From: Patescibacteria group bacterium
GTDB taxonomy: Bacteria; Patescibacteriota; Minisyncoccia; Minisyncoccales; PWPS01
Assembly: GCA_051745165.1 (NCBI GenBank)
Contig: JBNJDU010000002.1
Coordinates: 5,479 to 69,478 of the forward strand
Length of the DNA stretch: 64,000 nucleotides
Reading direction: 5' to 3'
The position numbers and the translations under genes are program-made. Numbering within the stretch: position 1 is the first letter of the stretch; the number at the start of each line of letters is the position of its first letter. This document shows, piece after piece, positions 1-64,000 of this stretch. Below the pieces are notes generated by a model, which searched no databases, was not told the DNA's origin, and saw only the letters and a list, made by a program, of their open reading frames with translations.

Positions 1-220
1 CGGGGCTGCTATCCCTATTTATATTATTTATTATTAGTTGTACATTATTTGGTGCTCCTGTAATATTTGCCTCGATTGTATAGTCGTTAAAATTCGATAT
101 TTGAAGATCAGGTATAATATCAATATTTGAAATAGAATCTTCTGCTACAGATATAAGAGGAAAGAATATTATTAGTGCTAAAAATAAAAATTTGGCCCTT
201 TTTATTAAGTTGTAATTCAT
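1..220 (-). CDS. Partial CDS (N-terminal part in window): secreted hypothetical protein with signal peptide (MNYNLIKRAKFLFLALIIFFPLISVAEDS...)
   Basis: ATG at 218-220 on the minus strand gives an open frame running off the window start. The N-terminus has a hydrophobic signal-peptide-like segment. It is not in the ORF track because no stop lies inside the window. Confidence 0.35.
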   Translation of the reverse strand, partial: MNYNLIKRAKFLFLALIIFFPLISVAEDSISNIDIIPDLQISNFNDYTIEANITGAPNNVQLIINNINRDSSP

Positions 221-351
221 TAAAGTTTGTTATAAATATTATAAAGATGGCACTATTTCAAATAATTAAATTAAGTTTTTATAATTTAACTCTTATACTA
301 ATATTGCACTAAAAACTAAAATAAAGCAATTAAATTTTATTAACAAAACAA

Positions 352-392
352 AAAACCCAGCTAAGTGCTGGGTGTTTTATATGGCTCCGCGG
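352..392. repeat. 38-bp repeat copy 1: A-tract, hairpin CCCAGCtaagtGCTGGG, T-tract, then tatatggctccgc; followed by a degenerate tRNA-Asn 3'-end-like segment (to ~410)
   Basis: Near-identical to 1156-1196. The downstream segment tgtttt..gctccgcgga..attcgaac resembles the 3' part of the tRNA-Asn gene at 8908-8979. Confidence 0.6.
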
Positions 393-584
393 ATTGGATA
401 AAATTCGAACATACCTATTAAGGCACGGATGGGAATAAGTATTGCTATAAGTATGTAAAAACTACCCTTTTAGCCGACAAAAATAAAGATTTTGTTGCTT
501 TTTAGAATACTTACAGAGGTTTTTAATACTTTAATAACTATTTTTTAACTTAGATTAATTATTACTAAAAAAAAGACCCCCGAA

Positions 585-612
585 AATATACAATCTTACG
601 GGGGCGTAAATA
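585..612 (-). terminator. Rho-independent terminator after ORF 657..1088 (GC-rich hairpin plus T-run on the minus strand)
   Basis: Hairpin acccccg...cgggggc followed by an A-run on the plus strand (T-run on minus). Confidence 0.5.
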
Positions 613-656
613 GCGAGATCAAAATTCTTCAAATTTAGGAATTATTTATTTTTAAA

Positions 657-1088
657 CTAGGAAGGTTCATTAAAGTGCTTTTCAATAGCTAAAGATTGTA
701 TCTCTCTAACATCTTTATCAGACAAAGAATCAATATTAGGTTTGTTGGAAAATAATTCTCTATATGCTTTATTCAGGGCTATAAATCGATTTGATCCAAA
801 AGAAGGGCTAGGTGGAAACTTAAACCATTTAATTCTTTTTTTATAAAACCAAGATAGTTTATTATTTTTATTTGCTTTACTTAAAAATTTTTTAGCTTTA
901 TTTATTTTCCTTTCCATCCTTTCTTTTATCCGCTTATAGGAATTTTTATTAGTTTCCATCACTGACTTATTATTTTTCCAGCGCAAAGAAATTACTCGAA
1001 AATATAATTTTAATCCTAGTAAAATTTCCTCTTGTCGTTTAATCTCTCTTCTAAAATTATCTATAACTGTAGAGTTTTCCTTTGTCAT
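657..1088 (-). CDS. Hypothetical basic protein (143 aa), no recognisable domain
   Basis: From the ORF track; Lys/Arg-rich. It is flanked on both sides by the 38-bp hairpin repeat. Confidence 0.45.
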   Translation of the reverse strand: MTKENSTVIDNFRREIKRQEEILLGLKLYFRVISLRWKNNKSVMETNKNSYKRIKERMERKINKAKKFLSKANKNNKLSWFYKKRIKWFKFPPSPSFGSNRFIALNKAYRELFSNKPNIDSLSDKDVREIQSLAIEKHFNEPS

Positions 1089-1155
1089 AAATTTGCTTTA
1101 TGATTTTTATAAGCATCTTCCTTATTAAATTTTACCACTCTAAAATTTAATAATC

Positions 1156-1196
1156 AAAACTCAGCTAAATGCTGGGTGTTTTATATGGCTCCGCTT
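1156..1196. repeat. 38-bp repeat copy 2 (aaaactcagctaaatgctgggtgttttatatggctccgc)
   Basis: 36/38 identical to copy 1. Immediately followed by a 9-bp perfect inverted repeat (gcttagtag...ctactaagc, 1195-1272) enclosing ~60 nt. Confidence 0.6.
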
Positions 1197-1284
1197 AGTA
1201 GACCAGTTTAGAATATTTGATTGGGGTAAAATAGAAGCAGAAGTAGAATTTTTTCAAACGCTACTAAGCTAGTTTAATTTATTT

Positions 1285-2925
1285 TTACCACTGGAAAATC
1301 CTTAAAAAGAAAGTTTTTATGGAATTGAATATTCTTACAATAAAAATTTCTCTCTCTTTTTCTTCGCTTGTTTTTTCCGTTATTTCTCCTCTTTGCTTTG
1401 GTTGGTTATCTGTTATTATTTTCTCCTCTTTTTCTTCTCCTTTATCATCTTTTTCGCCTTCTTTAGCTTCTACTAATCTTCCATCCTTTTCCTCTTTTTC
1501 TTCTCCGTTATTTTCATATTCTTCACTTTCTACTAACTCTTTATTCTCACTATTTTTGTTACTCTTACCATCTCCACTTTTTTCTTTCATAGTAAAATTT
1601 ACACTTTTACTTGATTTTTCCACCTCAAAACTGCCTTTATAATCTTCATAATTTTCTAATTTAGCAATAAACCAATATTTTCCAGTTTCAAAATTTTCCT
1701 CAACTTCACCATCTAAGCTAGTAGTTATTTCATTAACTTTTCCTGTAAAGTCTTCATAGGAATAAATTTCAATAGAAACACCCTCTAAACCATTTTCCTC
1801 ACTAAAAATCAGGGGGTATTTCTTTTTTTGGAATTCCGCCAAAATAGAGTAATTTCCTTTTATAGCAATGGTTGTATCTTCTAGATTAGGATCAGAAATA
1901 TTATCCACATCACCATTCCAGCCAATAAATTTATAACCCGGTTTAGGCTTTACCTTTAGTTCAATTTCATCTCCCCAGTTGTAATTAAATATTCCTTCTC
2001 CCGGATTAACTATATTTCCACTAGTTCCCGAATTTAATTCTAATTTATGCTTAGTTTCTTCAACAGTAATAGTAGTTGTATAACCAAGTTTTTCAGCTAT
2101 TTGATTAGCTTCATCCTCGTTAAGATTTCCACTGATCTGTATTTGTCCCCCGGAAATTTCTTCTTGAATAGTTGCTCTTTGAATTCTCTCTTCATTTAAA
2201 TAAATAGCAATCGACTTTCCAATATTTTCTTTAGTTAATTCTCGTAAAATTTCCGATCCTTGATTATTAAGTTTAATATGAATTACAGCACGATTAGTCA
2301 TCTCGTTAATATATGGTTCTGCATTGACTATATGCTTTTCATCTAAATTAGTAGAAGTAAAAATGCCTTCAAATGCTATTTCCCAATTATTTATCTCTTC
2401 ATCTAATACTGACTTTTGTTCTTCTGTAATATTTTCAATATCATTTATACTTAAAAGTTCTTTAATTTCTTCCTTTTTAGAATTAATTTTCTCAACTTCT
2501 TCGTCCCTTTTCTCTACTTTAAATTCTAAAGAAATATCTTCAACATCTCTTTTATCAAAAGTATATTTATATTCTTCATCTTTATAAGCTCTGAATTTAA
2601 ACCCAACTATATAATCACCAGGCTCTGTAAATTTAAAATTCCACTTAAATTCCCAACCTCTTCTAGGTTTTTCTATTTTTTTCTTTTTCATAAACTCCTC
2701 TTCAATAGAACCTTGCTTTTCCAAAATTTTAATTAACGGTTCAAATTGCCATTTACTTTCACCTTTATTTTCATCTTCAAGCTCTAAAAAAACTGGGACT
2801 TCTATTTTTTGACCTTGGTTTATAATATCAGGAAATTCCATACTAATACTTTTCTCTACACCAGCAAAAGCTGTTAGTGGGAACAAAAAAGATAGCAGGA
2901 AAATTATTATTTTATTTAAAGACAT
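1285..2925 (-). CDS. Secreted surface protein with signal peptide and a Listeria-Bacteroides (Flg_new-type) repeat; acidic, Lys-rich C-terminus
   Basis: N-terminal signal peptide [21 protein letters not shown]. The motif KPKPGYKFIGWNGDVDN...ILAEF matches the bacterial surface-protein repeat consensus. Confidence 0.55.
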   Translation of the reverse strand: MSLNKIIIFLLSFLFPLTAFAGVEKSISMEFPDIINQGQKIEVPVFLELEDENKGESKWQFEPLIKILEKQGSIEEEFMKKKKIEKPRRGWEFKWNFKFTEPGDYIVGFKFRAYKDEEYKYTFDKRDVEDISLEFKVEKRDEEVEKINSKKEEIKELLSINDIENITEEQKSVLDEEINNWEIAFEGIFTSTNLDEKHIVNAEPYINEMTNRAVIHIKLNNQGSEILRELTKENIGKSIAIYLNEERIQRATIQEEISGGQIQISGNLNEDEANQIAEKLGYTTTITVEETKHKLELNSGTSGNIVNPGEGIFNYNWGDEIELKVKPKPGYKFIGWNGDVDNISDPNLEDTTIAIKGNYSILAEFQKKKYPLIFSEENGLEGVSIEIYSYEDFTGKVNEITTSLDGEVEENFETGKYWFIAKLENYEDYKGSFEVEKSSKSVNFTMKEKSGDGKSNKNSENKELVESEEYENNGEEKEEKDGRLVEAKEGEKDDKGEEKEEKIITDNQPKQRGEITEKTSEEKEREIFIVRIFNSIKTFFLRIFQW

Positions 2926-2946
2926 AAATCTCTCTTTCTTTATTTT

Positions 2947-3858
2947 TTAATATCCAACAGCTTCCGCGCCATATTTAGCTTGCTGACGTGTAAACCCATC
3001 ATATTCGAGTTGTTCAATCAATCCTTCTCTAGAAAATGAAGTGTAATTTAAGTAATCTTCAGCACTTTTTGCTGCCTGCTTATTCCAATCAGCTCCGCAG
3101 TTTTCTGCCCCATACACAGCTTCTTTGTGTGTAAACCCATCATATTCGAGTTGTTCAATCAATCCTTCTCTAGAAAATGAAGTGTAATTTAAGTAATCTT
3201 CAGCACTTCTTAATGCATTCTTTTCACCTAACGTTGTATTGTCTGACTCTGGCTTTGATTCACAAACATTATTTGTGCATTTATACCCATCCGAGCAATT
3301 TCCGTGATCATATACTATTTCACAACTTTCAGTTTCTTCACTAAGCCCGACACACTTTTCTCCCCCGTAAGCAGGTTTAGGATCATCACAAGTTCTAGTT
3401 CTTATTTTCTCTCCCTCAACTCTACTTTCCCCACATTCTAAATCAGGAGGGTTGATTTGACATTCACTCCATTTACTCCATCTACTCCAACCGCCATCAA
3501 TTGGTTTAGGCTTCTCTGGCTCTGATTCAGATTCCTCTTCTATTTTTGTTGTATCTGTTTGTGTCGGCTGCTCTACCTCCTTTACCTCCTCTGTTATTGA
3601 TTCTTCCCGAGATTCTTTATTTTCCACTACATCAGATTCTGATTTAGGAACATCAAGTTCAGGATCTACTTTTTCGGTTGTTTCTGTAGTTATTCCAAAT
3701 AAAACAAAAAATACAATAAATGCTCCACCAAATAATAAACTTGTCTTTTTTCTGGTAACCTTTCCTTTAATAAAGCGTTCAAAGGAAGATGGTTTAATAA
3801 GTCCATAAATTAAAGATCCTAATGAAAGAAGGATTAGAAATAAAAATAAATCATCCAT
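2947..3858 (-). CDS. Membrane-anchored protein (2 TM) with a thrombospondin type-1-like repeat (WSRWSKWSEC...CGES...IRTRTC..PKPAYGGEKCVG) and two tandem Ltp-family (phage superinfection-exclusion lipoprotein, PF07553-like) repeats
   Basis: The tryptophan/cysteine spacing matches the TSR consensus WSxWSxWSxC...CG...RxRxC..PxP..GGxxCxG. The C-terminus has two 47-aa repeats (SAEDYLNYTSFSREGLIEQLEYDGFT...). The underlying DNA is a 141-bp-period tandem repeat. Confidence 0.7.
   Translation of the reverse strand: MDDLFLFLILLSLGSLIYGLIKPSSFERFIKGKVTRKKTSLLFGGAFIVFFVLFGITTETTEKVDPELDVPKSESDVVENKESREESITEEVKEVEQPTQTDTTKIEEESESEPEKPKPIDGGWSRWSKWSECQINPPDLECGESRVEGEKIRTRTCDDPKPAYGGEKCVGLSEETESCEIVYDHGNCSDGYKCTNNVCESKPESDNTTLGEKNALRSAEDYLNYTSFSREGLIEQLEYDGFTHKEAVYGAENCGADWNKQAAKSAEDYLNYTSFSREGLIEQLEYDGFTRQQAKYGAEAVGY
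2988..3221. repeat. Tandem DNA repeat, period 141 bp, 2 copies (~93-bp near-identical core) inside CDS 2947..3858; encodes the duplicated Ltp-like module
   Basis: gtgtaaacccatcatattcgagttgttcaatcaatccttctctagaaaatgaagtgtaatttaagtaatcttcagcactt occurs at 2988 and again at 3129. Confidence 0.8.
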
Positions 3859-3977
3859 AATTTCTCTTTCTTATATTATTTTTAATAATTTCACTACTTT
3901 TCTTATTTAACTATACCACAAAGCAAAATCCAGCTAAATGCTGGGATAAATAAAGAATATTTATCTTAAAATACGGA

Positions 3978-4199
3978 TTAAAAAGTGAACTTATCTGAGG
4001 AATTTAAGTTTTCTTCTCTCTTGATCAGTTGACATAGGGCCTTCTCCCTGGCTTCTAAATCCCTCGGATCTTCCATATCTATCGAAGATCTGTTGTACTT
4101 TATCAGTAAACGCCGAGCTTTCTTCTGCGAAACTCCTAGATATTTGGCCACCCTTTTGTGTCTTCCTTTTAGAGATAGTTGGGCATCTTTCTGAGTCAT
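3978..4199 (-). CDS. Small HTH DNA-binding protein (Fis/IS3-OrfA-like helix-turn-helix; VAKYLGVSQKKARRLLIKY)
   Basis: 73-aa ORF from the track; the HTH motif resembles Fis-type/transposase HTHs. Could be a regulator or a recombination directionality factor of the island. Confidence 0.45.
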   Translation of the reverse strand: MTQKDAQLSLKGRHKRVAKYLGVSQKKARRLLIKYNRSSIDMEDPRDLEAREKALCQLIKREENLNSSDKFTF

Positions 4200-4210
4200 A
4201 ATCTTTAAAT

Positions 4211-4360
4211 TTATTTTTTATTTTTCCTTTTCTCTTTTTTCTTCAAGCCTTCTTTTAAACCTTTCACTATCTTCTCTGTGAACTTTGTCTTTGATTTCTG
4301 ATTTCCTGAAGAGTTTTTTGTAGGTGTTGAGTTAGATTTTTTATTCTTTTTGCTATTCAT
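4211..4360 (-). CDS. Possible small basic protein (49 aa, MNSKKNKKSNSTPTKNSSGNQKSKTKFTEKIVKGLKEGLKKKEKRKNKK), immediately upstream of the HTH gene
   Basis: Hand-translated from the minus strand. Not in the ORF track (short). Low complexity, so it may be non-coding. Confidence 0.2.
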   Translation of the reverse strand: MNSKKNKKSNSTPTKNSSGNQKSKTKFTEKIVKGLKEGLKKKEKRKNKK

Positions 4361-4461
4361 AAATTTTAATTAAATAACATATTTATTATGAGTTTTTTCG
4401 TCTTATAAAAAAGGGAAGCTAAAAGGTATTTTATTAGGAAAGTATTGCAATCAAAACAATC

Positions 4462-5226
4462 TTATAATTCAATTGGTTGCCGTATAGGTACACCCTCTAG
4501 TTCAATAAATTTATCTTTCCAATCCTGACTTCTCATCTCGACTTTTTTGAGTTTTGCATCTTTGGGTATTTCATATGTTGCTTTCTGGTAATTAGTTAAT
4601 CCTGGAGCTATTGTTTCTGTATTAACAAATGTTTGGTCTTCTTGCTTATTAAATTTTCTTCCTTCATCATCTATTAGCTGTCCCAACGACCAACTAACTA
4701 ATATTTCTTCTTTTGTTTTGTTTTTTAATCCGATTTTTATCACCATAAGCTTTCCCTCAGCCCATAATCTATCTTCTCTTTTTATTTTAATAGAATTAAT
4801 TTCAATTTCTTTGCCTAAATTGAACCTATTAATTCCCGTCACTGTTTTTGAAGCTCTTTCTGTTTTATTTTCTAAATAGTCGACTCCTATTGTTGTTCCA
4901 GTTAAAAAAAATAAAGTTAAAACTAAGATAATTATTTTTTTAAATGGCAGAAGTTTGGAACTTTTCTCTTTTCCATACGCAATATAAAGAATAATTCGAT
5001 AATAAATCACGCTTAAGATTAGATATAGTAAAACAGAAAAAGATAAAGAACTCAAGGTTGAAACAAAAAAACTTTCACCACTTGAAGTAGCCACGATTAA
5101 TATAGCGATGAAAATAATTACATCCGAAATATAAATAAGTGACTTTGCCAGTCTATGCCACCATTTATTTTCTAATAAGCGTTCCTCTGCTTTGTTTTTA
5201 TTATTTTCTTCTTCCATCTTTTTCAT
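4462..5226 (-). CDS. Membrane protein (2 TM) with a C-terminal extracytoplasmic beta-rich domain (DUF4352-like)
   Basis: The ORF track gives a hydrophobic N-terminal region followed by a soluble domain. The domain assignment is from memory and weak. Confidence 0.45.
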   Translation of the reverse strand: MKKMEEENNKNKAEERLLENKWWHRLAKSLIYISDVIIFIAILIVATSSGESFFVSTLSSLSFSVLLYLILSVIYYRIILYIAYGKEKSSKLLPFKKIIILVLTLFFLTGTTIGVDYLENKTERASKTVTGINRFNLGKEIEINSIKIKREDRLWAEGKLMVIKIGLKNKTKEEILVSWSLGQLIDDEGRKFNKQEDQTFVNTETIAPGLTNYQKATYEIPKDAKLKKVEMRSQDWKDKFIELEGVPIRQPIEL

Positions 5227-5413
5227 TGTTGGTTTTATTGTTTTTCTTTATTACTTAACTATACCACAAGATAAAACTTTATCTAAGTTATAAGATAATG
5301 GGTAGTTTTTTCGTCTTATAAAAAGGGGGTTAATACCGCTACTATGGTTGCCTATTAATTTACTAAATTGTTGATTTTAATTAGAATAAAATAAGATACT
5401 TAATAAAAATGTA

Positions 5414-6172
5414 ATGAATTCATCTAAAAATCAATCAAAAGAAAAACTTTTAACTTACCTTGATCACTTTATAGAGTCAGATTTTTTTCAAAAAATGGTA
5501 AGAGAAACAAGAGAAGAACTAAACATCCCCAAAAAGGGACTTAATAAATCAAAAGACGAACTTACAAGCTGCTCTTGGGATAAGTATATTTTATATATTC
5601 CGGAAGAATTAAAAGGCGATAAAGGGGAGATATTAAGATTTGTTAACAGTCAAATGGGGAGAGCTTATGAAAAATTTCCTGTAAATGATATCCGGATAAC
5701 TGCTATTTTTACTGTATATATTTATTATAATTTAAAAATATATAAAATTTTAAACAAAACAGACAATATCTGTTCTATTGAGGATATTAAGCAAACAATT
5801 CAGGAAAGAGAAGGATTAAAATTAAATTCTAAGGAAATAAATAGAATGATTGGAACTGATACATACCCTGTAATTTTAAAAATAAACCCTTCTGCAAGTC
5901 AGCGAGATATAGTTTCTTATATTAAAGATAATTGGAAAATTATTAAATATCATCTTGATAAGTATGAAAATAAATCAAAATTAGGAAAAATAAGATCTAG
6001 AGATCCAAAAATTAAAGAAAGAGATCGATTTATTTATAAAAATAGAGAAAAACCATATAAAGAAATAGTTTCTTTGGTTCAAAAAAAATTCCCTGAAGTA
6101 AGCGATTCGATTGATCAAGGTTCTGTTGGAAAAATAATTTCACTTGAGAGACAAAGAAGGAAAGAAGTGTAG
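5414..6172 (+). CDS. Hypothetical basic protein (252 aa), island-borne
   Basis: ORF track. No recognisable motif. Followed by a hairpin terminator at 6210-6236. Confidence 0.45.
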   Translation: MNSSKNQSKEKLLTYLDHFIESDFFQKMVRETREELNIPKKGLNKSKDELTSCSWDKYILYIPEELKGDKGEILRFVNSQMGRAYEKFPVNDIRITAIFTVYIYYNLKIYKILNKTDNICSIEDIKQTIQEREGLKLNSKEINRMIGTDTYPVILKINPSASQRDIVSYIKDNWKIIKYHLDKYENKSKLGKIRSRDPKIKERDRFIYKNREKPYKEIVSLVQKKFPEVSDSIDQGSVGKIISLERQRRKEV

Positions 6173-6209
6173 TACACTTATTTCTTATACAATTTAATAT
6201 ACGTCTTAT

Positions 6210-6236
6210 AACCTGTTATCAAGCAGGTTATTTTTT
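6210..6236 (+). terminator. Rho-independent terminator (aacctgttatcaagcaggtt + T6)
   Basis: Perfect 6-bp stem followed by a T-run, directly after the 5414..6172 stop. Confidence 0.6.
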
Positions 6237-6276
6237 ATGGCTAAAAATTAAATTAGTATTTCAACTGCCAAGAAGT

Positions 6277-6417
6277 ATGGATCTAACCAAACCTTCAATT
6301 AAAGAGCTTCAAAATATCCTCGAAAAGGATTACGGAGTTTCTTTAAACGAAAAAGAAGTTAATTCCTTTGGAGTTTTAGTCCTAAAAATTTTACAAACTA
6401 TAAGTAATAAAAAATAA
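6277..6417 (+). CDS. Possible small protein (46 aa, MDLTKPSIKELQNILEKDYGVSLNEKEVNSFGVLVLKILQTISNKK)
   Basis: Hand-translated. Its stop lies 2 nt before the next ORF start (6420). Not in the ORF track. Confidence 0.2.
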   Translation: MDLTKPSIKELQNILEKDYGVSLNEKEVNSFGVLVLKILQTISNKK

Positions 6418-6419
6418 AT

Positions 6420-6854
6420 ATGAACAATGAAGGGCCAAATAAAATTATGCTAAGGAAAGGAGTTGATAACAATCCTGAAGATGCTTTTAAAGGCTTAGAC
6501 CATCCCTCTAAAAAAACAAAAGAAAATGCTCAAAATGAAATAAAAAAGTTTACAAAAAGAAATTGGCTTGCGTACAGTCCAGACTTAGCAAAAATTCTTA
6601 ATTCTGTAAAAGCGGGAATTTTTCTCTCACAACTCATCTATTGGCACGGAAAAGGTGCTGATTCTGAAAAGTTTTACAAGACGATAAAAGAATTAAAGGA
6701 AGAAACAGAATTAAGCAAAGGAGAGCAATATAGAGCTCAAAAAATATGTGAGAAAAAAGATTTAATCGAGGTTACTTATGACAAGATTCCACCAAAGAGA
6801 CACTACAAAATTAAAATTAAAAAGATAAAAGAATTATTAAAAGGCATTGATTAG
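6420..6854 (+). CDS. Winged-helix DNA-binding protein, DnaD/phage replication-organizer-like (weak call)
   Basis: The segment GIFLSQLIYWHGKG...FYKTIKELKEETELSKGEQYRAQKICEKKDLIEV resembles replication-initiator/DnaD-type wHTH domains. No decisive motif. Confidence 0.35.
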   Translation: MNNEGPNKIMLRKGVDNNPEDAFKGLDHPSKKTKENAQNEIKKFTKRNWLAYSPDLAKILNSVKAGIFLSQLIYWHGKGADSEKFYKTIKELKEETELSKGEQYRAQKICEKKDLIEVTYDKIPPKRHYKIKIKKIKELLKGID

Positions 6855-7209
6855 TGAATGTAGGCGGTTATTATATGAATTTTATCAAGCATTTAAAGGT
6901 TTTAAAATAAGTCATATATTACAGAGATTACCTTTCATAGATTACTTACAGAGCTTTCTCTTTACAAGAGAGGATTCCGTAAATATAGACATTTACGAAA
7001 TCCAAAAATATACCTAGAAAGAAAAATTAAATAATAAAGAAATTTATTTATTTACCTTGAAGTGCTATAATAAAAGTAGACATTGCCATTATTATTTTGA
7101 GAGTAGGAAGGGGCGTTTCTGTTTTGTTCTCGAAAGAGGCAATGTCTAGCAGAAGCGTCCCTTTTTGTTTATTAGCTTGCTCTTACTATATTTATTAAAT
7201 TTTTATTTT

Positions 7210-8934
7210 ATGATTTCAAATAAAAAAGCGGACAAATATTTTATGTATTGTCGTAAATCAAGTGAATCTGAGGATCGACAAATACAATCTATAGACGCAC
7301 AAAAAAGAGAGCTTAAGAAAATAGCAAAGAAGGATAATTTGAATGTAGTGGATATATTAACTGAATCAGCTTCAGCAAAGGAGCCAGGAAGACTAGTATT
7401 TAATAATATGATTAAGAGAATAGAAGATGGAGAAGTTGATGGTTTATTAGTGTGGAAAGTTAATCGATTAGCTAGAAATGCTCGTGATGGAGGAACAGTT
7501 AAGTGGCTTTTACAAGATGGAGTAATAAAGCACATAAAAACATTTTCAGGAAATCATTACCCCGAAGATAATGCTGTTGTTTTATCTGTAGAAATGGGTA
7601 TGTCTGCACAGTACTCAAGAGATTTGAGTACTGACACGAAAAGAGGTTTACGTGAAAGATATGAGAGAGGTTATCCGAACGGACAAGCTCCCATTGGCTA
7701 TAAAAATGATTTAAGTAAAAAGCCTGGTAATAGAGGATGGAAAGTTAATGAAGATCGCTTTCCTTTAGTTAAAAAGCTTTTAAAGTTGTATTTAACAGGA
7801 GATCATTCTGTTAGTAGTCTCAAAAAGATAGCCAATGATAAGTTTAATTTAACTACTCCAGAGAGAAAGAATAAAGGAGGTAAAAAGATTTCTAGATCAT
7901 ACATTCATCATATGCTACAAAATCCAGTGTATGCAGGCTTCTTTCTTGTAAACGGCAGTAAAAGATATGAGTTAAACCCTAAAGTACCTACAATGATAAC
8001 GGAAGAAGAATATAATAAAATTCAAGATATTCTAAGCGATAAAAATAGATCTAGAACTTCCAGTTTAGAAAAAAGCTTTCCTTACAAAGAAGGTGGGAGG
8101 ATGATTTGTGGTTATTGTGGAGGGGTAGTCTCTGCAGAAAGAAAAAGCCAAGTAATTTGTTCTAATTGTAATAAAAAGTTTTCCAGGATAAGTAAAGATA
8201 AGTGCCCGAGCTGTGGAACTGAAATAAGTAAAATGGAGGATCCTACCTTTTTGGATTATAAATACTATCACTGTACTAAAAATAAAGACTCAGAGTGTCC
8301 TAGTCCGTATATAAGAGAAGAAAAGATAAATGAGGAGGTGAGCACTTTCCTTAAGAATAATTTGGAGATATCCCCTTCCTTGCGTGAATGGTGTGTTAAA
8401 AATGTAAAACAACTAGAAAAGGATAAGAGGCAACGGATTAAAAAACAAAAAGATAAATGGGAGGAAGAGTTAAAAGAAAAGGAAGAAGAGTATGACCGTC
8501 TTTTAAGAATGCAATTAAAGGAAGATTTTGATATGGATAAAGAGGATTTTAATAGACTAAAAAACGAAATAAAATCAGAAAAGAATGCTGTTAAGAGTAA
8601 ACTGAAAGAGTTAGAAAGCAATTCTGATAATATAGAAAAGAAACTAAAAAAGACACTTGATATCACTACAGGAGTTTCAAATATATTTAAAAAAGGAACC
8701 AGTGAAGAAAAGAAAGAAGTTTTATCAAAAACTGCTTCGAACTTAACTGTTAAGAAGGATGAAATCCAAATTTCAAGTCAAAACCACTTCTCTATCTTAT
8801 TGGAGGCTCTTTCGGCAGTTAAAGATGAAAACCCCTCATTCGAACCCCGAAATAGTACCCCTTTTAACGGAAAAACCGAGGTTGAAGCCTCGGCTTGTCC
8901 TGTTTTGCTCCGCGGACAGGATTCGAACCTGTGA
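7210..8934 (+). CDS. Large serine recombinase (resolvase/invertase N-terminal catalytic domain YCRKSSESEDRQ, recombinase domain, Zn-ribbon, coiled-coil), i.e. a phage-type integrase
   Basis: The ORF track frame starts at 7165, but the catalytic Ser motif and spacing favour the Met at 7210. The 3' end of the ORF reads through the tRNA-Asn terminator into the tRNA gene (overlap 8908-8934). Confidence 0.85.
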   Translation: MISNKKADKYFMYCRKSSESEDRQIQSIDAQKRELKKIAKKDNLNVVDILTESASAKEPGRLVFNNMIKRIEDGEVDGLLVWKVNRLARNARDGGTVKWLLQDGVIKHIKTFSGNHYPEDNAVVLSVEMGMSAQYSRDLSTDTKRGLRERYERGYPNGQAPIGYKNDLSKKPGNRGWKVNEDRFPLVKKLLKLYLTGDHSVSSLKKIANDKFNLTTPERKNKGGKKISRSYIHHMLQNPVYAGFFLVNGSKRYELNPKVPTMITEEEYNKIQDILSDKNRSRTSSLEKSFPYKEGGRMICGYCGGVVSAERKSQVICSNCNKKFSRISKDKCPSCGTEISKMEDPTFLDYKYYHCTKNKDSECPSPYIREEKINEEVSTFLKNNLEISPSLREWCVKNVKQLEKDKRQRIKKQKDKWEEELKEKEEEYDRLLRMQLKEDFDMDKEDFNRLKNEIKSEKNAVKSKLKELESNSDNIEKKLKKTLDITTGVSNIFKKGTSEEKKEVLSKTASNLTVKKDEIQISSQNHFSILLEALSAVKDENPSFEPRNSTPFNGKTEVEASACPVLLRGQDSNL

Positions 8935-8979
8935 CATCCTCCTTAACAGGGAGGCGTTCTACCGCTGAACTACCGCGGA
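8908..8979 (-). tRNA. tRNA-Asn (anticodon GTT)
   Basis: Cloverleaf folded by hand: acceptor TCCGCGG/CCGCGGA, anticodon loop cTGTTAa, T-loop GGTTCGAATCC. No encoded CCA. A hairpin plus T-run terminator lies 3' of it. Confidence 0.85.
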
Positions 8980-9001
8980 ATATTTGGTTTTAAGCGTTAT
9001 T

Positions 9002-9029
9002 ATTTTAGCACAATAACAAATTCAGTCAA
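9002..9029 (-). promoter_or_regulatory. Sigma70-like promoter for tRNA-Asn (TTGACT-16nt-TAAAAT on the minus strand)
   Basis: -35 at 9024-9029 and -10 at 9002-9007 (reverse complement), ~22 nt upstream of the tRNA 5' end. Confidence 0.5.
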
Positions 9030-9049
9030 CTTTAATTTTTTACTAAAGA

Positions 9050-9076
9050 TATGTGTGAGAGGTTAAACCTCTCACA
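9050..9076 (-). terminator. Perfect hairpin tgtgtgagagg-ttaaa-cctctcacaca downstream of rpoD
   Basis: 11-bp perfect stem. A second inverted repeat (agttaagggtta..taaccctttaact) overlaps the rpoD stop. Confidence 0.5.
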
Positions 9077-9106
9077 CAGTAATAGTTTAAAGTTAAGGGT
9101 TAAAGC

Positions 9107-10321
9107 TTAGTAACCCTTTAACTTTTTAACGTCATCTTTATTTCTTATTTTCTCTAATGCTTTAGCTTGAATCTGTCTGATACGCTCCCTAGTAACGTCA
9201 AAAACCTGCCCTACTTCCTCTAAGGTATGAGTTACGCCGTCTTCAAGCCCAAACCTCATGGAGAGTATTTTCTTCTCTCTATCGTCCAAATCAGCCATTA
9301 CCTCGTGCAATCTTTCTTTTAATAATTTTCTTCCCGCATCCACGGATGGTGGAGTAGTTTCTTCATCTTCAATAAAGTCAGCTAATGTAGAATTATCTTC
9401 ATCATCACCAACCGGTGCTTCAAGTGAAGTTGCGGTTTGATAAATTTTTATGATGTGCCTAACTTTATCGACTTCAAGCCCCATTTCAGCAGCTACTTCT
9501 TCTGCAGAAGGTTCTCTTCCTAAAGATTGGAATAAGTCCTTTCTTACTTTTGTATACTTAGAAATCTTTTCTACCATGTGGACCGGAATTCTAACTGTTC
9601 TGGACTGATCAGCTAAAGCTCTGTTTATTGATTGTCTAATCCACCAAGTTGCATAAGTAGAAAATTTATAACCTCTTCTCCAGTCAAATTTTTCAACGGC
9701 TCTAAAGAGACCAAGATTACCTTCTTGGATTAAATCTAAAAAGCTAAGTTTTGGAGATCGTCCAATGTATTTTTTAGCAATAGAAACTACTAATCTAAGA
9801 TTAGCTCTAATCATTCTTCTTTTTGCCTCCATGTCTTCTTTTTCAATCCGTTTTGCAAGCTCTACTTCTTCTTCAGCACTAAGTAAAGGTTCTTTTGAAA
9901 TCTCTTTTAAATAAGTTTGAATAGAGTCAATCTTGTTTGGGGTTATTCCTCCCATTCCTTCTTGATCTTCATCCTCTAAAAGGCTTCTTTCTTGCTTTAC
10001 TTGTATATTGCTTTTTTCTAATCTCTTAACTACTTTTTCTAATTTTTCTGAATCTTCTTCTGCCTCCGGATAAAACTCAAAAATATCTGAGTGGTATAAA
10101 ACTCTTCCTCTGTTTCTTCCCATCTTCATTAACTCTCTCATCTTTTTAGGAAGCTTTTTCTGATTATTGGGCTTTTTCTCTTCCTCATCGTCTTCGTCGT
10201 CCTTATCTTCATCTTCTTCTTTTTCTTCCTCTTCATCTTCAGTCTCTTCTTCAGTATCTTCATCTTCATTTTCTTCCTTCTCCTCCTCTTTTTTATTTTT
10301 TTTATTTTTTTTCTTAGTCAT
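9107..10321 (-). CDS. rpoD: RNA polymerase sigma-70 factor RpoD (with acidic N-terminal extension)
   Basis: Regions 2.x-4.x are conserved ([42 protein letters not shown]). Confidence 0.9.
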
Positions 10322-12032
10322 GACTATTTTCTTGAAGTTTTTTAGATAATTTATAAGCTTCTTGAGTTAGTTTCTTAAGCTGCTCAGTATTGTTTTGATT
10401 TTCTGCTTTTTTAATTTCCTTTTGAATTTTTTTAAGTTTAAATTTAATTTTTTCTTTTTTAATTTCTTTTAAGCAATTTTTAACTTCCTCTTTTTCATTA
10501 CCCACTCCTCTTTCTGGTCGAAGAGCAAAATAATCTATCGTCTTTTTCATTTTTTCATCTTTTTCCTCGTCATTTTTAATTGCTTGCAATATATTTTTAC
10601 CTCTTCTTGAAAATATTTCAAAGTCATCTATTAAACCTATCTTTTCTGGATCTTTAGCTACTAGCGATATAACTCTTTCTTCTAAAACTGCTTTTCTTGA
10701 TTTCTTTCTTTGCTCTCTTTTTTTATTATTTTTAGCTGTTTTTCGCTTATTTTTTTTACTTTTAATACTTTTTAATTGATCAGACACCGCCTTTTCACTA
10801 ATATCCAACTTATCCGCTAATTGCTTAACCCAGTGTGATTGCTCTATGCGGTTAGGTATTTTTTTAATTATAGGGAGAAGCTCTTTAGCAATTTTCTTTT
10901 TTTCTTTAGATTTAGACAAGTCTCTTCCAGAAAAAGCGTCTTCGAAATAAAACTTCATAATTTCTTTAGCGTTTTCAACTGCAGACTCCCATTTACTCTT
11001 GTCTTCTTTAACTAAATCAGCAGGATCCATGTCATTAGGTAAAGTAATAACCTTTACATCAAAATCAAGTTTTCTAGCCATTTCGATTCCTTTTTTAGTT
11101 GCCGAAGCCCCAGCATCATCCATGTCGAAAGCGGTAAACAAATTATGAGTATATCGAGATAATATTTTTAATTGCTGCTCTGTTAATGCAGTTCCTGAAG
11201 TAGAAATAACATTTTTAAAACCAGCCTGATGGGCCATTATAACGTCCGTATAACCCTCTACTAAAATACATTGATCTTGCCTTCTTATTTCTACCTTTGC
11301 CTTATCTAACCCATAAAGAACTTTACTTTTGTCGTATAGAGGGGTTTGAGGACTATTAATATACTTCGCTGTGTCATCATTATCACCAAAGATACGTCCT
11401 CCAAAAGCTATTGGATTTGCAGAAGGATTGTTGATGGGAAACATGATTCTTCCTCTGAATCTATCATAAGAATGATCATTTTTCTTGATTGCTAATCCAG
11501 CCTCAACAATTTCTTTTCTTTTATATCCTTTTGAAATCAAAAATTTGGAAAGAGCTTGCCAAGAATCAGGACTATATCCTAACCTCCACTTATTAATTGA
11601 CTCCTCAGAAATTCCCCGTCCAATTAAGTATTCCTTAGCTTCTTTACCTTTTTTTGAAGCTTCTAGCTGTTTTTGGAAAAACTTAGTAGCCAAATCATAC
11701 ATTTCAGAAAACTTCTGTTTTTTACTAGCCTTTTTAGGATCTCTTTTCTTTATATCAACTCCTGCTTTTTTAGCTAATATCTTCAAAGCTTCATAAAACT
11801 CAACACCTTCAATCTTCATAACAAAGTCAAACATATCTCCACCATCATTGCAACCACCAAAACATCTCCAAGACTGTCTGGAGGGAGAAACAAAAAATGA
11901 AGGCGTTTTCTCTGCATGAAAAGGACAAAGGGCTCTCAAGTTGGAGCCCACCTTCTCCAGCTCAATATATTCTTTAATAACATCCTCTATATCAAGCCGT
12001 GATTTAATCTCTTCAACTGTATCTTCGGACAT
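10314..12032 (-). CDS. dnaG: DNA primase DnaG
   Basis: Zinc-finger [20 protein letters not shown] and TOPRIM domain ([25 protein letters not shown]). Confidence 0.9.
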
Positions 12033-12086
12033 ATCTTTTTTATTATAAAGAAAGTAGGTTTTTATTTCAAGCTTTAGTTAAAATGT

Positions 12087-12115
12087 TTGACAAGCAGTTC
12101 TTATTCCACTAGAAT
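12087..12115 (+). promoter_or_regulatory. Sigma70-like promoter TTGACA-17nt-TAGAAT upstream of the glycosyltransferase cluster
   Basis: Consensus -35 and near-consensus -10 with 17-nt spacing, ~100 nt upstream of the 12212 ATG. Confidence 0.55.
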
Positions 12116-12134
12116 TTTTACTACAAACATCATT

Positions 12135-12178
12135 TTTCTTAAAGCAGGGTTTCGAGTTTCTTAAAGCAGGGTTTCGAG
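12135..12178 (+). repeat. Perfect tandem duplication of 22 bp (tttcttaaagcagggtttcgag x2) in the 5' leader of the GT4 gene
   Basis: Read directly from the sequence; it lies between the promoter and the start codon. Confidence 0.85.
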
Positions 12179-12211
12179 AGGAGCCCTTTTTTAAGGAAAA
12201 ATGTAAATAAT

Positions 12212-13534
12212 ATGAAAATTTTATTTTTATACGACTTCCCTCTTTGGGGTAACGGATCAGGTGCCTATTTGAGAAGTTTGGTGAAAGAATTTGTAGACAT
12301 GGGGCACGAAGTAGGAATTATCGCTCCTGAAGAGAGAAGATTTTTAGAAAGCAAAATTAAGCAATATAAAGTAGATGCTCCTCAGATTCCGGTATTTAAT
12401 AGTCACCCGGAATTAAAAGGGGCTAAAAGATACTCTGAACTCTCTCCTAGAGAGATTACTGAAATATATGAAGCCTACCTGGAAACAACCATGGAGGCTA
12501 TCTTTAATTTTGATCCTGATGTGTTACATGTAAACCATTTGGCTCTTATCACCTGGCCAGCACGATATGTGTCAGCGCTTATGGATACAAAGTACATTAT
12601 TACTGTTCACGGAAGTTGCCTTACAAACACTTTAGAGAATAAAGAATATTTACCTTTAACCGAAGATGCGGTAAGGCAAGCAAAAGCAGTAACAATGGTA
12701 AGTAAATCTACCAAAGACAGATTTTTTGATCATTTTAATGAAGACGAAGTGACTAGATCAAGAATAATTCCTGGAGGTGTTGATATTAGCAACTTTCCAA
12801 AAGAAGTAGACACTTCTCATATTGAAGATAAATATAATTTGAAAGGTAAGAAGGTTGTCTTTTTTGCTGGCCGCCTTACTTCTGAAAAGGGAATGGAGTA
12901 TTTAGTAAAAGCCGCAGACAAAATTGATGGGGAGATATTTATTGCCGGAGAAGGAGCAATGCGGAAAGATTTAGAAAAAATGATTGCTAAAAATAATCTT
13001 GGAAATGTTCACCTTTTAGGATATTTATTAACAGAAGAACTTATTCCTTTCTATTATCGTGCCGATGTTTTTGTCTCTCCTTCAGTAGTAGCTGAGGCCT
13101 TTGGTTTAACTATAACGGAAGCAATGGCAGCTAGAACCCCAGTAATCGCAACTAAAAAGGGTGGGATTCCATTAATTGTAAAAGATGGTAAAAACGGTCT
13201 TTTTGTAAAAGCGAAAAGTGCTGACGATATAGCTAGAAAGTGTAACAAACTACTTAATGATGATGAGCTTAGAGAAAAGATGGGTAAACGAGCAAGGAAA
13301 GACATTGAAGAAAAGTTTACCTGGCGTAAAGTTGCTGAGAGATTTGAATTTTTATATAAAATAGTCACTGGTGAATACTATAAAGAAAGAAAAAGAATAA
13401 GAGAAAAGGAGAAAGAATATAAGAAAATGAAAAAGAAAGATCTAATCAAAAAGGCAAAAGAAAAAGATTTAGATTTTAAAAAGTCAGCCACCAAAAAAGA
13501 GCTAATCAAAAAGCTCATCCAAAAAATAAAATAA
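12212..13534 (+). CDS. Glycosyltransferase family 4 (GT-B fold; EAFGLTITEAMAARTPVIAT motif) with Lys-rich C-terminal tail
   Basis: Conserved GT1/GT4 C-terminal motif and overall architecture. Confidence 0.8.
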   Translation: MKILFLYDFPLWGNGSGAYLRSLVKEFVDMGHEVGIIAPEERRFLESKIKQYKVDAPQIPVFNSHPELKGAKRYSELSPREITEIYEAYLETTMEAIFNFDPDVLHVNHLALITWPARYVSALMDTKYIITVHGSCLTNTLENKEYLPLTEDAVRQAKAVTMVSKSTKDRFFDHFNEDEVTRSRIIPGGVDISNFPKEVDTSHIEDKYNLKGKKVVFFAGRLTSEKGMEYLVKAADKIDGEIFIAGEGAMRKDLEKMIAKNNLGNVHLLGYLLTEELIPFYYRADVFVSPSVVAEAFGLTITEAMAARTPVIATKKGGIPLIVKDGKNGLFVKAKSADDIARKCNKLLNDDELREKMGKRARKDIEEKFTWRKVAERFEFLYKIVTGEYYKERKRIREKEKEYKKMKKKDLIKKAKEKDLDFKKSATKKELIKKLIQKIK

Positions 13535-13538
13535 ATAT

Positions 13539-14135
13539 ATGACTATCGTCATTTTGGGGGGCGGAATTGATGACGGAAAACTCCCTGAGCAAGTAAAAAA
13601 ACGATTAGATAAAGCGATCAACGTCTCTAAAGAAAGAGGTGTTGATCGTTTTTTAGTTTGTGGTAGATGGAGCTTTCTTTTTACTGATTCGGAGACCCCT
13701 TCTACTACAGAGGCAAGACTGATGAAAAAATACTTAATAAACCAAGGGGTTAACGAGAATAATATATTTTTAGAGGAGAAATCAATGGACACGATAAGTA
13801 ACGCCTACTACGCTAAAACTGAATACTTTTTACCAGAAAAAGAAAAAGGTGCTATTGTAATTAGCTCTAATTACCATATCCCTAGAGTGAAATATATTTT
13901 CGAAAAAACATTCGGCGAAGAGTATAGCTTAGAGTTTATAGGAATTGAAACTGATAATTCTCAAAAACTACTCAAACGACAAGAAAGACTTTTAAAGGAA
14001 ATGAGAAAGTTAACTAGTGATATGAAAAATGGTGATCATGAATTTTTAAAAACTTTGTTTTTTAATGCTGATTATTATAAAAGAAAACGTCCTGCTTGGG
14101 TAAAAAACAAAACAAGCAAAGGAAAAATAAAATGA
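13539..14135 (+). CDS. DUF218/YdcF (SanA/ElyC-like) family protein
   Basis: N-terminal IVILGGGI...G motif and domain length typical of DUF218 envelope-biogenesis proteins. Confidence 0.55.
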   Translation: MTIVILGGGIDDGKLPEQVKKRLDKAINVSKERGVDRFLVCGRWSFLFTDSETPSTTEARLMKKYLINQGVNENNIFLEEKSMDTISNAYYAKTEYFLPEKEKGAIVISSNYHIPRVKYIFEKTFGEEYSLEFIGIETDNSQKLLKRQERLLKEMRKLTSDMKNGDHEFLKTLFFNADYYKRKRPAWVKNKTSKGKIK

Positions 14136-15247
14136 ATAAAAATATAAAAATTGTCTTTTACTGTAGCTGGGGTGGTTTTGGTCATGTTGCAAGAAGTTAC
14201 TCAATAATAAGCAAACTACCAAAGGAAGGTAGCTACACTGTAGCTACTCCGGAAGATTGGCCCTTTAAAAAGCCTAATAAAAACTTTAAGTATAAAAAGC
14301 TTCATAAACCAAAAAGCAGAATCAGATTAGAAGGGGAAGAGCTAATAGTCCAAGATTATGAAGAAGGCGCTCAAGATGTAAAAGGATATAAAAAACATTT
14401 ACACCAATTTATAGATCTTTTAAAACAAGAGGACCCGGACTTAGTTGTTGTTGATAATCCAGCTGAAGTTTCTTTAATTACTAAAATTTTAGGATATAAA
14501 ACTGTCGTAATGTACGAAACCTTGAACACAAATGACCTGCGCTGGAGAATGGCTTGGAAAAGTGCTGATAAATTGCTCGCCCCTTATCCTGAAGAATTTC
14601 TTAAAGAAATAGATTTTCCATACTTAGAAAATACCTATTGCTCAGGCGGCTTTACTCGATTTGAATCTAATCCAGAATCGAAAAAGATAACTCAAGAAAA
14701 AGCTAGAGAAAAGCTAAACCTTTCTTCAGAGGAAAAATATATACTTATAACTGTTGGTAAAGGAGAGACGGCTAAAAGTTTAATCAAAAAAATGCTTTCA
14801 AATTTAGCACAAGTAGACTACAAACTTTTATTAGCCTATCCTAATCCAGATCAAGAAATAAAAAATCTAGTTCAAAAATATAATAAACTAGAAGTTATTT
14901 CCGGAGTATTTGAAGAAATGTATCTTTACCTTATCAGTAGTGATATTATAGTTGCTGGAGCTGGCTATAACTCAGTTATGGAAGCTTTCTCTTTTCAAAA
15001 ACCAACTATTTCCATACCACTAAGTAATATTTATAACGAACAAATCTTCAAAGCGAAAATATTTTCTAAACTAGGTGCTTTGAGTTATGTTGATCCAGAT
15101 AACCCAGAACTAGTCTATGACAGAATAAAGGAATTAGAAAAAAAGAATAATGCAGAAGAAATGATAAAAATTCAAAAAAGAATAGTGGATGGAAGTGGAT
15201 CCAAAAGAGCTGCAGATAAATTAGTAGAACTAATAAAAAATGACTAA
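14132..15247 (+). CDS. GT-B glycosyltransferase, MurG/GT28-like (FYCSWGGFGHVARS nucleotide-sugar binding motif)
   Basis: ORF track frame. Start moved to the Met at 14132 to avoid an overlap with the upstream gene. Gly-rich N-terminal loop and C-terminal AGAGYNSVMEA motif resemble MurG-type transferases. Confidence 0.5.
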   Translation: MNKNIKIVFYCSWGGFGHVARSYSIISKLPKEGSYTVATPEDWPFKKPNKNFKYKKLHKPKSRIRLEGEELIVQDYEEGAQDVKGYKKHLHQFIDLLKQEDPDLVVVDNPAEVSLITKILGYKTVVMYETLNTNDLRWRMAWKSADKLLAPYPEEFLKEIDFPYLENTYCSGGFTRFESNPESKKITQEKAREKLNLSSEEKYILITVGKGETAKSLIKKMLSNLAQVDYKLLLAYPNPDQEIKNLVQKYNKLEVISGVFEEMYLYLISSDIIVAGAGYNSVMEAFSFQKPTISIPLSNIYNEQIFKAKIFSKLGALSYVDPDNPELVYDRIKELEKKNNAEEMIKIQKRIVDGSGSKRAADKLVELIKND

Positions 15248-16415
15248 AATAAAAAAACTAATTGCTTTTTTACTAGCTCCTATTTTTCGCCTTTTCAAGA
15301 AAAATGAAATTTGGATAATGGGCGCTTCGCAAGGAAAAAAGTTTACCGACAATGGTGCTGTTTTGTATAGATATTTACTCGAAAACAAGCCTGAAATTAA
15401 CACTTATTGGATAATAAATAAAGACTCTCCGGATTTATCTAAGGTAAAAAAGACGGGTCCTTTTGTATATAAAAACACAATCAAAGGTAATATATACGTT
15501 TTACTCGCCGACGTGCTAATAACTACTCATAATATACATAAAGATTTTTCTGCTTATTCTGTAGATAAATACAAGGACAAATTCAAAGTCTTTATTTCTC
15601 ACGGAATAGAAGGTTTAAAAATAAAAGCTCCTCACCATGCTAAAGTACATAAGATTTACGATCTATCTATTGCCGTTTCGGAATTTGAAAAAGAAATTAA
15701 AGTTAATGAGTGGGGCTTAGAAGAAGATAAAATATGTGTAACTAACCTTCCTCGCTATGATGTTTTAGATAAGCATAAAAATAAAAAAACAGAAGAAGTA
15801 AAGCAAATATTCTATATGCCAACTTGGTGTCCCGAGTATAGAAAAACTTTTGACCAAGATTATTCTGATTTAACTAATGAGCAAATAGAAGAATTTAAAA
15901 ACCGAGAATATTTTCAAAAGATTAGCACTTTTATTTCCCACCCAGAATTAGCCAAACTTTTAGAGGAAGAGGATATAAAAATGGATGTCTTTTTTCACCA
16001 AAGCATCAACCCCTTTATGAGTAAGATAATTAAACAATCCCCTTGCTCCGAAAGAGTTTCTATTTTATCAAATGGTTCTCATATACAGCAAAAACTAATT
16101 AATGCTGATATATTAATAAGCGACTATTCAAGTGTTGTTTGGGATTTTTTGTATATGAATAAACCAACTATTTTCTATCAGTTTGACCAAGAAAAACACC
16201 TGCAGACAACCGGAACTTATATCGATGTACCAGCTGATTTATTTGGACCAGTAACAAAAAGTCCTGAAGAAAATATAGAAAAAATTAAAGAAATTATAGA
16301 AGAAGATAATTATAAATCTAAAAGAAAAAAAATTAAAAATAAATTCTTTAAATATGATGATGACAACAACTGTAAACGACTGATCAATGCTATACTTGAA
16401 AAAAAGAAGAATTAA
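15240..16415 (+). CDS. CDP-glycerol glycerophosphotransferase family protein (TagB/TagF-like, PF04464-like)
   Basis: Characteristic segments WIMGASQG..FTDNGAVLYRYL, FISHGIEG, YMPTW, YSSVVWDFLYMNKPTIFY. Confidence 0.65.
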   Translation: MTKIKKLIAFLLAPIFRLFKKNEIWIMGASQGKKFTDNGAVLYRYLLENKPEINTYWIINKDSPDLSKVKKTGPFVYKNTIKGNIYVLLADVLITTHNIHKDFSAYSVDKYKDKFKVFISHGIEGLKIKAPHHAKVHKIYDLSIAVSEFEKEIKVNEWGLEEDKICVTNLPRYDVLDKHKNKKTEEVKQIFYMPTWCPEYRKTFDQDYSDLTNEQIEEFKNREYFQKISTFISHPELAKLLEEEDIKMDVFFHQSINPFMSKIIKQSPCSERVSILSNGSHIQQKLINADILISDYSSVVWDFLYMNKPTIFYQFDQEKHLQTTGTYIDVPADLFGPVTKSPEENIEKIKEIIEEDNYKSKRKKIKNKFFKYDDDNNCKRLINAILEKKKN

Positions 16416-16425
16416 TGGATTTAAA

Positions 16426-18021
16426 ATGAACAAAGAAAATAAAAAAATAATTTTAATTGATTTTTTATTTCTTAACCACTATAGCTTGGGCCTGCTAATC
16501 CTTAAAAAACTAATGAAAAATAATGGTCTTGATGTTGAAATAGTAAATCTATCGAAAGAGATAAATAGGGGCAATATAGACAAAAAGAAAATTTATCAAG
16601 ATTTAATTTCAGTGATTTCTAACAAAAAACCCACTCATGTTGGTTTTTCTGCTATGAGTGCTAATTATGTTGATATTCTTGTGGCTGCAAAAAAAATTAA
16701 AAAAGAACTTCCGGAAGTAACAATTTTCTTAGGTGGCCCTCAAGCATCTTTAACTGATGAAGCAACTTTAACTAATTTTCCTTCTATAGATTTTATTTAC
16801 CGAGGGGAGGTCGAAGGTGCTATAAATGAGCTATCTGAATATATTAAAGGAAATATTAAACCGAAAAAAGTCCCTAATCTCTCATATCGGAAAGGTGGGG
16901 AGATAGTTCAAAATAAAGAAGTTTCTTTAATTAAAGAAAGAGAATTACCAACTATAGAATATGATAAAGAATATTTAAATGAACATAAAGTGGTATGTGT
17001 TGAAGGAGGAAGGGGTTGTCCATTTAATTGCACTTATTGCTCTTCATCCAACTATTGGCAAAATAATTTTAGAATGAAACCTATCGAGAATTTAATTTCT
17101 GAAATGGAGAAAAATACAACTAAAAATCAAGATCGAGTCAGTATAATACATGACATTTTTACTCTAAATAAAAAGAAAATAGAAAAATTTTGCAAAAAAA
17201 TACAAGATAAAGAAATACAATGGTCCTGCTCTGCAAGGGCAGATTCTTTAGATAAAGACTTAATAAAGTTAATGAAAAGATCCGGCTGCGTTGGTATTTT
17301 TTTAGGAATTGAGACTGGCGACCAAAAAATTCAGAAAAAAATAAATAAAAATTTAAATTTAGACCATACAGATAAAATAATAAACGATATTAATGATGTG
17401 GGTGGAATAAAAATAGTAACTTCTTTTATTGTCGGTTTTCCATTCGATAAGCCAACCTCATTTTACAATACACTTAAAAGGATTTTTAAGTATAAAAAAA
17501 ACGAATGTGAAATTAAAATGTTTACCCTTAAACCGGAAAAGGGATCCTCTTTATACAAAGAGTATAAAAACAACTTATTTTTTAATAATTATTTCTATCT
17601 AGATAATTGGTTCGCTGAAAAGATAGAAAATGAAACTGAAGCAATTAAGCTGATAGAAGAAAATCCAGATCTGTTCAGTCATCACTATCGAATAAAACCT
17701 GAACATTTTAATGCTTATTATTTTGAAGGTTTAGAAAAAATAGGAAAAGCAATCTTAACCTCCACCCCTCAAGCTTTTTATCTCTGGATGAAAAAATTTG
17801 AAAATCATCCGGAAACCTTCTTTAAGGAGATAAAAGATATAATGGGTTGGAAGAGTCCCTACACTATTACTAAAAAAGAGCTCTTAAAATTAAGTAACAA
17901 AAAAAATATTTTGCTCTCGTTTATGGCTTATTTCGAAACTAACAAACAATATATAGATAAAGACATAAAAACCACCTACAACAAAGAGTTAAGAGAAGCA
18001 AAAGAAAGATTAAGTAATTAA
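16426..18021 (+). CDS. B12-binding-domain radical SAM protein (CPFNCTYCSS = CxxxCxxC)
   Basis: N-terminal cobalamin-binding-like domain followed by the radical SAM core. Start set at the Met at 16426, after the upstream stop. Confidence 0.75.
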   Translation: MNKENKKIILIDFLFLNHYSLGLLILKKLMKNNGLDVEIVNLSKEINRGNIDKKKIYQDLISVISNKKPTHVGFSAMSANYVDILVAAKKIKKELPEVTIFLGGPQASLTDEATLTNFPSIDFIYRGEVEGAINELSEYIKGNIKPKKVPNLSYRKGGEIVQNKEVSLIKERELPTIEYDKEYLNEHKVVCVEGGRGCPFNCTYCSSSNYWQNNFRMKPIENLISEMEKNTTKNQDRVSIIHDIFTLNKKKIEKFCKKIQDKEIQWSCSARADSLDKDLIKLMKRSGCVGIFLGIETGDQKIQKKINKNLNLDHTDKIINDINDVGGIKIVTSFIVGFPFDKPTSFYNTLKRIFKYKKNECEIKMFTLKPEKGSSLYKEYKNNLFFNNYFYLDNWFAEKIENETEAIKLIEENPDLFSHHYRIKPEHFNAYYFEGLEKIGKAILTSTPQAFYLWMKKFENHPETFFKEIKDIMGWKSPYTITKKELLKLSNKKNILLSFMAYFETNKQYIDKDIKTTYNKELREAKERLSN

Positions 18022-18039
18022 TCTAAATAGGTAATAAAC

Positions 18040-18972
18040 TTAGAGAATAAAGTTTAGAAAAACCCCTAAAACAATAATTCCGAGAGACAAAACTCCTCCG
18101 TAGTAAAAGAGGAGTTTTTTCTTCATTGCTTTTTTTAAAAGAATAAATTGAGGGAAGGAAAGGGCAGCAACTGACATCATAAAAGCAACTGCGGTACCTA
18201 CCGGTAATCCTTTAGCTATAAGGCTCTCAGCAACTGGTATAACTCCCATTATGTCGGTATAGACCGGAACTCCAACTATAACAGCTCCAGGGACTGAGAA
18301 CGGACCAGAAAGGTAATCAGCAATAATAGTTTCAGGGACGAGCCCATGAATTAGCGCTCCTACTGTAACTCCTAGCAAAACATAAGGAAGAATTTGCTTT
18401 AATATGCTCAATCCGTCTTCATATGCAGACTTTAATCTTTCCTTTATAGTAAGCTTAACCTCTTCCATTTCAATATCTGTTGATCCTAAATCAAAATTAA
18501 TTAAATGTTTTTCCATTCCTAGTTTTGTAAGTAAAATACTACCCAAGACAGCAACCGTAATACCACCTATTAAATAAGCAAGAGTAAACTTTAGCCCTAA
18601 TGTTCCAAAAAGAACTATTATAGCAGCTAAATTAACCATTGGAGAAACAAAGAGAAAAGTAATTATAATTCCAAAAGGAATTCCAGCCGAAACTAAACCT
18701 AAAAATATAGGAATTGTTGAACAACTGCAAAAAGGTGAAATTATACCTAATCCAGAAGCTAAAAAATACCCAACAATAGATTTCTTTCCTTTTAAATAAT
18801 TTCTAATCTTCTCCGGAGGAAAATAAGTTCGAAGAAAAGCAATAATAAAAATAACAAATCCTAAAATAAAAAGGATTTTCAAGTTATTATAAAACCAATA
18901 TTCAACCACTTCTGCAATCCTTCCAGTTAAAGGCAAGTATGAAACTATAAATTGAGCTATTGATTTAAACAT
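18040..18972 (-). CDS. arsP: ArsP-like permease (COG0701 family; conserved SPFCSCSTIP motif)
   Basis: The TPFCSCS-type motif in a TM helix is the hallmark of organoarsenical efflux permease ArsP and relatives. The gene sits in an ArsR-headed operon next to a redox-active disulfide protein. Confidence 0.6.
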   Translation of the reverse strand: MFKSIAQFIVSYLPLTGRIAEVVEYWFYNNLKILFILGFVIFIIAFLRTYFPPEKIRNYLKGKKSIVGYFLASGLGIISPFCSCSTIPIFLGLVSAGIPFGIIITFLFVSPMVNLAAIIVLFGTLGLKFTLAYLIGGITVAVLGSILLTKLGMEKHLINFDLGSTDIEMEEVKLTIKERLKSAYEDGLSILKQILPYVLLGVTVGALIHGLVPETIIADYLSGPFSVPGAVIVGVPVYTDIMGVIPVAESLIAKGLPVGTAVAFMMSVAALSFPQFILLKKAMKKKLLFYYGGVLSLGIIVLGVFLNFIL

Positions 18973-19201
18973 TTAAATATTCTTCAATTCTTTCTCTAGT
19001 AGGAACTTTTCCTTTTGATTTTACCTCCCCATCAACAACTATTGCAGGCAGGCTCATAATTCCCTCTTTGATTGCTTTAGCAGAGTCATTTACTTTTTTA
19101 TATTCTACATCCAAGTCATTATCTTTAATAACTGTCTTTACTATACTTTCAACTTGACTGCATTTAGAACAACAATTAGTGCCATAAATAGTAACTTTCA
19201 T
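18965..19201 (-). CDS. Thioredoxin-family redox-active disulfide protein (CxxC: NCCSKCSQ)
   Basis: 78 aa; resembles the small redox-active disulfide protein 2 family that commonly pairs with COG0701 permeases. Confidence 0.65.
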   Translation of the reverse strand: MKVTIYGTNCCSKCSQVESIVKTVIKDNDLDVEYKKVNDSAKAIKEGIMSLPAIVVDGEVKSKGKVPTRERIEEYLNV

Positions 19202-19827
19202 AATAGTTTATTAATTATATTTATAATCTCTTTCGCCTTTTGTTGATTGTTTTCAAAATAAATAGTTGGTCTTCTACTAGCCTTAATTCTTCTTCCAAAT
19301 TCATCGGTAACATGAACTAATTCAGATTTTGAATAGTTAGTGTTTTCAAAAGAAGTAATAATTATCCCTTCTTCTATTTTAGAATACGGATCTTTAACTT
19401 TTTCTAAGTCATCCTCTAATTGAGGAAAACTGTTTAAAACTTCTTTTTTATTAAGGTCAGTATAGAAATCAAATTCATCTAGCTCAGTTTCAGTAACAGT
19501 TAATTCTTCCTTTGCTAAAAAAGAATAGCCATTATCTATTTTTAAACTTTTTAAATTAGGTTCATTAGACTTCAATTTCCTGCCAGAGATTACAAAATCA
19601 GCCTCCCCATTCTCAAAAATTTCAAGCGCCTCCTTAGTAGAAGAAGCTCTAACAATCTGAAACCCTTTTTCACTAAGCTCAGGCAGATAGTCATGATAAG
19701 TAGGACAACTAACAACAGTTAAGCTTCTTCCTACCTCTGCTTTTAAGAAATTATCGTCTATATCAAAATTGTAAGAGAGAAAAATAAATGCAAAAACAAA
19801 TATAAAAGTCAAGATTTTCTTTTTCAT
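19198..19827 (-). CDS. Secreted hypothetical protein (signal peptide), possible small periplasmic-binding-like fold
   Basis: ORF track; N-terminal signal peptide. No decisive motif. Confidence 0.4.
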   Translation of the reverse strand: MKKKILTFIFVFAFIFLSYNFDIDDNFLKAEVGRSLTVVSCPTYHDYLPELSEKGFQIVRASSTKEALEIFENGEADFVISGRKLKSNEPNLKSLKIDNGYSFLAKEELTVTETELDEFDFYTDLNKKEVLNSFPQLEDDLEKVKDPYSKIEEGIIITSFENTNYSKSELVHVTDEFGRRIKASRRPTIYFENNQQKAKEIINIINKLL

Positions 19828-19830
19828 GTT

Positions 19831-20967
19831 TTAAAAACCAATAAGATAATAATAAGATAAAAAGAATAAAACGATAGTTCCTGCTAAATAAACCCAGGTT
19901 ATAAGGTTAGACTCCGCAATCCATACCTCTTTGGTAATTACTGCTCCAGCAAAAATAATAAGCTCAATAAGCATATAAAAGAACAAATATAAAACTATAT
20001 AGGCTCCATAACCCAGCCAACTTAGTCCGCTTTCTGCTAAAATGCTTCCGTAAACCATAGGCAATCCAAAAGAGCAAGGCAACTCAACTAAAGTCATAAT
20101 GGCGGCAAAAAAGATTACGCTTCCTGCTAAAACAAGGACTTCTGTCTTTTCATTAAAAGATTTTTTAAGTTTTTTAGTGGCTTTATTAGCTAATTTACTA
20201 CTTGAAGACTGACAAGTAGGTCCGTATTTTAAAAACTTTAAAAATTGATAAAAGAAGTAAACTCCACCCAAAAGTGAGGCTATTCCAATAACAATATTCA
20301 AAGGCCCAATAAACGAAGCTAACGCTTCAAAAAGAGCTGTCCAGGCAAAAACTAAAGTTCCGTATATAATTACAGCAGTTAATATAAAAAGACCGCCATA
20401 AAACACAATCTTCTTTCTAGAATCAAAAGCTAAAACGATCATTAAAATTAATATCAAAGCACCTATAGAACAAACATTAAGCCCGTCTAAACTACCAATT
20501 ACTACCGCTAAAAATGGTAAAGACCAATCCTCAACATCAACCCTCCCTACAAAAGGAATATCTACTTCCCCTCTTACTTGATCTATTTCATGCTGAACAT
20601 TCTCACCTTCAATTGCTCTTTTAATTAAACTCTTATCCTCTTCAAAAAATCCAATAAATAAATTATCTCCAATAAGAGTTGTGGGGGTCATTAAAGTATA
20701 ATCTTTAAATCCTTTCTCATTTAAAAGACTTTCAAAGTCACTCCTTTCTTCTTGATTTTCTATGATATAAGAGCGTATTTCTACAGATGGATACTCTTCC
20801 TTAATTTCGCTTTCTAAAAACTCTTTTTCTTGAGCACATGTGCTACATCTTTCATCTTCAAAAAAATGAATAGCCTCTCCTTGCTCTGGTTTTTCTTGAG
20901 CAAATCCAAAAACCGGAACAATAAATAGCAAAAGAACCGCTAATAAGAGAGTTATTTTTTTAATCAT
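19831..20967 (-). CDS. Thiol:disulfide interchange membrane protein: N-terminal thioredoxin-like CxxC domain (CSTCAQ) fused to a CcdA/DsbD-like multi-TM domain
   Basis: Signal peptide, CxxC motif, then ~6 TM helices that carry Cys residues. Confidence 0.55.
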   Translation of the reverse strand: MIKKITLLLAVLLLFIVPVFGFAQEKPEQGEAIHFFEDERCSTCAQEKEFLESEIKEEYPSVEIRSYIIENQEERSDFESLLNEKGFKDYTLMTPTTLIGDNLFIGFFEEDKSLIKRAIEGENVQHEIDQVRGEVDIPFVGRVDVEDWSLPFLAVVIGSLDGLNVCSIGALILILMIVLAFDSRKKIVFYGGLFILTAVIIYGTLVFAWTALFEALASFIGPLNIVIGIASLLGGVYFFYQFLKFLKYGPTCQSSSSKLANKATKKLKKSFNEKTEVLVLAGSVIFFAAIMTLVELPCSFGLPMVYGSILAESGLSWLGYGAYIVLYLFFYMLIELIIFAGAVITKEVWIAESNLITWVYLAGTIVLFFLSYYYLIGF

Positions 20968-20978
20968 AGTAGTAAATA

Positions 20979-21284
20979 TTACAAAAAGTTATTAATTATA
21001 TTTTTATATTTCTTTATCTTCTTCTCATTTAAACTGTAAAAAACATTCAAGCCATCTTTTCTTGAATCAACAATCTCAGCTTCACTCAAAACTTTTAAGT
21101 GATGAGAGGCTAAATTTTGAGGAAGTTCTAGTTGTTCTTGAATATCACAAACACATCGCTCTCCTTGTTTAAGTAAGCAAATAATACGAATTCTGTTTTT
21201 AGCAGAAATAAGCTTCAAAAAATCAGCAACATTATCTATTTCAAATGATTTTTTTGACTTCTTTTTGCAACATTCGTTAGTCAT
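20979..21284 (-). CDS. ArsR/SmtB-family HTH transcriptional regulator
   Basis: Segment ICLLKQGERCVCDIQEQLELPQNLASHHLKVLSEAEIV. Confidence 0.8.
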   Translation of the reverse strand: MTNECCKKKSKKSFEIDNVADFLKLISAKNRIRIICLLKQGERCVCDIQEQLELPQNLASHHLKVLSEAEIVDSRKDGLNVFYSLNEKKIKKYKNIINNFL

Positions 21285-21296
21285 AATAATAAATTA

Positions 21297-21314
21297 TATC
21301 AATGCTCATTGATA
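21297..21314. promoter_or_regulatory. Candidate ArsR operator: palindrome TATCAATG-ctc-ATTGATA directly upstream of the arsR start, overlapping a putative -10
   Basis: Perfect 7/8-bp inverted repeat 13-30 nt upstream of the arsR ATG on the minus strand. TTGACA is found ~25 nt further upstream. Confidence 0.45.
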
Positions 21315-21349
21315 ATGATAACAAAAAACCCTTTATTGTCAATTAAAAA

Positions 21350-21375
21350 ACCCACCTATTAGTAGGTGGGTTTCA
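21350..21375 (-). terminator. Rho-independent terminator (cccacctattagtaggtggg + T-run on minus)
   Basis: 7-bp perfect stem flanked by A/T runs, between the 21394 gene end and arsR. Confidence 0.6.
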
Positions 21376-21393
21376 TTACCTTTTTAAAGATGT

Positions 21394-21825
21394 TTAATAT
21401 TCACAACCAACCTGTTCTCCTAAAGTGGAAGGGTCTCTAGCTCCCTCATAAACTTCTCCGCTAATTTGTATTTCAGGAACATAGCCAGTCTCTGCATTGT
21501 CTTTACATTCTTGTTGCTCCTCAGCAGTTCCTTCTTGAGTACACTCTACATATACTGGATCAACTGCCTCTTCACCCCCTAAGGAAGCAACTAACTGTTG
21601 GCATGCTGGGCATGTTGCGGATCCGTAGATAACTAAATCATTTTCTGCAAGACAGTCAACAAGTTCACCTAATTCTTCGCTCCCTTCTTCTTCGACTACT
21701 TCTTCATTGTTATTTTCTGGAGTGTTAGTTGGTTCTTCTGGATTAGTTTCAACCATTCCAGATAAAAATATTGCTCCAGAAATTACAAAAACAGCAATTA
21801 TAATAGCTAAGATGTCTTTATTCAT
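21394..21825 (-). CDS. Secreted Cys-containing thioredoxin-fold-like protein (CPAC motif), acidic N-terminal region
   Basis: Signal peptide; YGSATCPACQQLV resembles a glutaredoxin/thioredoxin active-site context. Confidence 0.4.
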   Translation of the reverse strand: MNKDILAIIIAVFVISGAIFLSGMVETNPEEPTNTPENNNEEVVEEEGSEELGELVDCLAENDLVIYGSATCPACQQLVASLGGEEAVDPVYVECTQEGTAEEQQECKDNAETGYVPEIQISGEVYEGARDPSTLGEQVGCEY

Positions 21826-21918
21826 ATGTTTTATTTATATTATTTTTTTACACTTTTATTCTAACACAAGCAAACTCCTTTATAAAGATCTAATTTAAGT
21901 AGCTTGCAAGACAAATGC

Positions 21919-22004
<86 letters not shown>

Positions 22005-22013
22005 AAATTTTAA

Positions 22014-22550
22014 TTAACTTCTTGGTAAATCAGAAATAATTTCTGATATAGTTGGATATTTAGCAGATAATTTATATTTAAAAAGTCCAACTACTGTTAA
22101 AACATCAGACATTTCATCTTCTAGACTTTCTGGACCAGTAAATACCTCTGCTGTTTCTTCTATTAGTGTCTTAGTATAATTATTAATCACTTCATCGCTA
22201 AGCTTTTCTCTCAAATAGTTAATAATCTTTTTAAATTCTCCACGATCCAACCAAATTCCTTCACAAACATTACAAATATCTACCTTTATATCCGAGTCAT
22301 CATAAGCAACTTCATACATCGGAACTTCACATTTAGGACACATCTTCTCTTCTTTTGAAATGGTAAATTTAGTCCTATCTTCCCAAAGATCAATATCCAT
22401 CCAATCCAAATTTTTATCTTTTACATCTTTAGCTATGCGGAGTTCTCCTTTGTCAAACCAAACCCCTAAGCCTTGAGGGCAATAATCAACCTCTGTATTA
22501 TAAAAAATTGCTTGTTTTAAATCTGTTTTTGTGTGGGTAGGACATTTCAT
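22014..22550 (-). CDS. Zinc-ribbon protein (two CPxC...CxxC TFIIB-type zinc-ribbon-like motifs)
   Basis: The ORF track gives 22014..22736, but the first 62 codons overlap the groEL 3' end out of frame. The Met at 22550 (MKCPTHTK...) is the likely start. Confidence 0.45.
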   Translation of the reverse strand: MKCPTHTKTDLKQAIFYNTEVDYCPQGLGVWFDKGELRIAKDVKDKNLDWMDIDLWEDRTKFTISKEEKMCPKCEVPMYEVAYDDSDIKVDICNVCEGIWLDRGEFKKIINYLREKLSDEVINNYTKTLIEETAEVFTGPESLEDEMSDVLTVVGLFKYKLSAKYPTISEIISDLPRS

Positions 22551-22641
22551 AGTGGTTTTATAATAAACTATTTTTACTGATTTTTCAAATAAAACTTCCC
22601 GCCTTCTAAGCGGGAAGTTTTCTCTTTTCTTTTTAATAGGG

Positions 22642-24309
<1,668 letters not shown>

Positions 24310-24341
24310 TTACTTCGAGTAAAACTCTTAGTAAAAACTTA

Positions 24342-24635
24342 TTAATTTTCTACAATAGCTAAAATGTCTTCTTCTTTTGCGATCAAATATTCTTCTTCAT
24401 CAATTTTAATTTCGTTTGGTCCGTACTTGGTAAAGATTACTTCGTCTCCTTCTTTTACCTCTGGCTTTATTCTTTCTCCATCCTTATCTCTTTTTCCAGG
24501 ACCTGTAGCCATTACTTCTCCTCTTTCTGGTTTGCTTTCACCAGCAGAATCGGGGAGAAGAATTCCGCTTTCGGTCTTTTCTTCTTTCTTTTTTGGTTTT
24601 ATAACAATATTGTCAGCAAGTGGTTTTAAGTTCAT
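24342..24635 (-). CDS. groS: Co-chaperonin GroES
   Basis: 97-aa GroES fold motifs (GILLPDSA..., mobile loop). Confidence 0.9.
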   Translation of the reverse strand: MNLKPLADNIVIKPKKKEEKTESGILLPDSAGESKPERGEVMATGPGKRDKDGERIKPEVKEGDEVIFTKYGPNEIKIDEEEYLIAKEEDILAIVEN

Positions 24636-24668
24636 ATTTTTCTTTTTTTAATTTATAAAAGCGACCTT

Positions 24669-24695
24669 TTAGCAGAGCTTACCTCTGAGTGCTAA
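24669..24695. promoter_or_regulatory. CIRCE-like HrcA operator (TTAGCAgag-N9-GAGTGCTAA; right half-site perfect, left half degenerate) between promoter and groES
   Basis: Compared with the CIRCE consensus TTAGCACTC-N9-GAGTGCTAA. A TTGACA-16-TAATAAT promoter on the minus strand lies just upstream (24700-24735). Confidence 0.5.
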
Positions 24696-24760
24696 CAACA
24701 TTATTATTTATGAATTTGTCTTTGTCAAGCCTTTAAAATCAAGCTAAGAATAGTCTTTAT

Positions 24761-25138
24761 TTGTCATACAAAGATGATATGATACAATTAGTTAAAATGA
24801 GTAAATTAATTGCACAACTTCTTGCCGGAATAGCCGCTTTAAAACTGGCTCATGTATATCTTCCAGGAGTACTTTTTGAGGGGAGTACTGAAATGCTGAT
24901 TTTTGCCGGTTTAACTTTAGGAGTTTTGAATTTTTTCATAAAGCCAATTTTAAAGATAATTACTCTCCCTTTACAAATATTGACATTGGGACTTTTTTCT
25001 TTTATAATCAACATCGCTATAGTATACTTCGTAGATCTCGCATTTTATGAACTTATTTTTGATGGATTTTGGCCTTTAGCCTACTTTATTGTATTATTAT
25101 GGCTAGTTAACTTAATTTTATCTTCACTTTTAGAATAA
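24761..25138 (+). CDS. DUF360/YvlD (phage holin family 4-like) small membrane protein
   Basis: Four predicted TM helices; pattern similar to the Phage_holin_4_2/YvlD family. Confidence 0.5.
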   Translation: MSYKDDMIQLVKMSKLIAQLLAGIAALKLAHVYLPGVLFEGSTEMLIFAGLTLGVLNFFIKPILKIITLPLQILTLGLFSFIINIAIVYFVDLAFYELIFDGFWPLAYFIVLLWLVNLILSSLLE

Positions 25139-25144
25139 AAATTT

Positions 25145-25366
25145 ATGCAAATTGAACCATTATTACCTTACGCGCAAATTATAGTAGCTGCTCTTTTGAT
25201 AACTGTAATTTTATTACAGCAAGGACAAGCAGCTATGGGAGGATCTTTCGGTCAATCCGGAGAATTTTCAACCACTAGAAGAGGACCTCAAAAACACCTC
25301 TTTACTTTAACTATTATTTTAGGTGTTTTCTTTATTGGCTTGGCGATTCTTAACCTACTAATATAA
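25145..25366 (+). CDS. secG: Preprotein translocase subunit SecG
   Basis: Two-TM 73-aa protein with LLQQGQ..GG..G motif typical of SecG. Confidence 0.75.
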   Translation: MQIEPLLPYAQIIVAALLITVILLQQGQAAMGGSFGQSGEFSTTRRGPQKHLFTLTIILGVFFIGLAILNLLI

Positions 25367-27331
25367 ATGAATCTCAAAAGAAAAATAAGCTCTTTACTAA
25401 GGAGCTTAAAGATTTTTATTGAGGATAGTAGCAAAAAGGAGTTGACATTAGTCAGCGGAATTTTAGGATTTATAGTTATAATTATTCTTTCCTCTTTTAT
25501 ATATTTTAAAAATACTGAAATAGCACCCACCGAAGGAGGTGAGTACACAGAAGGTCTTTTAGGGTCTCCTAGATTTTTAAATCCTATTTATAGTCAAAAA
25601 TCAGAAGTAGATAAAGACTTAACTGAGATCTTATATTCTGGATTGATGCATTACGGAGAAGAAAACAAAATAGAACCTCTTTTAGCTGAATCAGTAGAAA
25701 CTGAGGACAATAGAAGGTTCGAAGTAACTTTAAAAGATGATATTTATTGGTCTGATGGAGAAGAAATAACTACAGAAGATATTGAATTTACTCTTGAAAT
25801 GATTCAAAGCAGGAACGTGCAAAGTCCTCTACGAGTTAGTTGGGAGGGAGTAAGAATTGAAAAAGAAAATGAAAAAGAATTTTCTTTTCTACTAGAAAAT
25901 GCTTCTCCATTATTTATTGAAAAACTAACTTTAAAACCAATTCCAGAACATGTTTGGAGTGAAGTTTCAGCAAATGATTTTCAATTTTCTGAATACAATT
26001 TAAATCCTGTAACTTCTGGTCCTTACAAGGTAAAAGAATTAAATAAAAATAACGAAGAAGAGGTAAGGTCAATTACGCTCACTAAAGATTCTAACTTTTT
26101 CGGTGAACAGCCTTATATAAATAATTTAAACTTTAAGTTTTTCAAAAGTGAAAAAGAATTGCTGGAAAACAAAGATAAGCTTGACGGCTTTGCTCTGCCA
26201 AGCATTCAAAATAATATAAACTCCTCATTCAATAAATATAACTACAATCTGCCTAGATATTTTGCTCTTTTCTTTAATTCAGAAGACTTCAATAAAAATA
26301 TAAGGAAAGCATTGCGAAAAGCTACAAATAAAGAGGATATAGTAAATTCTTTAGATAATGTAGATCGAGTTGACTCTCCTATTATTCCTAGTTTTTATAA
26401 CTTTGATAATCCAGAAATTGAATATGAATTTAATAAAGAGGAGGCTTTAGAATTATTTGAAGAAGAAGGTTATGCTTTAAATGAAGATAATGAGTTAGAA
26501 AAAGTAGTGCAAGAAGAAACTTCTTTTGAATTTACAGAAAGACTTAGCGAGGATGATCAAGGAGAGGAAGTTAGACAACTGCAAAAATGTTTAATAGATT
26601 TAACTGAAAACCACGAAGATCTTTTTCCTAATGGTGAAATGACTGGCTACTTTAACGAAGAAACTGAGGAAGCTGTTAATAGGTTTCAAGAGCTTTTCCG
26701 AGAAGATATATTAGACCCTCATGGATTTCAAAATCCAACAGGAATGGTTGCTGGATCTACACAGGAAAAATTAAATGAATTCTGTGGTGGAACAATTCCA
26801 GAACAAAGAGAACAATTTACTATTGAAATAACAACAATAAATCATCCTCTTTTATCAACAGTTATAGAAAAGTTAAGCGAACAATGGTCTGACTTAGGAA
26901 TAAAGGTTGATTCTAAAAAAATTGATTATCAGCAAATTCAATCTAGTGTCATAGAAGAAAAAAACTACGAAAGCTTTCTTTTTGGAATTAGTATGGAAGC
27001 AATCCCCGACCCTTTTAGATGGTGGCACTCATCTCAGGTAGATTCTCCCGGATTAAATTTTACTAATTATCAAAATGAAAAAGCTGACGAATATTTAACC
27101 AATGCTGTTACTTCAACTAATGAGGAAGAGAGAATAAAAGCTTTGAATGATCTTCAAAATCAAATCCTGGAAGACGTTCCAGCAATATTTTTGTATTCAC
27201 CCCATTACATTTATTTAGTATCAGATGAAATTAAAGGACTTAAAGAAGGAAAAATAATAAACACTTCCCAAAGGTTTAAAAATATAAATAACTGGCACAT
27301 TAATACTAAAAGAGTATGGAAAAACAACTAA
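25367..27331 (+). CDS. Secreted solute-binding protein family 5 (OppA/DppA-like) with an inserted peptidoglycan-binding-like (PG_binding_1) domain
   Basis: N-terminal TM/signal. The SBP_bac_5-like N-lobe motif is PLLAES..LKDDIYWSDGEEIT.EDIEFTLE. Internal segment GEEVRQLQKCLIDL...GYFNEETEEAVNRFQ is PG-binding-like. Confidence 0.5.
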   Translation: MNLKRKISSLLRSLKIFIEDSSKKELTLVSGILGFIVIIILSSFIYFKNTEIAPTEGGEYTEGLLGSPRFLNPIYSQKSEVDKDLTEILYSGLMHYGEENKIEPLLAESVETEDNRRFEVTLKDDIYWSDGEEITTEDIEFTLEMIQSRNVQSPLRVSWEGVRIEKENEKEFSFLLENASPLFIEKLTLKPIPEHVWSEVSANDFQFSEYNLNPVTSGPYKVKELNKNNEEEVRSITLTKDSNFFGEQPYINNLNFKFFKSEKELLENKDKLDGFALPSIQNNINSSFNKYNYNLPRYFALFFNSEDFNKNIRKALRKATNKEDIVNSLDNVDRVDSPIIPSFYNFDNPEIEYEFNKEEALELFEEEGYALNEDNELEKVVQEETSFEFTERLSEDDQGEEVRQLQKCLIDLTENHEDLFPNGEMTGYFNEETEEAVNRFQELFREDILDPHGFQNPTGMVAGSTQEKLNEFCGGTIPEQREQFTIEITTINHPLLSTVIEKLSEQWSDLGIKVDSKKIDYQQIQSSVIEEKNYESFLFGISMEAIPDPFRWWHSSQVDSPGLNFTNYQNEKADEYLTNAVTSTNEEERIKALNDLQNQILEDVPAIFLYSPHYIYLVSDEIKGLKEGKIINTSQRFKNINNWHINTKRVWKNN

Positions 27332-27888
27332 AAAATCCGGATATAAGATATATCGAAGACATGAAGGATGTAATTTATGATCAGGATTGGCTGGAGTCAG
27401 TCGAAAACTTTGAAGTTTATTACATGTATAGAGGTGTAGATAAAAAAAACGGATTAAGATATGATATTACAGAAATACCTTTCAGAATGTTTGGAAAAGA
27501 ATATCCAAAAACAAAAGGGCATTATCATCCTGGAGATTACGGAGAGATATATCAGGTTTTGGAAGGAAGAGCAATTTACCTGCTTCAAGATAAAAATGCA
27601 GAGGACATTGTTGCAATTGAAACAAATCCTGGCGAAGTAGCTATAATTCCTCCCGGATACGGACACATAACAATAAATCCCGGTCCAGAGAAATTAAAGA
27701 TGGCTAACTGGGTATCCCCTGAATTTGATTCTCTCTACGAGCCTGTCTTAGAAAAAGAAGGGGCTGGTTACTTCTATACAACTGAAGGCTGGGTCAAAAA
27801 TAAAAATTATAAAAATCTTCCGGAGATTAAGGAAGTAGATCCAGAAAAAGAGCTTCCTGAAGATTTAGAATTTCTAAAAAATAAATAA
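27316..27888 (+). CDS. Cupin-type (archaeal-type) glucose-6-phosphate isomerase-like protein
   Basis: Motifs TKGHYHP..GEIYQVLEG and IPPGYGHITINPG match the cupin PGI family pattern. Assignment is from memory. Confidence 0.45.
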   Translation: MEKQLKNPDIRYIEDMKDVIYDQDWLESVENFEVYYMYRGVDKKNGLRYDITEIPFRMFGKEYPKTKGHYHPGDYGEIYQVLEGRAIYLLQDKNAEDIVAIETNPGEVAIIPPGYGHITINPGPEKLKMANWVSPEFDSLYEPVLEKEGAGYFYTTEGWVKNKNYKNLPEIKEVDPEKELPEDLEFLKNK

Positions 27889-27895
27889 AACTAAA

Positions 27896-27980
27896 GCCCA
27901 GATGGCGGAACGGCAGACGCGCTAGTTTCAGGGACTAGTGCCTTCACGGGCATGTGGGTTCGAATCCCACTCTGGGCACA
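27896..27980 (+). tRNA. tRNA-Leu (anticodon CAG), long variable arm
   Basis: Hand fold: acceptor GCCCAGA, anticodon loop tTCAGgg, long variable arm, T-loop GGTTCGAATCC. Confidence 0.8.
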
Positions 27981-28113
27981 ATTAAAATATTTTTTGATTA
28001 GTAGTTTTAGTTACTAAAACTCATAATTAAAGAATATTAATAAAAGCAAGTAAGTTACTCTCAAAAACTTACTTTAACCAAAACGGAAACGAAAGTTTTT
28101 GTTTACATGAATT

Positions 28114-29790
28114 ATGTCGAAGAATGAAAAAGAAAAAGTAAAGATAACTCCGCTTGGAGGTTTAGGAGAAGTAGGAAAAAATATGACCCTTCTAGAGTAC
28201 GAAGGGCAAATCCTAATTATCGATATGGGACTTAGCTTCCCGGAAGATGAAAACCCCGGAGTTGACTATATAATTCCTAATATTTCTTACCTAAAAGGTA
28301 GAAAAGATGATATTTTAGGAGTTATATTCACTCATGGTCACTACGATCATATTGGAGCAGTTCCCTACTTTTTAAATAAGTTAGGAAACCCTCCTTTATT
28401 CGCCTCTTCACTAACAATGGGAATTATTGAAAAAAGACAGGACGATTTCCCAAATCAACCAAAGCTAAACAAGACAGTTATTGAAGATGGTTCTAAAATA
28501 GAATTAGGGCCGTTTAAGATTGAAGCCTTTCATCAAAACCACAACATTCCTCAAAATTTAGGGTACTTCATAGAAACTCCAGTTGGAAATATTTTACATA
28601 CTTCTGACTTTAAGTTTGATGAGCATCCTCAAAATGGACCGGCAACAAATTACGAAAAAATTAAAGAATTTGGAAATAGAGGAATTCACCTCATGCTTTC
28701 TGATTCTACCGGTGCAGAAGAAGAAGGTCACTCTTTGTCAGAAAAAACAATTTCGGAAAATATTGAAAAAATATTTCAAAGATCGGATGGTAGAATTATT
28801 ACCGCTACCTTCTCTTCACTAATTAACAGAGTGCAAGATATAATTGAATTGTCTGAAAAGTATGGAAGAAAGGTTATTATTGAAGGGTATGGAATGAAAA
28901 CCAATGTCGAATTGGCAATTAATTTAGGTTTAATTAAAGCAAGTAAAAACACATTTGTTGATCGCAGAAAAGCAGATAGCGTTCCACCGGAAAAAACAAC
29001 TATAATTTGTACTGGTGCACAAGGAGAAGAAAGAGCAGCTTTAATGAGAATCACACAAGGACAACACAGATTCTTTGAGTTGCAAGAGAGAGATACGGTA
29101 GTATTTTCTTCTTCAGTTATTCCCGGAAACGAAAGATCAGTCCAAAATCTTAGAGACGACATTTTAAGACAAGGAGCAGATATTTATCATTACAAAATGA
29201 TGGATATACACGCTAGTGGTCACGGATGTAGAGATGAATTAAGAGAAATGATAGAAATGGTAAAACCTAACTATCTTGTTCCTGTTCATGGACAATACTC
29301 AATGATGGTTAGACACAAGGAGTTAGCTGAAGAGACTAATATTCCGCAAAAAACAATTCTTATAGAAAATGGAGATCCGCTTGAAATGACTTCTCAAAAA
29401 GTATATAAAACAGGTGAGCAAATCAACACCAAACCGGTAATGGTTGATGGATCCGGAGTCGGAGACGTTGGCGGAGTAGTTCTTTACGACAGAAAAGAGC
29501 TTGCCGAAAGTGGAATATTCGTAGTAATTGTTGTGCTAGATAAAAAGACTAAAAAACTACAAAACTCACCAGACATTATATCCAGAGGGTTTGTTTACCT
29601 CAGAGAATCACAAGACTTATTAGCGGAAACAAGAAAAAAGACGAGAAACATTGTTAAAGAAGCCTCTAAATCAAGAAAAACTAGTAACGCAAAGCACATC
29701 AAGAAAGAAATGGAGCAAAAGATCGAAGACTTCCTTTACAGCAAAACTAGAAGAAGACCTATAGTTTTACCGGTAGTTATTGAAGTGTAG
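28114..29790 (+). CDS. rnj: Ribonuclease J (metallo-beta-lactamase/beta-CASP RNase)
   Basis: Zinc-binding motif HGHYDHIGAVPYF and C-terminal domain. Confidence 0.9.
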   Translation: MSKNEKEKVKITPLGGLGEVGKNMTLLEYEGQILIIDMGLSFPEDENPGVDYIIPNISYLKGRKDDILGVIFTHGHYDHIGAVPYFLNKLGNPPLFASSLTMGIIEKRQDDFPNQPKLNKTVIEDGSKIELGPFKIEAFHQNHNIPQNLGYFIETPVGNILHTSDFKFDEHPQNGPATNYEKIKEFGNRGIHLMLSDSTGAEEEGHSLSEKTISENIEKIFQRSDGRIITATFSSLINRVQDIIELSEKYGRKVIIEGYGMKTNVELAINLGLIKASKNTFVDRRKADSVPPEKTTIICTGAQGEERAALMRITQGQHRFFELQERDTVVFSSSVIPGNERSVQNLRDDILRQGADIYHYKMMDIHASGHGCRDELREMIEMVKPNYLVPVHGQYSMMVRHKELAEETNIPQKTILIENGDPLEMTSQKVYKTGEQINTKPVMVDGSGVGDVGGVVLYDRKELAESGIFVVIVVLDKKTKKLQNSPDIISRGFVYLRESQDLLAETRKKTRNIVKEASKSRKTSNAKHIKKEMEQKIEDFLYSKTRRRPIVLPVVIEV

Positions 29791-29796
29791 ATTTAC

Positions 29797-29931
29797 TTAA
29801 TATTACTTCTTAAGAACCACTCCTCAAGAATCGCCAGCGACGATTCGGGAGTTGTGCGCTCGTTGATTGATTTTAGCAAAGCTGAAAATCGTGCTCAATC
29901 AACTCCGCGAACTTCTAAGAAGTAATATTTA
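29797..29931 (-). repeat. Copy A of a ~135-nt conserved structured element (19-bp terminal inverted repeats aatattacttcttaagaa / ttctaagaagtaatatt); candidate ncRNA or MITE
   Basis: Its reverse complement aligns with copy B (61524-61657) and copy C (31111-31221), with covariation in three internal stems. Confidence 0.6.
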
Positions 29932-29993
29932 CGTTCACGGTTAACAAAATTAGTTAATTAAACTATAATTGATAAAAGTTTAACTAAAAAAAT

Positions 29994-30974
29994 ATGAGAA
30001 TATTCAGTGGAATTCAACCTACAGGAGGGCTTCATATCGGAAACTATTTAGGAGCTATAAAACAATGGATAGAGCTACAGGAAGAAAATGAGTGCATTTA
30101 CTCTATAGTTGATCTGCACGCCTTAACTTCTGACTACAACTCTGAAGAGTTACGAGATAAGATAATTAATACTGCTATCGTTTATCTTGCCGCCGGAATA
30201 GATCCAGAAAAGTCAACTATTTTCATCCAATCCGAAGTTAAAGAGCATACTGAATTAAGCTGGTACTTAAATACAGTAACACCAGTTGGAGAATTGGAAA
30301 GAATGACTCAATACAAGGAGAAATCCAAAAGCAAAAAGAAAAGATCTAATGCTGGTCTCTTAAATTACCCCATTTTAATGGCTGCCGATATTTTGCTTTA
30401 CGATACAGAAATCGTACCCGTTGGAGAGGATCAAATTCAACATATAGAACTGACTAGAGACATTGCTAAAAAGTTCAACAAGCAGTTTGGAAAAACATTT
30501 GAAATTCCAGAAGCAAAACTCCCTAAAAGTGGAGCAAGGATTATGAGCTTAAAAAATCCTCAAAATAAAATGTCCAAATCAGGAAAAAAGGGAAACGCTA
30601 TATCCTTATTTGACGACCCTGAAGTAATAAAGGAAAAGGTTATGTCTGCAGTAACTGATACTGACAATAAGATTAAATACGATATCAAAGATAAACCAGC
30701 AATCTCTAATTTGCTAGTTATTTACAGCGAATTCAAAGAACAATCCATTGCAGACAGTGAAAAAGAGTTAAAAGGAGATAGTTATAAACAGTTTAAAGAA
30801 AAATTAGCTGAACTCTTAATTGAATCTTTAGCTCCATTTAGAAAAAAAAGGAAAGAGCTTGAATCACGAAGAGAAGTTTATGTTGAAGAAATACTCTCAC
30901 AAGGAACTAGAAAAGCAAAATCTTACGCCTCTTCAAAAATTGTTGAAGTGCGTAGAAATATGGGGCTCATTTAA
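29994..30974 (+). CDS. trpS: Tryptophanyl-tRNA synthetase
   Basis: Class I aaRS with HIGH-like (GGLHIGNYLG) and KMSKS (KMSKSGKK) motifs. Confidence 0.92.
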   Translation: MRIFSGIQPTGGLHIGNYLGAIKQWIELQEENECIYSIVDLHALTSDYNSEELRDKIINTAIVYLAAGIDPEKSTIFIQSEVKEHTELSWYLNTVTPVGELERMTQYKEKSKSKKKRSNAGLLNYPILMAADILLYDTEIVPVGEDQIQHIELTRDIAKKFNKQFGKTFEIPEAKLPKSGARIMSLKNPQNKMSKSGKKGNAISLFDDPEVIKEKVMSAVTDTDNKIKYDIKDKPAISNLLVIYSEFKEQSIADSEKELKGDSYKQFKEKLAELLIESLAPFRKKRKELESRREVYVEEILSQGTRKAKSYASSKIVEVRRNMGLI

Positions 30975-31002
30975 TAGCTAGCTATCAGCTTTTAATAATA
31001 TA

Positions 31003-31029
31003 AAACCACTCGAATATCGAGTGGTTTTT
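31003..31029 (+). terminator. Rho-independent terminator after trpS (aaaaccactcgaatatcgagtggttttt)
   Basis: 7-bp stem plus T5; symmetric A-tract, so possibly bidirectional. Confidence 0.65.
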
Positions 31030-31063
31030 ACTATTTAAAATATTATCTAATAAACTCTTAAAA

Positions 31064-31108
31064 ATAGGTCGAACCTATCAGAAGTAGTTAAAAATAGGTT
31101 GGACCTAT
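31064..31108. promoter_or_regulatory. Two tandem palindromic sites AAAAATAGGT-N3-ACCTAT, 30 bp apart
   Basis: ATAGGTcgaACCTAT at 31064-31078 and ATAGGTtggACCTAT at 31094-31108; immediately 5' of element copy C. Confidence 0.4.
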
Positions 31109-31110
31109 TC

Positions 31111-31221
31111 TATCGGAGAGGATTTTGCATGGTCTTTTCGTTAGAAAAGAAAATCCTCGAGAGCACAGAGCCCGAATTCCCGCTGGGAATTCTTGAGGCT
31201 CGGTTCTTACAAAGAGGGTAT
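31111..31221 (+). repeat. Copy C of the conserved structured element (5' outer stem absent or replaced; 3' end overlaps the stop region of the convergent phosphohexomutase gene)
   Basis: The 3' 65 nt are ~80% identical to copy B. Hairpins aggatttt...aaaatcct and gaattcccgctgggaattc covary with B and A. Confidence 0.55.
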
Positions 31222-31230
31222 CGAGCGCAC

Positions 31231-32556
31231 TTATGATTCCTTTATCAAAGAAACAAGTTCTTCTGTTTTTTCTTCTAAAAGTTTTTTACTTTCTGCCTCC
31301 AACCTAAGTCTTACTACATCCTCTGTGTTTGATTTTCTTAAATTAAACCACCAGTTATCAAAATCAATATAAACACCGTCTAAATTAATACTAAATCCTT
31401 CCGGAAAAGCTTCTCTCGCCCTTTCTAAAGCCTTATCTTTATCATCTACCTCCATATTTATTTCTTCGCTTTGGTAATAAATCTTAAGCGGTTCAGTTAG
31501 CTCAGAGAGAGTTTTATCTACATTTCCCAAAAAGCTAATCATTTTGATGGCGATAAAAAGCCCATCATCAATGCAGTAATTATCTTTATGCATTATATGA
31601 CCAGAAAGCTCAGCCCCCATTAAACCTCCTTCATTAACTAATTTCTCTTTATAAAAAGGATTTCCTACTCTCATCATCTCTGGAATCCCTCCTGACTCAG
31701 AAACTTTTTCTGGAGTTATTTTTGAAAATCTTAAATCAAAATATACTTTTTTCTCTTTTGATTTTTTTAATTCTTTTTGAGCTAAAAGGCTAATGATTAA
31801 ATCTGGATAAACAATCTCTCCTTTTTCATCTACAAAAAAGGCTCTATCTCCATCCCCATCAAAAAACACACCTAAATCTGCTTTTTCTTCTTTCACTTTA
31901 TTGATAAGCTCTTCCATATTTTTGGGTTCTGGATTCGGTAAGTGATTAGGAAAAGCAGGATCTAAATCTTCATATAAGCTAACTACTTCTGCTTTAATAT
32001 TTTTAAATACTTCCTTGCCAGTTACAGAGGCAACACCATTTCCATAGTCGACTACTACTTTCAAGTCTTCTTTATGATCAACAAACGAGAGAATATGCGA
32101 AATATAATCTGGTAATGGATCTTTCTTCTCCACACTCCCATTACCTTTTTTAAACTTTTCTTTTTTAATTAGGTTCTTTATCTTTTTTATTCCTTTCCCA
32201 TACACTTGCAACCCATTTTCTTTAATTAGCTTTAACCCATTATATTCCGGTGGATTATGAGAAGCAGTTACCATTACTCCTCCGGAATGACTGTACTTAC
32301 AAACTGCGAAGTTTAAAAGCGGGGTTGTAGCAACTCCGATGTCAAAAACAGTAGCTCCAGAATCTATCAATCCCCTTTTAAGCTCTTTGAAAAGTGCGGG
32401 AGAAGTTTTTCGAGCATCTCTCCCAACTACAATTTCCGGATTTTCTTCATCAAGAAAAGAAACAAACCCCCTTCCTACTAAATAGGCAGTTTCTTTGTCT
32501 AATTCTTCTGGAGATAAGCCCCTTATATCGTATGTTTTAAATATTTTATCCTCCAT
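31231..32556 (-). CDS. Phosphomannomutase/phosphoglucomutase (alpha-D-phosphohexomutase family)
   Basis: Active-site TASHNPPEYNG, metal-binding DGDGDR, sugar-binding motifs. Confidence 0.85.
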   Translation of the reverse strand: MEDKIFKTYDIRGLSPEELDKETAYLVGRGFVSFLDEENPEIVVGRDARKTSPALFKELKRGLIDSGATVFDIGVATTPLLNFAVCKYSHSGGVMVTASHNPPEYNGLKLIKENGLQVYGKGIKKIKNLIKKEKFKKGNGSVEKKDPLPDYISHILSFVDHKEDLKVVVDYGNGVASVTGKEVFKNIKAEVVSLYEDLDPAFPNHLPNPEPKNMEELINKVKEEKADLGVFFDGDGDRAFFVDEKGEIVYPDLIISLLAQKELKKSKEKKVYFDLRFSKITPEKVSESGGIPEMMRVGNPFYKEKLVNEGGLMGAELSGHIMHKDNYCIDDGLFIAIKMISFLGNVDKTLSELTEPLKIYYQSEEINMEVDDKDKALERAREAFPEGFSINLDGVYIDFDNWWFNLRKSNTEDVVRLRLEAESKKLLEEKTEELVSLIKES

Positions 32557-32645
32557 ATAAGTGTTAATTTATTTTTTAAATTATAACATATAAATTTGAT
32601 AGTAATAAGTTTTTGATTTATTATTAAAAAAAAGGGGTTGGTAAC

Positions 32646-32674
32646 TTGATGAATATCAAGTTCAATGTTATAAT
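32646..32674 (+). promoter_or_regulatory. Sigma70-like promoter TTGATG-17nt-TATAAT for the rpsF-ssb-rpsR operon, with palindrome CTTGATgaatATCAAG overlapping the -35
   Basis: Read directly; ~55 nt upstream of the rpsF ATG. Confidence 0.55.
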
Positions 32675-32728
32675 GCTGTGAACTAGAAACATTAAAAGAA
32701 AGCGAAGAATTTAAAATAAATAGAAATT

Positions 32729-33193
32729 ATGAATCTTTACGAACTTACATATTTAATAAAACCAGAATTAACTAGCGACGAAGTTAAAGAATTTAACCAA
32801 GAACTAACAGACGAATTAAAAGAAGCGAATGCAACTCTATATAAGATGGAACAACCTAAAAAAAGAAACCTCGCCTACGAAGTAAAAGGCTTTACCGAAG
32901 GTTATATAGCTTGTATTGATATGGACATCGCCTCTGAACAAGTAAAATTGATTGAAGAGAAATTAAAAAGAAAAGATGAAATTCTTCGATATTTAATCAT
33001 TTCAAAAGAAGAATTAGAGGAAGAAGAAGAACCTAAGGATGAGGAGGAAGAACCTAAGGATGAAGGTGATGATGAGGAAGAAGAAGACAAAGAGGAAGAT
33101 GATGATGAAAAAGAGGAAGAAGAAGACAAAAACAAAAAAGAAGATAAAGTAAAATTAAATGAAATCGATGAAAAAATCGATGAAATAATATGA
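32729..33193 (+). CDS. rpsF: Ribosomal protein S6 with long acidic (Glu/Asp/Lys-rich) C-terminal tail
   Basis: N-terminal 95 aa match the S6 pattern (YELTYLIKP..., LAYEVKG...GYIACIDMDI). Confidence 0.85.
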   Translation: MNLYELTYLIKPELTSDEVKEFNQELTDELKEANATLYKMEQPKKRNLAYEVKGFTEGYIACIDMDIASEQVKLIEEKLKRKDEILRYLIISKEELEEEEEPKDEEEEPKDEGDDEEEEDKEEDDDEKEEEEDKNKKEDKVKLNEIDEKIDEII

Positions 33194-33642
33194 ATTTTAA
33201 TAAAGCTATCATCGCCGGTAATTTAACTGATGATCCGGAAAAAAGAGCAACTGATTCTGGAACTACAGTAGTTAATTTCTCTGTAGCTACAAATCGGTAT
33301 TACAGCAATCAATCCGGAGAAAGACAACAAGATACTGAGTATCATGATGTAGTCTTTTTCGGAAAAACTGCTGAAAATATTGCTAAATATTTATCTAAAG
33401 GATCTTCAGTTCTTATTGAAGGAAGGCTTCAAACTAGAAGCTGGGAAGGTCAAGACGGAAACACGCGCTACAATACAGAGATAGTAGGTCAAAGCATTCA
33501 ATTCGGACCAAGAGAGAATGGTAATTCAGGTGGTTCAAATAGACAAAACCAACAATCCAAAAGCAATAAAAAAGAAAAAGACGAAGAGATCCCAGTAATT
33601 GAAGAAGATGAAGATATTGATGTAGAAGATATCCCCTTTTAA
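33190..33642 (+). CDS. ssb: Single-stranded DNA-binding protein, C-terminal DIPF tail
   Basis: OB-fold motifs and the canonical acidic tip ending in ...DIPF. Confidence 0.9.
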   Translation: MNFNKAIIAGNLTDDPEKRATDSGTTVVNFSVATNRYYSNQSGERQQDTEYHDVVFFGKTAENIAKYLSKGSSVLIEGRLQTRSWEGQDGNTRYNTEIVGQSIQFGPRENGNSGGSNRQNQQSKSNKKEKDEEIPVIEEDEDIDVEDIPF

Positions 33643-33681
33643 CCATTAATTGTTAATTAAAGTATAAACTATAGAAAAGTT

Positions 33682-33891
33682 ATGAGACAATGTTACTTTT
33701 GCCAACACGAAGTCGATAGAATTGACTTTAAGAACACTGAAGTTTTGCAGAAATTTACTGACAAAACTCATAAAATAAAACCAAGAAAAAGAAGTGGACT
33801 TTGCGCAAGCCATCAAAGAAAGCTTGCTAGAGCTGTTAAAAGAGCAAGGCAAATGGCTCTTATTCCTTACCAAGAAAACGTAAGGGTTTAG
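33682..33891 (+). CDS. rpsR: Ribosomal protein S18
   Basis: Motifs CYFC...IDFKN...L.KF....KI.PRKRSGLC..HQRKLA.AVKRAR. Confidence 0.85.
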   Translation: MRQCYFCQHEVDRIDFKNTEVLQKFTDKTHKIKPRKRSGLCASHQRKLARAVKRARQMALIPYQENVRV

Positions 33892-33910
33892 CAAAGAACT
33901 AAAACAATAA

Positions 33911-33942
33911 GAAAGACCCCGCCTAGAGCGGGGTCTTTTTGT
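33911..33942. terminator. Bidirectional rho-independent terminator (gaccccgc-ctaga-gcggggtc flanked by A/T runs) between rpsR and recA
   Basis: 8-bp GC-rich stem, A-run 5' and T-run 3'; the adjoining genes are convergent. Confidence 0.7.
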
Positions 33943-33966
33943 TTCTTCTCTATTAAATTTATAAAA

Positions 33967-35040
33967 TTATTTTTCTTCTCTCTTTTCTTGCATCTTTTTC
34001 TTAATTTCTTCTTCAATCTCTTCAGCTAATTCTTTATTTTCTTCTAAAAAGTCCTTAGAGTTGCTCTTTCCTTGTCCTAGTTTTTTATCATTATAACTAT
34101 ACCAAGAACCCGCTTTTTCAACTACATCCATTTCTACACCTACTTTAAGAAGGTCTCCGTAATAAGAAATTCCTTCGTTGTAATAAATGTCGAATTGAGC
34201 TTTTCTAAATGGAGCTCCAACCTTGTTTTTAACTACTTTTGCTACTACTCTATTACCAATTATCTCTCCTTTAGATTTAATCTGTGCTCTTCTAGAAAGG
34301 CTAATTCTTACTGAAGAATAAAATTTGAGAGCTAAACCACCAGAAGTCGTTCTTGGATTTCCAAACTTAACTCCAATTTTCATTCTAGTCTGATTCAAAA
34401 ATATTACCGTCGTATCTGTTTCGGAAATAACTTTTGAAAGCTTTCTCAGGGCTGATGACATCAATCGGGCTTGTTTTCCGATCTGTTGATCACCTACCTC
34501 ACCTGCAATCTCGCTCTTAGGCGCTAGGGCGGCTACCGAGTCAATTACAATCACATCAACCTCTCCAGATCGTGTTAAAGTTTCTACAATCTGCAAAGCT
34601 TGCTCTCCGGAGTCGGGTTGAGAGATTAAAAGCTCATCAATATTAACTCCTATTCTTTTAGCGTATCCAGGATCTAGAGCGTTTTCAACATCTATAAAAG
34701 CGGCAACTCCTCCCTTTTTCTGTGCTTCAGCAACAGTGTGTAATGAAAGAGTTGTCTTACCGGTAGAAGCAGACCCAAAGATTTCAATAACTCTTCCTCT
34801 AGGAATTCCTCCCACTCCTAAAGCCATATCAAGTGAAAAAGAGCCCGTAGGAATTGAATCTACATCTACAGCTCTTAAATCTTTTAGCTTCATTAAAGAC
34901 CCCTCTCCAAACTTCTGCTTAATTTCTTTCATTGCCTCTTTCAGCTCTTTACTTTCCATCTTGCTTTCCTTCTTTTCTTTTTTCTTCTTTTTTTTACTTT
35001 TCTTATTCTTTTCTTCTTTTTTCTTCTTTTTTTTAGCCAT
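33967..35040 (-). CDS. recA: Recombinase RecA (with ~27-aa poly-Lys N-terminal extension if the first ATG is used; alternative start at the Met near 34960)
   Basis: Walker [11 protein letters not shown]1/L2 loops, conserved core. Confidence 0.95.
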
Positions 35041-35077
35041 GTTAATTTAATTATTGATTATTATTTAAATTATTATT

Positions 35078-37213
35078 TTAATCTTGATCAGAATTTAAGT
35101 CTTCAGCAGTAAACTCTTCATCTTCTTCATTATCATTATCTCCGTAAACTACTCTTGGCTTAGATCCTCTGGAAGGGCCAACGATATTTCTTGCTTCTAA
35201 CATATCAAGAATTCTAGCCGCTCTTACATACCCAATACGTAGTTTTCTTTGAAGCATCGATGCAGAGGCTTTATCAGCTCGTATAACCAAATCTTTCGCA
35301 TCTTCATATAACTCGTCTTCTTCCATGTTTTCTTCCACCTTTTGAGCTCTGTCCTTCTCTAACTCGTCCTCTAGGTCCTCACTAAGATCATCATCTTCAT
35401 CGATATCATCCTCAGCTTTATCAACTAACCAATTTACAACCTCTTTCACTTCTTCTTCAGAAACAAAAGGTCCTTGAACTCTCTTTGGCTTTGAACTATT
35501 GGAAGAAACAAAGAGCATATCACCAGCACCGAGAAGTCTTTCCGCTCCACCCATATCCAGAATTGTTCTTGAATCAACCTGGGAAGCAACTTGAAAACTA
35601 ACCCTGGAAGTAATATTAGCTTTAATCAGGCCAGTAATAACCTCAACAGAAGGGCGTTGTGTTGCTAATATAAGGTGAATTCCAACTGCTCTAGCCATTT
35701 GAGCAATACGAACAATACCGCTTTCAATTTCATTTTGCTTTTTCGCCATTAAGTCAGCTAACTCATCTACAACTAAAACGATATAAGGCATTACCTCCTC
35801 GTCATCTTGCTTTTTAGCCCAGTCATTATAAGTTCCTATATTTCTTTTTTTAGCTTCAGATAAAACATCAAACCTTCTTTCCATCTCTCCAATAAGCCAC
35901 TGCAAGGCATTATTTGTTTTTTCTGCATCATAAATTACGGAAGTTAGTAGATGAGGCAATCTTTTGTATAAGGAAAATTCTACTCTTTTCGGATCGACTA
36001 ATATAAGTCTCAAATCCTCTGGCGAATTTTTATATATAAGACTAAGTATTAAAGTATTTAAAAATATAGTTTTACCAGATCCGGTAGCACCGGCAACTAA
36101 AAGGTGAGGCATCTTAGCTAAATTAGCAAAGATTTCATTACCAGATACGTCTTTACCAACAGCCAAAGTAAGATCTGAATCGTGCTTTTTATAATTTTTA
36201 CCTAAAAGGTCTCCCAACCTAATCATCTCTCTGTCTTCATTGGGAACCTCAATACCAACTAATGATTTTCCTGGGATTGGAGCTTCGGTTCTTACCGGAT
36301 GCTTTGCTAAAGACAAAGCTAAGTCATCAGAAAGTGATGTTATCTTAGAAAGCTTAATTCCTTCTGCTGGTTTTAAGGTGTATTGAGTAACCGTTGGACC
36401 AACATTTATTTCTGACATGTCTACATCTATATCAAAGTTGGAAAAAGTTTTTTGAATTACTTTTGAATTCTTTTTAGTGTCACCAGGATCAGCGCTACCT
36501 CCTCCTTTTTCTAATAATTTAACTGGAGGAATAAGCTTTTTTCCGGGAAGGGTTGTTGATTTTTCCTTTTCTGTTTCTTCTTCTTTTTCAACCTTTTCTT
36601 CTTTATCGTTGTCTTCTATTTTTTTAGTTTCAAAACTAGGTGCAAATATCTTTTTTATTACAGAAGGTTGAGTTCTTTTTCTTTCTCTTCTTCTTTCAAA
36701 AAAGTTTTCTACCGCTTCAACAAAAGAAGCATCTTTATATAAAAGATTCCAAAAAATAACAAGTCCAATTAAAGTTCCAATTGAAAAAATAAGTAAACTA
36801 GCCGGTCTTCCAAGAAAATCTTCTAAACCGTTACTCATTGCAGATCCTATTATCCCTCCTATTTCCGCATCATTAATCCGATTAAAGCCACTACCTAAAA
36901 CAGTGAAAAATCCAGTTGCTCCCGAAAGTACAAGCAGAAATCCCGCGACAAGCGGGGCTACAAACTGCTCATATTCAGTTCTAATAAAAATCCAGCCGGA
37001 GATAAAAATTAACAGAGGAACTAAAGCAGCCATTCCACCAAACAAACTTTCAAAACCCTTTCTAAGAAAAGATCCTCCTTCACCAGCTTGATCAAAGGCG
37101 CTTAAAACGCCAATCATTGCAAAAAGAAAGAGAAGGAGACCGGTTATGATTCTCCTTATTTTACTAGAAAAGAATGGCTCCTTCTCTTTTTCTTTTTTCT
37201 TTTTCTTTCCCAT
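35078..37213 (-). CDS. ftsK: DNA translocase FtsK/SpoIIIE
   Basis: N-terminal TM domain, linker, motor domain with Walker A GATGSGKT, C-terminal gamma winged helix. Confidence 0.9.
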   Translation of the reverse strand: MGKKKKKEKEKEPFFSSKIRRIITGLLLFLFAMIGVLSAFDQAGEGGSFLRKGFESLFGGMAALVPLLIFISGWIFIRTEYEQFVAPLVAGFLLVLSGATGFFTVLGSGFNRINDAEIGGIIGSAMSNGLEDFLGRPASLLIFSIGTLIGLVIFWNLLYKDASFVEAVENFFERRRERKRTQPSVIKKIFAPSFETKKIEDNDKEEKVEKEEETEKEKSTTLPGKKLIPPVKLLEKGGGSADPGDTKKNSKVIQKTFSNFDIDVDMSEINVGPTVTQYTLKPAEGIKLSKITSLSDDLALSLAKHPVRTEAPIPGKSLVGIEVPNEDREMIRLGDLLGKNYKKHDSDLTLAVGKDVSGNEIFANLAKMPHLLVAGATGSGKTIFLNTLILSLIYKNSPEDLRLILVDPKRVEFSLYKRLPHLLTSVIYDAEKTNNALQWLIGEMERRFDVLSEAKKRNIGTYNDWAKKQDDEEVMPYIVLVVDELADLMAKKQNEIESGIVRIAQMARAVGIHLILATQRPSVEVITGLIKANITSRVSFQVASQVDSRTILDMGGAERLLGAGDMLFVSSNSSKPKRVQGPFVSEEEVKEVVNWLVDKAEDDIDEDDDLSEDLEDELEKDRAQKVEENMEEDELYEDAKDLVIRADKASASMLQRKLRIGYVRAARILDMLEARNIVGPSRGSKPRVVYGDNDNEEDEEFTAEDLNSDQD

Positions 37214-37254
37214 ATCTATTTAATTGTACCACAAATGAGGCTAAATTAAAGGAA

Positions 37255-40200
37255 TTAATTATCCTTTTCACTAAAACCAGTTCCAGCGGGGATCAACTTA
37301 CCAATAATTACATTCTCTTTAAGACCTTTAAGTGGATCAATTTTTCCTTCTAGAGAAGCTTCTATTAATACTTTAGATGTTTGTTGGAAAGAAGCAGCTG
37401 AAAGGAATGAGTCCGTGTTGAGAGCAACTTTGGATATTCCTAATAGAATTGGTTCTGCTTTCGGTGCCGCTTTACCTTTTTCATCCATTTTTTCTTCTTT
37501 TTGTTTGAAAACGTCTCTTTCTATAATCTGTTTTGGAGTTAAGAAACTGTCACCAGGGTCAGTAACTCTCATTCTAGAAGTCATTTGCTTAACAATAACT
37601 TCTAAGTGCTTATCGTGAATATCAACACCTTGAGAAACATATACTTTTTGAGCTTCCTGTAAGATATGTCTCTTAGTTTCTGTGAGTCCTCTGGTCTTAA
37701 ATACTTTTTTAAGATCTAAATTACCTTCACAAAGCTGTGTTCCTGGTTCAACTCTCTCACCTCGCTCAACCCAAATTGCTTTATTTGGATCAATTTTATA
37801 ACTTTTAACTTCTTCTTTCTTAGTGTTTTCTGCATCTACTCTAATTTTAACAATCCTGTCTTCTTCATTTACTTCAATAACTTTACCAGCCACTTCAGAC
37901 ATTTCCGCTTTACCTTTTGGATTTCTAACTTCAAAAATCTCTTGAATTCTAGGAAGACCCATAGTAATATCAGTTCCGCCAGCCACACCACCTGTGTGGA
38001 ATGTCCTCATTGTAAGCTGTGTTCCTGGTTCACCAATGGCTTGAGCAGCTACAATACCAACTGCCTCACCTAGTTTAACCATCTTATTATGACCTAACTC
38101 CCATCCATAACATTTCTGACAAACTCCACTAGCTGCATTACAGGTCATTACCGAACGAACTCTAACTCGTTTAATATCACTTTCTTTAATTTTTTCAGCT
38201 GCTTCACTATCTATTATTTCACCAGACTTAACAATTACTTCTCCATCAATTTCAATATCTTCCAAAGAAGTTCTGCTTGCAATCTTGAAGTAGAAATCTT
38301 GATCTAACTCATCAGCATCTTCTTTCTTAATTACAATTCCTTCATCATCACCGCAGTCTTCTTCTGTAACTATAACTTCATGAGAAACATCAACTAATCT
38401 TCTAGTCAAGTAACCTGCACTTGCAGTTCTTAAAGCTGTATCAACTGTACCTTTTCTAGCACCATGTGTAGAAATAAAGTATTCCAACACATCAAACCCT
38501 TCTTTAAATGAGCTTTTAACTGGAAGTTCAATAACATCACCAGAAGGATTAACAACTAAACCTTTCATTCCTGCCATCTGAATTGGTTGTGACCAAGACC
38601 CTCTTGATCCGGAATCAGTAATAGTTAAAACTGATCCATATTCTGGTAATCCTTTAGGTACTAAATCTTCAATTTCATTTTTAGCTTTAGTCCAAATTTC
38701 AATTATCTTATCTGATCTTTCATCTTCAGAGAAAAGTCCTTGTTCATAATAATCTTCTACTTCTTTTGTCTTTTCTTCTGCTTCCTCTATTACGCTTTTC
38801 TTTTCTTTAGGAATAATAAGATCATCCATTCCCCAAGAAATACCAGATAAAGTAGAGTACTTATATCCTAGATTTTTAATATCATCAAGCATGTGATGAG
38901 CTTCACTAGGTTCATACTTTTTAATTATTTCGGCAACTACCTGTTTTAGTTTTCCAGATCCCATTGCTTCATTCTGGAAAGGTATCTCTTCAGGAAGAAT
39001 ATCATTAAATATTATTCTACCTACGTTAGTTTCTTTTATTTCTCCATCGATTCTAATTTTTACTTTAGCTCTTATATCAACTAAATCATGGTCTAAAGCT
39101 AATTTAGCTTCTTCAGGTGAGCCAAATACTTTTCCCTCTCCTTTTGCTCCTTTTTCAATTTGAGTTATCCAATAGCATCCTAGAACCATATCTTGAGAAG
39201 GAGATACAATTGGTTTACCTGTAGCTGGCTTAAGTAGATTCTCAGAGGAAAGCATTAACTCTTTAGCTTCTTTCTGTGCTTTTTTAGAAAGTGGAAGATG
39301 CACCGCCATTTGATCACCATCAAAGTCAGCATTAAATGCCTCACAAACCATTGGGTGTATTCTGATAGCTTCTCCTTCGGTAAGTACAGGTTCAAATGCT
39401 TGAATTCCAAGTCGGTGTAAGGTTGGTGCTCTATTTAAAAGTACTGCCTTTCCTTTTACAACTTCTTCCAGGATAGGCCAAACTTCATCATCCTTCTCGT
39501 CAATCATTTTAGTCGCTCCCTTTACGTTGTAAGCTAAATCATTATCTAAAATCTTTTGGATAATAAATGGTTTAAAGATCTCTAATGCCATCTTTTTAGG
39601 AAGGCCGCACTGATTTAAATCTAATTCAGGACCAACAACAATAACTGATCTACCTGAGTAATCAACTCTCTTACCAAGTAAATTCTGTCTGAATCTTCCT
39701 TGTTTACCTTTAAGCATGTCCGCTAAAGATTTGAGGAGTCTTTGTCCTCCGGTAGACGCTTGAGTTACTACTCCTTTTCTCATTTGATTATCAATCAAAG
39801 CATCAACACCCTCTTGAAGCATTCTTTTTTCATTTCTAACAATAACTTCCGGAGCTTCAATATCAAGTAAATTCTTGAGTCTGTTATTTCTATTAATTAC
39901 TCTTCTGTATAAATCATTAAGATCAGAAGAAGCATAACGACCACCATCAAGTTGAATAATTGGTCTTAAATCAGGAGGAAGTACAGGGATTACAGTTGGG
40001 AACATCCATTCCGGTCTAATATCAGCCTTCTGCATTGATCTAAAAACCTTGAGTCGCTTTAAATATTTCTTTCTTTTTGATTTAGAATTAGTTTCTTCCT
40101 TTAATTCAGTTAATTCTTTAATTTTGTCTTCTAAATCAATGTTTTCAAACATTTCTCTCAATGTTTCTGCACCTGTTCCAGCTTTAAAAATATCACCATA

Positions 40201-40824
40201 TTTTCTTTTATATCGGTGATACTCAACCTCAGTCAAAATTTTCTTTCGCTGAATAGATTTAATTTCTTCTTTAGTTTTATCTCTGGATTTTCTAAGTTTT
40301 TCTAAAGTTTGGTCTAATTGCTCACCTTCAAGATTTTCTTTTCTTTTATCTTTTTTCTTCTTAAATTCTTTTTTAAGTTGTTTTAAAATTCTTTCTTTTG
40401 CTTCTTTATCAACTTCAGTAACTATATATCCTGTGAAGTAAACTACTTTTTCAAGTTTTTTCTTAGAAATTCCTAAAACAAGCCCCATTTTAGATGGGAT
40501 TCCTCTTAAGTACCAAATATGAGAAACGGGTGCTGCTAGCTTGATGTGTCCCATTCTCTCTCTTCGTACTGAAGATTTAGTTACTTCTACTCCACATCTA
40601 TCACAAACAATTCCTTTATATCTAATCTTTTTATACTTACCACAGTAACACTGATAATCCTTTTCAGGACCAAATATTCGTTCGCAAAAAAGACCATTCT
40701 TTTCTGGTTTTTGATTTCGATAATTAATCGTTTCCGCTTCAGTAACCTCTCCATGAGACCAATCTAAAATATCCTCAGGAGAAGCCAATTTTATTTTTAT
40801 TGCGTCTACATCTTCTACACGCAT
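37255..40824 (-). CDS. rpoC: DNA-directed RNA polymerase subunit beta'
   Basis: [12 protein letters not shown] catalytic motif, zinc-binding N-terminal Cys cluster, trigger loop. Confidence 0.97.
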
Positions 40825-40859
40825 AGTATTAGTTTTTATTATTTTTCCCTTGGGGTTTA

Positions 40860-43800
40860 TTATTTCTCTTCTTTAATTTGAATGTTTAATCCAATAGCTT
40901 TCATTTCAGATAGTAAAAGCTGGAATGAAGCAGGTAGATTTGGCTTCTTAATTTCTTCACCTTTTAAAATTGCTTCGTAAGCAGCAGCTCTTCCAGGAAC
41001 ATCATCTGATTTTATAGTCAACATTTCTTGCAAGGTGTGCGCTGCTCCGTATCCTTGTAGAGCCCAAACTTCCATCTCTCCGAATCTCTGTCCACCGAAT
41101 TGTGCTTTACCACCCAGCGGTTGCTGAGTAATAAGAGAATACGGTCCAATAGCTCTCATGTGTAGCTTATCTTCAATCATGTGAATCAATTTCAGCATAT
41201 ACATATAACCAACAGTAACTTTTCTAGGAAATTTCTCTCCAGTTCTTCCGTCATACAAAGGTAGTTGTCCGCTTTCAGGCAACCCTGCTTTTCTAAGTTC
41301 TTCTTTAATATCTTCATTAGTTGCTCCCGACAAAGAAGGAGTTTCAGCTAAGTAGCCTAATTCTTTAGCAGCAAGTCCTAAGTGAGTTTCCATGATCTGT
41401 CCAATGTTCATTCTAGAAATAACACCGAGTGGGTTAAGAACAACATCAACAGGAGTTCCATCTTCCAAAAAAGGCATCTCCTCTTCCGGTAGTACAGTGG
41501 AAATAACACCCTTGTTACCATGTCTACCAGATAACTTATCACCGGTTTTAATCTTTCTCATTTGAGCAACTCTAACTTCTACTTTTTTAATTACTCCAGT
41601 ATCTAATTTATGTCCTTGTTCTCTAGAAAATACTTTAATTCCAACAACTCTTCCTTTCTTACCATGTTTCATTCTAAGTGAACTATCTTTTACATCTTTA
41701 GCTTTTTCTCCAAATATAGCTTTCAAAAGTCTTTCTTCGGGGGTAAGTTCAGATTTTCCTTTTGGTGAAATCTTACCTACTAAAATATCACCCGGTCCGA
41801 CTTCAGCACCAATTCTAATAATTCCCTCGTCATCTAAGTGTTTAAGTTTTTCTTCGGAAACGTTTGGTATATCGTTTGTAGTTACCTCCGGTCCTAATTT
41901 AGTTTCACGTACGTCACAAGTAAAGTTTTCAATGTGAATTGAGGTATAAATATCATCTTTTACCAATCTTTCGGATACTACAATAGCATCCTCATAGTTG
42001 TAACCTCTCCAAGGTAAGAAAGCAATTAATGGATTTTGTCCTAGGGCTAAACGGCCATCAACAATCGATCCACCATCAGAAATAATATCTCCCTGTTCAA
42101 CTTTTTCTCCCTTATCAACCGTTGGCTTTTGATGAAAGCAAGTATAATTATTAGTGTGAGAAAAGGTCTCTAATTCATGCTCATATTTCTTTCCATCTTT
42201 GTCCTCAATAATAATTTTCTTACCATCAACCGCTACAACCTCTCCGTCAGCCTTGGCTAAAACAGCATGCCCCGAATCTTTTGCTACCTTTTTTTCCATA
42301 CCCGTTCCAACATGAGGAACAGCAGGTTTGAGCAAAGGTACAGCCTGACGTTGCATATTTGCTCCCATTAGAGCACGATTAGCATCATCATTTTGTAGAA
42401 ATGGAATTGTAGAAGCAGCAACTGAAATTAACTGTTCAGCAGATACATCGATGTAATCAATCTCATCTTTATCTACCATTCCTGGTTCACCTTCAACTCT
42501 TGCTTCAACTCTTTCCGGGACTATTTCTCCGTCCTCAATTTCAACACCACCATGAGCAATTTTATATTGCTCTTCTTCATGAGCATCTAAATATTCTACC
42601 TCTTTAGTTACCTTCCCATTTTTCACTTTATAATAAGGTGTTTCAACAAATCCATATCGGTTTACTCTAGAAAAAAGAGCGAAGTGATTAACTAAACCTA
42701 CATTAGATCCTTCAGGGGTTTGAATTGGACAAATTCTTCCATAGTGGGAAGATTGTACATCTCTAGCTTCAAACCCAGCTCTTTCTCTAGTTAATCCTCC
42801 TGGTCCAGTAGCAGTAAGTCTTCTTTTATGCTCTAATTCGGCTAATGGATTTTCTTGATCCATAAATTGAGAAATAGCAGAAGACGAGAAAAACTTCTGA
42901 ACTTCGGAGGCAAAAGGTCTAGCATTAATTAATTTTGAAGGGTCAAGATTATCATCTTCAGCAGTTGAAATCTTATCCTTAACATTTCTGTCTATCCTCA
43001 TTAGAGCCTTTCTTAAATTATTTTCCAATAATTCTGTAAAAGCTCTAACTCTTCTATTTCCCAAGTGATCAATCTTATCTTCAGTAGCTTCTGGGTCATT
43101 ATTTAATCTAATTATTTCCTTAATTACTGCTATTACATCTTCTGTCTTTAAAGTCCTGTCTTCTGTTGTAATATCTCTATCCTCTTCTAGTTTTAGTTCG
43201 GGAAGTCGTTGCCACATTCTCCATCGCCCTACTTCAGAAAGATCATATCTATCAAAATTAAAGAATGTGTTTTCAATTAATTCTTTTGCTGGATCAGCCG
43301 TAACTGCTTCTCCTGGTCTCATTCTTCTATAAATCTCCATTACTGCTTCTTTTCTATTCTTAGAAGGGTCTCTTTCTAAAGTTCTTTTAATATAAGAAAT
43401 ATCACTCTTATCAATTTCATTAAAGATCTCTTTAATCTCTGCGTCAGTTCCTTTTTCCATCTTTTTTTCACCAACTCCAAGCGCTCTAAGTAGAGTGGTT
43501 ACTGGAACTTTTCTTCTTCTATCAATTCTAACTCCAATAAATCCATCTGGTTCGGAAACAAATTCTAACCAAGTTCCTCGATTAGGAATAATCTTTGCAC
43601 CGAAAACTTGTTCTCCTTTCTTTTCATCAGAAGTGAAAAAGGCACCTGGCGATCTAATAAGCTGCGAAACAGCAACTCTTTCAACACCGTTTACAATAAA
43701 AGTTCCTCTTCTGCTCATTAGAGGAAAATCACATAAAAATATTTCTTGCTTTTTAGTATCTTCTGTCTCCAAGTTTACGAGTTCTACTTCTACTTTAAGT

Positions 43801-44048
43801 GGAGCGGTGTAAGAATCATTATTTTCTTTTGCTTCGTGAGCATTTTCGTACTTGGATTCTTCTAATTTATAATCTGAAAAATAAATCTCCCATTCTTTAC
43901 CAGAGTAGTCTTTAATAGGAGAGGCTTCTTTAAATAAATTTTCTAACCTTTCTTCCCAAAATAAATCCCAACTTTCTTTTTGGAGATCTAATAAATAAGG
44001 AAGTTCGAGAGTATTTTTTCTGCGACCGAAATTTTTAACTTTTGGCAT
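40860..44048 (-). CDS. rpoB: DNA-directed RNA polymerase subunit beta
   Basis: Conserved rifampicin region and catalytic regions; full length. Confidence 0.97.
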
Positions 44049-44232
44049 AATTTTTTAACTAGCTTTAACAAACAAAACAGGCCCTACTCAAACTATAGGG
44101 TTTATTTCTACGTTTTTTTATTAATAAAAAAGCTTAGACAAAGAGAGTAAATCGCTTACTATTTTATTCAAATTTCGAACTGGTAGCTTTAGTGCTACTT
44201 ATTCTACTTTTTTTAAAAAGGTTTGTCAAGGG

Positions 44233-45315
44233 CTAGTTGTTATTATACCGCATACTCTCCACAATTCCAAGGCCTGTAAAGAAGAAAAGCGTTGAACTTC
44301 CTCCATAAGTAACGAAAGGCAAAGGAGTTCCCATTATCGGTAGAAGCCCTAAATTCATCCCGATATTTACAAAGCTCTGAAACATTACAATTATTAAAAA
44401 TCCAGAAACAAACAACCGAGGAAAATTAAATTTTGTATTAAATATAATTTTAAACATCCGCCAAAATAAAATCCCAAAGGCAAAAATTAGAAGAGAAACA
44501 GTTAAAAATCCCATTTCTTCAGCAATGGCTGCAAATATAAAATCGGTATGCGGTTCAGGTAAAAATCCGTACTGAGTTTGAGTTCCCTCTCCTAACCCAG
44601 TTCCAAGCAATCCGCCATTTCCAATTGCTATTTTAGCATGGTTTCCGCCCCATCCTATTCCTTGAGGATCAAATTGCGGGTTAATAAAGCTAATCACTCT
44701 ATCTTTTTGATAATCTTGCATCAAAAATCCCCAAACTAAACCTAAAGAAACAATTCCAATAGCTGATAGAGCTAAAAAGTGCCTTAATTTAATACCAGAA
44801 ATTAAAAGTATTCCGCCCCATAGAACTAAAAATATTGCTGCTGTTCCCATATCGGGCTGTCTAAAAATTAGGTAAGTCGGGATAAAAGCGTAAATGCCAG
44901 ATAAAATAATATGTCTTATCTTATACAGCTCTACATGCCGCATAGAGAAGTACTTTGCAAGTAGAATAATTAAAGTTAACTTGGCAAATTCTGCCGGTGA
45001 AACCATGATCGGTCCTATTCGGAACCATCTTTGGACATTTCGTATCTTAGGGCCAAAAAGAAGAAGTCCGATAAGCAAACCTGTGGATAGCAGATAAAGT
45101 CCTAAAACAAGCAGGGAATTTTCTTTAAGAATTCTCCAATCAAAAAAAGATAAAATAAAATAAATTAAAATTCCCGATCCAACAAAAAAAGCTTGCCTAG
45201 CAGCAGTTTCCATACCAGCTGAACTATAAATTGATAGAACACTAATGGAGGTAATAATTCCAATAGCTCCTAATATAAAAAAGTCTAAATTTAAAAATCT
45301 ATCTATTACCTTCAT
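44233..45315 (-). CDS. SEDS-family peptidoglycan glycosyltransferase (FtsW/RodA)
   Basis: 10-TM topology with conserved periplasmic loop motifs (QPDMGTA, PEPHTDFIFA). Confidence 0.85.
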   Translation of the reverse strand: MKVIDRFLNLDFFILGAIGIITSISVLSIYSSAGMETAARQAFFVGSGILIYFILSFFDWRILKENSLLVLGLYLLSTGLLIGLLLFGPKIRNVQRWFRIGPIMVSPAEFAKLTLIILLAKYFSMRHVELYKIRHIILSGIYAFIPTYLIFRQPDMGTAAIFLVLWGGILLISGIKLRHFLALSAIGIVSLGLVWGFLMQDYQKDRVISFINPQFDPQGIGWGGNHAKIAIGNGGLLGTGLGEGTQTQYGFLPEPHTDFIFAAIAEEMGFLTVSLLIFAFGILFWRMFKIIFNTKFNFPRLFVSGFLIIVMFQSFVNIGMNLGLLPIMGTPLPFVTYGGSSTLFFFTGLGIVESMRYNNN

Positions 45316-47381
45316 ATCAGTTTTTTAAATTCTTCTTCATTTAAAATCTTTACGTTTTTTTCTTTTGCTTCTTTTAGTTTTGAACCTGGATTCTCACCAA
45401 CAACCAAATAGTCAGTATTACTAGAGACTGAAGAGGTTGGTTTTCCTCCTAAAGATAAAACTCTTTCTTTTGCTTCTTTTCTAGTAAGAGAATCTAAACT
45501 ACCGGTAAAGACAAAAGTTTTCTCCGCTAGTTGATTGCTTTTTTCTTCTGGTTTTTTTATTTTAATTCCTGCTTCTTTTAAATCTTCAATTAACTTAATA
45601 TTATCTTTTTTTGAAAACCATTTTTTTATTTCTTCAGCAACTACCGGACCTATATCATTTATCTCTAAAAGATCTTCTTTTGAAGCTTTTTGAAGATTTT
45701 CTAGGCTTTTAAATTCATCAGCCAAATCAATTGCCGTTCTCTCCCCAACTTGTTTTATTCCCAATGAATATATAAATCGAGAAAGAGTAATTTCTTTACT
45801 TTCTTCTATTGATTTTATTAAATTATCGGCTGATTTTTCAGCAAACCTTTCCAATGGCAATAGGTCTCCCTCCTCTAGTAAAAATAAGTCAGCAGGAGAA
45901 GAAATTAAACTTTCTTCCATTAATTGCTCAATGACCTTCTCACCCAGGCCATCAATATCAAAAGCTGATTTAGATACAAAGTATTTAAGATATTCTCTAT
46001 TTTTAGCAGTACAATCATCACTAGGGCACCTCTTAACCACCTCACCTTCAGGCTGAACTAATTCGCTTCCACAAACGGGACATTTATTAGGAAACACAAA
46101 CTCCTCTTCATCACCAGTCCGCATATCTTCTAAAACCCTGACTATATAAGGGATAACGTCTCCAGCCCGGCCTACAACGACAGTATCTCCAACTTTAACC
46201 CCAAGCCTTCTTATTTCATCCTCGTTGTGCAAACTGGCTTTAGTGACCGTTACTCCCCCTATCTCAACTGGTTCCAACACTGCAACTGGAGTAGCACTTC
46301 CTGTGCGCCCAATTTGTATTTTAATATCTTTAACTTTAGTAGTTGCTTTTTTAAGTGGAAATTTATAAGCAATAGTTCCTCTAGGAGCTTTTCCAGTTAC
46401 TCCTAATCGTTCAAAAAGATGGTTATCATTAACAAATACAGCAACTCCATCAATTTCATAACCTAAAGAATCTCTTTTTTCAATAGCTTCTTCTCGAAAT
46501 CTAAAAACATCCTCTAAGTGGTAACATTTTTTTTCACCAGTAGTTTTAAATCCTAAACTCCTAATCATCTTATGCTCTAAATCATGAGTTTCAGCTCCAA
46601 AAGGCTCTACAGTTTCCTCTGTCTTTAAGTTAGCAGTTAATTCGTAAGCAAAAAACTCAAGATTGCGATTGGCAACTACTTTGGGGTCTAATTGTCTAAT
46701 TGTTCCTGCGGCTAAATTTCTAGGATTAGCATACGGATCTTCTCCACGAGCCTTTCTTTCTCTATTAATTCTATCGAATTCACTATGAGGAATATAAACC
46801 TCTCCACGAACAACAATATCTTTTTTTTCTTCAAGCCATTCTTTTTTACTAGAAAGAGCCTTGTCTTGATCTGTAAATTCTTTAGGACTTCTTAGCTTTA
46901 ATGGGATTGATTCAACTGTTTTAACATTCTTAGTCACCTTTTCTCCAACCCGACCATCACCTCTAGTAGAAGCGATTTCTAAAACAGAGTCTCTATAAAC
47001 AAGCTCTAATGCTAAACCGTCAACTTTATATTCACAAAAAAATCCAGAAATGTTTTGATCAACATGTCTTTCCATTCTTTTCTTCCAGTCGCGTAAATCT
47101 TCTTCTGTAAACCCGTCTTGCATTGAAAGCATCGGAGAGAAATGCTCATATTTTTCAAACTTTTCTAAAGGTTCTCCTCCTACTCTTTGAGTAGGAGAAT
47201 CTTTAGTAATAAACTCTGGAAATTTATTTTCTAAATCAAAAAGCTCTTTTTTAAGGGAGTCTAAAGCTTCTTCTGAAATTTCCTGCTTATCTAAAACATG
47301 ATAATTATATCGATGCTTCTTTATTGTTTTTTTAAGCTTTTCTATTCTTTTTTTTGCTTGTATTTTGTCCATTTTAATCAA
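45312..47381 (-). CDS. ligA: NAD-dependent DNA ligase LigA
   Basis: Adenylation motif KVDGLALEL, OB, Zn-finger (CPVCGSELV...C), HhH and BRCT domains. Confidence 0.93.
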   Translation of the reverse strand: MIKMDKIQAKKRIEKLKKTIKKHRYNYHVLDKQEISEEALDSLKKELFDLENKFPEFITKDSPTQRVGGEPLEKFEKYEHFSPMLSMQDGFTEEDLRDWKKRMERHVDQNISGFFCEYKVDGLALELVYRDSVLEIASTRGDGRVGEKVTKNVKTVESIPLKLRSPKEFTDQDKALSSKKEWLEEKKDIVVRGEVYIPHSEFDRINRERKARGEDPYANPRNLAAGTIRQLDPKVVANRNLEFFAYELTANLKTEETVEPFGAETHDLEHKMIRSLGFKTTGEKKCYHLEDVFRFREEAIEKRDSLGYEIDGVAVFVNDNHLFERLGVTGKAPRGTIAYKFPLKKATTKVKDIKIQIGRTGSATPVAVLEPVEIGGVTVTKASLHNEDEIRRLGVKVGDTVVVGRAGDVIPYIVRVLEDMRTGDEEEFVFPNKCPVCGSELVQPEGEVVKRCPSDDCTAKNREYLKYFVSKSAFDIDGLGEKVIEQLMEESLISSPADLFLLEEGDLLPLERFAEKSADNLIKSIEESKEITLSRFIYSLGIKQVGERTAIDLADEFKSLENLQKASKEDLLEINDIGPVVAEEIKKWFSKKDNIKLIEDLKEAGIKIKKPEEKSNQLAEKTFVFTGSLDSLTRKEAKERVLSLGGKPTSSVSSNTDYLVVGENPGSKLKEAKEKNVKILNEEEFKKLI

Positions 47382-47781
47382 TTGGTCTACTGATCTGAAT
47401 GCCCCTCTTCACACCTCTATAGTTTCCTACTGAGGTTATAACTAACCTGTTAACTCCATCTTCAGTGGTAGTACTCTTTCTAAGAATATAACTTTGTTCA
47501 GGATCAAGAGGGCTGCCTTGTGCTTCTTCATAAATAACAACTTCATTTTCTTCACCTTCCACAATGTCACTCCATCTATAAAGGGCTTTTTCAATTCCAG
47601 CATCAGCAGCATAAAAGGCACTTGTTGAATAGCTAAGTTCTTCGATCATTCCAATTCGCTGTATTAAAACAGTAGTAACTGCTATTCCAGCACTAAACAG
47701 CACTCCAACAAGAAGAACTGAAAAATAAAGAATTGAGCCTTTTTTATTTCTTTTTTTCATTTTAATTATTAGATTTTTCAA
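47374..47781 (-). CDS. Membrane-anchored hypothetical protein at the end of the pilus operon (possible minor pilin-like protein without the canonical prepilin motif)
   Basis: N-terminal TM helix; position after three pseudopilin genes. Confidence 0.35.
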   Translation of the reverse strand: MKNLIIKMKKRNKKGSILYFSVLLVGVLFSAGIAVTTVLIQRIGMIEELSYSTSAFYAADAGIEKALYRWSDIVEGEENEVVIYEEAQGSPLDPEQSYILRKSTTTEDGVNRLVITSVGNYRGVKRGIQISRPID

Positions 47782-48370
47782 TATCCAACCTTCTTTTTGT
47801 AACTGTGGTTTGAATCCGCGTCTTCCACCATTTACTATTAGTTTCTTCTACTCTTAAGCTTAAGGTAACTGACGGTTGATCTAAAAACAAATCACCATTC
47901 CCATCCGGAAGAAGATTAGAAGTACTATGAAATCCTTTAATATCTAAGAGTCCGGAAGTGAGGTTGTATTCCTCCCAATTCCCATCTTCTCTAACCCCCT
48001 TTTTTAACACTTTCTCCTCTTCGTCGAGAAAGAATTTGATGCAACTATCTTTATAATCAATAAACTGAATACCTTGCTGTTCGTTTCCATTATCATCTTC
48101 AGGAACTCCGTATGTGTAATTTTTTGAATCACTTTCATTTAGACAGCTTCCTGCTGAGTCACTTTTTGCCATTCTAATAGTTCTCCCCATATATTCCATA
48201 GCATAACTAATTTCTCCAATTGTTTTTTGAACAGCCATTGTTCTTCTTTGCATTTCAAAGTTAGCTATAAAAATACCGGTAATAATAGACATTAATCCTG
48301 AAAAAACTCCAATTACTACCAATAACTCAATTAAGGAAAAACCTTTTTCATTTTGGTTTATTTTTTTCAT
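47762..48370 (-). CDS. Type IV pseudopilin/minor pilin (prepilin N-terminal motif GFSLIELLVV)
   Basis: Class III signal peptide with conserved Gly-Phe..Glu5. Confidence 0.7.
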   Translation of the reverse strand: MKKINQNEKGFSLIELLVVIGVFSGLMSIITGIFIANFEMQRRTMAVQKTIGEISYAMEYMGRTIRMAKSDSAGSCLNESDSKNYTYGVPEDDNGNEQQGIQFIDYKDSCIKFFLDEEEKVLKKGVREDGNWEEYNLTSGLLDIKGFHSTSNLLPDGNGDLFLDQPSVTLSLRVEETNSKWWKTRIQTTVTKRRLDIEKSNN

Positions 48371-48379
48371 TTTTTTAAA

Positions 48380-48934
48380 TTAGTACCAATTAAAAAGCTT
48401 TGTCGATGCTTCATGTTTTTTAGGCTCTCCTTTTTCAGTCCAGCTTATTTTTGCTGTTACTAAAAGATATTCGGTAGTTTGACCATCCTTATAGGTGTGT
48501 TCTTTTTTCTCTACAGTTATTTCTCTAATAAAATCAGTCTCCTCTCCAGGTCCGTAACCAAACAAATTTGTATCATCTTCTATTGTTAATTTTTCACCCT
48601 CCTTTCCTCCTAATTGTTGAGAGTCGTAGTGAACACTGCCGGTATTACTAGGTTCATCTTCAGCAATTAATCCTTCAGCCCAATACCAATCCTCATCACT
48701 TCCAGAAGAATATCTCTCATTAAAATTTTCATCTCTTATTCTTCGAACAACTTCAAACCCTTCTTGAGCTAAATAACTAGCGATAAGGTTTGCAGATAAA
48801 GGCATTGTAGCAGTAAAAGCATTAACAATCATAGAAACAACAGACAAGAGACCAACTACAATCACTAAGCAGGCAACTAAAAGTTCAATAATTGTAAATC
48901 CTTCCTGGCTGTTTTTTATTGTCTTGAAGTCCAT
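48380..48934 (-). CDS. Type IV pseudopilin/minor pilin (GFTIIELLVA)
   Basis: Prepilin-type N-terminal cleavage/methylation motif. Confidence 0.7.
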   Translation of the reverse strand: MDFKTIKNSQEGFTIIELLVACLVIVVGLLSVVSMIVNAFTATMPLSANLIASYLAQEGFEVVRRIRDENFNERYSSGSDEDWYWAEGLIAEDEPSNTGSVHYDSQQLGGKEGEKLTIEDDTNLFGYGPGEETDFIREITVEKKEHTYKDGQTTEYLLVTAKISWTEKGEPKKHEASTKLFNWY

Positions 48935-49410
48935 ATTAATCCCGCTTTATTTATTTTTATTATTATATCATCCTCTTCTTCTGATTTATAATTTACAACT
49001 ATTTCAATTCGATTATGGTCTATTAGCTCATCGGCATTATTCCAAAAAGATACATCTGGTTCTGGTGATTGAAATCCGATTTTGTAACCAACCCCTTCTT
49101 TAATTTCAACTTGATTCTCTAAAAGATAAACTTTCTGCTTATCAGTTCCTTTAAATAAAATTATTCTATCCTCCTCAACGTCAACCGTAAAATAATCTAC
49201 TTGGTTTCCTGTTTCTTGATTGGTAACTTTAGTGGCTGATAAAGCAGTGCTTCTAGCTTCTTCAATATAACTAACAATTGCATCTGCTTGATTATCCAAA
49301 AATGTTTGCCTTCCCATTTGCTTATAATTTGCAAAAACAATAGTAGAAATAATACCTACTATTGCCATAGTAACAATAAGTTCTACAATGCTAAAACCTT
49401 TAGAATTCAT
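48916..49410 (-). CDS. Type IV pseudopilin/minor pilin (GFSIVELIVT)
   Basis: Prepilin-type N-terminal cleavage/methylation motif. Confidence 0.7.
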   Translation of the reverse strand: MNSKGFSIVELIVTMAIVGIISTIVFANYKQMGRQTFLDNQADAIVSYIEEARSTALSATKVTNQETGNQVDYFTVDVEEDRIILFKGTDKQKVYLLENQVEIKEGVGYKIGFQSPEPDVSFWNNADELIDHNRIEIVVNYKSEEEDDIIIKINKAGLIWTSRQ

Positions 49411-50198
49411 ATTAAAAAATTAAAATACCAATTAATAACTGTTTGCCCATAAAACAAACCAACTAAAGTTCCGACTATTAAAAAAGGACCGAAAGGAATC
49501 ATATCCTTTCTACTTTTGCTTTGAAAGATAATAAGTCCTATTCCAATTATAGCACCAGATATAAAAGAAAAAAACAAAGCTACAATACTATGGGGAAAGC
49601 CTAATAAAAAGCCTAATAAAAAACTGTATCTAACATCTCCAAAGCCAATTCCTTTTCCTTTCGATAAAAAGTATATAAGAAAGAAAAAAATAAAGATTCC
49701 AATTCCAGAAAGTAGATGGTTTATAAAAAATGACAGCGAGCTGACTTGATATGCATCTATGCCTATTTTAAAGAAGGAAATTCCAATTGCCGGATAAATA
49801 ATTTTATTCGGTATTATAAGATGCTTAAGGTCATAAACAAAAATAAAAACAAGTAATGATAAAATAATTAAAAATAAGAAAAAAGAAGTATATTCTAATA
49901 AACTTTCAGGCTTAAAAAATAGATAAGAACCTAAAAATAAAAATCCATTAGCAAGTTCAACTAAGGGATATTGCCAAGAAATTTTTTGATTGCAATAACG
50001 ACACCTTCCCTTTAAAATTAAAAATGAAAAAACTGGTACCAAATCAAAAGCAGAAAGTTCATGACCGCAATTAGGACAAAATGATCTTCCAGTTAATGTT
50101 TTATCTATTTTAAATCTGTATATAAAACAATTTAAGAATGATCCAATAGCAAGACCAAAAAGAAAAAGGGATAAATATATCATTTCGTTAAAAATCAT
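49407..50198 (-). CDS. pilD: Prepilin peptidase (A24 family, PilD)
   Basis: N-terminal CxxC...CxxC zinc motif (CPNCGH...CRYCNQ), multi-TM with catalytic Asp residues. Confidence 0.85.
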   Translation of the reverse strand: MIFNEMIYLSLFLFGLAIGSFLNCFIYRFKIDKTLTGRSFCPNCGHELSAFDLVPVFSFLILKGRCRYCNQKISWQYPLVELANGFLFLGSYLFFKPESLLEYTSFFLFLIILSLLVFIFVYDLKHLIIPNKIIYPAIGISFFKIGIDAYQVSSLSFFINHLLSGIGIFIFFFLIYFLSKGKGIGFGDVRYSFLLGFLLGFPHSIVALFFSFISGAIIGIGLIIFQSKSRKDMIPFGPFLIVGTLVGLFYGQTVINWYFNFLI

Positions 50199-50226
50199 CT
50201 AGGTTTGTTTATAAATAAAAACCGCT

Positions 50227-50260
50227 TTACAAATAAGCGGTTGTTTTAAGAATGCAGTCA
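50227..50260 (-). terminator. Rho-independent terminator/attenuator between the pilin genes and pilD (aaccgctt-tacaaat-aagcggtt + T-run on minus)
   Basis: 8-bp stem followed by T-run on the minus strand. Confidence 0.55.
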
Positions 50261-50292
50261 AATTATCAACCTTGCAAAGTTCATCTAATCCT

Positions 50293-50790
50293 TTAAATAG
50301 CTTCTGGGCATTCATAAGCGTTTCTTCGATTAGCCTCTACAGCAGGATCTAATTGAGTTTCTAAAGCATTACCATTACTATCAATGCAATACCAATGAGT
50401 ATCTCCTTGTTCATTAGCATTAGTGCAAAGTGCAGCCCAGGCTAAATACTTTTGGTTATCAACTTCAACTTGATATGTATTAGGTTCCGCATACCCTAAA
50501 GAATCATGCTTTGCTGCAGCACAAAGTGGAAGCTCACCAGCAATTCTATTCCAGTTCGATGATTCATTATAAGCAGTTACTCCAGTAACATTTCCTCCGT
50601 AAGTACCCCCATTATCATAATAAAACATTTCTGCACTACTTCTTACTTGAGAAAGTTCAGATTTTATTTGTGTATCATAAGCTGACTCCCTTGCTCCGCT
50701 AATTGACACAAAAGCGATACCAGAAAGAATTCCGATAATTGCTACTACAACTAAAAGTTCAATTAATGTAAAACCTTTTTGATTAGTCAT
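50293..50790 (-). CDS. pilA: Type IV major pilin paralog 2 (PilA-like)
   Basis: N-terminus MTNQKGFTLIELLVVVAIIGILSGIAFVS is identical to paralog 1; the C-terminal two-thirds is divergent. Confidence 0.85.
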   Translation of the reverse strand: MTNQKGFTLIELLVVVAIIGILSGIAFVSISGARESAYDTQIKSELSQVRSSAEMFYYDNGGTYGGNVTGVTAYNESSNWNRIAGELPLCAAAKHDSLGYAEPNTYQVEVDNQKYLAWAALCTNANEQGDTHWYCIDSNGNALETQLDPAVEANRRNAYECPEAI

Positions 50791-50792
50791 TA

Positions 50793-51251
50793 CTATGGAG
50801 TAGTAAATATATTTTCACAACTAGTTTGTGAGTCGTCTGGAGTTCCTTCATACTCACCAGCGTTACCTTCGCTATCTACACAATAATAAACCGTGCTTCC
50901 CTCAGAAGCAGCACAAAGTGGAGCCCAGGCAGCATAGGATTGCCCTTCAATACTTATCTGATATTCCTCAGCAGGATCCGTACCCTCTAATAAAGCTACA
51001 CTACACATTGGAATTTCTCCATAAATTCGGCTCCAGCCATCAGAAGAGTCGTATCCAGCATAAGTACCCCCATTATCATAATAATATTGCTCTGCGTTAC
51101 TTCTTATTTGAGAAAGTTCAGACTGAATTTGTGTATCATAAGCTGACTCCCTTGCTCCGCTAATTGACACAAAAGCGATACCAGAAAGAATTCCGATGAT
51201 TGCTACTACAACTAAAAGTTCAATTAATGTAAAACCTTTTTGATTAGTCAT
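50793..51251 (-). CDS. pilA: Type IV major pilin paralog 1 (PilA-like)
   Basis: Prepilin motif and a C-terminal Cys pair. Confidence 0.85.
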   Translation of the reverse strand: MTNQKGFTLIELLVVVAIIGILSGIAFVSISGARESAYDTQIQSELSQIRSNAEQYYYDNGGTYAGYDSSDGWSRIYGEIPMCSVALLEGTDPAEEYQISIEGQSYAAWAPLCAASEGSTVYYCVDSEGNAGEYEGTPDDSQTSCENIFTTP

Positions 51252-51317
51252 GATTATAATATTAATATTTAATCTTCTTATCTTATAACAGTATACTAAA
51301 ATTTAGTAATGAGTCAA

Positions 51318-52535
51318 TTAAAGACTCATACCAACCTGATAAATTGGCAGCAGAACAGAAATTACTAAGCCGCCAACAACAGCTCCTAAAAGAATAATAA
51401 GAACTGGTTCTGCAATTTTAATATATCGCTGCATGCTTCTGTCAACTTGATCTTGATAAAAGCGGACTATGCTTTTTAAAATCTTTTCCATTTCTCCTGT
51501 TTTTTCACCAACAACTATCATTTGTGTAACTAGATTTGGGAAATACTTTGGATATTGTTGGAGTGAGAAGCTTATATCTTTTCCCTCTTTAACATTCTGT
51601 TGTGTCTCCTCTACAATCTCTTTATACACATTGTTGCTTAAAATATTCTTAGTAACCTCTAAAGATTTAACCATATCAAGACCACTAGAAATTAAAGTAG
51701 CCATGCTTTCAGAAAAATAAGTAATATAAATCTTTTTAGTAAACTTTCCAAAAATTGGAATTTTAAATATCAATCTATCAAAAATATCTTTTCCTTTCTC
51801 CGTCTTAGCAAATCTAAATAAAGCCGCAAAAAAGGCTACAATGGTAAAAAAGGTAGCTACTCCCCAGTTAACAAAGAAATTAGAAAGAGAAATTACAAAT
51901 TGAGTTATCGCTGGGATTTCGGTATCCATATCTTGGATCATTTCAACCATGTCGGGAATAACATAAAACATTAAAAATGCAACCACAAAACTAAAAACAA
52001 AAATAATAAAAAGAGGGTATATCATTGCTCCAATAAGCTGTTTCTTGAAATCGCTCGTTCTTTCAATGTGCTCCTCTAAATAAGAAAGAGACTGGGATAG
52101 ATTACCAGAAGCTTCTCCCGATTCAATTGCTCCGATATAAAACTCTGAAAAAACATCGTTATGTACCTCTAAGGCTTTCGAAAATGGTTCACCTTCTTCA
52201 ACTCTATCTGCTATGTCTTTTACTTTTTCCTTTAATTTTTTGTTTTTTATTTGTTGAGAAAGAATTCTAAGCGACTCAATAATTCCTATTTGCGACTCAA
52301 GCATAATGGATAACTGTCGAGAAAACATAACTAAGTCAGTATCTTTTACACGATCCAAAAAGGGAACATTAAAACTAACCTTTTTCTTATAAAAGGAAAT
52401 ATTCTTTTCATCAATGCGCATAACATAAAGATCCTTTTGCTGCAATTTAAGCAAAGCCTCTCCTTTGGAGTCTGCCTCTACTATTCCTTCTTTATTTTTC
52501 CCATCGTCAGTTTTTGCGTGATATTCAAACTTCAT
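51318..52535 (-). CDS. pilC: Type IV pilus assembly platform protein PilC (GspF family)
   Basis: Two GspF repeats and 3 TM segments. Confidence 0.88.
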   Translation of the reverse strand: MKFEYHAKTDDGKNKEGIVEADSKGEALLKLQQKDLYVMRIDEKNISFYKKKVSFNVPFLDRVKDTDLVMFSRQLSIMLESQIGIIESLRILSQQIKNKKLKEKVKDIADRVEEGEPFSKALEVHNDVFSEFYIGAIESGEASGNLSQSLSYLEEHIERTSDFKKQLIGAMIYPLFIIFVFSFVVAFLMFYVIPDMVEMIQDMDTEIPAITQFVISLSNFFVNWGVATFFTIVAFFAALFRFAKTEKGKDIFDRLIFKIPIFGKFTKKIYITYFSESMATLISSGLDMVKSLEVTKNILSNNVYKEIVEETQQNVKEGKDISFSLQQYPKYFPNLVTQMIVVGEKTGEMEKILKSIVRFYQDQVDRSMQRYIKIAEPVLIILLGAVVGGLVISVLLPIYQVGMSL

Positions 52536-53603
52536 TTAATCAATTAATTTTCTTAAGCTTTTAGGTTTGCTAGAATAAGTAATAGCATCCTCTAGGGTTA
52601 TTTCGTTATTTTTAACCAAGTCACTAAGATATTTATTTAAACTAATCATACCATCTTTGGAGGAAGTTTCTACCGTAATATCCAACTCGTGAATTTTATT
52701 TTCTCTTATTAAATTAGAAATTGCTGAATTATTTTTTAACACCTCACAAGCAGGAATTAAACCTCCTGACTTCCTAGGCAAAAGACGTTGAGAAATAATA
52801 CCTAAAAGTGATGCTGATAATTGAGCTCTAATTTGACCTTGTTGATTAGCTGGGAAACTATCAACTATTCTGTGAATTGTCTGACTTGCTGAATTAGTGT
52901 GAAGCGTTGAAAAAACTAAATGTCCAGTTTCAGCTGCAGTTATTGCTGTTTCAATAGTTTCCGGATCTCTCATCTCACCTACCATTATAACGTCTGGATC
53001 TTGCCTGAAAGAGGACTTTAATGCTTTAGCAAAGGAGTCTGTGTCCTGCCCAACTTCACGCTGATCAATTAAAGCTTTGTCATCATCAAAAATATACTCT
53101 ATCGGATCTTCAATAGTAATAATGTGTTTAAACTGATTTTTATTTATTTCATCAATAAGTGTAGCTAATGTGGTTGATTTACCATGAGAAGTAGGACCCG
53201 TTACTAATACTAACCCCTGACTAGCTCTAGCAAATTCATAAAGGTCTTTTGGTAAATTTAATTCTTCCAGAGTTTTTATCTTAGGAGGAATTCTTCTTAA
53301 TGCACAAGATATATCCTTGCTTTGATTAAAGATATTGACTCGAAACCTATCTCCTCCGTTTTTTTGGTAAGAAAAATCAACTTCTTTTTTCTCAATGAAT
53401 TTTTCTCTTTGCTCTTTAGTGGCAATTTCAAAAGCAATTAATTTAGCTTCCTCAGCATCAATTTTATTCTCCTCTCTTATTTTTTGAAGTTTGCCATTAA
53501 CTCGAACAATAGGATGGTGACCTACTGAAATATGTAAATCAGAAGCTTCTAATTTAGAAGTATAACTTAATAATCTATCTATCTTTTCTTTTATATCAGA
53601 CAT
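52536..53603 (-). CDS. pilT: Twitching-motility retraction ATPase PilT
   Basis: ~355 aa; Walker A GPTSHGKSTT; PilT-length protein lacking the GspE N-terminal domains. Confidence 0.85.
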   Translation of the reverse strand: MSDIKEKIDRLLSYTSKLEASDLHISVGHHPIVRVNGKLQKIREENKIDAEEAKLIAFEIATKEQREKFIEKKEVDFSYQKNGGDRFRVNIFNQSKDISCALRRIPPKIKTLEELNLPKDLYEFARASQGLVLVTGPTSHGKSTTLATLIDEINKNQFKHIITIEDPIEYIFDDDKALIDQREVGQDTDSFAKALKSSFRQDPDVIMVGEMRDPETIETAITAAETGHLVFSTLHTNSASQTIHRIVDSFPANQQGQIRAQLSASLLGIISQRLLPRKSGGLIPACEVLKNNSAISNLIRENKIHELDITVETSSKDGMISLNKYLSDLVKNNEITLEDAITYSSKPKSLRKLID

Positions 53604-53605
53604 GC

Positions 53606-55369
53606 TTAGTTTTTAGTTTCTTTTTTAGTTTCTTTTGTTGCTTTAAGAACTACTTCAACAGAAGTCTTCCCTTCTAAAGCTTTCAGAATTCCGTCCTGCC
53701 TCATGGTGATCATCCCTTGTTCAAAAGCTTGCTTTTTAATAGGATCCTCTCCTCTATCCTTAAGAATCAGTTTGCTCATTTGATCAGTCATCTCTAAAGC
53801 TTCAAAAATACCAATTCTTCCACTAAAGCCAGTTGATCCACATTTATCACATCCAACCGGTTTGTATATTTTAATATCATTCAAGTCTACACGTTTTCTT
53901 AATTGAGGTGGAAGAGACTCAATTTCTTTTTTGATTACTCTTTCTACTTCTGGTTCTGGTCGTTCTTCTTTCTTACAATTATCGCAAAGTTTCCTAACTA
54001 ACCTTTGAGCAATCGCGGTGTTTAAAGAAGGGGGTACTAAATAAGGTTTTATTCCCATGTCAATTAGTCTCGGGATAACTCCAACTGCATCGTTAGTGTG
54101 GAGGGTAGAAAGGACAATATGTCCGGTCAACGCAGCGTGAACTGCTAATTCAGCAGTTTCCTGATCACGAATTTCACCCACCATAATAATGTCAGGATCT
54201 TGTCTTAATATTTGCCTAAGTCCATTTGAAAAATCATATCCAATTTCATGTTTTATTTGAGACTGATTTACTCCCTCTATAAAATATTCAACTGGATCTT
54301 CTAACGTAACAATATTAACCTCTTCTGTATTTAATACTTTAAGTAACGAGTAAAGTGTGGTAGTTTTACCAGATCCAGTAGGACCCGTTGCCAAAATCAT
54401 TCCTGTTGGCCTATCAATTCCTCGTTGAACAATATTTTCTGTAGACTTTCTCATTCCAAGCTCACTAACACTCATCATTCCTTGATCTGGATCTAAAACT
54501 CTAAGCACTACTTTTTCACCTAATGTAGTGGGCATAGTTGCCACACGAAAATCAATGTTTTTCCCAGCAATTTTTGAAAAAAATCTACCATCTTGCGGCA
54601 ATCTTCGTTCTTCAATTTTTAAATTAGAAAGAATTTTAATTCTAGCTATAACAGCCTGATGGATCTTAATGGGCAGGATTAAAGAAGAGTGTAAAACACC
54701 ATCAATTCGGTATCTTACCTCAAGCTTTTCACGACCCGGTTCTATGTGTATATCTGAAGCACCACCTTCAACTGCTTCTTTTAAAATTACAGAAACAACT
54801 CGTACAATAGGAGCTTCTTCAGCCATCTTTTCAACATCTTCTTCTTTCGCCTTTTCAGCTTCCTCGGCTATTTCCTGCTCCTCCTCTCCCATAGCTCCTA
54901 GAGCAGCTCCAGCTCCTTTTCGCAGATCTCCATACTGATTTAAAATATCATTAAAAGTGGAAAAAGTAATTAGCTTTATATCATATGAGAAGTTACCTCT
55001 TCGTGATAAAAAATGTAAAACTTCTTGAGCTTTTAAATCTTTTGGAAAAACCATTCCAATCTCTATCGTTTTCCCGTTTTTATTAAGAGGGACCATTTTA
55101 TAATGTTTTGCAGAATCTTCTGGAATTAAATTCGCTATATCTGGTAAAATGCTTCCTAGTTTATCTAAATTTACATTTTCCTTAAAAGGAACATTAATAA
55201 TGTCGCTTTTTATTTTAAAAAGCTCATTTTCAGATATGGAGAGGTCTGGGTCATTTAAAATAACATCTTCCTGGCTTTTACCTCCTGACTTTACTCGCTT
55301 TTCTAACTCAGCGTATTTTTGCTGATTTATCACATCTCTTTTTTTTAAGGCCTCTATTAATCCTTTCAT
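53606..55369 (-). CDS. pilB: Type IV pilus assembly ATPase PilB (GspE family) with C-terminal tetracysteine motif
   Basis: Walker A GPTGSGKTTT and CDNC...CDKC zinc motif. Confidence 0.9.
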   Translation of the reverse strand: MKGLIEALKKRDVINQQKYAELEKRVKSGGKSQEDVILNDPDLSISENELFKIKSDIINVPFKENVNLDKLGSILPDIANLIPEDSAKHYKMVPLNKNGKTIEIGMVFPKDLKAQEVLHFLSRRGNFSYDIKLITFSTFNDILNQYGDLRKGAGAALGAMGEEEQEIAEEAEKAKEEDVEKMAEEAPIVRVVSVILKEAVEGGASDIHIEPGREKLEVRYRIDGVLHSSLILPIKIHQAVIARIKILSNLKIEERRLPQDGRFFSKIAGKNIDFRVATMPTTLGEKVVLRVLDPDQGMMSVSELGMRKSTENIVQRGIDRPTGMILATGPTGSGKTTTLYSLLKVLNTEEVNIVTLEDPVEYFIEGVNQSQIKHEIGYDFSNGLRQILRQDPDIIMVGEIRDQETAELAVHAALTGHIVLSTLHTNDAVGVIPRLIDMGIKPYLVPPSLNTAIAQRLVRKLCDNCKKEERPEPEVERVIKKEIESLPPQLRKRVDLNDIKIYKPVGCDKCGSTGFSGRIGIFEALEMTDQMSKLILKDRGEDPIKKQAFEQGMITMRQDGILKALEGKTSVEVVLKATKETKKETKN

Positions 55370-55435
55370 TTTGTTTTAATAGTATCTTATCTTCTTCTAA
55401 TTTTATTTTTACGGTTGTTCGCCTTATTTTTTTAT

Positions 55436-56359
55436 TTAAATAACCTCTCCGTCTTCAGTCTGGTCTTCAAGGTTTTTAATTAAATTATTGATTCTGTTCT
55501 TAAAATTATTAATATTTTCAACAGTTTCTTCTCCAGTTTCTCCTGCATTAACAACTTCTTCTAATTGTTGAAATTCAGTTTCTAATTCAGAATAAATATT
55601 TTTAGCTTCATTTATTAAGTCTTCCTCAAGAGTTTCTTCTGCTTCTTCAATTTGATCATCAAGCTCAGAAAGGTCATTACCAGCCTCTCTCAAAAGATTT
55701 TCAACTTCCTTTTGTTGCTCATTTTCTAGAGATTGGTTATTTTCAAGGCCATTTCTTACGATATTTATTTCTCCTTGCGCATCTTGCTGCTCAGAGATAT
55801 ATTTATCCATCCCTTCAGTTGCTTGAAATTTTAAAACCTCTCCCTTTCTGTCTCTTTCAAAATTAACTACTGTCTCTCCACTTGTATTTATTATTTTAAA
55901 ATCATTTTCGTCGCTTAAATTACTAAACTTAAGTTCGTACCACCTACCTTCAAAAAAGGTTAAAGTAGGAGCCTTTTCTTCTTCAATTATTTCTGGATAA
56001 ACACCTAACCACTCGTTCTCCTTTAGTTCTAATTCAATATTAAAAATAGCCCACCAATTCTTTAGTTCTCTTTCCTGGGGTATTTCTGGTGATTTAAATG
56101 GATTCGGGTTTCTAATCTGATCCCAGGGTAAAAGAGGCTCATCGCCTTTCTGAAACTTATTTAAATTTTGAAAAGTATAACTATCTAAAAAAGCAAAGTC
56201 TACTTTAGGTGTGTTTTCTAGGCTTGTATCAACTGCCGCCTTATAATTTCCTTTAGTAAAAAATAATTGCCAAACTATAATCCCAGCTATAGATAAAGTT
56301 ATAAATACAACTACGTAAAAATACCGAGAATCACTATTATTTTTATGGTTATTTGTCAT
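55436..56359 (-). CDS. Pilus-operon membrane-anchored hypothetical protein with acidic coiled-coil C-terminus
   Basis: Single N-terminal TM helix; position between pilO-like and pilB. Confidence 0.4.
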   Translation of the reverse strand: MTNNHKNNSDSRYFYVVVFITLSIAGIIVWQLFFTKGNYKAAVDTSLENTPKVDFAFLDSYTFQNLNKFQKGDEPLLPWDQIRNPNPFKSPEIPQERELKNWWAIFNIELELKENEWLGVYPEIIEEEKAPTLTFFEGRWYELKFSNLSDENDFKIINTSGETVVNFERDRKGEVLKFQATEGMDKYISEQQDAQGEINIVRNGLENNQSLENEQQKEVENLLREAGNDLSELDDQIEEAEETLEEDLINEAKNIYSELETEFQQLEEVVNAGETGEETVENINNFKNRINNLIKNLEDQTEDGEVI

Positions 56360-56360
56360 A

Positions 56361-56885
56361 TTAATAGGAGTATGTTAGTAAAGTTACAGCATAATTAAGT
56401 AGATGCGATTCCTCCTGTCTAGAATTTTCTATATTCAAATTTTTAATACTGATAATCCTAGTAGAACTTTCTAGTTCAGAAATAAAGCTTTTAAAATTAG
56501 GATAGTCTCCTTCTAAATTAAAATTAATTTCTATTTCCTTAATATTTGGTTTATCAGAAAGTTCCGCTACAGAAAAATCTCCTACTCCTTCAATTCTTAC
56601 TCCTGTCTTATAAGAAATTCTTCGTATTTCAGAAAAAAGAGAGGGTACATAATGATCTTCAGGAACTCCGCTATTTATTTTTTTTATTTTATCATTATAA
56701 CCATTATTAAAACTATTAATCATAGTCTTTAGGGATTGATTATAAGCAATCATATTTTCAAGGTCTTGCTCCTTAGCATCAGCTGTTATCATAGACTCCC
56801 TTAAATCTTGATACTCAGGCCAAATGGCAAAAATCATTGTTCCTAAAGAAACAAAGAGGCAAATTGTAGTTATAATAGGTTTCAT
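56361..56885 (-). CDS. PilO-like pilus assembly protein (single TM, periplasmic domain)
   Basis: Size, topology and operon position; weak sequence evidence. Confidence 0.4.
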   Translation of the reverse strand: MKPIITTICLFVSLGTMIFAIWPEYQDLRESMITADAKEQDLENMIAYNQSLKTMINSFNNGYNDKIKKINSGVPEDHYVPSLFSEIRRISYKTGVRIEGVGDFSVAELSDKPNIKEIEINFNLEGDYPNFKSFISELESSTRIISIKNLNIENSRQEESHLLNYAVTLLTYSY

Positions 56886-57694
56886 TATGGTTTAAATATA
56901 TTTTGATCTACTTGAATATTAATATTGAAATTAACTCCTAATTCATTATCAGTTTCTGAAATTTCAGCAAGTTCAACTTCTTTAATCGGTTCAATATTTT
57001 GAATCACGCTTACTTCATACCAATCACCCTTTATTAAGTTTCCTTCTGCTCCTAAGCCGTCAAAATGATAATCATCACTATTAATTTCTTGCAAAATAGT
57101 AGCTTCTCGGCTGTCTTTCTCTTCCAAAGAAGCTCTAGTTTGCTGAGTAACAGGGCTTTGGTATAACTCAACAAAATTATTTTTAAATTTAACTTTATCT
57201 TCATCAATTCTTTCTACAGAATCCATTTTTACCCATCCAGTTATCTCTCTATCTAGCTTAAAGTTTTTTAATATAGTGTATTGCTGTTCCAATGCGGTAA
57301 AATCTAAAATTGACCCACTTAATGTTATTTTGCCTTCCTCAGCATTAAGATCAATTGAATTTAAATGAGCTAGCGGGTGTATTGCATTTTCTAGAAAAAG
57401 AAAAAAATTATCTAGATCTCTCCTATTCCAAAATAAATGAGAATAATCATCTATATTTTTTTTATGATTTGCTATTACTTTTTTATTTTTATTAAATTCT
57501 TCCTTATCTTGTAGTCGTACTAATATTTCTTCTCTATTTTTAATTTGGGATTGCATTTCAGAATTCCATTGAGAAATAAGCAAATAGCCACTTATTGAAA
57601 ATAAGAGTAAAATTATAGAGTAATAAAAAAGTACATTAAAAGAATCGGGTAAATCAAAAGATTTTTTATTTTCTGGTTTTATGTCTATTGCCAT
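56885..57694 (-). CDS. PilN-like pilus assembly protein
   Basis: Single TM after a short cytoplasmic N-terminus; directly follows pilM. Confidence 0.4.
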   Translation of the reverse strand: MAIDIKPENKKSFDLPDSFNVLFYYSIILLLFSISGYLLISQWNSEMQSQIKNREEILVRLQDKEEFNKNKKVIANHKKNIDDYSHLFWNRRDLDNFFLFLENAIHPLAHLNSIDLNAEEGKITLSGSILDFTALEQQYTILKNFKLDREITGWVKMDSVERIDEDKVKFKNNFVELYQSPVTQQTRASLEEKDSREATILQEINSDDYHFDGLGAEGNLIKGDWYEVSVIQNIEPIKEVELAEISETDNELGVNFNINIQVDQNIFKP

Positions 57695-57699
57695 GCTTT

Positions 57700-58737
57700 T
57701 TATTTTTTAGATCTTAATCCTTCCATCGCCATTCCAATAGACACTGAACATAACGGAGAAAGGTCTTTAATTATTGGTTCTAATACAGATGGATAATTTA
57801 ATTTTCCAAATGGATTAGCAACAACTACAGAAAAAGTAGAAGACAATTCCCTCTTTACTTCTTCAAATTTAATTCCTCCACCAGTTACCAATATTTTATT
57901 AATTTCCTCACCCCTCTCTCTTTCATAACTATCACATACATTTTTAATTTTCTTTGACATTTCTTCAGCAAGCGACTTTCTTATTTTTTGCGGTACTCGT
58001 GAAGCTTTGTCTTTTTCATTTTCATTATAATCAACCTCAGGCAATATAGCAATGTCTTTAGTAAAATCCTTACCTGAAATATCTAAGCTGTGACTATGTT
58101 TAGGGATTTTATCCTCTATTATATTTACTGTTGTAGATTGATCCCCGATATCAACAACTACTATAGTTTCATCTTCTTCTCCAAAAACCCTAGCCAATCC
58201 AAAGGTTTCCGCATCTAATGATCCAACTTCTAATCCGGATTTTTTTGCAATTGATCTATAATTTTTAATAATGTCATTTGGAACCGCAAGCAAAAGAACT
58301 TCTACCATCTCTTCCCCTTCTTTTTTTCTTAATTTTGTTAAATTCCAATCTAAAGTAACCTCATTAAGGGGAAGAGGCACTCTTTGTCGTGCTTGAAATT
58401 GAATAGCAGATTCAACCTCTGATTTTTTCATTTTAGGAACTTCAAAGGATGTAAAGAAACTGCTAAAATCCGGTATAGAAAAAACACTTCTTTTAGTTTT
58501 AATATTTGCTTCTTTTAGTATCGTATTAACAGTATCTGAAATAGCACTAAGAGATGAAGAGAATGCGCCTTCACTTTTAGCTCTTAATTTGCGCCCAGTA
58601 ATATCTTCAATTGATGCTATGCCATAATTCTTTAAAGAAATTTCTTCCCCTTCCTTTGAGAGCTCTATTATTTTAATAGAGGTTGCTCCAATATCAATGC
58701 CCAAACATTTTTTAGGATCTTTTGAAAATAAAGGCAT
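57700..58737 (-). CDS. pilM: Type IV pilus assembly protein PilM (actin-like ATPase fold)
   Basis: N-terminal GIDIGATSIKIIEL motif. Confidence 0.8.
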   Translation of the reverse strand: MPLFSKDPKKCLGIDIGATSIKIIELSKEGEEISLKNYGIASIEDITGRKLRAKSEGAFSSSLSAISDTVNTILKEANIKTKRSVFSIPDFSSFFTSFEVPKMKKSEVESAIQFQARQRVPLPLNEVTLDWNLTKLRKKEGEEMVEVLLLAVPNDIIKNYRSIAKKSGLEVGSLDAETFGLARVFGEEDETIVVVDIGDQSTTVNIIEDKIPKHSHSLDISGKDFTKDIAILPEVDYNENEKDKASRVPQKIRKSLAEEMSKKIKNVCDSYERERGEEINKILVTGGGIKFEEVKRELSSTFSVVVANPFGKLNYPSVLEPIIKDLSPLCSVSIGMAMEGLRSKK

Positions 58738-58798
58738 GTAGTAAAATTAACTTCTTATTTTAGTGTAAAGGATATATTTGTTTTGATCAATTTAAATG

Positions 58799-58883
58799 CG
58801 GTGGGGGTGGGATTCGAACCCACGAACCCGTAAGGGTTGGCGGTTTTCAAAACCGCTGCCTTAAGCCACTCGACCACCCCACC
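58799..58883 (-). tRNA. tRNA-Ser (anticodon TGA), long variable arm
   Basis: Hand fold: anticodon loop tTTGAaa, long variable arm, T-loop GGTTCGAATCC. Confidence 0.8.
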
Positions 58884-58932
58884 ATTTTAATTTTGAATTT
58901 TGAATTTTTAATTTCGAATTTTGAATTTTGAA
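58884..58932. repeat. Heptanucleotide tandem repeat (ATTTTGA-like) x ~7, upstream of tRNA-Ser(TGA)
   Basis: Units attttaa/ttttgaa/ttttgaa/ttttta.. read directly; imperfect. Confidence 0.6.
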
Positions 58933-59037
58933 TCGAACACAGCAGTCATTCTGAGCGAAGCGAAGAATCTCTTTATAATAATTCTCAATTATTAATCTTT
59001 AATTATTTTTTATCCTTACCTATTAATATTCTTAATG

Positions 59038-59123
59038 CGGAGAGGGAGGGATTCGAACCCTCGGTACCAATGAAGGTACAACACCTTAGCAGGGTGCCCC
59101 AATCGACCGCTCTGGCACCTCTC
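59038..59123 (-). tRNA. tRNA-Ser (anticodon GCT), long variable arm
   Basis: Hand fold: acceptor GGAGAGG, anticodon loop cTGCTAa, long variable arm, T-loop GGTTCGAATCC. Confidence 0.75.
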
Positions 59124-59212
59124 CCTCTTGAAGTTGAGTATAATAAAAAACAAAAATATTTTCAACTAGAAAAAATAAAGATTTATGATAAAATAAATTA
59201 AAAGCTATAAAA

Positions 59213-59285
59213 GCCCTCGTAGTTTAACTGGATAAAACACAAGCTTGCGGAGCTTGCAATAGAGGTTCGAGTCCTCTCGAGGGCA
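59213..59285 (+). tRNA. tRNA-Arg (anticodon GCG; unusual for a bacterial Arg tRNA)
   Basis: 73-nt cloverleaf: acceptor GCCCTCG/CGAGGGC, D-loop with GG, anticodon stem CAAGC/GCTTG, loop tTGCGGa, T-loop TTCGAGT. Confidence 0.65.
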
Positions 59286-59350
59286 CAACATTTTTTACTA
59301 AAAAGAAGTAAAAATAAATATTTTATGGTTAACAACCAATAGTTATTTGC

Positions 59351-61441
59351 ATGAAATTATCTGATCCTATAGGAAAAGCGCCTAAAATAGGAGCAAAATA
59401 CAAAGCTAAACTTAAAAAAATGGAGATCCGAACTATAGGGGATCTCCTTTTCCATTTTCCTAGTAGATATGAAGACTTTTCTCAGATAACTAAAATTTCA
59501 AATCTCTCCCCAAAAAAACAAGCCACTATTAAGGGAGAAGTAAAAGTTATAAATTCTGGAAAAACATCGAAGAAAAAAATTCCTTATACTGAAGCTTTAC
59601 TTCAAGACGAAAGCGGTCCAATAAAAATTATTTGGTTTTATCAACCTTATTTAGCCAAAACAATAAAAAAAGGAGAAGAGATTTTTATTTCTGGTAAACC
59701 AAAGTATGGTAATGAAGGACTGCAATTTGTTAATCCTTCTTACGAAAAAGTTAAAAAAAATACTATTCATACTGGAGGTTTGGTTGCTATTTATCCAGAA
59801 ACTGAAGGGGTTTCTTCTAGATGGTTGAGATACGTAATAAAATCTCTTTTAGAAGAGTTCTCATCAAAAGTTACAGAAACTCTTCCTAGGCAAATTATAA
59901 AAAAATATAATTTATTACCTATATCGAAGGCACTTAGAAAGATACATTTCCCCTCTTCTTGGGCTCAGGCAAAACAAGCTCAAAAAAGATTTGCATTCGA
60001 AAGACTTTTCTTTATTCAACTTGCTTCTTTAAAAAAGAGGATGAATATAAAAAGAGAGGACTCTACTCCTGTTGAGGTTGATATGGACTATGTTAAAGAT
60101 TTTGTAAGTTCACTGCCTTTCAATCTTACTGACCCACAAAGAAAATCAGCTTGGCAGATATTGCAAGATATACAAAAACCCCATCCGATGAATAGGCTCT
60201 TAGAGGGTGATGTAGGTTCCGGAAAAACAGTAGTAGCTGCAATAGCTACTCTAGCTACAACTAAAGGAAGTTACCAAGTAGCTTTTATGGCCCCAACAGA
60301 AGTGTTAGCAACTCAACACTTTAAAAAAATCTCCACCATGCTAGAAGGTTTTCGCTTGAATATAGGATTCCTAACTGGAAAAAAAGATAAGTTTAAATCT
60401 AAGAAATTAAAAAATCAATTTATTGAAATTTCTAGAGAAAAATTATTGGAAAAAGTAGAAGATGGAGAGATGGATATACTGATTGGAACTCATGCCCTAA
60501 TACAAGACAAGGTAACCTTTGACAGATTAGGACTAGTTATAGTTGATGAGCAACACAGATTTGGAGTGAAACAGCGCGCTAAACTCTGTAAAAAAGATGT
60601 TATTCCTCACCTTCTTTCAATGACTGCCACTCCAATCCCTAGAACTTTAGCCTTAACTCTTTATGGAGATCTAGACATATCAATTATTGATGAACTTCCC
60701 GCTGGTCGTAAAAAAATAAAAACAGAAGTGGTAAATGAGAAGAAAAGAAACGAAGTTTATTCTTTTACTGAAAAAGAGCTAAATAAAGGTAGACAGGTTT
60801 TTGTAATTTGTCCTCGAATAGAAGAATCAGATGAAGATGACAAAACAGCTTGGGCAGAAGTAACCTCGGTTGAAGAAACCACAAAAAAACTTAAAAAAGA
60901 ATTCTCTGAATATACAGTTGAGCCATTACATGGAAATTTATCCTCAACAAAGAAGGCAAAAATAATGGAAAGATTTAAAAATAAAAAGATTGATATTTTA
61001 GTTTCAACCTCGGTTATTGAAGTTGGAGTTGATATTCCCAATGCAACAGTAATGATTATCGAAAGCGCAGAGATGTTTGGATTAGCTCAGCTACATCAAT
61101 TTAGAGGCCGAGTTGGACGAAGTGATTATCAGTCCTATTGCTTTCTCTTTTCAGGGTCAAATTCAGAAAAATCAAGAAAAAGACTTAAAGCTTTAGTTGA
61201 ATCAGAAGATAGTTTTGAATTAGCTGAAAGAGATTTAGAGTTGCGTGGTCCAGGAGATTTAGCTGGTAAAAGGCAGTGGGGAGTGGCAAGCTTTACAATG
61301 GAAGCTCTAAAAAATAGAAAGCTTGTTCAAGAAACAAAAGAAGCAGCAAAAGATATTTTAGAAAGTGATTATAATTTAAGTAATCATAAATTAATAAAAA
61401 AGAAACTAAAATCAGTGGAAAGAAATCTTCATTTTGAATAA
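59351..61441 (+). CDS. recG: ATP-dependent DNA helicase RecG
   Basis: Wedge domain plus SF2 helicase motifs (GDVGSGKT, DEQH), TRG motif region. Confidence 0.9.
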   Translation: MKLSDPIGKAPKIGAKYKAKLKKMEIRTIGDLLFHFPSRYEDFSQITKISNLSPKKQATIKGEVKVINSGKTSKKKIPYTEALLQDESGPIKIIWFYQPYLAKTIKKGEEIFISGKPKYGNEGLQFVNPSYEKVKKNTIHTGGLVAIYPETEGVSSRWLRYVIKSLLEEFSSKVTETLPRQIIKKYNLLPISKALRKIHFPSSWAQAKQAQKRFAFERLFFIQLASLKKRMNIKREDSTPVEVDMDYVKDFVSSLPFNLTDPQRKSAWQILQDIQKPHPMNRLLEGDVGSGKTVVAAIATLATTKGSYQVAFMAPTEVLATQHFKKISTMLEGFRLNIGFLTGKKDKFKSKKLKNQFIEISREKLLEKVEDGEMDILIGTHALIQDKVTFDRLGLVIVDEQHRFGVKQRAKLCKKDVIPHLLSMTATPIPRTLALTLYGDLDISIIDELPAGRKKIKTEVVNEKKRNEVYSFTEKELNKGRQVFVICPRIEESDEDDKTAWAEVTSVEETTKKLKKEFSEYTVEPLHGNLSSTKKAKIMERFKNKKIDILVSTSVIEVGVDIPNATVMIIESAEMFGLAQLHQFRGRVGRSDYQSYCFLFSGSNSEKSRKRLKALVESEDSFELAERDLELRGPGDLAGKRQWGVASFTMEALKNRKLVQETKEAAKDILESDYNLSNHKLIKKKLKSVERNLHFE

Positions 61442-61470
61442 AAAATCCGCCTATTGGCGGTTTTTATTTA
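61441..61470 (+). terminator. Rho-independent terminator after recG (aaaaatccgcc-tatt-ggcggttttt)
   Basis: 6-bp GC stem plus T5. Confidence 0.7.
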
Positions 61471-61523
61471 AAGTTATATTATGTTAAAATTAACTACTTT
61501 ACGAATGCCTTTCCTTAAAATGA

Positions 61524-61657
61524 AAATACCCTCTTTGAAGAAGTCCGCGGAGCTGATTTAGCAAGGTTTTTGGCCTTGCCAAAATAAATCAGCGAGCGAA
61601 CAACCTCCGAATCACCGCTGGTGATTCTTGAGAGGTGTTTCTTCAAAAGAGGGTATT
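61524..61657 (+). repeat. Copy B of the conserved ~135-nt structured element (outer stem ataccctctttgaagaag / cttcaaaagagggtat; inner hairpins ctgatttagcaagg..ccttgc..taaatcag and gaatcaccgctggtgattc); candidate ncRNA or MITE
   Basis: Complete copy. Homologous to A (reverse complement) and C, with compensatory substitutions. It abuts the tRNA-Glu 3' end (10 nt away). Confidence 0.6.
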
Positions 61658-61666
61658 GAATGAATG

Positions 61667-61741
61667 TGACCCCGACGAGATTTGAACTCGTGTTACTAGG
61701 ATGAAAACCTAGCGTCCTGGGCCAAGCTAGACGACGGGGCC
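61667..61741 (-). tRNA. tRNA-Glu (anticodon TTC)
   Basis: Hand fold: acceptor GGCCCCG, anticodon loop tTTTCAt, T-loop GAGTTCAAATCTC. Confidence 0.8.
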
Positions 61742-61818
61742 ATTTATTCAATTTTAATTTATGGTCTAAAACCAAGTTCTGTTGTAGTATAATGAAATAT
61801 TAAAAAAAATCAAGTCCA

Positions 61819-62916
61819 ATGAAAATATTAGCAATTGAAACCTCTTGTGATGATACTTGTGTAGCAATACTCGAAGAAAAAAATAAGGAAAATCGTTTTT
61901 TATCTTCAGTAGTTTCTTCACAAATTGAAATTCATAGAGAATGGGGCGGAGTTTATCCTACCCTAGCAAAAAGAGAGCACCAGAAAAATCTAGTTCCCGT
62001 TTTAGAAAAATCTCTTAAAGAAGCAAATTTATTAAAAAAGGGAAATTCTTATAAAAATATTTCTAAAATTTTAGAAAGAGAAGAAGATTTAGCTAACAAT
62101 CTAAAGGATTTTCTAAAAAAATATAACAAACCGGATATTGATTATTTGGCTGTAACTATAGGTCCTGGATTAGACCCTTCTTTATGGGCAGGTATAAACT
62201 TTGCAAAAGCATTATCTTTTGCATGGGATGTGCCGGTTATACCAATAAATCATATAAAAGCTCACTTTTTTGCCCCTCTAGTTTTAAAAAATGGGAAGCT
62301 TCCTGCAGTTTCTCTACTAGCTAGCGGAGGTCACACTCAATTAATAGTTTCTCAAGACTTAAGTTCACATAAAGTAATTGGCAAAACTAGAGATGACGCA
62401 GCTGGAGAATGTTTTGATAAGACAGCTAGAATTTTAGGATTAGACTATCCTGGAGGACCAGAGATAGCAAAATTAGCTGAAAAAGATACAAATTTAGAGA
62501 TAAGTCTACCAAGACCAATGCTAAAGTCTGATAATTATGATTTTAGCTTCTCGGGTTTAAAAACAGCTGTTTTATATAGGTGGAGAGACGAAAAAGATAA
62601 GTCTGAAGATTTTAAGATAGCAATGGCAAAAGAGATTCAAGAAGCTATTACAGATGTTTTAGTAGAAAAAACATTTAAAGCAGTAGAAGAATTTAAAGTC
62701 AAAACAGTCGTTGTCGGCGGAGGTGTCTCCGCCAACTTAACTCTTAGAAAAAAGATAAAAGAAAAAGGAAAAAACTTAAAAGTTATACTTCCCGATTTGG
62801 ATTTTTCGACAGATAACGCTAAAATGATTGCGGTGACCGCTCTTTATGAAAAAAATAAGTCACAGACATTGGACTGGAAATCGTTAGAATCAAACCCTAA
62901 CCTTAAAATTAACTAA
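61819..62916 (+). CDS. tsaD: tRNA N6-adenosine threonylcarbamoyltransferase TsaD (Kae1/Gcp family)
   Basis: N-terminal ILAIETSCDDTCVAIL and metal-binding His motifs; C-terminal GGGVSAN. Confidence 0.85.
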   Translation: MKILAIETSCDDTCVAILEEKNKENRFLSSVVSSQIEIHREWGGVYPTLAKREHQKNLVPVLEKSLKEANLLKKGNSYKNISKILEREEDLANNLKDFLKKYNKPDIDYLAVTIGPGLDPSLWAGINFAKALSFAWDVPVIPINHIKAHFFAPLVLKNGKLPAVSLLASGGHTQLIVSQDLSSHKVIGKTRDDAAGECFDKTARILGLDYPGGPEIAKLAEKDTNLEISLPRPMLKSDNYDFSFSGLKTAVLYRWRDEKDKSEDFKIAMAKEIQEAITDVLVEKTFKAVEEFKVKTVVVGGGVSANLTLRKKIKEKGKNLKVILPDLDFSTDNAKMIAVTALYEKNKSQTLDWKSLESNPNLKIN

Positions 62917-62939
62917 AAAATTTGCTATACTAGATTATT

Positions 62940-64000
62940 ATGGATATACCAAAAGCATACAAACCAAATAAAAAAGAGGACGGAATTTACAAGCTTTGGG
63001 AGGAAACTGGTTACTTTAACCCAGAAAACCTACCGGATAGACACAGCGAACCTTTTTCTATCCTTATGCCTCCTCCAAACGCCAATGATCCCTTGCATAT
63101 TGGCCACGCACTTTTCATTACTCTTCAAGATATAATGATTCGATACAACCGAATGAATGGTAAAAAGGCTTTGTGGCTTCCCGGTGCTGATCATGCCGGA
63201 TTTGAGACTCAAATTGTTTTTGAAAGAAAATTAGAGGAGAAAGGAAAAACAAGATTAGATATGGAACGTGATGAATTTTACGAAAAAGTGTGGGACTATA
63301 CTCAAGAAAATAGAGACCTGGTTCGGAACCAAATTAAAAAATTAGGAGCTTCTTGTGATTGGAGTAAAGATACTTTCACACTTGACGACAAAGTAGTTAA
63401 CACTACCTACAAAACATTTAAAAAAATGGCCGATGAAGGTCTAATTTATAGAAGAAAGCGATTAGTTAATTACTGCACTCACCATCAAACTGCTTTTTCT
63501 GATTTAGAGGTTGAGCATGAAGAAAGAACTTCTCCACTTTACTATATAAAATATGGTCCTTTTATTCTCGCGACTACCAGACCTGAAACTAAATTTGGAG
63601 ACACAGCGATTGCTGTTCATCCTGATGATAGAAGATATAGAAAGTACGTCGGTAAAGAAATTCAAATAAACACTTTACTTGGAGAAAGAAAAATTAAAGT
63701 AATAGCTGATGAAGCGGTTGATCAAGAGTTTGGTACTGGAGCAGTAAAAGTAACTCCGGCCCACTCTGAAGTTGATTATGAAATATGGCAAAGACACAAA
63801 GATGAAATGCCTGAACCTATAGAAGTTATTAATAAAGAAGGAAAAATGACTTCTGCTGCCGGACCGTACGAAGGAATGCCAGTTAAAAAAGCTAGAAAAA
63901 AAGTTGCTGAAGATATGAGAGAGCAAGGAACACTGCAAAGAATTGATGAAGAATACGAACATAATATGTCTGTTTGTTATAAATGCGGAAAAGAAATAGA
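62940..64000 (+). CDS. valS: Valyl-tRNA synthetase, N-terminal ~353 aa (partial; continues beyond the window end)
   Basis: Hand translation MDIPKAYKPNKKEDGIYKLWEETGYF...PPPNANDPLHIGHALFITLQDIMIRYNRMNGKKALWLPGADHAGFETQ shows the HIGH motif and ValRS-specific context. Not in the ORF track because no stop lies in the window. Confidence 0.85.
   Translation, partial: MDIPKAYKPNKKEDGIYKLWEETGYFNPENLPDRHSEPFSILMPPPNANDPLHIGHALFITLQDIMIRYNRMNGKKALWLPGADHAGFETQIVFERKLEEKGKTRLDMERDEFYEKVWDYTQENRDLVRNQIKKLGASCDWSKDTFTLDDKVVNTTYKTFKKMADEGLIYRRKRLVNYCTHHQTAFSDLEVEHEERTSPLYYIKYGPFILATTRPETKFGDTAIAVHPDDRRYRKYVGKEIQINTLLGERKIKVIADEAVDQEFGTGAVKVTPAHSEVDYEIWQRHKDEMPEPIEVINKEGKMTSAAGPYEGMPVKKARKKVAEDMREQGTLQRIDEEYEHNMSVCYKCGKEI

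What the first reader, a model, noticed from the sequence alone, without database searches (positions are those of the whole stretch)
370..8979. Candidate ~8.6-kb integrated element at tRNA-Asn with a large serine recombinase
A large serine recombinase gene (catalytic YCRKSSESEDRQ Ser motif, zinc-ribbon, long coiled-coil) ends inside the 3' end of tRNA-Asn(GTT). Its reading frame runs through the tRNA's own hairpin terminator (ccgagg-ttgaag-cctcgg) and 27 nt into the tRNA. At the far side, 370-410 carries a degenerate direct copy of the tRNA 3' region in the same orientation: tgtttt / gctccgcgga / attcgaac, with two short insertions. That is the expected footprint of integration into a tRNA 3' end (attL/attR). 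Everything between is accessory-looking: an Ltp/TSR membrane protein, a big surface protein, an HTH protein, a DnaD-like protein and hypotheticals. These genes share recurring promoter-like motifs not seen in the housekeeping part. Large serine recombinases using a tRNA gene as attB are uncommon, since tyrosine integrases dominate at tRNAs, which makes this pairing worth a look.
Basis: partly seen in the sequence, partly recalled or inferred. Interest (0 to 1): 0.65.

Follow-up and report, generated by a model that had tools for sequence, protein, structure and literature searches.

The report
Serine-recombinase island at tRNA-Asn 3' end
A small mobile DNA island carrying a large serine recombinase sits at the very 3' end of a tRNA-Asn gene in a Patescibacteria genome. 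It belongs to a widespread recombinase clade, not found in the literature searched, whose gene ends inside its own attachment site and which targets tRNA ends, a habit thought rare for this enzyme class.

Summary

**The recombinase.** ORF 7210-8934 is an intact large serine recombinase (LSR). Its last 28 nt run antisense into tRNA-Asn (8907-8979).

**Empty sites.** Two relatives (L083, L096) have an unoccupied tRNA-Asn. It abuts the same terminator block that lies at 355-393 and 1121-1194 in the window.

**The left site is not a decayed tRNA copy.**
- It consists of the displaced host terminator, a shared core (GCTCCGCGGA) and the element's own right half-site.
- That half-site carries the T-loop-like motif TTCGAAC 15 nt after GCTCC. 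In the tRNA the gap is 10 nt. This 5-bp offset is the one published for serine-integrase attP versus attB.
- Read in the recombinase frame, the left site encodes LDKIRTYLL. This is the C-terminal tail of family members not joined to a tRNA (profile E 2e-5, the only hit in 64 kb).
- So attP lies inside the recombinase gene, and integration swaps its tail.

**The family.** At least 45 of 80 related loci end antisense in tRNA-Asn, His, Gln or Trp, or in an uncalled T-arm-like sequence (32 in a called tRNA). The last codons before the core double as the tRNA terminator.

**The island is composite.** A second attL-like site lies at 1188-1272 and a decayed junction near 3946. It is not a prophage.

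The parts
320..383 (.). Outer attL, B arm. This is the displaced host tRNA-Asn terminator block: a decayed promoter block, an A-run, the hairpin 355-373 and tgttttatatg.
   Evidence: A terminator-like hairpin is found on both strands. It is homologous to the hairpin that directly abuts the intact tRNA-Asn in L083.
384..393 (.). Outer attL core, GCTCCGCGGA. This is the reverse complement of tRNA nt 65/66-74 (3' strand of the acceptor stem plus discriminator). The crossover is inferred to lie within CTCC.
   Evidence: It is identical to 8907-8916. Across other attL/attR pairs the shared block shrinks to (G)CTCC(G).
394..438 (+). P'a arm. The motif TTCGAAC lies at 404-410, 15 nt after GCTCC. In the recombinase frame the arm encodes LDKIRTYLLRHGWE*.
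   Evidence: A tail profile built from other loci hits only here in the window (iE 2e-5, next best 1.5). The spacing peak is at k=15 (21 sense, 0 antisense).
657..1088 (-). 143-aa basic ORF of unknown function. It is the only ORF of at least 50 aa in a 0.8-kb module without a recombinase (394-1194).
   Evidence: ORF list. No match in Pfam, PHROGs, NCBIfam or PADLOC.
1121..1187 (.). Inner attL, B arm. It contains a promoter block, an A-run, the hairpin 1159-1177 and tgttttatatg.
   Evidence: It is 92% identical to the L096 block that abuts an unoccupied tRNA-Asn, and 84% identical over 151 nt to the L097 attL. Its hairpin-to-core stretch (33 nt) is 32/33 identical to copy 1.
1188..1194 (.). Inner attL core, GCTCCGC.
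1195..1272 (+). P'b arm. The motif TTAGAAT lies at 1208-1214, again 15 nt after GCTCC. The arm encodes LVDQFRIFDWGKIEAEVEFFQTLLS*.
   Evidence: The same tail type occurs in L097, L087, L061 and the unsplit homologue P0004.
1285..2925 (-). 546-aa secreted surface protein with a SecDF P1-head domain and an InlB B-repeat.
   Evidence: Pfam 1.4e-21 and 2.2e-10. A 54% identical homologue in L096 lies outside an unoccupied tRNA-Asn site.
2947..3858 (-). 303-aa membrane protein with two Ltp repeats and a thrombospondin-like Cys-rich segment. It resembles superinfection-exclusion proteins.
   Evidence: Pfam Lipoprotein_Ltp 4.1e-27 and PHROG 4980 1.9e-31. Its L096 homologue is 75% identical over the C-terminal 98 aa.
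3899..3945 (.). Third block: a promoter (TTGTGGTATAGTTAA on the minus strand) plus the hairpin 3930-3944/3945, with no core and no P' arm. It is probably a decayed junction between the o546/o303 module and the recombinase unit.
   Evidence: In L096 the equivalent position holds the block joined to the tRNA.
3978..4199 (-). 73-aa ORF with a faint excisionase-type HTH. It is a candidate regulator or directionality factor; this is an inference.
   Evidence: HTH_17 at E 0.081, below threshold.
4462..5226 (-). 254-aa membrane protein with DUF4352.
   Evidence: Pfam 1.4e-5 and PHROG 806 3.7e-8.
5247..5328 (.). Divergent promoter region. It holds second copies of both repeated promoter-like motifs.
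5414..6172 (+). 252-aa protein of unknown function. It accompanies this recombinase family in one other locus found.
   Evidence: A 37% identical homologue lies directly after the unsplit recombinase gene in L069.
6420..6854 (+). 144-aa DnaD/phage O-like winged-helix protein. It is a conserved neighbour upstream of the recombinase.
   Evidence: PHROG 9773 1.7e-19. Homologues lie 200-800 nt upstream of the recombinase gene in L025, L027, L031 and L052.
6847..7017 (+). 56-aa ORF of unknown function.
   Evidence: No family match.
7210..8934 (+). Large serine recombinase, 574 aa from the ATG at 7210. The start matches homologue P0001 (94% identical, same length).
   Evidence: PDB profile hits to SPbeta (4e-17), A118 (6e-5), TP901-1 and phiC31 integrases.
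8839..8847 (+). TTCGAACCC, encoding the invariant 'FEP'. This is a third copy of the T-loop-like motif, 69 nt before CTCC. Its role is unexplained.
   Evidence: It is TTCGAACCT in 33 of 43 family loci, with all synonymous positions frozen.
8870..8906 (.). P arm: an A-run, the hairpin 8876-8893 and cttgtcctgtttt. It lies inside the recombinase ORF (codons KTEVEASACPVL) and serves as the terminator of the tRNA after integration.
   Evidence: MFE is -19.2 kcal/mol here. The family mean is -16.0, against -5.0 for control windows (p 6e-7).
8907..8916 (.). attR core, GCTCCGCGGA.
8907..8979 (-). tRNA-Asn(GTT). Its T-arm and T-loop (8917-8935, with TTCGAAC at 8922-8928) form the B' half-site.
   Evidence: It is 75/76 identical to the tRNA-Asn of L083.

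Best explanation
Window 394-8916 is a composite genomic island. It was inserted by large-serine-recombinase (LSR) site-specific recombination at the extreme 3' end of tRNA-Asn, in a Patescibacteria MAG.

**Shown**
- The LSR gene is intact and lies at the tRNA-proximal edge.
- Relatives have the tRNA joined directly to the terminator block that here lies 7.7-8.5 kb away.
- attL and attR share only GCTCC(GCGGA).
- The right half-sites carry the same motif, TTCGAAC. It lies 10 nt from GCTCC in the tRNA (its T-loop) and 15 nt from GCTCC in the element arm.

**Inferred mechanism**
- The zinc-ribbon domain of the LSR reads the T-loop motif. The 5-bp offset marks one site as attB and the other as attP.
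- Strand exchange occurs within CTCC (tRNA nt 70-73). The element therefore supplies only the last few nucleotides of the tRNA plus a new terminator.
- That terminator hairpin and the core are encoded in the last ~15 codons of the LSR gene, so attP lies inside the gene.
- In the excised circle the ORF would continue into the P' arm (...LLRG-LDKIRTYLLRHGWE* or ...LLR-LVDQFRIFDW...*). After integration it ends in tRNA antisense sequence (...LLRG-QDSNL*).

**Structure of the island**
- It is an array: a 0.8-kb module without a recombinase (394-1194), a surface-protein module (1195-3945), and the recombinase unit (about 3946-8916, carrying a DnaD/O-like protein).
- The array was most likely built by successive insertions at the same tRNA, with the newest unit nearest the tRNA.
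- The island carries no phage structural genes and no conjugation genes.
For: **Recombinase identity and integrity.**

**Unoccupied sites.**
- L083: hairpin, 10 nt, then GCTCCGCGGACAGGAATCGAACC, in a tRNA 75/76 identical to the window's.
- L096: a block 92% identical to window 1121-1159, joined to GCTCCGCGGACAGGATTCGAACC.
- The same attL occurs in L097, 84% identical over 151 nt.
- The same recombinase/tRNA junction occurs at 94.4% nt identity in another sample, L098.

**Tail and spacing.**
- The tail profile built from other loci hits the window only at nt 385 (iE 2e-5).
- The spacing scan gives 21 sense and 0 antisense hits at k=15, and 0-6 at every other spacing.
- The 5-bp shift of the zinc-ribbon motif between attP and attB is published (Rutherford 2013, PMC3783163).

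**Family pattern.**
- The LSR ORF ends antisense in a called tRNA in 32 of 80 loci: Asn 24, His 4, Gln 3, Trp 1. A further 13 loci have T-arm geometry but no tRNA call.
- In one of that kind examined separately (L088), the tRNA-like 3' half is followed by a group I intron.
- P-arm hairpins have different sequences but conserved folding (p 6e-7).
- L080 has a full attL/attR pair 9.9 kb apart.
- Arrays of P' sites occur in L028, L061, L075, L080 and L023, and repeated terminator blocks in L086.

**Not a phage.** No structural genes were found. There are 6 relatives in 2.9 M viral contigs, against at least 561 in genomes.
Against: - No excised circle or attP junction of this element was found.
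- The source contig's left flank beyond the window could not be fetched.
- The relatives with empty sites have different flanking genes, and the tRNA is inverted relative to rpoD. No relative is therefore a clean 'same flanks minus island' comparison.
- The left half-sites show no inverted copy of the motif, unlike canonical quasi-symmetric LSR sites.
- The junction at about 3946 lacks both a core and a P' arm.
- Canonical LSRs do not integrate into attR, so the array model needs non-canonical behaviour or another route.
- Unsplit family members sit in large non-CPR chromosomes with no tRNA nearby. The tail motif is therefore older than the tRNA targeting.
- Whether the tail is translated or matters as protein is untested. 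Between the window and L097 the distal tail shows mostly non-synonymous changes.
Confidence: 0.8

Rival explanations
1. Only the tRNA-proximal ~5 kb (about 3946-8916: o73, o254, o252, o144, o56 and the recombinase) is the recombinase element. The surface-protein genes o546/o303 and the 143-aa ORF are older resident or host modules, and the clean attL sites at 384 and 1188 belong to earlier events.
For: - In L096, homologues of o546 and o303 (54% and 75% aa identity) lie outside an unoccupied block-tRNA junction.
- A third promoter-plus-hairpin block sits right of o303, at the position where L096 has block|tRNA.
- Only o252 and o144 accompany the recombinase in other loci.
Against: - The junction at 3946 has no GCTCC core and no recognisable P' arm. 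This unit therefore could not excise on its own now.
- The intact attL sites that could pair with attR are at 384 and 1188.
Confidence: 0.35
2. The island is a fossil. The recombinase is retained or domesticated, and the att-like sites are relics that no longer recombine.
For: - No excised form was found.
- Composition is nearly host-like.
- The second P' motif is degenerate (TTAGAAT), and one junction has decayed.
Against: - All 46 invariant family residues are present in the window's recombinase, which was the reference sequence of the alignment.
- The outer core is 10/10 identical and the P'a motif is perfect, at the exact spacing.
- Gene content at this tRNA differs among relatives whose RpoD is 92-96% identical to the window's, which implies recent turnover.
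Confidence: 0.15
3. It is a prophage or a phage satellite that uses a phage-type serine integrase.
For: - PHROG hits for the integrase, an Ltp superinfection-exclusion-like protein and an O-like replication protein.
Against: - No capsid, portal, terminase, tail or lysis genes among 9 ORFs.
- Only 8.5 kb long.
- The family has 6 relatives in IMG/VR, against at least 561 in cellular genomes.
- A satellite lifestyle cannot be excluded.
Confidence: 0.05
4. The left site is just one member of a dispersed terminator repeat, and it resembles the tRNA end by chance. There is no att site.
For: - The hairpin occurs three times in 1-4 kb.
- Two copies share TGTTTTATATGGCTCCGC.
Against: - The repeat is confined to this island: no copy in the other 60 kb.
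- Its homologue abuts the intact tRNA in L083 and L096.
- The tail profile scores E 2e-5.
- The strand-specific spacing gives 21 sense and 0 antisense hits.
Confidence: 0.02

Closest known systems
Phage-type large serine integrases (Listeria A118/LI, SPbeta SprA/YokA, phiC31, Bxb1, TP901-1)
   Same: - The domain order is the same: resolvase catalytic domain, recombinase domain, Cys-rich zinc ribbon, then a long helical insert.
- The att sites are short with a small shared core.
- The recognised motif lies 5 bp further from the centre in attP than in attB. This is the rule described for LI integrase and other LSRs (PMC3783163).
   Different: - The target is a tRNA 3' end rather than a protein-coding gene or intergenic site.
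- attP lies inside the integrase ORF.
- No inverted copy of the motif is seen on the left arm.
- The sites occur in arrays.
- The element has no phage genes.
- Sequence similarity to solved integrases is remote (E 4e-17 to 6e-4, mostly in the catalytic domain).
Serine-integrase islands in t(m)RNA genes predicted by TIGER (Mageeney et al. 2020, PMC7192596)
   Same: A large serine integrase uses a tRNA gene as attB. That paper found 14 of 297 (4.9%) such cases, called the usage previously unreported, and said it needed experimental proof.
   Different: - Here it is the dominant habit of a whole clade: at least 45 of 80 sampled loci, across four tRNA species, always at the same sublocation.
- A mechanistic rationale is available (T-loop as the recognised motif), and the gene overlaps the site.
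- Whether any of the 14 TIGER cases belong to this clade was not checked.
SSV-type ('suicidal') tyrosine integrases of archaea (PMC7253208)
   Same: The recombination site lies within the integrase ORF. Integration into a tRNA gene therefore changes the integrase gene.
   Different: - They belong to an unrelated enzyme family (tyrosine recombinases).
- There the gene is split into two large fragments and inactivated.
- Here only the last 14-26 codons are exchanged, and all catalytic and DNA-binding domains stay intact.
SCC composite islands at rlmH (Ccr large serine recombinases)
   Same: Units with and without recombinase genes accumulate in tandem at one chromosomal site, at the 3' end of a conserved gene, and are separated by repeated att cores. 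An example is a composite of PsiSCC, SCC-ccrC and SCCmec (bioRxiv 10.1101/336396).
   Different: - The recombinase is not a Ccr: NCBIfam CcrA scores 58.7 bits against a cut-off of 700.
- The target is a tRNA, not rlmH.
- The host is Patescibacteria.
- The site sits inside the recombinase ORF.
Integration-dependent immunity of mycobacteriophages (BPs/Brujita type), and accretion of ICEs with cis-mobilisable elements (ICESt1/CIME). Both are cited from my own knowledge and were not checked here.
   Same: - In the first, attP inside the 3' end of a gene means that integration swaps a C-terminal tail.
- In the second, tandem arrays form by site-specific insertion next to a resident element.
   Different: - Both involve tyrosine recombinases.
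- The swapped gene is a repressor, not the integrase.
- No function of the tail swap is shown here.

Membership tests
Large serine recombinase (serine integrase) | N-terminal resolvase-type catalytic domain with the nucleophilic Ser and conserved Arg residues | tested here: met
   Pfam PF00239 scores 64.9 bits against a cut-off of 23.3. Y13, R15, S17, D22, Q24 and R61 are invariant across 31 sequences that include the window's.
Large serine recombinase (serine integrase) | Recombinase domain (PF07508) following the catalytic domain | tested here: met
   33.7 bits against a cut-off of 21.1. The A118 integrase C-terminal domain structure 4kis is matched at E 6e-5.
Large serine recombinase (serine integrase) | Zinc-ribbon domain with an embedded coiled-coil | tested here: inconclusive
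   PF13408 scores 23.0 bits, below its cut-off of 25.3. Eight invariant Cys residues (C300-C363) are followed by a ~100-aa charged helical stretch. No structure was predicted.
Large serine recombinase (serine integrase) | Short attP/attB sites with a small common core and a recognition motif offset by 5 bp | tested here: met
   The core is GCTCC(GCGGA). TTCGAAC lies at +15 in the P' arm and +10 in the tRNA. The rule comes from PMC3783163. This is a sequence-level test only.
Large serine recombinase (serine integrase) | Catalyses attP x attB recombination | not testable with these tools
   Needs an in vitro or in vivo assay.
Integrative genomic island in a tRNA gene (Islander/TIGER sense) | Integrase gene at one edge, next to an intact tRNA, with a displaced repeat of the tRNA end at the other edge | tested here: met
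   The recombinase overlaps the tRNA. The 10-nt core is repeated at 384-393, and a 7-nt version at 1188-1194.
Integrative genomic island in a tRNA gene (Islander/TIGER sense) | Sporadic occurrence: uninterrupted site in relatives | tested here: met
   L083 and L096 have the terminator block joined to the intact tRNA 3' half. The caveat is that other flanking genes differ.
Integrative genomic island in a tRNA gene (Islander/TIGER sense) | Foreign composition | tested here: inconclusive
   GC is 0.302 against 0.334. The tetranucleotide z is at most 2.35, and a host region at 14-18 kb deviates as much.
Prophage | Virion structural and packaging genes (capsid, portal, terminase, tail) | tested here: not met
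   No such PHROG or Pfam hit in any of the 9 ORFs. The family is rare in IMG/VR.
Integrative conjugative or mobilisable element | Relaxase, coupling protein or type IV secretion genes | tested here: not met
   No Pfam or NCBIfam hit. oriT could not be tested.
SCC element (Ccr recombinases at rlmH) | A CcrA/B/C-type recombinase and integration in the rlmH 3' end | tested here: not met
   CcrA scores 58.7 bits against 700, CcrB 45.3 against 900, and CcrC 40.1 against 900. The target is tRNA-Asn. Only the tandem-array behaviour is alike.

The most novel reading that the evidence does not exclude
This clade may be a distinct kind of serine-recombinase system, with two proposed properties.

1. **Half-site asymmetry.** Only the right half-site is specific, carrying the T-loop motif at +10 or +15. 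The left half is a generic terminator plus GCTCC. In that case attL is functionally attP-like and attR is attB-like. Occupied tRNAs would stay open to further insertion, and small recombinase-less modules of one to a few genes (each with a P' arm, gene(s), a promoter, a hairpin and a core) would pile up like cassettes distal to the tRNA.

2. **Built-in tail switch.** Integration exchanges the recombinase's own C-terminal tail and places its 3' end under convergent tRNA transcription. This would act as a directionality or expression switch. The frozen TTCGAACCT ('FEP') motif would serve as an accessory binding site.
Probability: 0.2. Interest if true: 0.85.

Novelty: new variant of a known kind. 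Interest (0 to 1): 0.68.

Why it matters
**tRNA targeting.** Serine integrases are prized genome-engineering tools, and their natural targets have been considered almost never to be tRNA genes. Mageeney et al. 2020 found 4.9% of cases and called the usage unreported and unproven. A large, mostly Patescibacteria clade that systematically targets tRNA 3' ends would overturn that view.
- The conserved T-loop would be the recognised motif.
- The known 5-bp attP/attB offset is visible directly in natural sequences.
- This yields dozens of natural attP/attB pairs with a predictable logic across tRNA-Asn, His, Gln and Trp.

**A compact arrangement.** A stretch of about 50 bp at the end of the gene is at once coding sequence, tRNA terminator and recombination site. 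This makes three ideas testable: tail swapping, transcriptional interference, and site asymmetry as ways to control directionality.

**CPR biology.** In ultra-small CPR genomes, where mobile elements are poorly known, this marks a hypervariable hotspot for exchange of surface-protein genes.

Tried and rejected
**Searches that gave nothing**
- Exact-protein look-ups to fetch the source contig and its left flank failed. RpoD hit P0121 shows that the contig is a 74.6-kb NCBI Patescibacteria MAG.
- The 73-aa N-terminal fragment of the left-flank gene has no homologue, so an empty site with identical flanks could not be sought.
- DNA scans for the left-arm block and for the predicted attP (both a and b forms) found nothing in IMG/VR or in JGI metagenomes. 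The close relatives are in ENA, which those scans do not cover.

**Ideas tested and dropped**
- That the left sites are 3' ends of deleted recombinase genes: a family profile finds no recombinase relic anywhere in 1-7200 (best iE 0.027, low complexity).
- Composition as a boundary marker: too weak.
- Inovirus or prophage: no morphogenesis ATPase and no structural genes.
- Defence island: no PADLOC hit.
- The third GCTCCGCGGA at 61544 as a secondary att site: it lacks the +10/+15 motif and is part of an unrelated structured element.

**Left open**
- An inverted TTCGAA motif on the left arms, as canonical symmetric sites would have, is not there. The left-arm sequences are listed.
- Relatives L081, L082, L084 and L085 have no tRNA-Asn in the sequence fetched next to rpoD. 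In L086 and L087 the contig ends before any tRNA, so synteny was of limited use.

Full report
**What is in the sequence**

ARAGORN and Rfam place tRNA-Asn(GTT) at 8907/8908-8979 on the minus strand. A plus-strand ORF ends at 8934, 28 nt inside the tRNA's 3' end.

From the ATG at 7210 the ORF is 574 aa. This is the same start and length as a 94% identical metagenomic homologue, P0001. It matches:
- Pfam Resolvase (64.9 bits);
- Pfam Recombinase (33.7 bits);
- Zn_ribbon_recom, just below its cut-off (23.0 against 25.3 bits);
- PHROG 95 'integrase' (4e-64).

A profile of 31 family members hits the solved SPbeta, A118, TP901-1 and phiC31 integrases. All invariant family residues are present, including the catalytic Ser and eight Cys. 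It is an intact large serine recombinase (LSR).

The organism is a Patescibacteria MAG: RpoD is 100% identical to an NCBI record on a 74.6-kb contig. On the 5' side of the tRNA lie rpoD and dnaG.

**The left site**

- At 355-373 there is a hairpin with a T-run on both strands.
- It is followed by tgttttatatg, then GCTCCGCGGA (384-393), 10 nt, and TTCGAAC (404-410).
- At the tRNA the order is: hairpin 8876-8893, cttgtcctgtttt, GCTCCGCGGA (8907-8916), 5 nt, TTCGAAC (8922-8928, the T-loop).
- The 10-mer occurs three times in 64 kb, against 0.3 expected.

Its hairpin plus TGTTTTATATGGCTCCGC stretch is 32/33 identical to copy 1, and the sequence after it differs. A third copy of the hairpin alone lies at 3930-3945. 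None occurs in the other 60 kb.

**Empty sites in relatives**

Contigs carrying RpoD 92-96% identical to the window's were fetched.

- *L083.* The tRNA-Asn is 75/76 identical to the window's. It is preceded directly by aaaaaCCCGGCTAAAATAGCTGGGtttaatctgt. This is a hairpin homologous to the window's CCCAGCTAAGTGCTGGG. No recombinase is present.
- *L096.* A block 92% identical to window 1121-1159, followed by a hairpin, is joined to GCTCCGCGGACAGGATTCGAACCTGTGACATCCTCCTTA.
- *L097.* It has the same attL as the window's second copy, 84% identical over 151 nt, with different cargo beyond it.
- *L098,* from another sample, carries the same recombinase/tRNA junction at 94.4% nt identity.

So the terminator blocks at 320-393 and 1121-1194 are B arms. 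In the window, an insertion has separated them from the tRNA.

The comparison is not perfectly clean. Other flanking genes differ, and the tRNA is convergent with rpoD in L083 and L096 (and by inference from the attL orientation in L087), but co-directional in the window.

**What the right part of the left site is**

Alignment of the LSR with 30 homologues (37-50% identity) shows a conserved tail...FEP-x(10-12)-KTEVFASVCPTLLRG(QDSNL). Read as DNA:
- KTEVFAS is an A-run plus a hairpin;
- LLRG is ttgctccgcgga;
- DSN is gattcgaac.

In 80 loci fetched from 185,579 species genomes, out of at least 561 relatives, the ORF ends as follows:

| End of the recombinase ORF | Loci |
|---|---|
| Antisense in a called tRNA-Asn | 24 |
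| Antisense in tRNA-His | 4 |
| Antisense in tRNA-Gln | 3 |
| Antisense in tRNA-Trp | 1 |
| T-arm geometry but no tRNA call | 13 |

In L088, a further locus of that last kind fetched separately, the tRNA-like 3' half is followed by a group I intron hit.

Members not joined to a tRNA continue ...LLRG-LDDVRTYLL... instead.

In the window, 385-438 read in the frame of ctc-cgc-gga gives LRG-LDKIRTYLLRHGWE*. A profile built only from the tails of other loci was searched against all 3,523 ORF fragments of the window. It hits this one place (iE 2e-5, next best 1.5).

The second copy encodes LR-LVDQFRIFDWGKIEAEVEFFQTLLS*. This is a second tail type, shared with L097, L087, L061 and the unsplit homologue P0004.

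The left sites are therefore B|P' junctions, and attP lies inside the 3' end of the recombinase gene.

**Geometry**

From GCTCC to the TT[CA]GAA[CT] motif there are 15 nt in every P' arm examined, and 10 nt in the tRNA.

A spacing scan was run over the 80 loci (1.30 Mb, called tRNAs masked). It gives 21 hits on the recombinase strand and 0 on the other at k=15, against 0-6 at every other spacing.

Rutherford et al. 2013 showed that the zinc-ribbon motif sits 5 bp closer to the centre in attB than in attP: bp 11-19 against 16-24 (PMC3783163). Applying that numbering puts the crossover at about gctcC|Gc. This agrees with where attL/attR pairs stop being identical, at (G)CTCC(G).

I infer three things:
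- the T-loop is the zinc-ribbon motif of the B' half-site;
- exchange occurs within tRNA nt 70-73;
- the element contributes the last few nucleotides of the tRNA plus its terminator.

The last 45 nt of the ORF before the core fold as a hairpin in about 21 of 25 loci. Mean MFE is -16.0 kcal/mol, against -5.0 for control windows of the same ORFs (p 6e-7). The stems are unrelated in sequence. The folding, rather than the stem sequence and hence the peptide, is what is conserved.

**Composite structure**

| Unit | Coordinates | Content |
|---|---|---|
| Module 1 | 394-1194 | One 143-aa ORF |
| Module 2 | 1195-3945 | SecDF-P1/InlB-repeat surface protein; Ltp-repeat membrane protein |
| Recombinase unit | ~3946-8916 | 73-aa faint-HTH ORF; DUF4352 protein; 252-aa protein; DnaD/O-like protein; 56-aa ORF; LSR |

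- Each minus-strand unit is preceded by the same promoter-plus-hairpin block, at 320-393, 1121-1194 and 3899-3945. The promoter alone recurs at 5247-5276.
- In L096, homologues of the two module-2 proteins lie outside an unoccupied tRNA site. Modules therefore occur independently of the recombinase unit.
- The junction at 3946 has lost its core and P' arm.
- Arrays of P' sites recur elsewhere: L028 has four, L061 and L075 three each (one of them the recombinase's own unsplit junction), L080 two and L023 two or three. L086 has the terminator block twice.
- The 144-aa protein has homologues 200-800 nt upstream of the recombinase gene in four other loci. The 252-aa protein has one next to an unsplit recombinase.
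- Nothing indicates a virion or a conjugation apparatus. The family is almost absent from IMG/VR.

**What remains unexplained**

1. The near identity of the left-arm blocks of modules that carry different cargo.
2. The absence of an inverted motif on the left arms.
3. A third copy of the motif. The invariant FEP is encoded by TTCGAACCT in 33 of 43 loci, with every synonymous position frozen, typically 69 nt before CTCC.
4. Unsplit members in large non-CPR chromosomes with no tRNA nearby.
5. The inverted orientation of the tRNA and array relative to rpoD.

**Known or new**

- LSR integrases and tRNA islands are both well known.
- Use of tRNA genes by serine integrases was reported as 14 of 297 predicted cases, 'not reported previously', and needing experimental proof (PMC7192596).
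- I found no paper on this clade, on serine-recombinase elements at tRNA-Asn in CPR bacteria, or on a serine integrase ORF spanning its attP.
- The nearest analogies are SSV-type tyrosine integrases, whose att site lies in their ORF (PMC7253208), and SCC composite islands.

I rate it a new variant of a known kind. All mechanistic steps beyond sequence geometry are inferred.

Noticed in passing
window 61527-61657 (minus strand), just 3' of tRNA-Glu (61666-61741): A Y-shaped structured element of about 135 nt. MFE is -65.4 kcal/mol and z is -9.3 against shuffles. No Rfam family matches. It contains the third copy of GCTCCGCGGA as part of a stem, with no +10 or +15 motif.
   Followed up: partly
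L088 11751-11963; L096 5620-5720; probably also some of L006, L023, L028, L052, L057, L058, L060, L064, L074 and L079: In several relatives the target tRNA-Asn appears to carry a group I intron after the anticodon loop. RF00028 scores 34.6 bits (E 6e-7) in L088. ARAGORN does not call these tRNAs. The window's own tRNA-Asn has no intron.
   Followed up: partly
window 8839-8847, and the equivalent position in 43 family loci: The invariant 'FEP' of the recombinase is encoded by TTCGAACCT with all synonymous sites frozen (33 of 43 loci). This is the T-loop-like motif again, in direct orientation, about 69 nt before the crossover core. It may be an accessory binding site.
   Followed up: partly
window 8907-12032 compared with L083, L087, L096 and L097: tRNA-Asn and its island are co-directional with rpoD-dnaG in the window. 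They are convergent with rpoD in L083 and L096, and by inference from attL orientation in L087 and L097. The genes between rpoD and the tRNA differ in every relative (NUDIX/GDSL; 296 aa; 520+290 aa; 805 aa). This marks a rearrangement hotspot.
   Followed up: partly
L013, L014, L018, L019, L037, L041, L042 (non-CPR genomes): Unsplit recombinases with P|P' geometry (+15) sit in large chromosomes with no tRNA within 10 kb. They carry further conserved C-terminal extensions, for example RKAERAAALIYAHF in L037/L041 and IYHFF..CMS.SF in L010/L013 (more loosely L042). How these members integrate is unknown.
   Followed up: no
L028 949-3600: Four nearly identical P' arms (LQTWEDVRM...) lie about 0.5-1 kb apart. 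The first two intervals each hold a gene of 153 or 247 aa on the minus strand, giving a cassette-like array upstream of the recombinase element.
   Followed up: partly
window 12212-18021: A glycosyltransferase / teichoic-acid-type cluster with a B12-binding radical SAM enzyme. At 14-18 kb it is as compositionally deviant (GC 0.297, z 2.5) as the island itself.
   Followed up: no

Follow-up and report, generated by a model that had tools for sequence, protein, structure and literature searches.

A thrombospondin type-1 repeat joined to paired Ltp repeats in a predicted membrane protein encoded on a putative integrated element of a Patescibacterium

Ltp is among the few superinfection-exclusion proteins for which both a structure and a target have been established. 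The Ltp of the Streptococcus thermophilus phage TP-J34 (PDB 4EQQ; PF07553), encoded on an integrated element, is tethered to the membrane by a lipid anchor, exposed at the cell surface, and built on an anchor-spacer-repeat plan (PMC3952083), with a Ser-rich spacer and two tandem three-helix repeats. A flexible spacer between the anchor and the repeats, and an acidic repeat domain, form part of the family description (PMC3952083, PMC5137146); the acidic domain has been reported to be important for tape-measure protein binding, and phage exclusion is the only function demonstrated for Ltp (PMC3952083). Pneumococcal CbpL (Excalibur - choline-binding module - Ltp), a chromosomally encoded virulence factor attached to the wall by choline binding, has a single Ltp unit for which a role other than exclusion has been proposed, and provides a precedent for the joining of Ltp to other extracellular modules in a multi-domain surface protein that is not a lipoprotein (PMC5137146). 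In Firmicutes, zinc ribbon - TM helix - linker - Ltp x3 proteins (P0047 and P0090) combine a cytoplasmic zinc ribbon, a non-lipoprotein TM anchor and an acidic linker with three or four repeats, of internal (..CGADWNEQAAKSA..) and terminal (..AVGY) types. Neither CbpL nor these proteins contain a thrombospondin type-1 repeat (TSR). Group-1 TSRs, such as those of the animal proteins thrombospondin-1 (TSR2/3; 1LSL, 7YYK), properdin and UNC5, are recognized by the disulfides C1-C5, C2-C6 and C3-C4 and by stacked Trp-Arg layers. Animal TSRs typically carry a CSx(S/T)CG O-fucosylation consensus, which is not strictly defining, and many have a basic glycosaminoglycan-binding face.

The stretch of DNA analyzed (hereafter referred to as the window; 64,000 nucleotides of contig JBNJDU010000002.1 from a Patescibacteria group bacterium) contains a complete gene encoding a protein of 303 aa, in which both domain types occur. 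Each is of a known type, but their combination is new in the databases searched, in which no second TSR-Ltp fusion was found. The ORF and its translation were exactly as given in the initial annotation, and the protein is identical to the NCBI entry [quoted passage not shown]. From the N- to the C-terminus, it consists of two hydrophobic helices, a 60-aa acidic linker, the TSR, a short Cys hairpin and two Ltp repeats (Table 1).

Table 1. Features of the gene, its product and the surrounding element (positions in the window).
Feature	Position	Strand	Remarks
Degenerate tRNA-Asn 3'-end copy and terminator	1156..1216	-	Probable far boundary of the ~7.7-kb element
Bidirectional terminator hairpin	1159..1177	.	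End of putative two-gene operon
Downstream gene, 546 aa	1285..2925	-	Hydrophobic N-terminus, SecDF P1-head-like domain, divergent InlB B-repeat (Flg_new_2)
Complete gene, 303-aa protein	2947..3858	-	Stop codon 2947-2949
Ltp repeat 2, residues 257-303	2950..3090	-	Three-helix terminal type ending ..AEAVGY
80-nt tract	2988..3067	.	100% identical to 3129-3208, offset 141 nt (47 codons)
Ltp repeat 1, residues 216-256	3091..3213	-	Three-helix internal type ending ..ENCGA
80-nt tract, second copy	3129..3208	.	
Tail, residues 191-215	3214..3288	-	C194 and C199 on predicted beta-hairpin, then spacer; pLDDT ~60, low confidence
TSR, residues 118-190	3289..3507	-	W124/W127/W130, R153/R155, Cys 133, 142, 157, 169, 179, 188
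Acidic E/S/T/P-rich linker, residues 58-117	3508..3687	-	pI 4.06, net charge -15.6
Hydrophobic helix 2, residues 39-57	3688..3744	-	Hydropathy and PHROG alignment
Lys/Arg-rich loop, residues 22-38	3745..3795	-	KPSSFERFIKGKVTRKKT
Hydrophobic helix 1, residues 4-21	3796..3849	-	Kyte-Doolittle profile
Promoter-like box	3899..3928	-	Extended -10 (TGGTATAGT)
Terminator-like hairpin	3930..3944	-	Closes upstream 73-aa ORF, separating it from the gene
Large serine recombinase (integrase)	7165..8934	+	3' end overlaps tRNA-Asn
tRNA-Asn (GTT)	8907..8979	-	Integration target

No lipobox was found in the 303-aa protein, and its first Cys is residue 133; it is not, therefore, a lipoprotein, its NCBI name notwithstanding. 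A lipobox within the first 40 aa was found in 30 of 120 close Ltp relatives and is therefore not general in the Pfam Lipoprotein_Ltp family. Helix 1 follows an acidic N-terminus (MDD) and does not, therefore, correspond to a classical signal peptide, and helix 2 can be aligned with the anchor at the N-terminus of PHROG 4980. The positive-inside rule places the Lys/Arg-rich loop between the two helices in the cytoplasm, such that residues 58 onward would face outward. Hydropathy and the positive-inside rule are, in this way, consistent with the membrane anchor and extracytoplasmic C-terminal part originally proposed. The protein thus differs from TP-J34 Ltp in having two hydrophobic helices in place of the lipobox and lipid anchor, an acidic rather than Ser-rich spacer, and a TSR and Cys hairpin inserted between the spacer and the repeats.

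The Ltp repeats were identified with strong statistical support: Pfam Lipoprotein_Ltp (PF07553) matched in two stretches, with 94.5 bits (gathering threshold 23.2 bits; E=4.1e-27), and matches were obtained to PHROG 4980 (E=2e-31) and PHROG 15667 (E=7e-29), both of which are annotated "superinfection exclusion". An alignment with TP-J34 Ltp covered both repeats (4EQQ residues 17-103 of 107, E=1.4e-9), and the AF2 model, with six helices and a pLDDT of 98, was superimposable on 4EQQ (TM 0.88, rmsd 1.2-1.9 Å), in agreement with the two repeats initially described. The pair is acidic (pI 4.45, net charge -8), like the repeat domain of TP-J34 Ltp, and is 55-76% identical to the Ltp part of the P0047/P0090 type, with which it shares the internal and terminal repeat types. 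The Ltp domain is encoded by 141 phage records, several of them annotated "superinfection exclusion", and by eight viral contigs; architectures within the family are highly modular, with zinc ribbons, PG_binding_1 and Big_2 among the partners. No TSR was present in any of the 120 close Ltp relatives, indicating that this domain is not needed for Ltp function.

At the DNA level, a repeat search and direct alignment revealed a 141-nt repeat, which Tandem Repeats Finder did not report, there being only two copies. The initial annotation described a near-identical duplication, but the two units are identical at 111 of 141 positions (79%), with perfect identity over an 80-nt core only and 31 of 61 identical positions (51%) in the flanks. 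A fresh tandem duplication was ruled out by this divergence of the flanks and by the assignment of the repeats to distinct internal and terminal family types. The 141-nt period is common to other Ltp genes, and is thus a general feature. The unstable copy number suggested in the initial annotation was an overstatement: the survey of relatives proposed for repeat number yielded two to four repeats, with variation seen between relatives only.

Judged by the Pfam search that the initial annotation had named as a refuting test, the match to the TSR family was borderline. Unlike the Ltp repeats, which gave a clear result in the hmmscan suggested initially, TSP_1 (PF00090) matched residues 125-180 with 19.0 bits (E=0.0016) and did not reach the gathering score of 21.6; TSP1_spondin and TSP1_CFP_C matched the same residues, also below threshold. 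Three insertions in the loops of the repeat (5, 4 and 4 aa) accompany this shortfall in the TSP_1 score. In a phmmer search with residues 115-215 against all PDB sequences, the best 30 matches were TSR proteins without exception, the first being thrombospondin-1 (E=6.7e-15; single-domain E 2e-6), with properdin at 1e-12. The same type of search against 1.84 billion representatives gave 3690 matches at E≤1e-3, with multi-TSR proteins on top, and a TSR profile built from 314 units scored the segment at 48.7 bits. All 17 columns invariant across 10 aligned TSRs (G, W, W, six C, CG, RxR, PxP and GG..C.G) were retained, as they were in a 101-sequence alignment, and the Trp of WxxWxxW, the Arg of RxR and the six Cys lie in the group-1 register. 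With 100 TSR units supplied, AF2 modeled the TSR core with a pLDDT of 96-97, in a model dependent on the TSR alignment, and the top 46 Foldseek matches of this model in the PDB were all TSR domains (rmsd 2.5-3.4 Å). Identity to 7YYK was 39% over 61 columns, with an rmsd of 2.5-3 Å for the predicted fold. AF2 modeling of residues 115-303 without the TSR rows gave a pLDDT of 38-47 for the TSR, and so provided no independent test of the fold. The TSR of the initial annotation was upheld by the PDB sequence matches, the invariant columns, the purpose-built profile and the alignment-dependent model, which matched only TSR structures. A low-complexity Cys/Trp-rich segment was ruled out, the similarity being far beyond chance and the invariant columns kept.

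This TSR differs from the animal group-1 repeats in several specific features. It is bacterial and joined to Ltp on a mobile element, is present in a single copy with the loop insertions described above, and is net acidic (pI 4.59, net charge -7); its C1-C2 loop (C-QINPPDLE-CG) lacks the CSx(S/T)CG consensus. A profile of metazoan units scored higher on this TSR than a profile of prokaryotic units (56.7 vs 43.7 bits). An origin of this copy in an animal-type lineage is conceivable, its score resembling those of metazoan TSRs more closely than those of typical prokaryotic ones; the K/E-rich composition and the 33% GC of the genome could also explain this difference, and 23% of prokaryotic TSR units likewise favor the metazoan-unit profile.

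TSRs were indeed rare in prokaryotes, as had been suggested, with 77 matches, 57 of them confirmed by the TSR profile, among 185,579 species genomes, a count based on a strict fixed-spacing DNA pattern. Their presence in an organism with a small genome is not, however, unique. TSRs above the Pfam threshold were found in long surface proteins from at least seven other Patescibacteria genomes and at least seven DPANN archaea, and TSRs also recur in surface proteins of predatory bacteria. The partner domains of the TSRs from Patescibacteria and DPANN archaea are of adhesin type (Flg_new_2, PKD, He_PIG, Big_9, fn3 and beta-helix). The Patescibacteria and DPANN proteins (loci L004, L006, L009, L027, L050, L065, L075, L058 and L077) resemble the protein described here in bringing TSRs to ultra-small prokaryotes and in having Flg_new_2 as a partner or neighbor: this domain is fused to the TSR in L027 and L065, and is found here in the gene 21 nt downstream. 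They differ in their length (331 to >1000 aa), their often multiple TSRs of canonical spacing, their S/T/G-rich composition and their PKD, He_PIG or beta-helix partners; no Ltp was found in these loci. The best single prokaryotic match to the TSR was L065, from a Patescibacteria single-cell genome (48% identity), and four MAG contigs with TSRs (L026, L039, L041 and L057) look like eukaryotic contamination. A word-indexed search of 5.8 billion clusters with the TSR segment alone yielded no close relative, and peptide-pattern scans of genome, viral and metagenome contigs recovered no relative. We found no paper describing recurrent TSRs in Patescibacteria, DPANN archaea or predatory bacteria.

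The gene lies in a mobile-element context. A large serine integrase abuts tRNA-Asn, and remnants of the tRNA 3' end are present at the far boundary, supporting the location on an integrated element proposed in the initial annotation; we infer an element of ~7.7 kb beside tRNA-Asn. A phage O-like/DnaD-like protein is encoded near the integrase, but the element carries no phage structural or lysis genes and is not, therefore, a recognizable prophage; it adjoins an older remnant. Upstream from the gene, the promoter-like box is 83% identical to the box at 5247-5276 preceding a DUF4352 gene, and an RBS-like element is present. Given the 21-nt gap, the downstream 546-aa gene is probably co-transcribed. 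No match was obtained with PADLOC defense models or NCBIfam.

Our best explanation, to which we assign about an even chance, is that of an Ltp-type superinfection-exclusion protein with the TSR in its stalk, encoded by an independently promoted accessory gene of the element. A two-helix hairpin in the cytoplasmic membrane would take the place of the lipid anchor found in classical Ltp. The disordered acidic linker, together with a TSR stabilized by its predicted disulfides, would form a stalk keeping the C-terminal pair of three-helix units at a distance from the membrane. If they act like the repeats of TP-J34 Ltp, these acidic units would bind a protein of the infecting phage, either its tape-measure or its ejection protein, and thereby block the entry of its DNA. 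The TSR would provide a rigid spacer, or else an additional surface for binding a ligand on the cell envelope or a foreign surface. We know of no phage of the source organism. The Pfam and structural matches of the Ltp pair, the anchor-spacer-repeat plan shared with TP-J34 Ltp, the phage association of the Ltp domain, the PHROG annotations, the element context, the gene's own extended -10 box and the upstream terminator count in favor of exclusion, which is here a prediction. Counting against it are the occurrence of Ltp outside prophages with other proposed roles, as in CbpL (PMC5137146), the lack of structural genes on the element, the lack of TSRs in the Ltp relatives and the absence of a PADLOC match.

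It is possible, albeit with a clearly lower probability, that the protein mediates cell contact or adhesion in an epibiont. The TSR, possibly with the Ltp repeats as generic protein-binding modules, would then bind the surface of a host bacterium or neighboring cell and work with the co-transcribed InlB-B-repeat protein, and the element would spread a host-range or attachment factor. The TSRs of the Patescibacteria and DPANN surface proteins, with their adhesin-type partners, the recurrence of Flg_new_2, the probable co-transcription with a secreted InlB-B-repeat protein and the proposal of a non-exclusion role for Ltp in CbpL all fit this reading. However, a single TSR in an ectodomain of ~245 aa is short for reach beyond the cell envelope, the TSR is acidic, unlike the basic face of many animal TSRs, and, to our knowledge, no prokaryotic TSR has a known ligand. 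The Ltp pair, moreover, is the best-supported and most conserved part of the protein, and its sole demonstrated function is phage exclusion (PMC3952083).

More doubtful is an envelope function of another kind, in which the ligand of the Ltp pair would be one of the cell's own components, for example a protein of the cell wall or of the secretion machinery, and the TSR would have been acquired neutrally, through domain shuffling, and be carried by a decaying element. The singleton status of the fusion, the isolation of its TSR segment, the modularity of Ltp architectures, and an element devoid of structural genes and adjoining an older remnant are consistent with such decay, but the ORF is intact, the 17 invariant columns have been kept, and the gene has promoter-like, RBS-like and terminator-like elements. 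Furthermore, the GC3 of the TSR segment (0.233) matches that of host genes (0.215 for rpoB, 0.194 for rpoC), indicating that the segment is resident and maintained. An unlikely extension of these ideas is that the TSR is a contact module shared by cell-attached microbes (Patescibacteria, DPANN archaea and Bdellovibrio-like predators) for recognition of the host or prey surface, which the element fused to a phage-exclusion domain, such that one protein would govern both attachment and resistance to phage entry. Finally, the introduction of a TSR-coding fragment into a bacterial gene by chimeric assembly or eukaryotic contamination is very improbable and was rejected on the basis of this GC3 and of the housekeeping genes (rpoB, rpoC, rpoD, dnaG, ftsK and ligA) in the same window: the contig is metagenome-assembled, some TSR contigs do look eukaryotic and the metazoan-unit profile scores higher, but the reading frame runs without a break from a bacterial membrane anchor through the TSR to bacterial Ltp repeats, and no eukaryotic counterpart with more than 55% identity was found.

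Patescibacteria have a cell-attached lifestyle, and their surface biology and phage defense are poorly understood. The gene described here extends the Ltp module beyond the phages of Firmicutes and Actinobacteria to an ultra-small bacterium, in which the anchor is different and an adhesive domain of eukaryotic type has been added. The ectodomain, bearing both TSR and Ltp, is small and expressible, and would constitute a tractable entry to both these aspects of Patescibacteria biology. The finding of TSRs across Patescibacteria, DPANN archaea and predatory bacteria may be of wider use, as it points to a common repertoire of cell-cell contact domains.

Residues 118-190 of the 303-aa protein are a thrombospondin type-1 repeat (TSR) by all tests but the Pfam cut-off. 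The protein, encoded by ORF 2947..3858 (-), matches the sequence quoted in the initial annotation, and an identical one is present in NCBI, on a 74.6-kb contig. The Pfam TSP_1 check was borderline (19.0 bits, E=0.0016, just under the gathering score of 21.6 bits), and two sister TSP1 models matched the same residues, likewise below threshold, but every other test was clear. A phmmer search of all PDB chains with residues 115-215 yielded 30 matches, to TSR proteins only, the best being thrombospondin-1 (E=6.7e-15) and properdin (1e-12), followed by UNC5, ADAMTS13 and C6-C8. Among 1.84 billion representatives, phmmer found 3690 matches for the TSR, with multi-TSR proteins at the top, the named ones being metazoan SCO-spondin-like proteins. 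The claimed TSR layout was confirmed by alignment with nine TSRs (39-50% identity): all 17 invariant columns are retained (three Trp, RxR, six Cys, CG, PxP and GG..C.G), and the cysteines presumably form disulfides and the Trp and Arg residues a ladder. Three loops carry insertions of 5, 4 and 4 aa, which coincide with the Pfam shortfall, and the CSx(S/T)CG fucosylation site is absent. The AF2 model built with 100 TSR units (pLDDT 96-97 in the core, ~60 in the insertion and tail) depends on that alignment, the segment remaining unmodelled without TSR rows (pLDDT 38-47). In a Foldseek comparison of this model with PDB, the top 46 matches were all TSR domains (rmsd 2.5-3.4 A).

Both Ltp (superinfection-exclusion) repeats were also recovered. 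PF07553 matched two stretches (Pfam, E=4.1e-27), “superinfection exclusion” PHROGs matched with E=2e-31 and 7e-29, and an alignment to the last 94 aa covered both repeats of the Ltp of Streptococcus thermophilus phage TP-J34 (PDB 4EQQ; E=1.4e-9). The AF2 model of the pair (21 Ltp relatives in the alignment) has six helices (pLDDT 98) and superposes on 4EQQ with a TM of 0.88 and an rmsd of 1.2-1.9 A. The domain occurs in 141 phage records (Gordonia, Streptococcus, Lactobacillus, Listeria and other hosts), several of them named “superinfection exclusion”, and in 8 IMG/VR contigs. The protein belongs to the Ltp family by sequence and fold, but lacks the lipid anchor: with the first Cys only at residue 133 it has no lipobox, which makes the NCBI name “lipoprotein” inapplicable to this member. 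By the positive-inside rule, the Lys/Arg-rich loop would be cytoplasmic and the C-terminal 245 aa would lie outside. The TSR (pI 4.59) and the Ltp pair (pI 4.45) are acidic; acidity of the pair has been described for the family (PMC5137146), and according to PMC3952083 acidic residues of Ltp contact the tape-measure protein at its basic end.

The repeats had been described as a near-identical 141-bp duplication. The units are indeed 141 nt long and have an 80-nt core that is 100% identical, but overall identity is 79% (111/141), with only 31/61 positions identical in the flanks. The two repeats correspond to the two conserved types of the family, internal (..CGADWN..) and terminal (..AVGY). 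A fresh duplication is disfavoured by the perfect core beside divergent flanks and by these distinct types; old repeats with gene conversion would fit better. Ltp genes on three IMG/VR viral contigs (L078, L080 and L083) have the exact 141-nt period, in two or three copies whose DNA is 65-94% identical from repeat to repeat, a pattern that points to concerted evolution throughout the family. The proposed survey of relatives did reveal differences in repeat number (two in 11, three in 82 and four in 27 of the best 120 of 1019), making in-frame copy-number change plausible at the level of the family.

The location on an integrated element was borne out by a large serine recombinase, its overlap with tRNA-Asn and tRNA-Asn remnants. 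In each of two 61-nt copies, 80% identical to one another, a tRNA-Asn 3' end in degenerate form (GTTCGAAT..CCGCGGAGC) precedes a bidirectional terminator hairpin. The copies have the look of att/tRNA remnants, now displaced, from two integrations in succession, suggesting an element of ~7.7 kb beside an older remnant. Also on the element are genes for a phage O-like/DnaD-like protein and a DUF4352 membrane protein, along with small or unknown ORFs; structural and lysis genes are absent from it. Two 30-nt boxes, 83% identical and with an extended -10 (TGGTATAGT), stand upstream of the TSR-Ltp and DUF4352 genes, which suggests that the element's accessory genes have a promoter type in common; the box of the TSR-Ltp gene comes after a terminator hairpin. 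The arrangement is one of accessory (moron-like) genes with independent expression, and the DUF4352 protein may be another exclusion or envelope-modifying product.

Features of the element (positions in the window) and of the TSR-Ltp protein (residues)
Feature	Position	Strand	Remarks
61-nt copy	352-412		
Putative older remnant	413-1155		would carry ORF 657..1088
61-nt copy	1156-1216		
Putative element	about 1217-8906		suggested by tRNA-Asn remnants at its bounds
546-aa gene	1285-2925	-	21 nt downstream of TSR-Ltp gene
80-nt repeat core	2988-3067 and 3129-3208		
TSR-coding segment	3289-3507		
30-nt box	3899-3928		
DUF4352 gene	4462-5226	-	membrane-anchored surface protein, PHROG 806
30-nt box	5247-5276		
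Large serine recombinase	7165..8934		overlaps tRNA-Asn 3' end
tRNA-Asn	8907..8979		
Hydrophobic helix 1	residues 4-21		acidic N-terminus (MDD)
Lys/Arg-rich loop	residues 22-38		
Hydrophobic helix 2	residues 39-57		
Acidic linker	residues 58-117		E/S/T/P-rich, pI 4.06
TSR	residues 118-190		
Tail	residues 191-215		C194 and C199 on predicted hairpin, low confidence
Ltp repeat 1	residues 216-256		
Ltp repeat 2	residues 257-303		

We give an even chance to the reading in which the integrative element encodes an exclusion protein of the Ltp type that has the TSR in its stalk. A helical hairpin, rather than lipid, would anchor the protein, and a stalk of acidic linker and TSR would position the Ltp pair to meet the ejection machinery of an incoming phage. 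The identities and order of the domains, the acidity and the genomic context are shown; topology, exclusion activity and the part played by the TSR are inferred. A role in adhesion or host contact is possible, though rather unlikely. It is favoured by the neighbouring 546-aa gene, which is followed by a terminator and is probably co-transcribed with the TSR-Ltp gene; its product has a hydrophobic N-terminus, a divergent InlB B-repeat, a long E/K-rich C-terminal region and a SecDF P1-head-like domain (E=1e-21) that is not within a SecDF membrane protein. It is also favoured by TSR usage in other Patescibacteria and in DPANN archaea, and disfavoured by the ectodomain, which is short and acidic and has a single TSR.

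Across 185,579 species genomes there were 77 matches to a strict TSR DNA pattern of canonical spacing, and a TSR profile upheld 57 of these 77 loci. They include eight loci from seven Patescibacteria genomes, one of them a single-cell genome (L004, L006, L009, L022, L027, L050, L065 and L075, the bacterial neighbours of L065 being ribonucleotide reductase and M48 peptidase genes), 7-8 from DPANN archaea (L029, L034, L038, L058, L069, L071, L073 and L077), seven from Bdellovibrionota (L033, L045, L051, L052, L059, L070 and L072) and three from Myxococcales. All ten Patescibacteria and DPANN ORFs scanned exceeded the TSP_1 gathering score (30.6-148 bits), with Flg_new_2, beta-helix, PKD, He_PIG, Big_9 and fn3 as partner domains. 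Episymbiotic or predatory prokaryotes have genuine type-1 TSRs in ORFs for long surface proteins; a TSR in a very-small-genome organism, as initially highlighted, is present here but not unique. A literature search on type-1 TSRs in these lineages returned only work on type-3 repeats or eukaryotes. Six other matches (L026, L039, L041 and L060, ‘Metamycoplasmataceae’ MAG; L057; and L056) lie in short exon-like ORFs or tiny contigs and probably come from eukaryotic contamination of assemblies; L057 is a 211-bp Acinetobacter contig and L056, from a Dehalococcoidia MAG, has 16 tandem TSRs.

The TSR-Ltp fusion is unique in the databases searched, while being built from known parts. No TSR was found among the best 120 of 1019 Ltp relatives, no word-sharing relative of the TSR segment among 5.8 billion clusters, none by peptide scans of genome, viral or metagenome contigs, and no fetched locus with both domains. 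Another envelope role, the TSR being a neutral outcome of domain shuffling, is slightly less probable than adhesion or host contact. The TSR is 45-50% identical to prokaryotic and metazoan units alike; its score is 13 bits better with a metazoan-unit than with a prokaryotic-unit profile, for which composition may account. The same preference is shown by 98% of metazoan test units but not by 77% of prokaryotic ones. An assembly artefact is highly improbable: rpoB, rpoC, rpoD, dnaG, ftsK, ligA, recG and a type IV pilus ATPase gene elsewhere in the window link the gene physically to a bacterial chromosome, and the GC3 of the TSR-coding segment (0.233) matches that of rpoB (0.215) and rpoC (0.194), which speaks against contamination or very recent transfer.

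The initial observation was confirmed and its interpretation was largely right, as to the TSR, the Ltp pair and the integrated element; it overstated DNA repeat identity and how unusual a TSR is in a small genome. The TSR-Ltp protein, read as a candidate exclusion protein, is of value chiefly as a tractable system for studying surface biology and phage defence in Patescibacteria, and as a sign that TSRs have spread among cell-attached prokaryotes in a way not described before.

What the first reader, a model, noticed from the sequence alone, without database searches (positions are those of the whole stretch)
29797..29931. Copy A of the structured element sits inverted between rnj and trpS, where a T-box-like leader might be expected
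The 203-bp rnj-trpS spacer is occupied by the element in the orientation opposite to both flanking genes. It has 19-bp near-perfect terminal inverted repeats (aatattacttcttaagaa ... ttctaagaagtaatatt). I looked for T-box features here, namely a specifier loop and the AATTAGGGTGGNACCGCG box, because trpS is frequently T-box regulated in Gram-positive-like lineages, and found none. If the element is transcribed with trpS it would add a long stable hairpin to the trpS 5' leader. If it is transcribed on its own strand it is antisense to the read-through from rnj.
Basis: partly seen in the sequence, partly recalled or inferred. Interest (0 to 1): 0.6.

Follow-up and report, generated by a model that had tools for sequence, protein, structure and literature searches.

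The report
Structured mobile repeat behind gene ends
The hairpin between rnj and trpS is not a trpS leader: it is one copy of a previously undescribed ~140-base repeat, folded as a three-way junction, that a small group of ultra-small (CPR/Nealsonbacteria-like) bacteria carry directly behind gene ends and that behaves like a small mobile element.

Summary
A 137-148 nt element fills most of the 203-nt rnj-trpS spacer, on the strand opposite to copies B (31096-31230) and C (61524-61660).

It is not a T-box and not part of the trpS leader. Rfam 15 gives no hit. A near-consensus trpS promoter (TTAACA-17-TATAAT, 29941-29969) lies downstream of the element.

The three window copies and about 20 copies from related CPR genomes and metagenomes share a three-way-junction fold. 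Of 52 pairs, 38 show compensatory changes and 96% of cells are paired. Junction, bulge and loop bases are invariant.

The family behaves like an insertion element:
- The rnj-trpS site is empty in at least six other related lineages and occupied only in the closest one, where a second copy is nested inside the first.
- There are tandem and truncated copies, and contigs that break at copies.
- One end always abuts the stop codon or tRNA 3' end of a gene on the other strand (9 of 9 loci).
- One site, beside tRNA-Glu, is occupied in all four genome lineages examined (five loci).

Copies are 85-96% identical between genomes whose synonymous sites are saturated.

My best reading is a new family of structured, non-autonomous mobile repeats. 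The enzyme, the active strand and any host function remain unknown.

The parts
29791..29938 (-). Copy A, whole element including the boundary motifs. Read on the - strand it is 5' GTGAACGTAAAT ... TAAGTAAAT 3'.
   Evidence: CM hits at 29795-29931, 148 bits with R1 and 140 bits with R2. The boundary consensus comes from the flanks of 12 copies.
29799..29816 (-). P1, 3' strand of the closing stem (left terminal inverted repeat). It pairs with 29913-29929.
   Evidence: 14 perfect pairs plus 3 after a 1-nt bulge. In helix 1, 12 of 17 pairs show compensatory changes across copies.
29913..29929 (-). P1, 5' strand of the closing stem (right terminal inverted repeat).
29818..29856 (-). Arm P3: hairpin with the invariant CCGAAU ... 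CGCUGG ... AUUCUUGAG and bulged UU and A.
   Evidence: helix 5: 10 of 14 pairs covary
29854..29912 (-). Helix 2, the invariant GGA/GA internal loop, and arm P2 (7-nt bulge GCAyGrU and an apical hairpin). In relative L151 a second copy is nested in this arm.
   Evidence: (helices 2-4 covary)
28114..29790 (+). rnj (RNase J). Its stop codon TAG at 29788-29790 directly abuts the element.
29941..29969 (+). trpS promoter TTAACA-17-TATAAT, downstream of the element.
   Evidence: 11 of 12 matches. It is conserved in L151, and TATAAT is present in all relatives.
29994..30974 (+). trpS
31096..31230 (+). Copy B. Its 5' part is damaged and its 3' boundary CGAGCGCAC abuts the stop codon of the PGM/PMM gene (31231-32556, -).
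   Evidence: (85 bits)
31002..31028 (.). Bidirectional intrinsic terminator between trpS and copy B.
61524..61660 (+). Copy C. It lies about 5 nt from the 3' end of tRNA-Glu (61666-61741, -). This site is occupied in every related genome examined.
61447..61460 (.). Bidirectional terminator between recG and copy C.

Best explanation
Copy A is a member of a previously undescribed family of structured interspersed repeats. The elements are about 137 nt, or about 150 nt with their boundary motifs. The family is confined to a narrow clade of Nealsonbacteria-like CPR bacteria.

Anatomy, read on the CCGAAU..CGCUGG strand:
- a 5' boundary (yy..RAAGCGAAG);
- a 15-18 bp closing stem, P1;
- a compact three-way junction;
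- arm P2, entered through a short helix and an invariant GGA/GA internal loop, with a conserved 7-nt bulge AGCAUGG;
- arm P3, with CCGAAU, a CGCUGG apex and a bulged UUGA;
- a 3' boundary (YGAGYGMA) that repeats the CGAGCGCA found just after P2.

Shown:
- The element is an insertion between the rnj stop codon and the intact trpS promoter, and it has no T-box features.
- Family members come and go at orthologous sites, nest inside one another, stack in tandem and occur as truncated copies.
- Each copy places its 3' boundary directly against the end of a gene on the opposite strand.

Inferred mechanism:
- The element is non-autonomous. An enzyme encoded elsewhere copies or moves it as a folded single strand and recognises the conserved junction, loops and boundary frame.
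- One end, the 5' boundary, is fixed. The other end can stop early, giving 5' halves, or run on into flanking DNA, giving fragments of the tRNA-Glu 3' end.
- The intermediate could be DNA (rolling-circle or HUH-like one-ended transposition) or cDNA of a read-through transcript. This is not decided.
- The copy beside tRNA-Glu is the likely long-lived source.

Local consequence at rnj-trpS:
- rnj read-through RNA acquires a structure of about -45 kcal/mol ahead of the trpS promoter.
- trpS keeps its own promoter and a short, unstructured leader.
For: Family and fold:
- 3 window copies.
- 18 aligned copies (17 distinct): 52 pairs, 38 with changes on both sides, 96.2% of cells paired, 0 of 500 shuffles as good, and slid controls 36-50% paired.
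- No Rfam match and no phage or plasmid match.

Insertion and mobility:
- The rnj-trpS site is empty in nine other syntenic loci from at least six lineages, with spacers of 35-91 nt.
- It is occupied in L151, where a second full copy (84 bits) is nested in arm P2 of the first.
- The trpS-PGM site is occupied in the window and in L152/L153, and empty in L144 (6-nt spacer), L148/L149, L154 and L155. L146 and L150 have a 573-nt spacer there that holds a different short palindromic repeat family and no CM hit.
- Tandem copies occur in L103, L071, L115 and L158. Truncated 5' halves lie upstream of many copies.
- 5-6 copies sit at or are cut by contig ends.
- Copies at the tRNA-Glu locus are followed by fragments of the tRNA-Glu 3' end, 14 nt to at least 24 nt long.

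Polarity:
- At 8 distinct protein-gene loci the stop codon lies 3-5 nt after the CM end. The genes include rnj, PGM, a GatC-like protein, an MreB-like protein, a TopA-like protein and two membrane proteins; names other than rnj and PGM are read from the translations.
- The tRNA-Glu locus shows the same arrangement, and no copy has the opposite polarity.

Not a leader: the trpS promoter is downstream of the element.

Neighbours are housekeeping genes, and no transposase lies beside any copy.
Against: - No transposase, reverse transcriptase or longer autonomous version with the same ends was found. Only about 0.4 Mb of this clade could be inspected.
- There is no copy-specific target-site duplication. 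Both flanks fit a family-wide consensus instead.
- Copies are much more conserved than neutral sites. winA versus the L151 host copy is 85-89% identical, against 46-48% at four-fold sites. winB versus L103b is 86% and winC versus L007 is 90.5%, against 35-38% at four-fold sites.
- The tRNA-Glu site is occupied in all four genome lineages examined (five loci). This is what a host-functional RNA would show.
- Horizontal spread or gene conversion could explain the conservation, but neither is shown.
- The strand that folds best is antisense to the only transcription that context guarantees. No single simple model accounts for this yet.
Confidence: 0.55

Rival explanations
1. A family of trans-acting small RNA genes. 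Paralogous 'types' A, B and C would each be transcribed from the CCGAAU..CGCUGG strand by their own promoter. Gain and loss would occur by ordinary duplication and deletion rather than transposition.
For: - Aptamer- or ribozyme-like conservation: about 20 invariant unpaired bases, including a GGA/GA internal loop, plus strong covariation.
- The consensus fold is 2-11 kcal/mol more stable on this strand in 11 of 11 copies, and G-U pairs outnumber A-C by 25 to 12.
- Terminators shield the upstream side of B, C and L042.
- The types are 86-96% identical across genomes with saturated synonymous sites, and the tRNA-Glu site is always occupied.
Against: - There is no conserved promoter upstream. Copies are preceded by unrelated sequence, by half copies, or directly by another copy 5 nt away.
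- No terminator or U-tract follows P1, so transcription would run antisense into the abutting gene.
- A nested copy, truncated copies and duplicated flanking tRNA fragments are not expected for plain RNA genes.
- Strict abutment to stop codons in one polarity is unexplained.
Confidence: 0.2
2. A cis-acting RNA module in the 3' UTR or tRNA trailer of the abutting gene, read on the complementary strand. It would act as a stabiliser, a processing signal or an insulator between transcription units, as REP, BOX and ERIC elements are proposed to do. Its spread would be secondary.
For: - The complement of every copy begins 0-2 nt after a stop codon or tRNA 3' end, with no terminator in between.
- In B, C, L157 and L158 the terminator lies beyond the element, so this strand must be transcribed by read-through.
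- The sequence after P1 on this strand is U-rich (YUUCGCUU, UUUUCAUUUU).
- In-situ conservation points the same way.
Against: - The terminator scan finds none at the element.
- The base of the stem is A/U-rich.
- Relatives manage without the element at rnj-trpS and trpS-PGM.
- This strand folds less well and carries the A-C mismatches.
- A cis role does not by itself explain nested or truncated copies.
Confidence: 0.15
3. Part of the attachment site of small integrative elements that target the 3' end of tRNA-Glu. Each integration would bring a new 'element + tRNA-Glu 3' end' unit.
For: - Arrays of {element + tRNA-Glu 3' fragment} occur at or near the tRNA-Glu locus in L115 and L158, with about 430 nt of unrelated DNA between units in L158.
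- The site is occupied by different subtypes in different genomes.
Against: - Copies behind rnj, PGM, the GatC-like, MreB-like and TopA-like genes and others have no tRNA fragment and no island next to them.
- No integrase is adjacent.
- RNA-like covariation with conserved loops is not a known feature of att arm sites.
Confidence: 0.05
4. A trpS regulatory leader, either T-box-like or another attenuator.
For: Only its position upstream of trpS.
Against: - No T-box hit at E <= 10.
- The promoter lies downstream of the element.
- The element is absent from the same spacer in at least six other related lineages.
- The same element sits behind unrelated genes.
Confidence: 0.01

Closest known systems
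BOX, ERIC and Correia-type structured intergenic repeats, and MITEs generally
   Same: - Size of 100-150 nt, non-coding and multi-copy.
- The ends pair into a long stem.
- Located in transcribed intergenic DNA next to gene ends.
- Presence/absence polymorphism between relatives.
- No adjacent transposase.
   Different: - A compact three-way junction with invariant junction, bulge and loop bases.
- The stem sequences covary instead of being a fixed terminal inverted repeat.
- No copy-specific target-site duplication.
- Strict single polarity and zero-distance abutment to the preceding gene end.
- Strong conservation of individual copies across genomes with saturated synonymous sites.
REP/REPIN elements with their RAYT (HUH Y1) transposase, and IS200/IS605-derived PATEs
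   Same: - A folded single strand is the likely substrate.
- Structure is conserved more than sequence in the stems.
- No target-site duplication.
- Long-term vertical persistence.
- Similar short motifs at both borders.
   Different: - REPs are 20-40-nt simple palindromes with a GTAG head, and REPINs are symmetric doublets.
- Here the two arms are different, and there is a closing stem.
- No RAYT or TnpA gene was seen; complete genomes were not available.
IS91/IS801-family one-ended (rolling-circle) transposition and its miniature fragments
   Same: - One constant end and one variable end (truncated, or extended into flanking DNA).
- The constant end is preceded by GAAC, CAAG or one-off variants of these, which are the target tetranucleotides reported for IS801 (PMC3189936).
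- No target-site duplication.
   Different: - No Y2 transposase was found.
- IS91 ends do not pair into an 18-bp stem.
- The tetranucleotide match is part of a longer family consensus and may be coincidence.
- The truncation point (apex of P2) is not next to a ter-like motif.
SINE-like or ribozyme-bearing retroelements that rely on host read-through transcription (eukaryotic R2, retrozymes, tRNA-derived SINEs)
   Same: - No promoter of their own, and always downstream of and co-oriented with a host transcription unit.
- A source copy tied to a tRNA gene.
- Copies with a variable 5' extent and a constant 3' end (as read on the co-transcribed strand).
   Different: - Nothing like this is established in bacteria.
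- No reverse transcriptase was identified.
- No poly-A or microsatellite tail.
- No known ribozyme motif on either strand.
T-box leader (RF00230)
   Same: Only that trpS is a typical T-box-regulated gene in Firmicutes.
   Different: - No specifier loop and no T-box sequence.
- The element lies upstream of the promoter and on the opposite strand to trpS.
- The same element occurs behind unrelated genes.

Membership tests
T-box leader | Match to the T-box covariance model (Stem I, specifier loop, conserved T-box sequence, antiterminator) | tested here: not met
   cmscan of 29700-31400 on both strands at E <= 10 gives no T-box hit. The gathering-threshold scan of the whole window finds only tRNAs.
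T-box leader | Lies between the promoter and the start codon of the regulated gene, on the same strand | tested here: not met
   The promoter at 29941-29969 is downstream of the element. Relatives have a 35-69 nt spacer holding only TATAAT.
MITE | Terminal inverted repeats | tested here: met
   14 + 3 bp stem in copy A. However, the stem sequence differs between copies through compensatory changes.
MITE | Copy-specific target-site duplication | tested here: not met
   The flanks of 12 copies all fit one consensus (5' RAAGCGAAG, 3' YGAGYGMA). Within-copy matches are no better than the shared consensus explains (judged by eye, not tested statistically).
MITE | Multi-copy, with presence/absence polymorphism at orthologous sites | tested here: met
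MITE | A cognate autonomous IS with the same ends | not testable with these tools
   None was found in the window (filters-off CM; Pfam on ORFs) or in the fetched loci.
REP/REPIN | Short simple palindrome (or symmetric doublet) with a conserved tetranucleotide head, and a RAYT gene in the genome | tested here: not met
   The element is an asymmetric three-way junction of 137 nt. The presence of a RAYT gene could not be tested.
Intrinsic terminator | G+C-rich stem followed by a U-tract | tested here: not met
   The scan of 29600-31400 finds terminators at 31002-31028 but none at the element.
Retron ncRNA | Adjacent reverse-transcriptase gene | tested here: not met
   The neighbours are rnj, trpS, PGM, recG, tRNA-Glu and tsaD.
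Integron attC | R''/R' core sites (RYYYAAC ... GTTRRRY) at the ends, and arrays of cassettes | tested here: not met
   By direct reading, the inner end of P1 is GTTCTTC / GAAGAAC. The flanking genes are syntenic housekeeping genes.
Any Rfam 15 family (including known self-cleaving ribozymes, Y RNA and 6S) | Covariance-model match | tested here: not met
IS91-type one-ended element | Constant ori end next to a GAAC/CAAG-type tetranucleotide, with a variable other end | tested here: inconclusive
   By direct reading of the 5' flanks, GAAC occurs in 5 copies, CAAG in 4 and one-off variants in the rest. Truncated and extended copies exist. No Y2 transposase was seen.

The most novel reading that the evidence does not exclude
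A bacterial SINE-like or rolling-circle 'hitch-hiker' that arose from the 3' trailer of tRNA-Glu.

- It has no promoter and is transcribed only as the tail of whatever gene it sits behind.
- It is copied through a single-stranded DNA or cDNA whose three-way-junction fold is the thing under selection. That fold forms on the strand antisense to the transcript.

This one model would reconcile four observations: the strict polarity, the constant end paired with a variable end, the transduced tRNA-Glu fragments, and the puzzle that the better-folding strand is not the transcribed one.

Alternatively, the conserved junction could be a new catalytic or protein-recruiting RNA motif.
Probability: 0.12. 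Interest if true: 0.85.

Novelty: new variant of a known kind. Interest (0 to 1): 0.55.

Why it matters
CPR/Patescibacteria genomes are extremely compact. The window is about 90% coding, and many spacers hold only a promoter. Persistent 140-nt non-coding elements there therefore need an explanation.

This family combines features that are usually separate. It has RNA-motif-grade structural conservation and also the dynamics of a mobile element. It keeps a strict polarity against gene ends and has a universally occupied site beside tRNA-Glu.

It offers a tractable case for asking how small structured repeats spread and are kept in streamlined genomes. It may also reveal a new mobilising enzyme or a new structured RNA class.

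Practically, the element breaks MAG assemblies in this clade, and it could be mistaken for a leader or a riboswitch.

Tried and rejected
- **T-box or other known RNA.** Rfam at gathering threshold on the whole window and at E <= 10 on three regions gave only tRNAs and chance-level hits.
- **Phage or plasmid origin.** blastn in distant mode found no match. 21 viral contigs matched the loose 17-base pattern, but none passed the CM.
- **Loose metagenome pattern.** It returned 115 loci, nearly all chance matches. Only L042, L066, L071, L103 and L115 are real. L104 (30 bits) was left as doubtful.
- **Own promoter.** sigma-70-type scans around A, B and C are at chance level. A promoter-like TTGAGC-17-TAAAAT inside arm P2 of copy A is not conserved, because most copies have TGAAAT, which lacks the key A.
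- **Terminator.** None was found at the element.
- **Small ORF.** GGAG..AUG..UGA inside the element is rejected. The AUG is ACG, AAG or AGG in several copies, and arm lengths vary out of frame.
- **Target-site duplication.** Rejected as above.
- **Outer helix between the two boundary motifs.** At most 2-3 pairs form, and they are not conserved.
- **Associated protein.** Pfam on 49 neighbouring ORFs in the window and loci found only housekeeping genes. The one exception is a large serine recombinase at tRNA-Asn, which is unrelated to any copy.
- **Strand assignment from G-U against A-C counts.** This gave only a 2:1 preference and does not settle the strand.
- **Literature searches.** No description of such an element in CPR was found.
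- **Source contig.** Exact-sequence look-ups for the window's own TrpS and TsaD returned nothing on record.

Full report
**1. What is at 29797-29931**

The spacer between rnj and trpS is 203 nt. rnj runs from 28114 to 29790, with its TAG stop at 29788-29790 and RNase J domains. trpS runs from 29994 to 30974.

Most of the spacer is a sequence whose ends pair. There are 14 perfect pairs (29799-29812 with 29916-29929), then three more after a one-base bulge. Inside are two further hairpins.

Both strands fold far better than shuffled controls, with z = -4.7 and -5.2.

**2. It is a family with a conserved three-way-junction fold**

- The core CCGAATnnnCGCTGGnnATTCTTGAG occurs three times in the window, against none expected.
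- A covariance model run without filters finds exactly three copies: C at 61524-61660 (+), A at 29795-29931 (-) and B at 31096-31214 (+, damaged at its 5' side).
- The same core is found only in CPR genomes: a Ca. Nealsonbacteria MAG and two MAGs labelled 'uncultured Saccharibacteria'.
- It also occurs in a handful of metagenome contigs, and never in viral contigs that pass the model.
- On 18 aligned copies (17 distinct), the consensus structure has 52 pairs in five helices. 38 pairs show changes on both sides and 96.2% of cells are paired. None of 500 shuffles reaches any measure, and sliding one strand by 1-3 columns drops pairing to 36-50%.
- The unpaired bases are conserved. They include a GGA/GA internal loop at the base of arm P2, a 7-nt bulge (A)GCAUGG, a bulged UU and A in arm P3, the CGCUGG apex, and junctions of 0, 1 and 2 nt.
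- Rfam 15 has nothing like it at E <= 10. Phage and plasmid collections have no similar DNA.

**3. It is not a trpS leader**

A promoter that matches TTGACA-17-TATAAT at 11 of 12 positions (TTAACA-17-TATAAT) lies at 29941-29969. That is downstream of the element and about 25 nt upstream of the ATG.

In syntenic loci of relatives (TrpS 74-85% identical), the GPI-rnj-trpS-PGM order is conserved. The rnj-trpS spacer there is 35-91 nt, contains the TATAAT box and little else, and has no element. This holds for L144, L146, L147, L148, L149, L150, L152/L153, L154 and L155. Several of these are near-duplicate contigs, so they represent at least six distinct lineages.

No T-box is therefore expected or present in this clade. 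Only rnj read-through RNA could contain the element.

**4. It behaves as an insertion**

- The closest relative, L151 (TrpS 85%), does have the element at the same place and in the same orientation, with the same stem and the same flanks. A second full copy (84 bits) is nested in arm P2 of the first.
- The trpS-PGM spacer holds a copy in the window (B) and in L152/L153, of another subtype and at the contig end. It is 6 nt long in L144 and holds just a terminator in L148.
- Copies occur in tandem in L103, L071, L115 and L158. Many are preceded by a truncated 5' half that stops near the apex of P2 and runs straight into the next copy's boundary. The nested copy in L151 suggests how such halves arise: insertion into P2, then deletion between the homologous 3' parts. 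This last step is inference.
- Several copies sit at or are cut by contig ends, as repeats do in assemblies.

**5. Position and polarity**

Read on the CCGAAU strand, the element ends with a conserved YGAGYGMA motif. In 8 distinct protein-gene loci, this motif is followed at once by the reverse complement of a stop codon. The genes include rnj, PGM, a GatC-like protein, an MreB-like protein, a TopA-like protein and two membrane proteins; names other than rnj and PGM are my reading of the translations, not Pfam results. At one further locus it is followed by the 3' end of tRNA-Glu. The opposite polarity was never seen.

On the other side lies one of three things: the promoter of the next co-directional gene (as at rnj-trpS), a bidirectional terminator (B, C, L042), or older half copies.

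In genomes this compact, the gap between a stop codon and the next promoter is almost the only place an insertion can survive. The window is about 90% coding. That explains the abutment but not the polarity.

**6. The tRNA-Glu site**

The arrangement recG-[element]-tRNA-Glu-tsaD is found in the window and in L103, L002, L157 and L158. That is every genome lineage for which the locus was recovered, with TsaD 69-81% identical. The subtype differs, however: winC versus L103b is 70% identical.

winB is 86% identical to L103b, and winC is 90.5% identical to a copy elsewhere in a PWHM01-like genome.

Extra copies in L115 and L158 are each followed by a fragment resembling the tRNA-Glu 3' end, 14 nt to at least 24 nt long. 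The unit that gets copied can therefore run on into the flank of the tRNA-Glu copy. This marks that copy as a likely source.

**7. Conservation**

- Between the window and L151, four-fold degenerate sites of rnj and trpS are 46-48% identical, which is saturated. The retained parts of copy A are 85-89% identical, like the functional promoter next to it at 87%.
- Between L001 and L071, the element is 96% identical, and third codon positions of the adjacent gatC-like gene are 67% identical.

Either individual copies are under purifying selection where they sit, or they are replaced or homogenised by horizontal spread. I cannot separate these two.

**8. Which strand?**

- For the CCGAAU strand: G-U pairs outnumber A-C mismatches 25 to 12 on it. 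The consensus fold is 2-11 kcal/mol more stable on it than on its complement in 11 of 11 copies. The invariant GGA/GA loop is a familiar RNA motif only on this strand (general RNA-structure knowledge).
- For the complement: no conserved promoter precedes the copies on the CCGAAU strand. Context guarantees transcription only of the complement, as the tail of the abutting gene or tRNA. No terminator separates gene and element in B, C, L157 or L158, and the terminator lies beyond the element.

This conflict is unresolved. It would disappear if the selected fold belongs to a single-stranded DNA intermediate, either a displaced strand or a cDNA.

**9. Comparison with known systems**

The element works most like the structured intergenic repeats of other bacteria (BOX, ERIC, Correia, REP/REPIN, MITEs). 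It fails the MITE test for a copy-specific target-site duplication and the REP test for a simple palindrome. No cognate enzyme is known.

The geometry of one fixed end and one variable end, and the GAAC/CAAG-like tetranucleotides before the fixed end, recall one-ended transposition of IS91/IS801 (PMC3189936). No such transposase was seen, and the resemblance may be coincidental.

The element is not a T-box, terminator, retron RNA, attC site or any Rfam family.

**10. Verdict**

- The T-box/leader framing is not supported.
- The insertion-polymorphism idea is supported.
- The element is a new, well-supported structured repeat family with mobile-element behaviour. Its mechanism is unknown, and it may have a host function that centres on tRNA-Glu.
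- Interest is moderate (0.55). It would be high if the single-strand or retro model, or a new functional RNA, were confirmed.

Noticed in passing
window 657-8979: A 589-aa large serine recombinase (7165-8934, +) has a 3' end that overlaps tRNA-Asn (8907-8979, -). Before it lie ORFs without Pfam hits and an Ltp-type lipoprotein gene. This looks like an integrated element at tRNA-Asn. No copy of the structured repeat is there.
   Followed up: partly
window 31063-31078 and 31093-31108; L153 3053-3072 and 3096-3115: Pairs of mini-hairpins (AATAGGTnnnACCTAT) lie just 5' of the trpS-downstream copy, in both the window and a relative. In the window they replace the 5' strand of copy B's closing stem.
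   Followed up: partly
L146/L150 trpS-PGM spacer; L151 6560-6800; L158 8660-8920; L103 about 1900-2080: Relatives carry a different family of short palindromic repeats (GTCATTCCCGCGAAAGCGGGAATC, GATTCCCAGTCAAGCTGGGAATGAC and similar). These fill long spacers. They were not seen in the window's spacers inspected here.
   Followed up: no
window 50593-50796 and 51054-51257; 2962-3081 and 3103-3222: A 204-nt direct repeat (92% identical) corresponds to two adjacent small ORFs next to genes with type IV pilus Pfam hits. A 120-nt repeat (88% identical) lies inside the Ltp lipoprotein gene.
   Followed up: no
all copies, e.g. window 29854-29861 and 29791-29799 (- strand): The motif CGAGCGCA that follows arm P2 inside the element recurs as the 3' boundary after the closing stem. 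The 5' boundary AAGCGAAG resembles the internal UCGCGGAG. The element is therefore framed twice by the same sequence pair.
   Followed up: partly
L115 8538-8600 and 8808-8870; L158 9194-9260: Degenerate tRNA-like remnants follow the extra element copies. They begin like the tRNA-Glu 3' end and then diverge. A further T-arm-like fragment (GGTTCGAATCCCC) lies at the end of L115.
   Followed up: partly
window 29941-29969; L144, L146 and L148 spacers: The two promoters with a readable -35 box (window and L151) read TTAACA-17-TATAAT. Several spacers hold only the -10 box, so the -35 region would lie inside the upstream gene. In L144 the convergent trpS-PGM spacer is only 6 nt.
   Followed up: no
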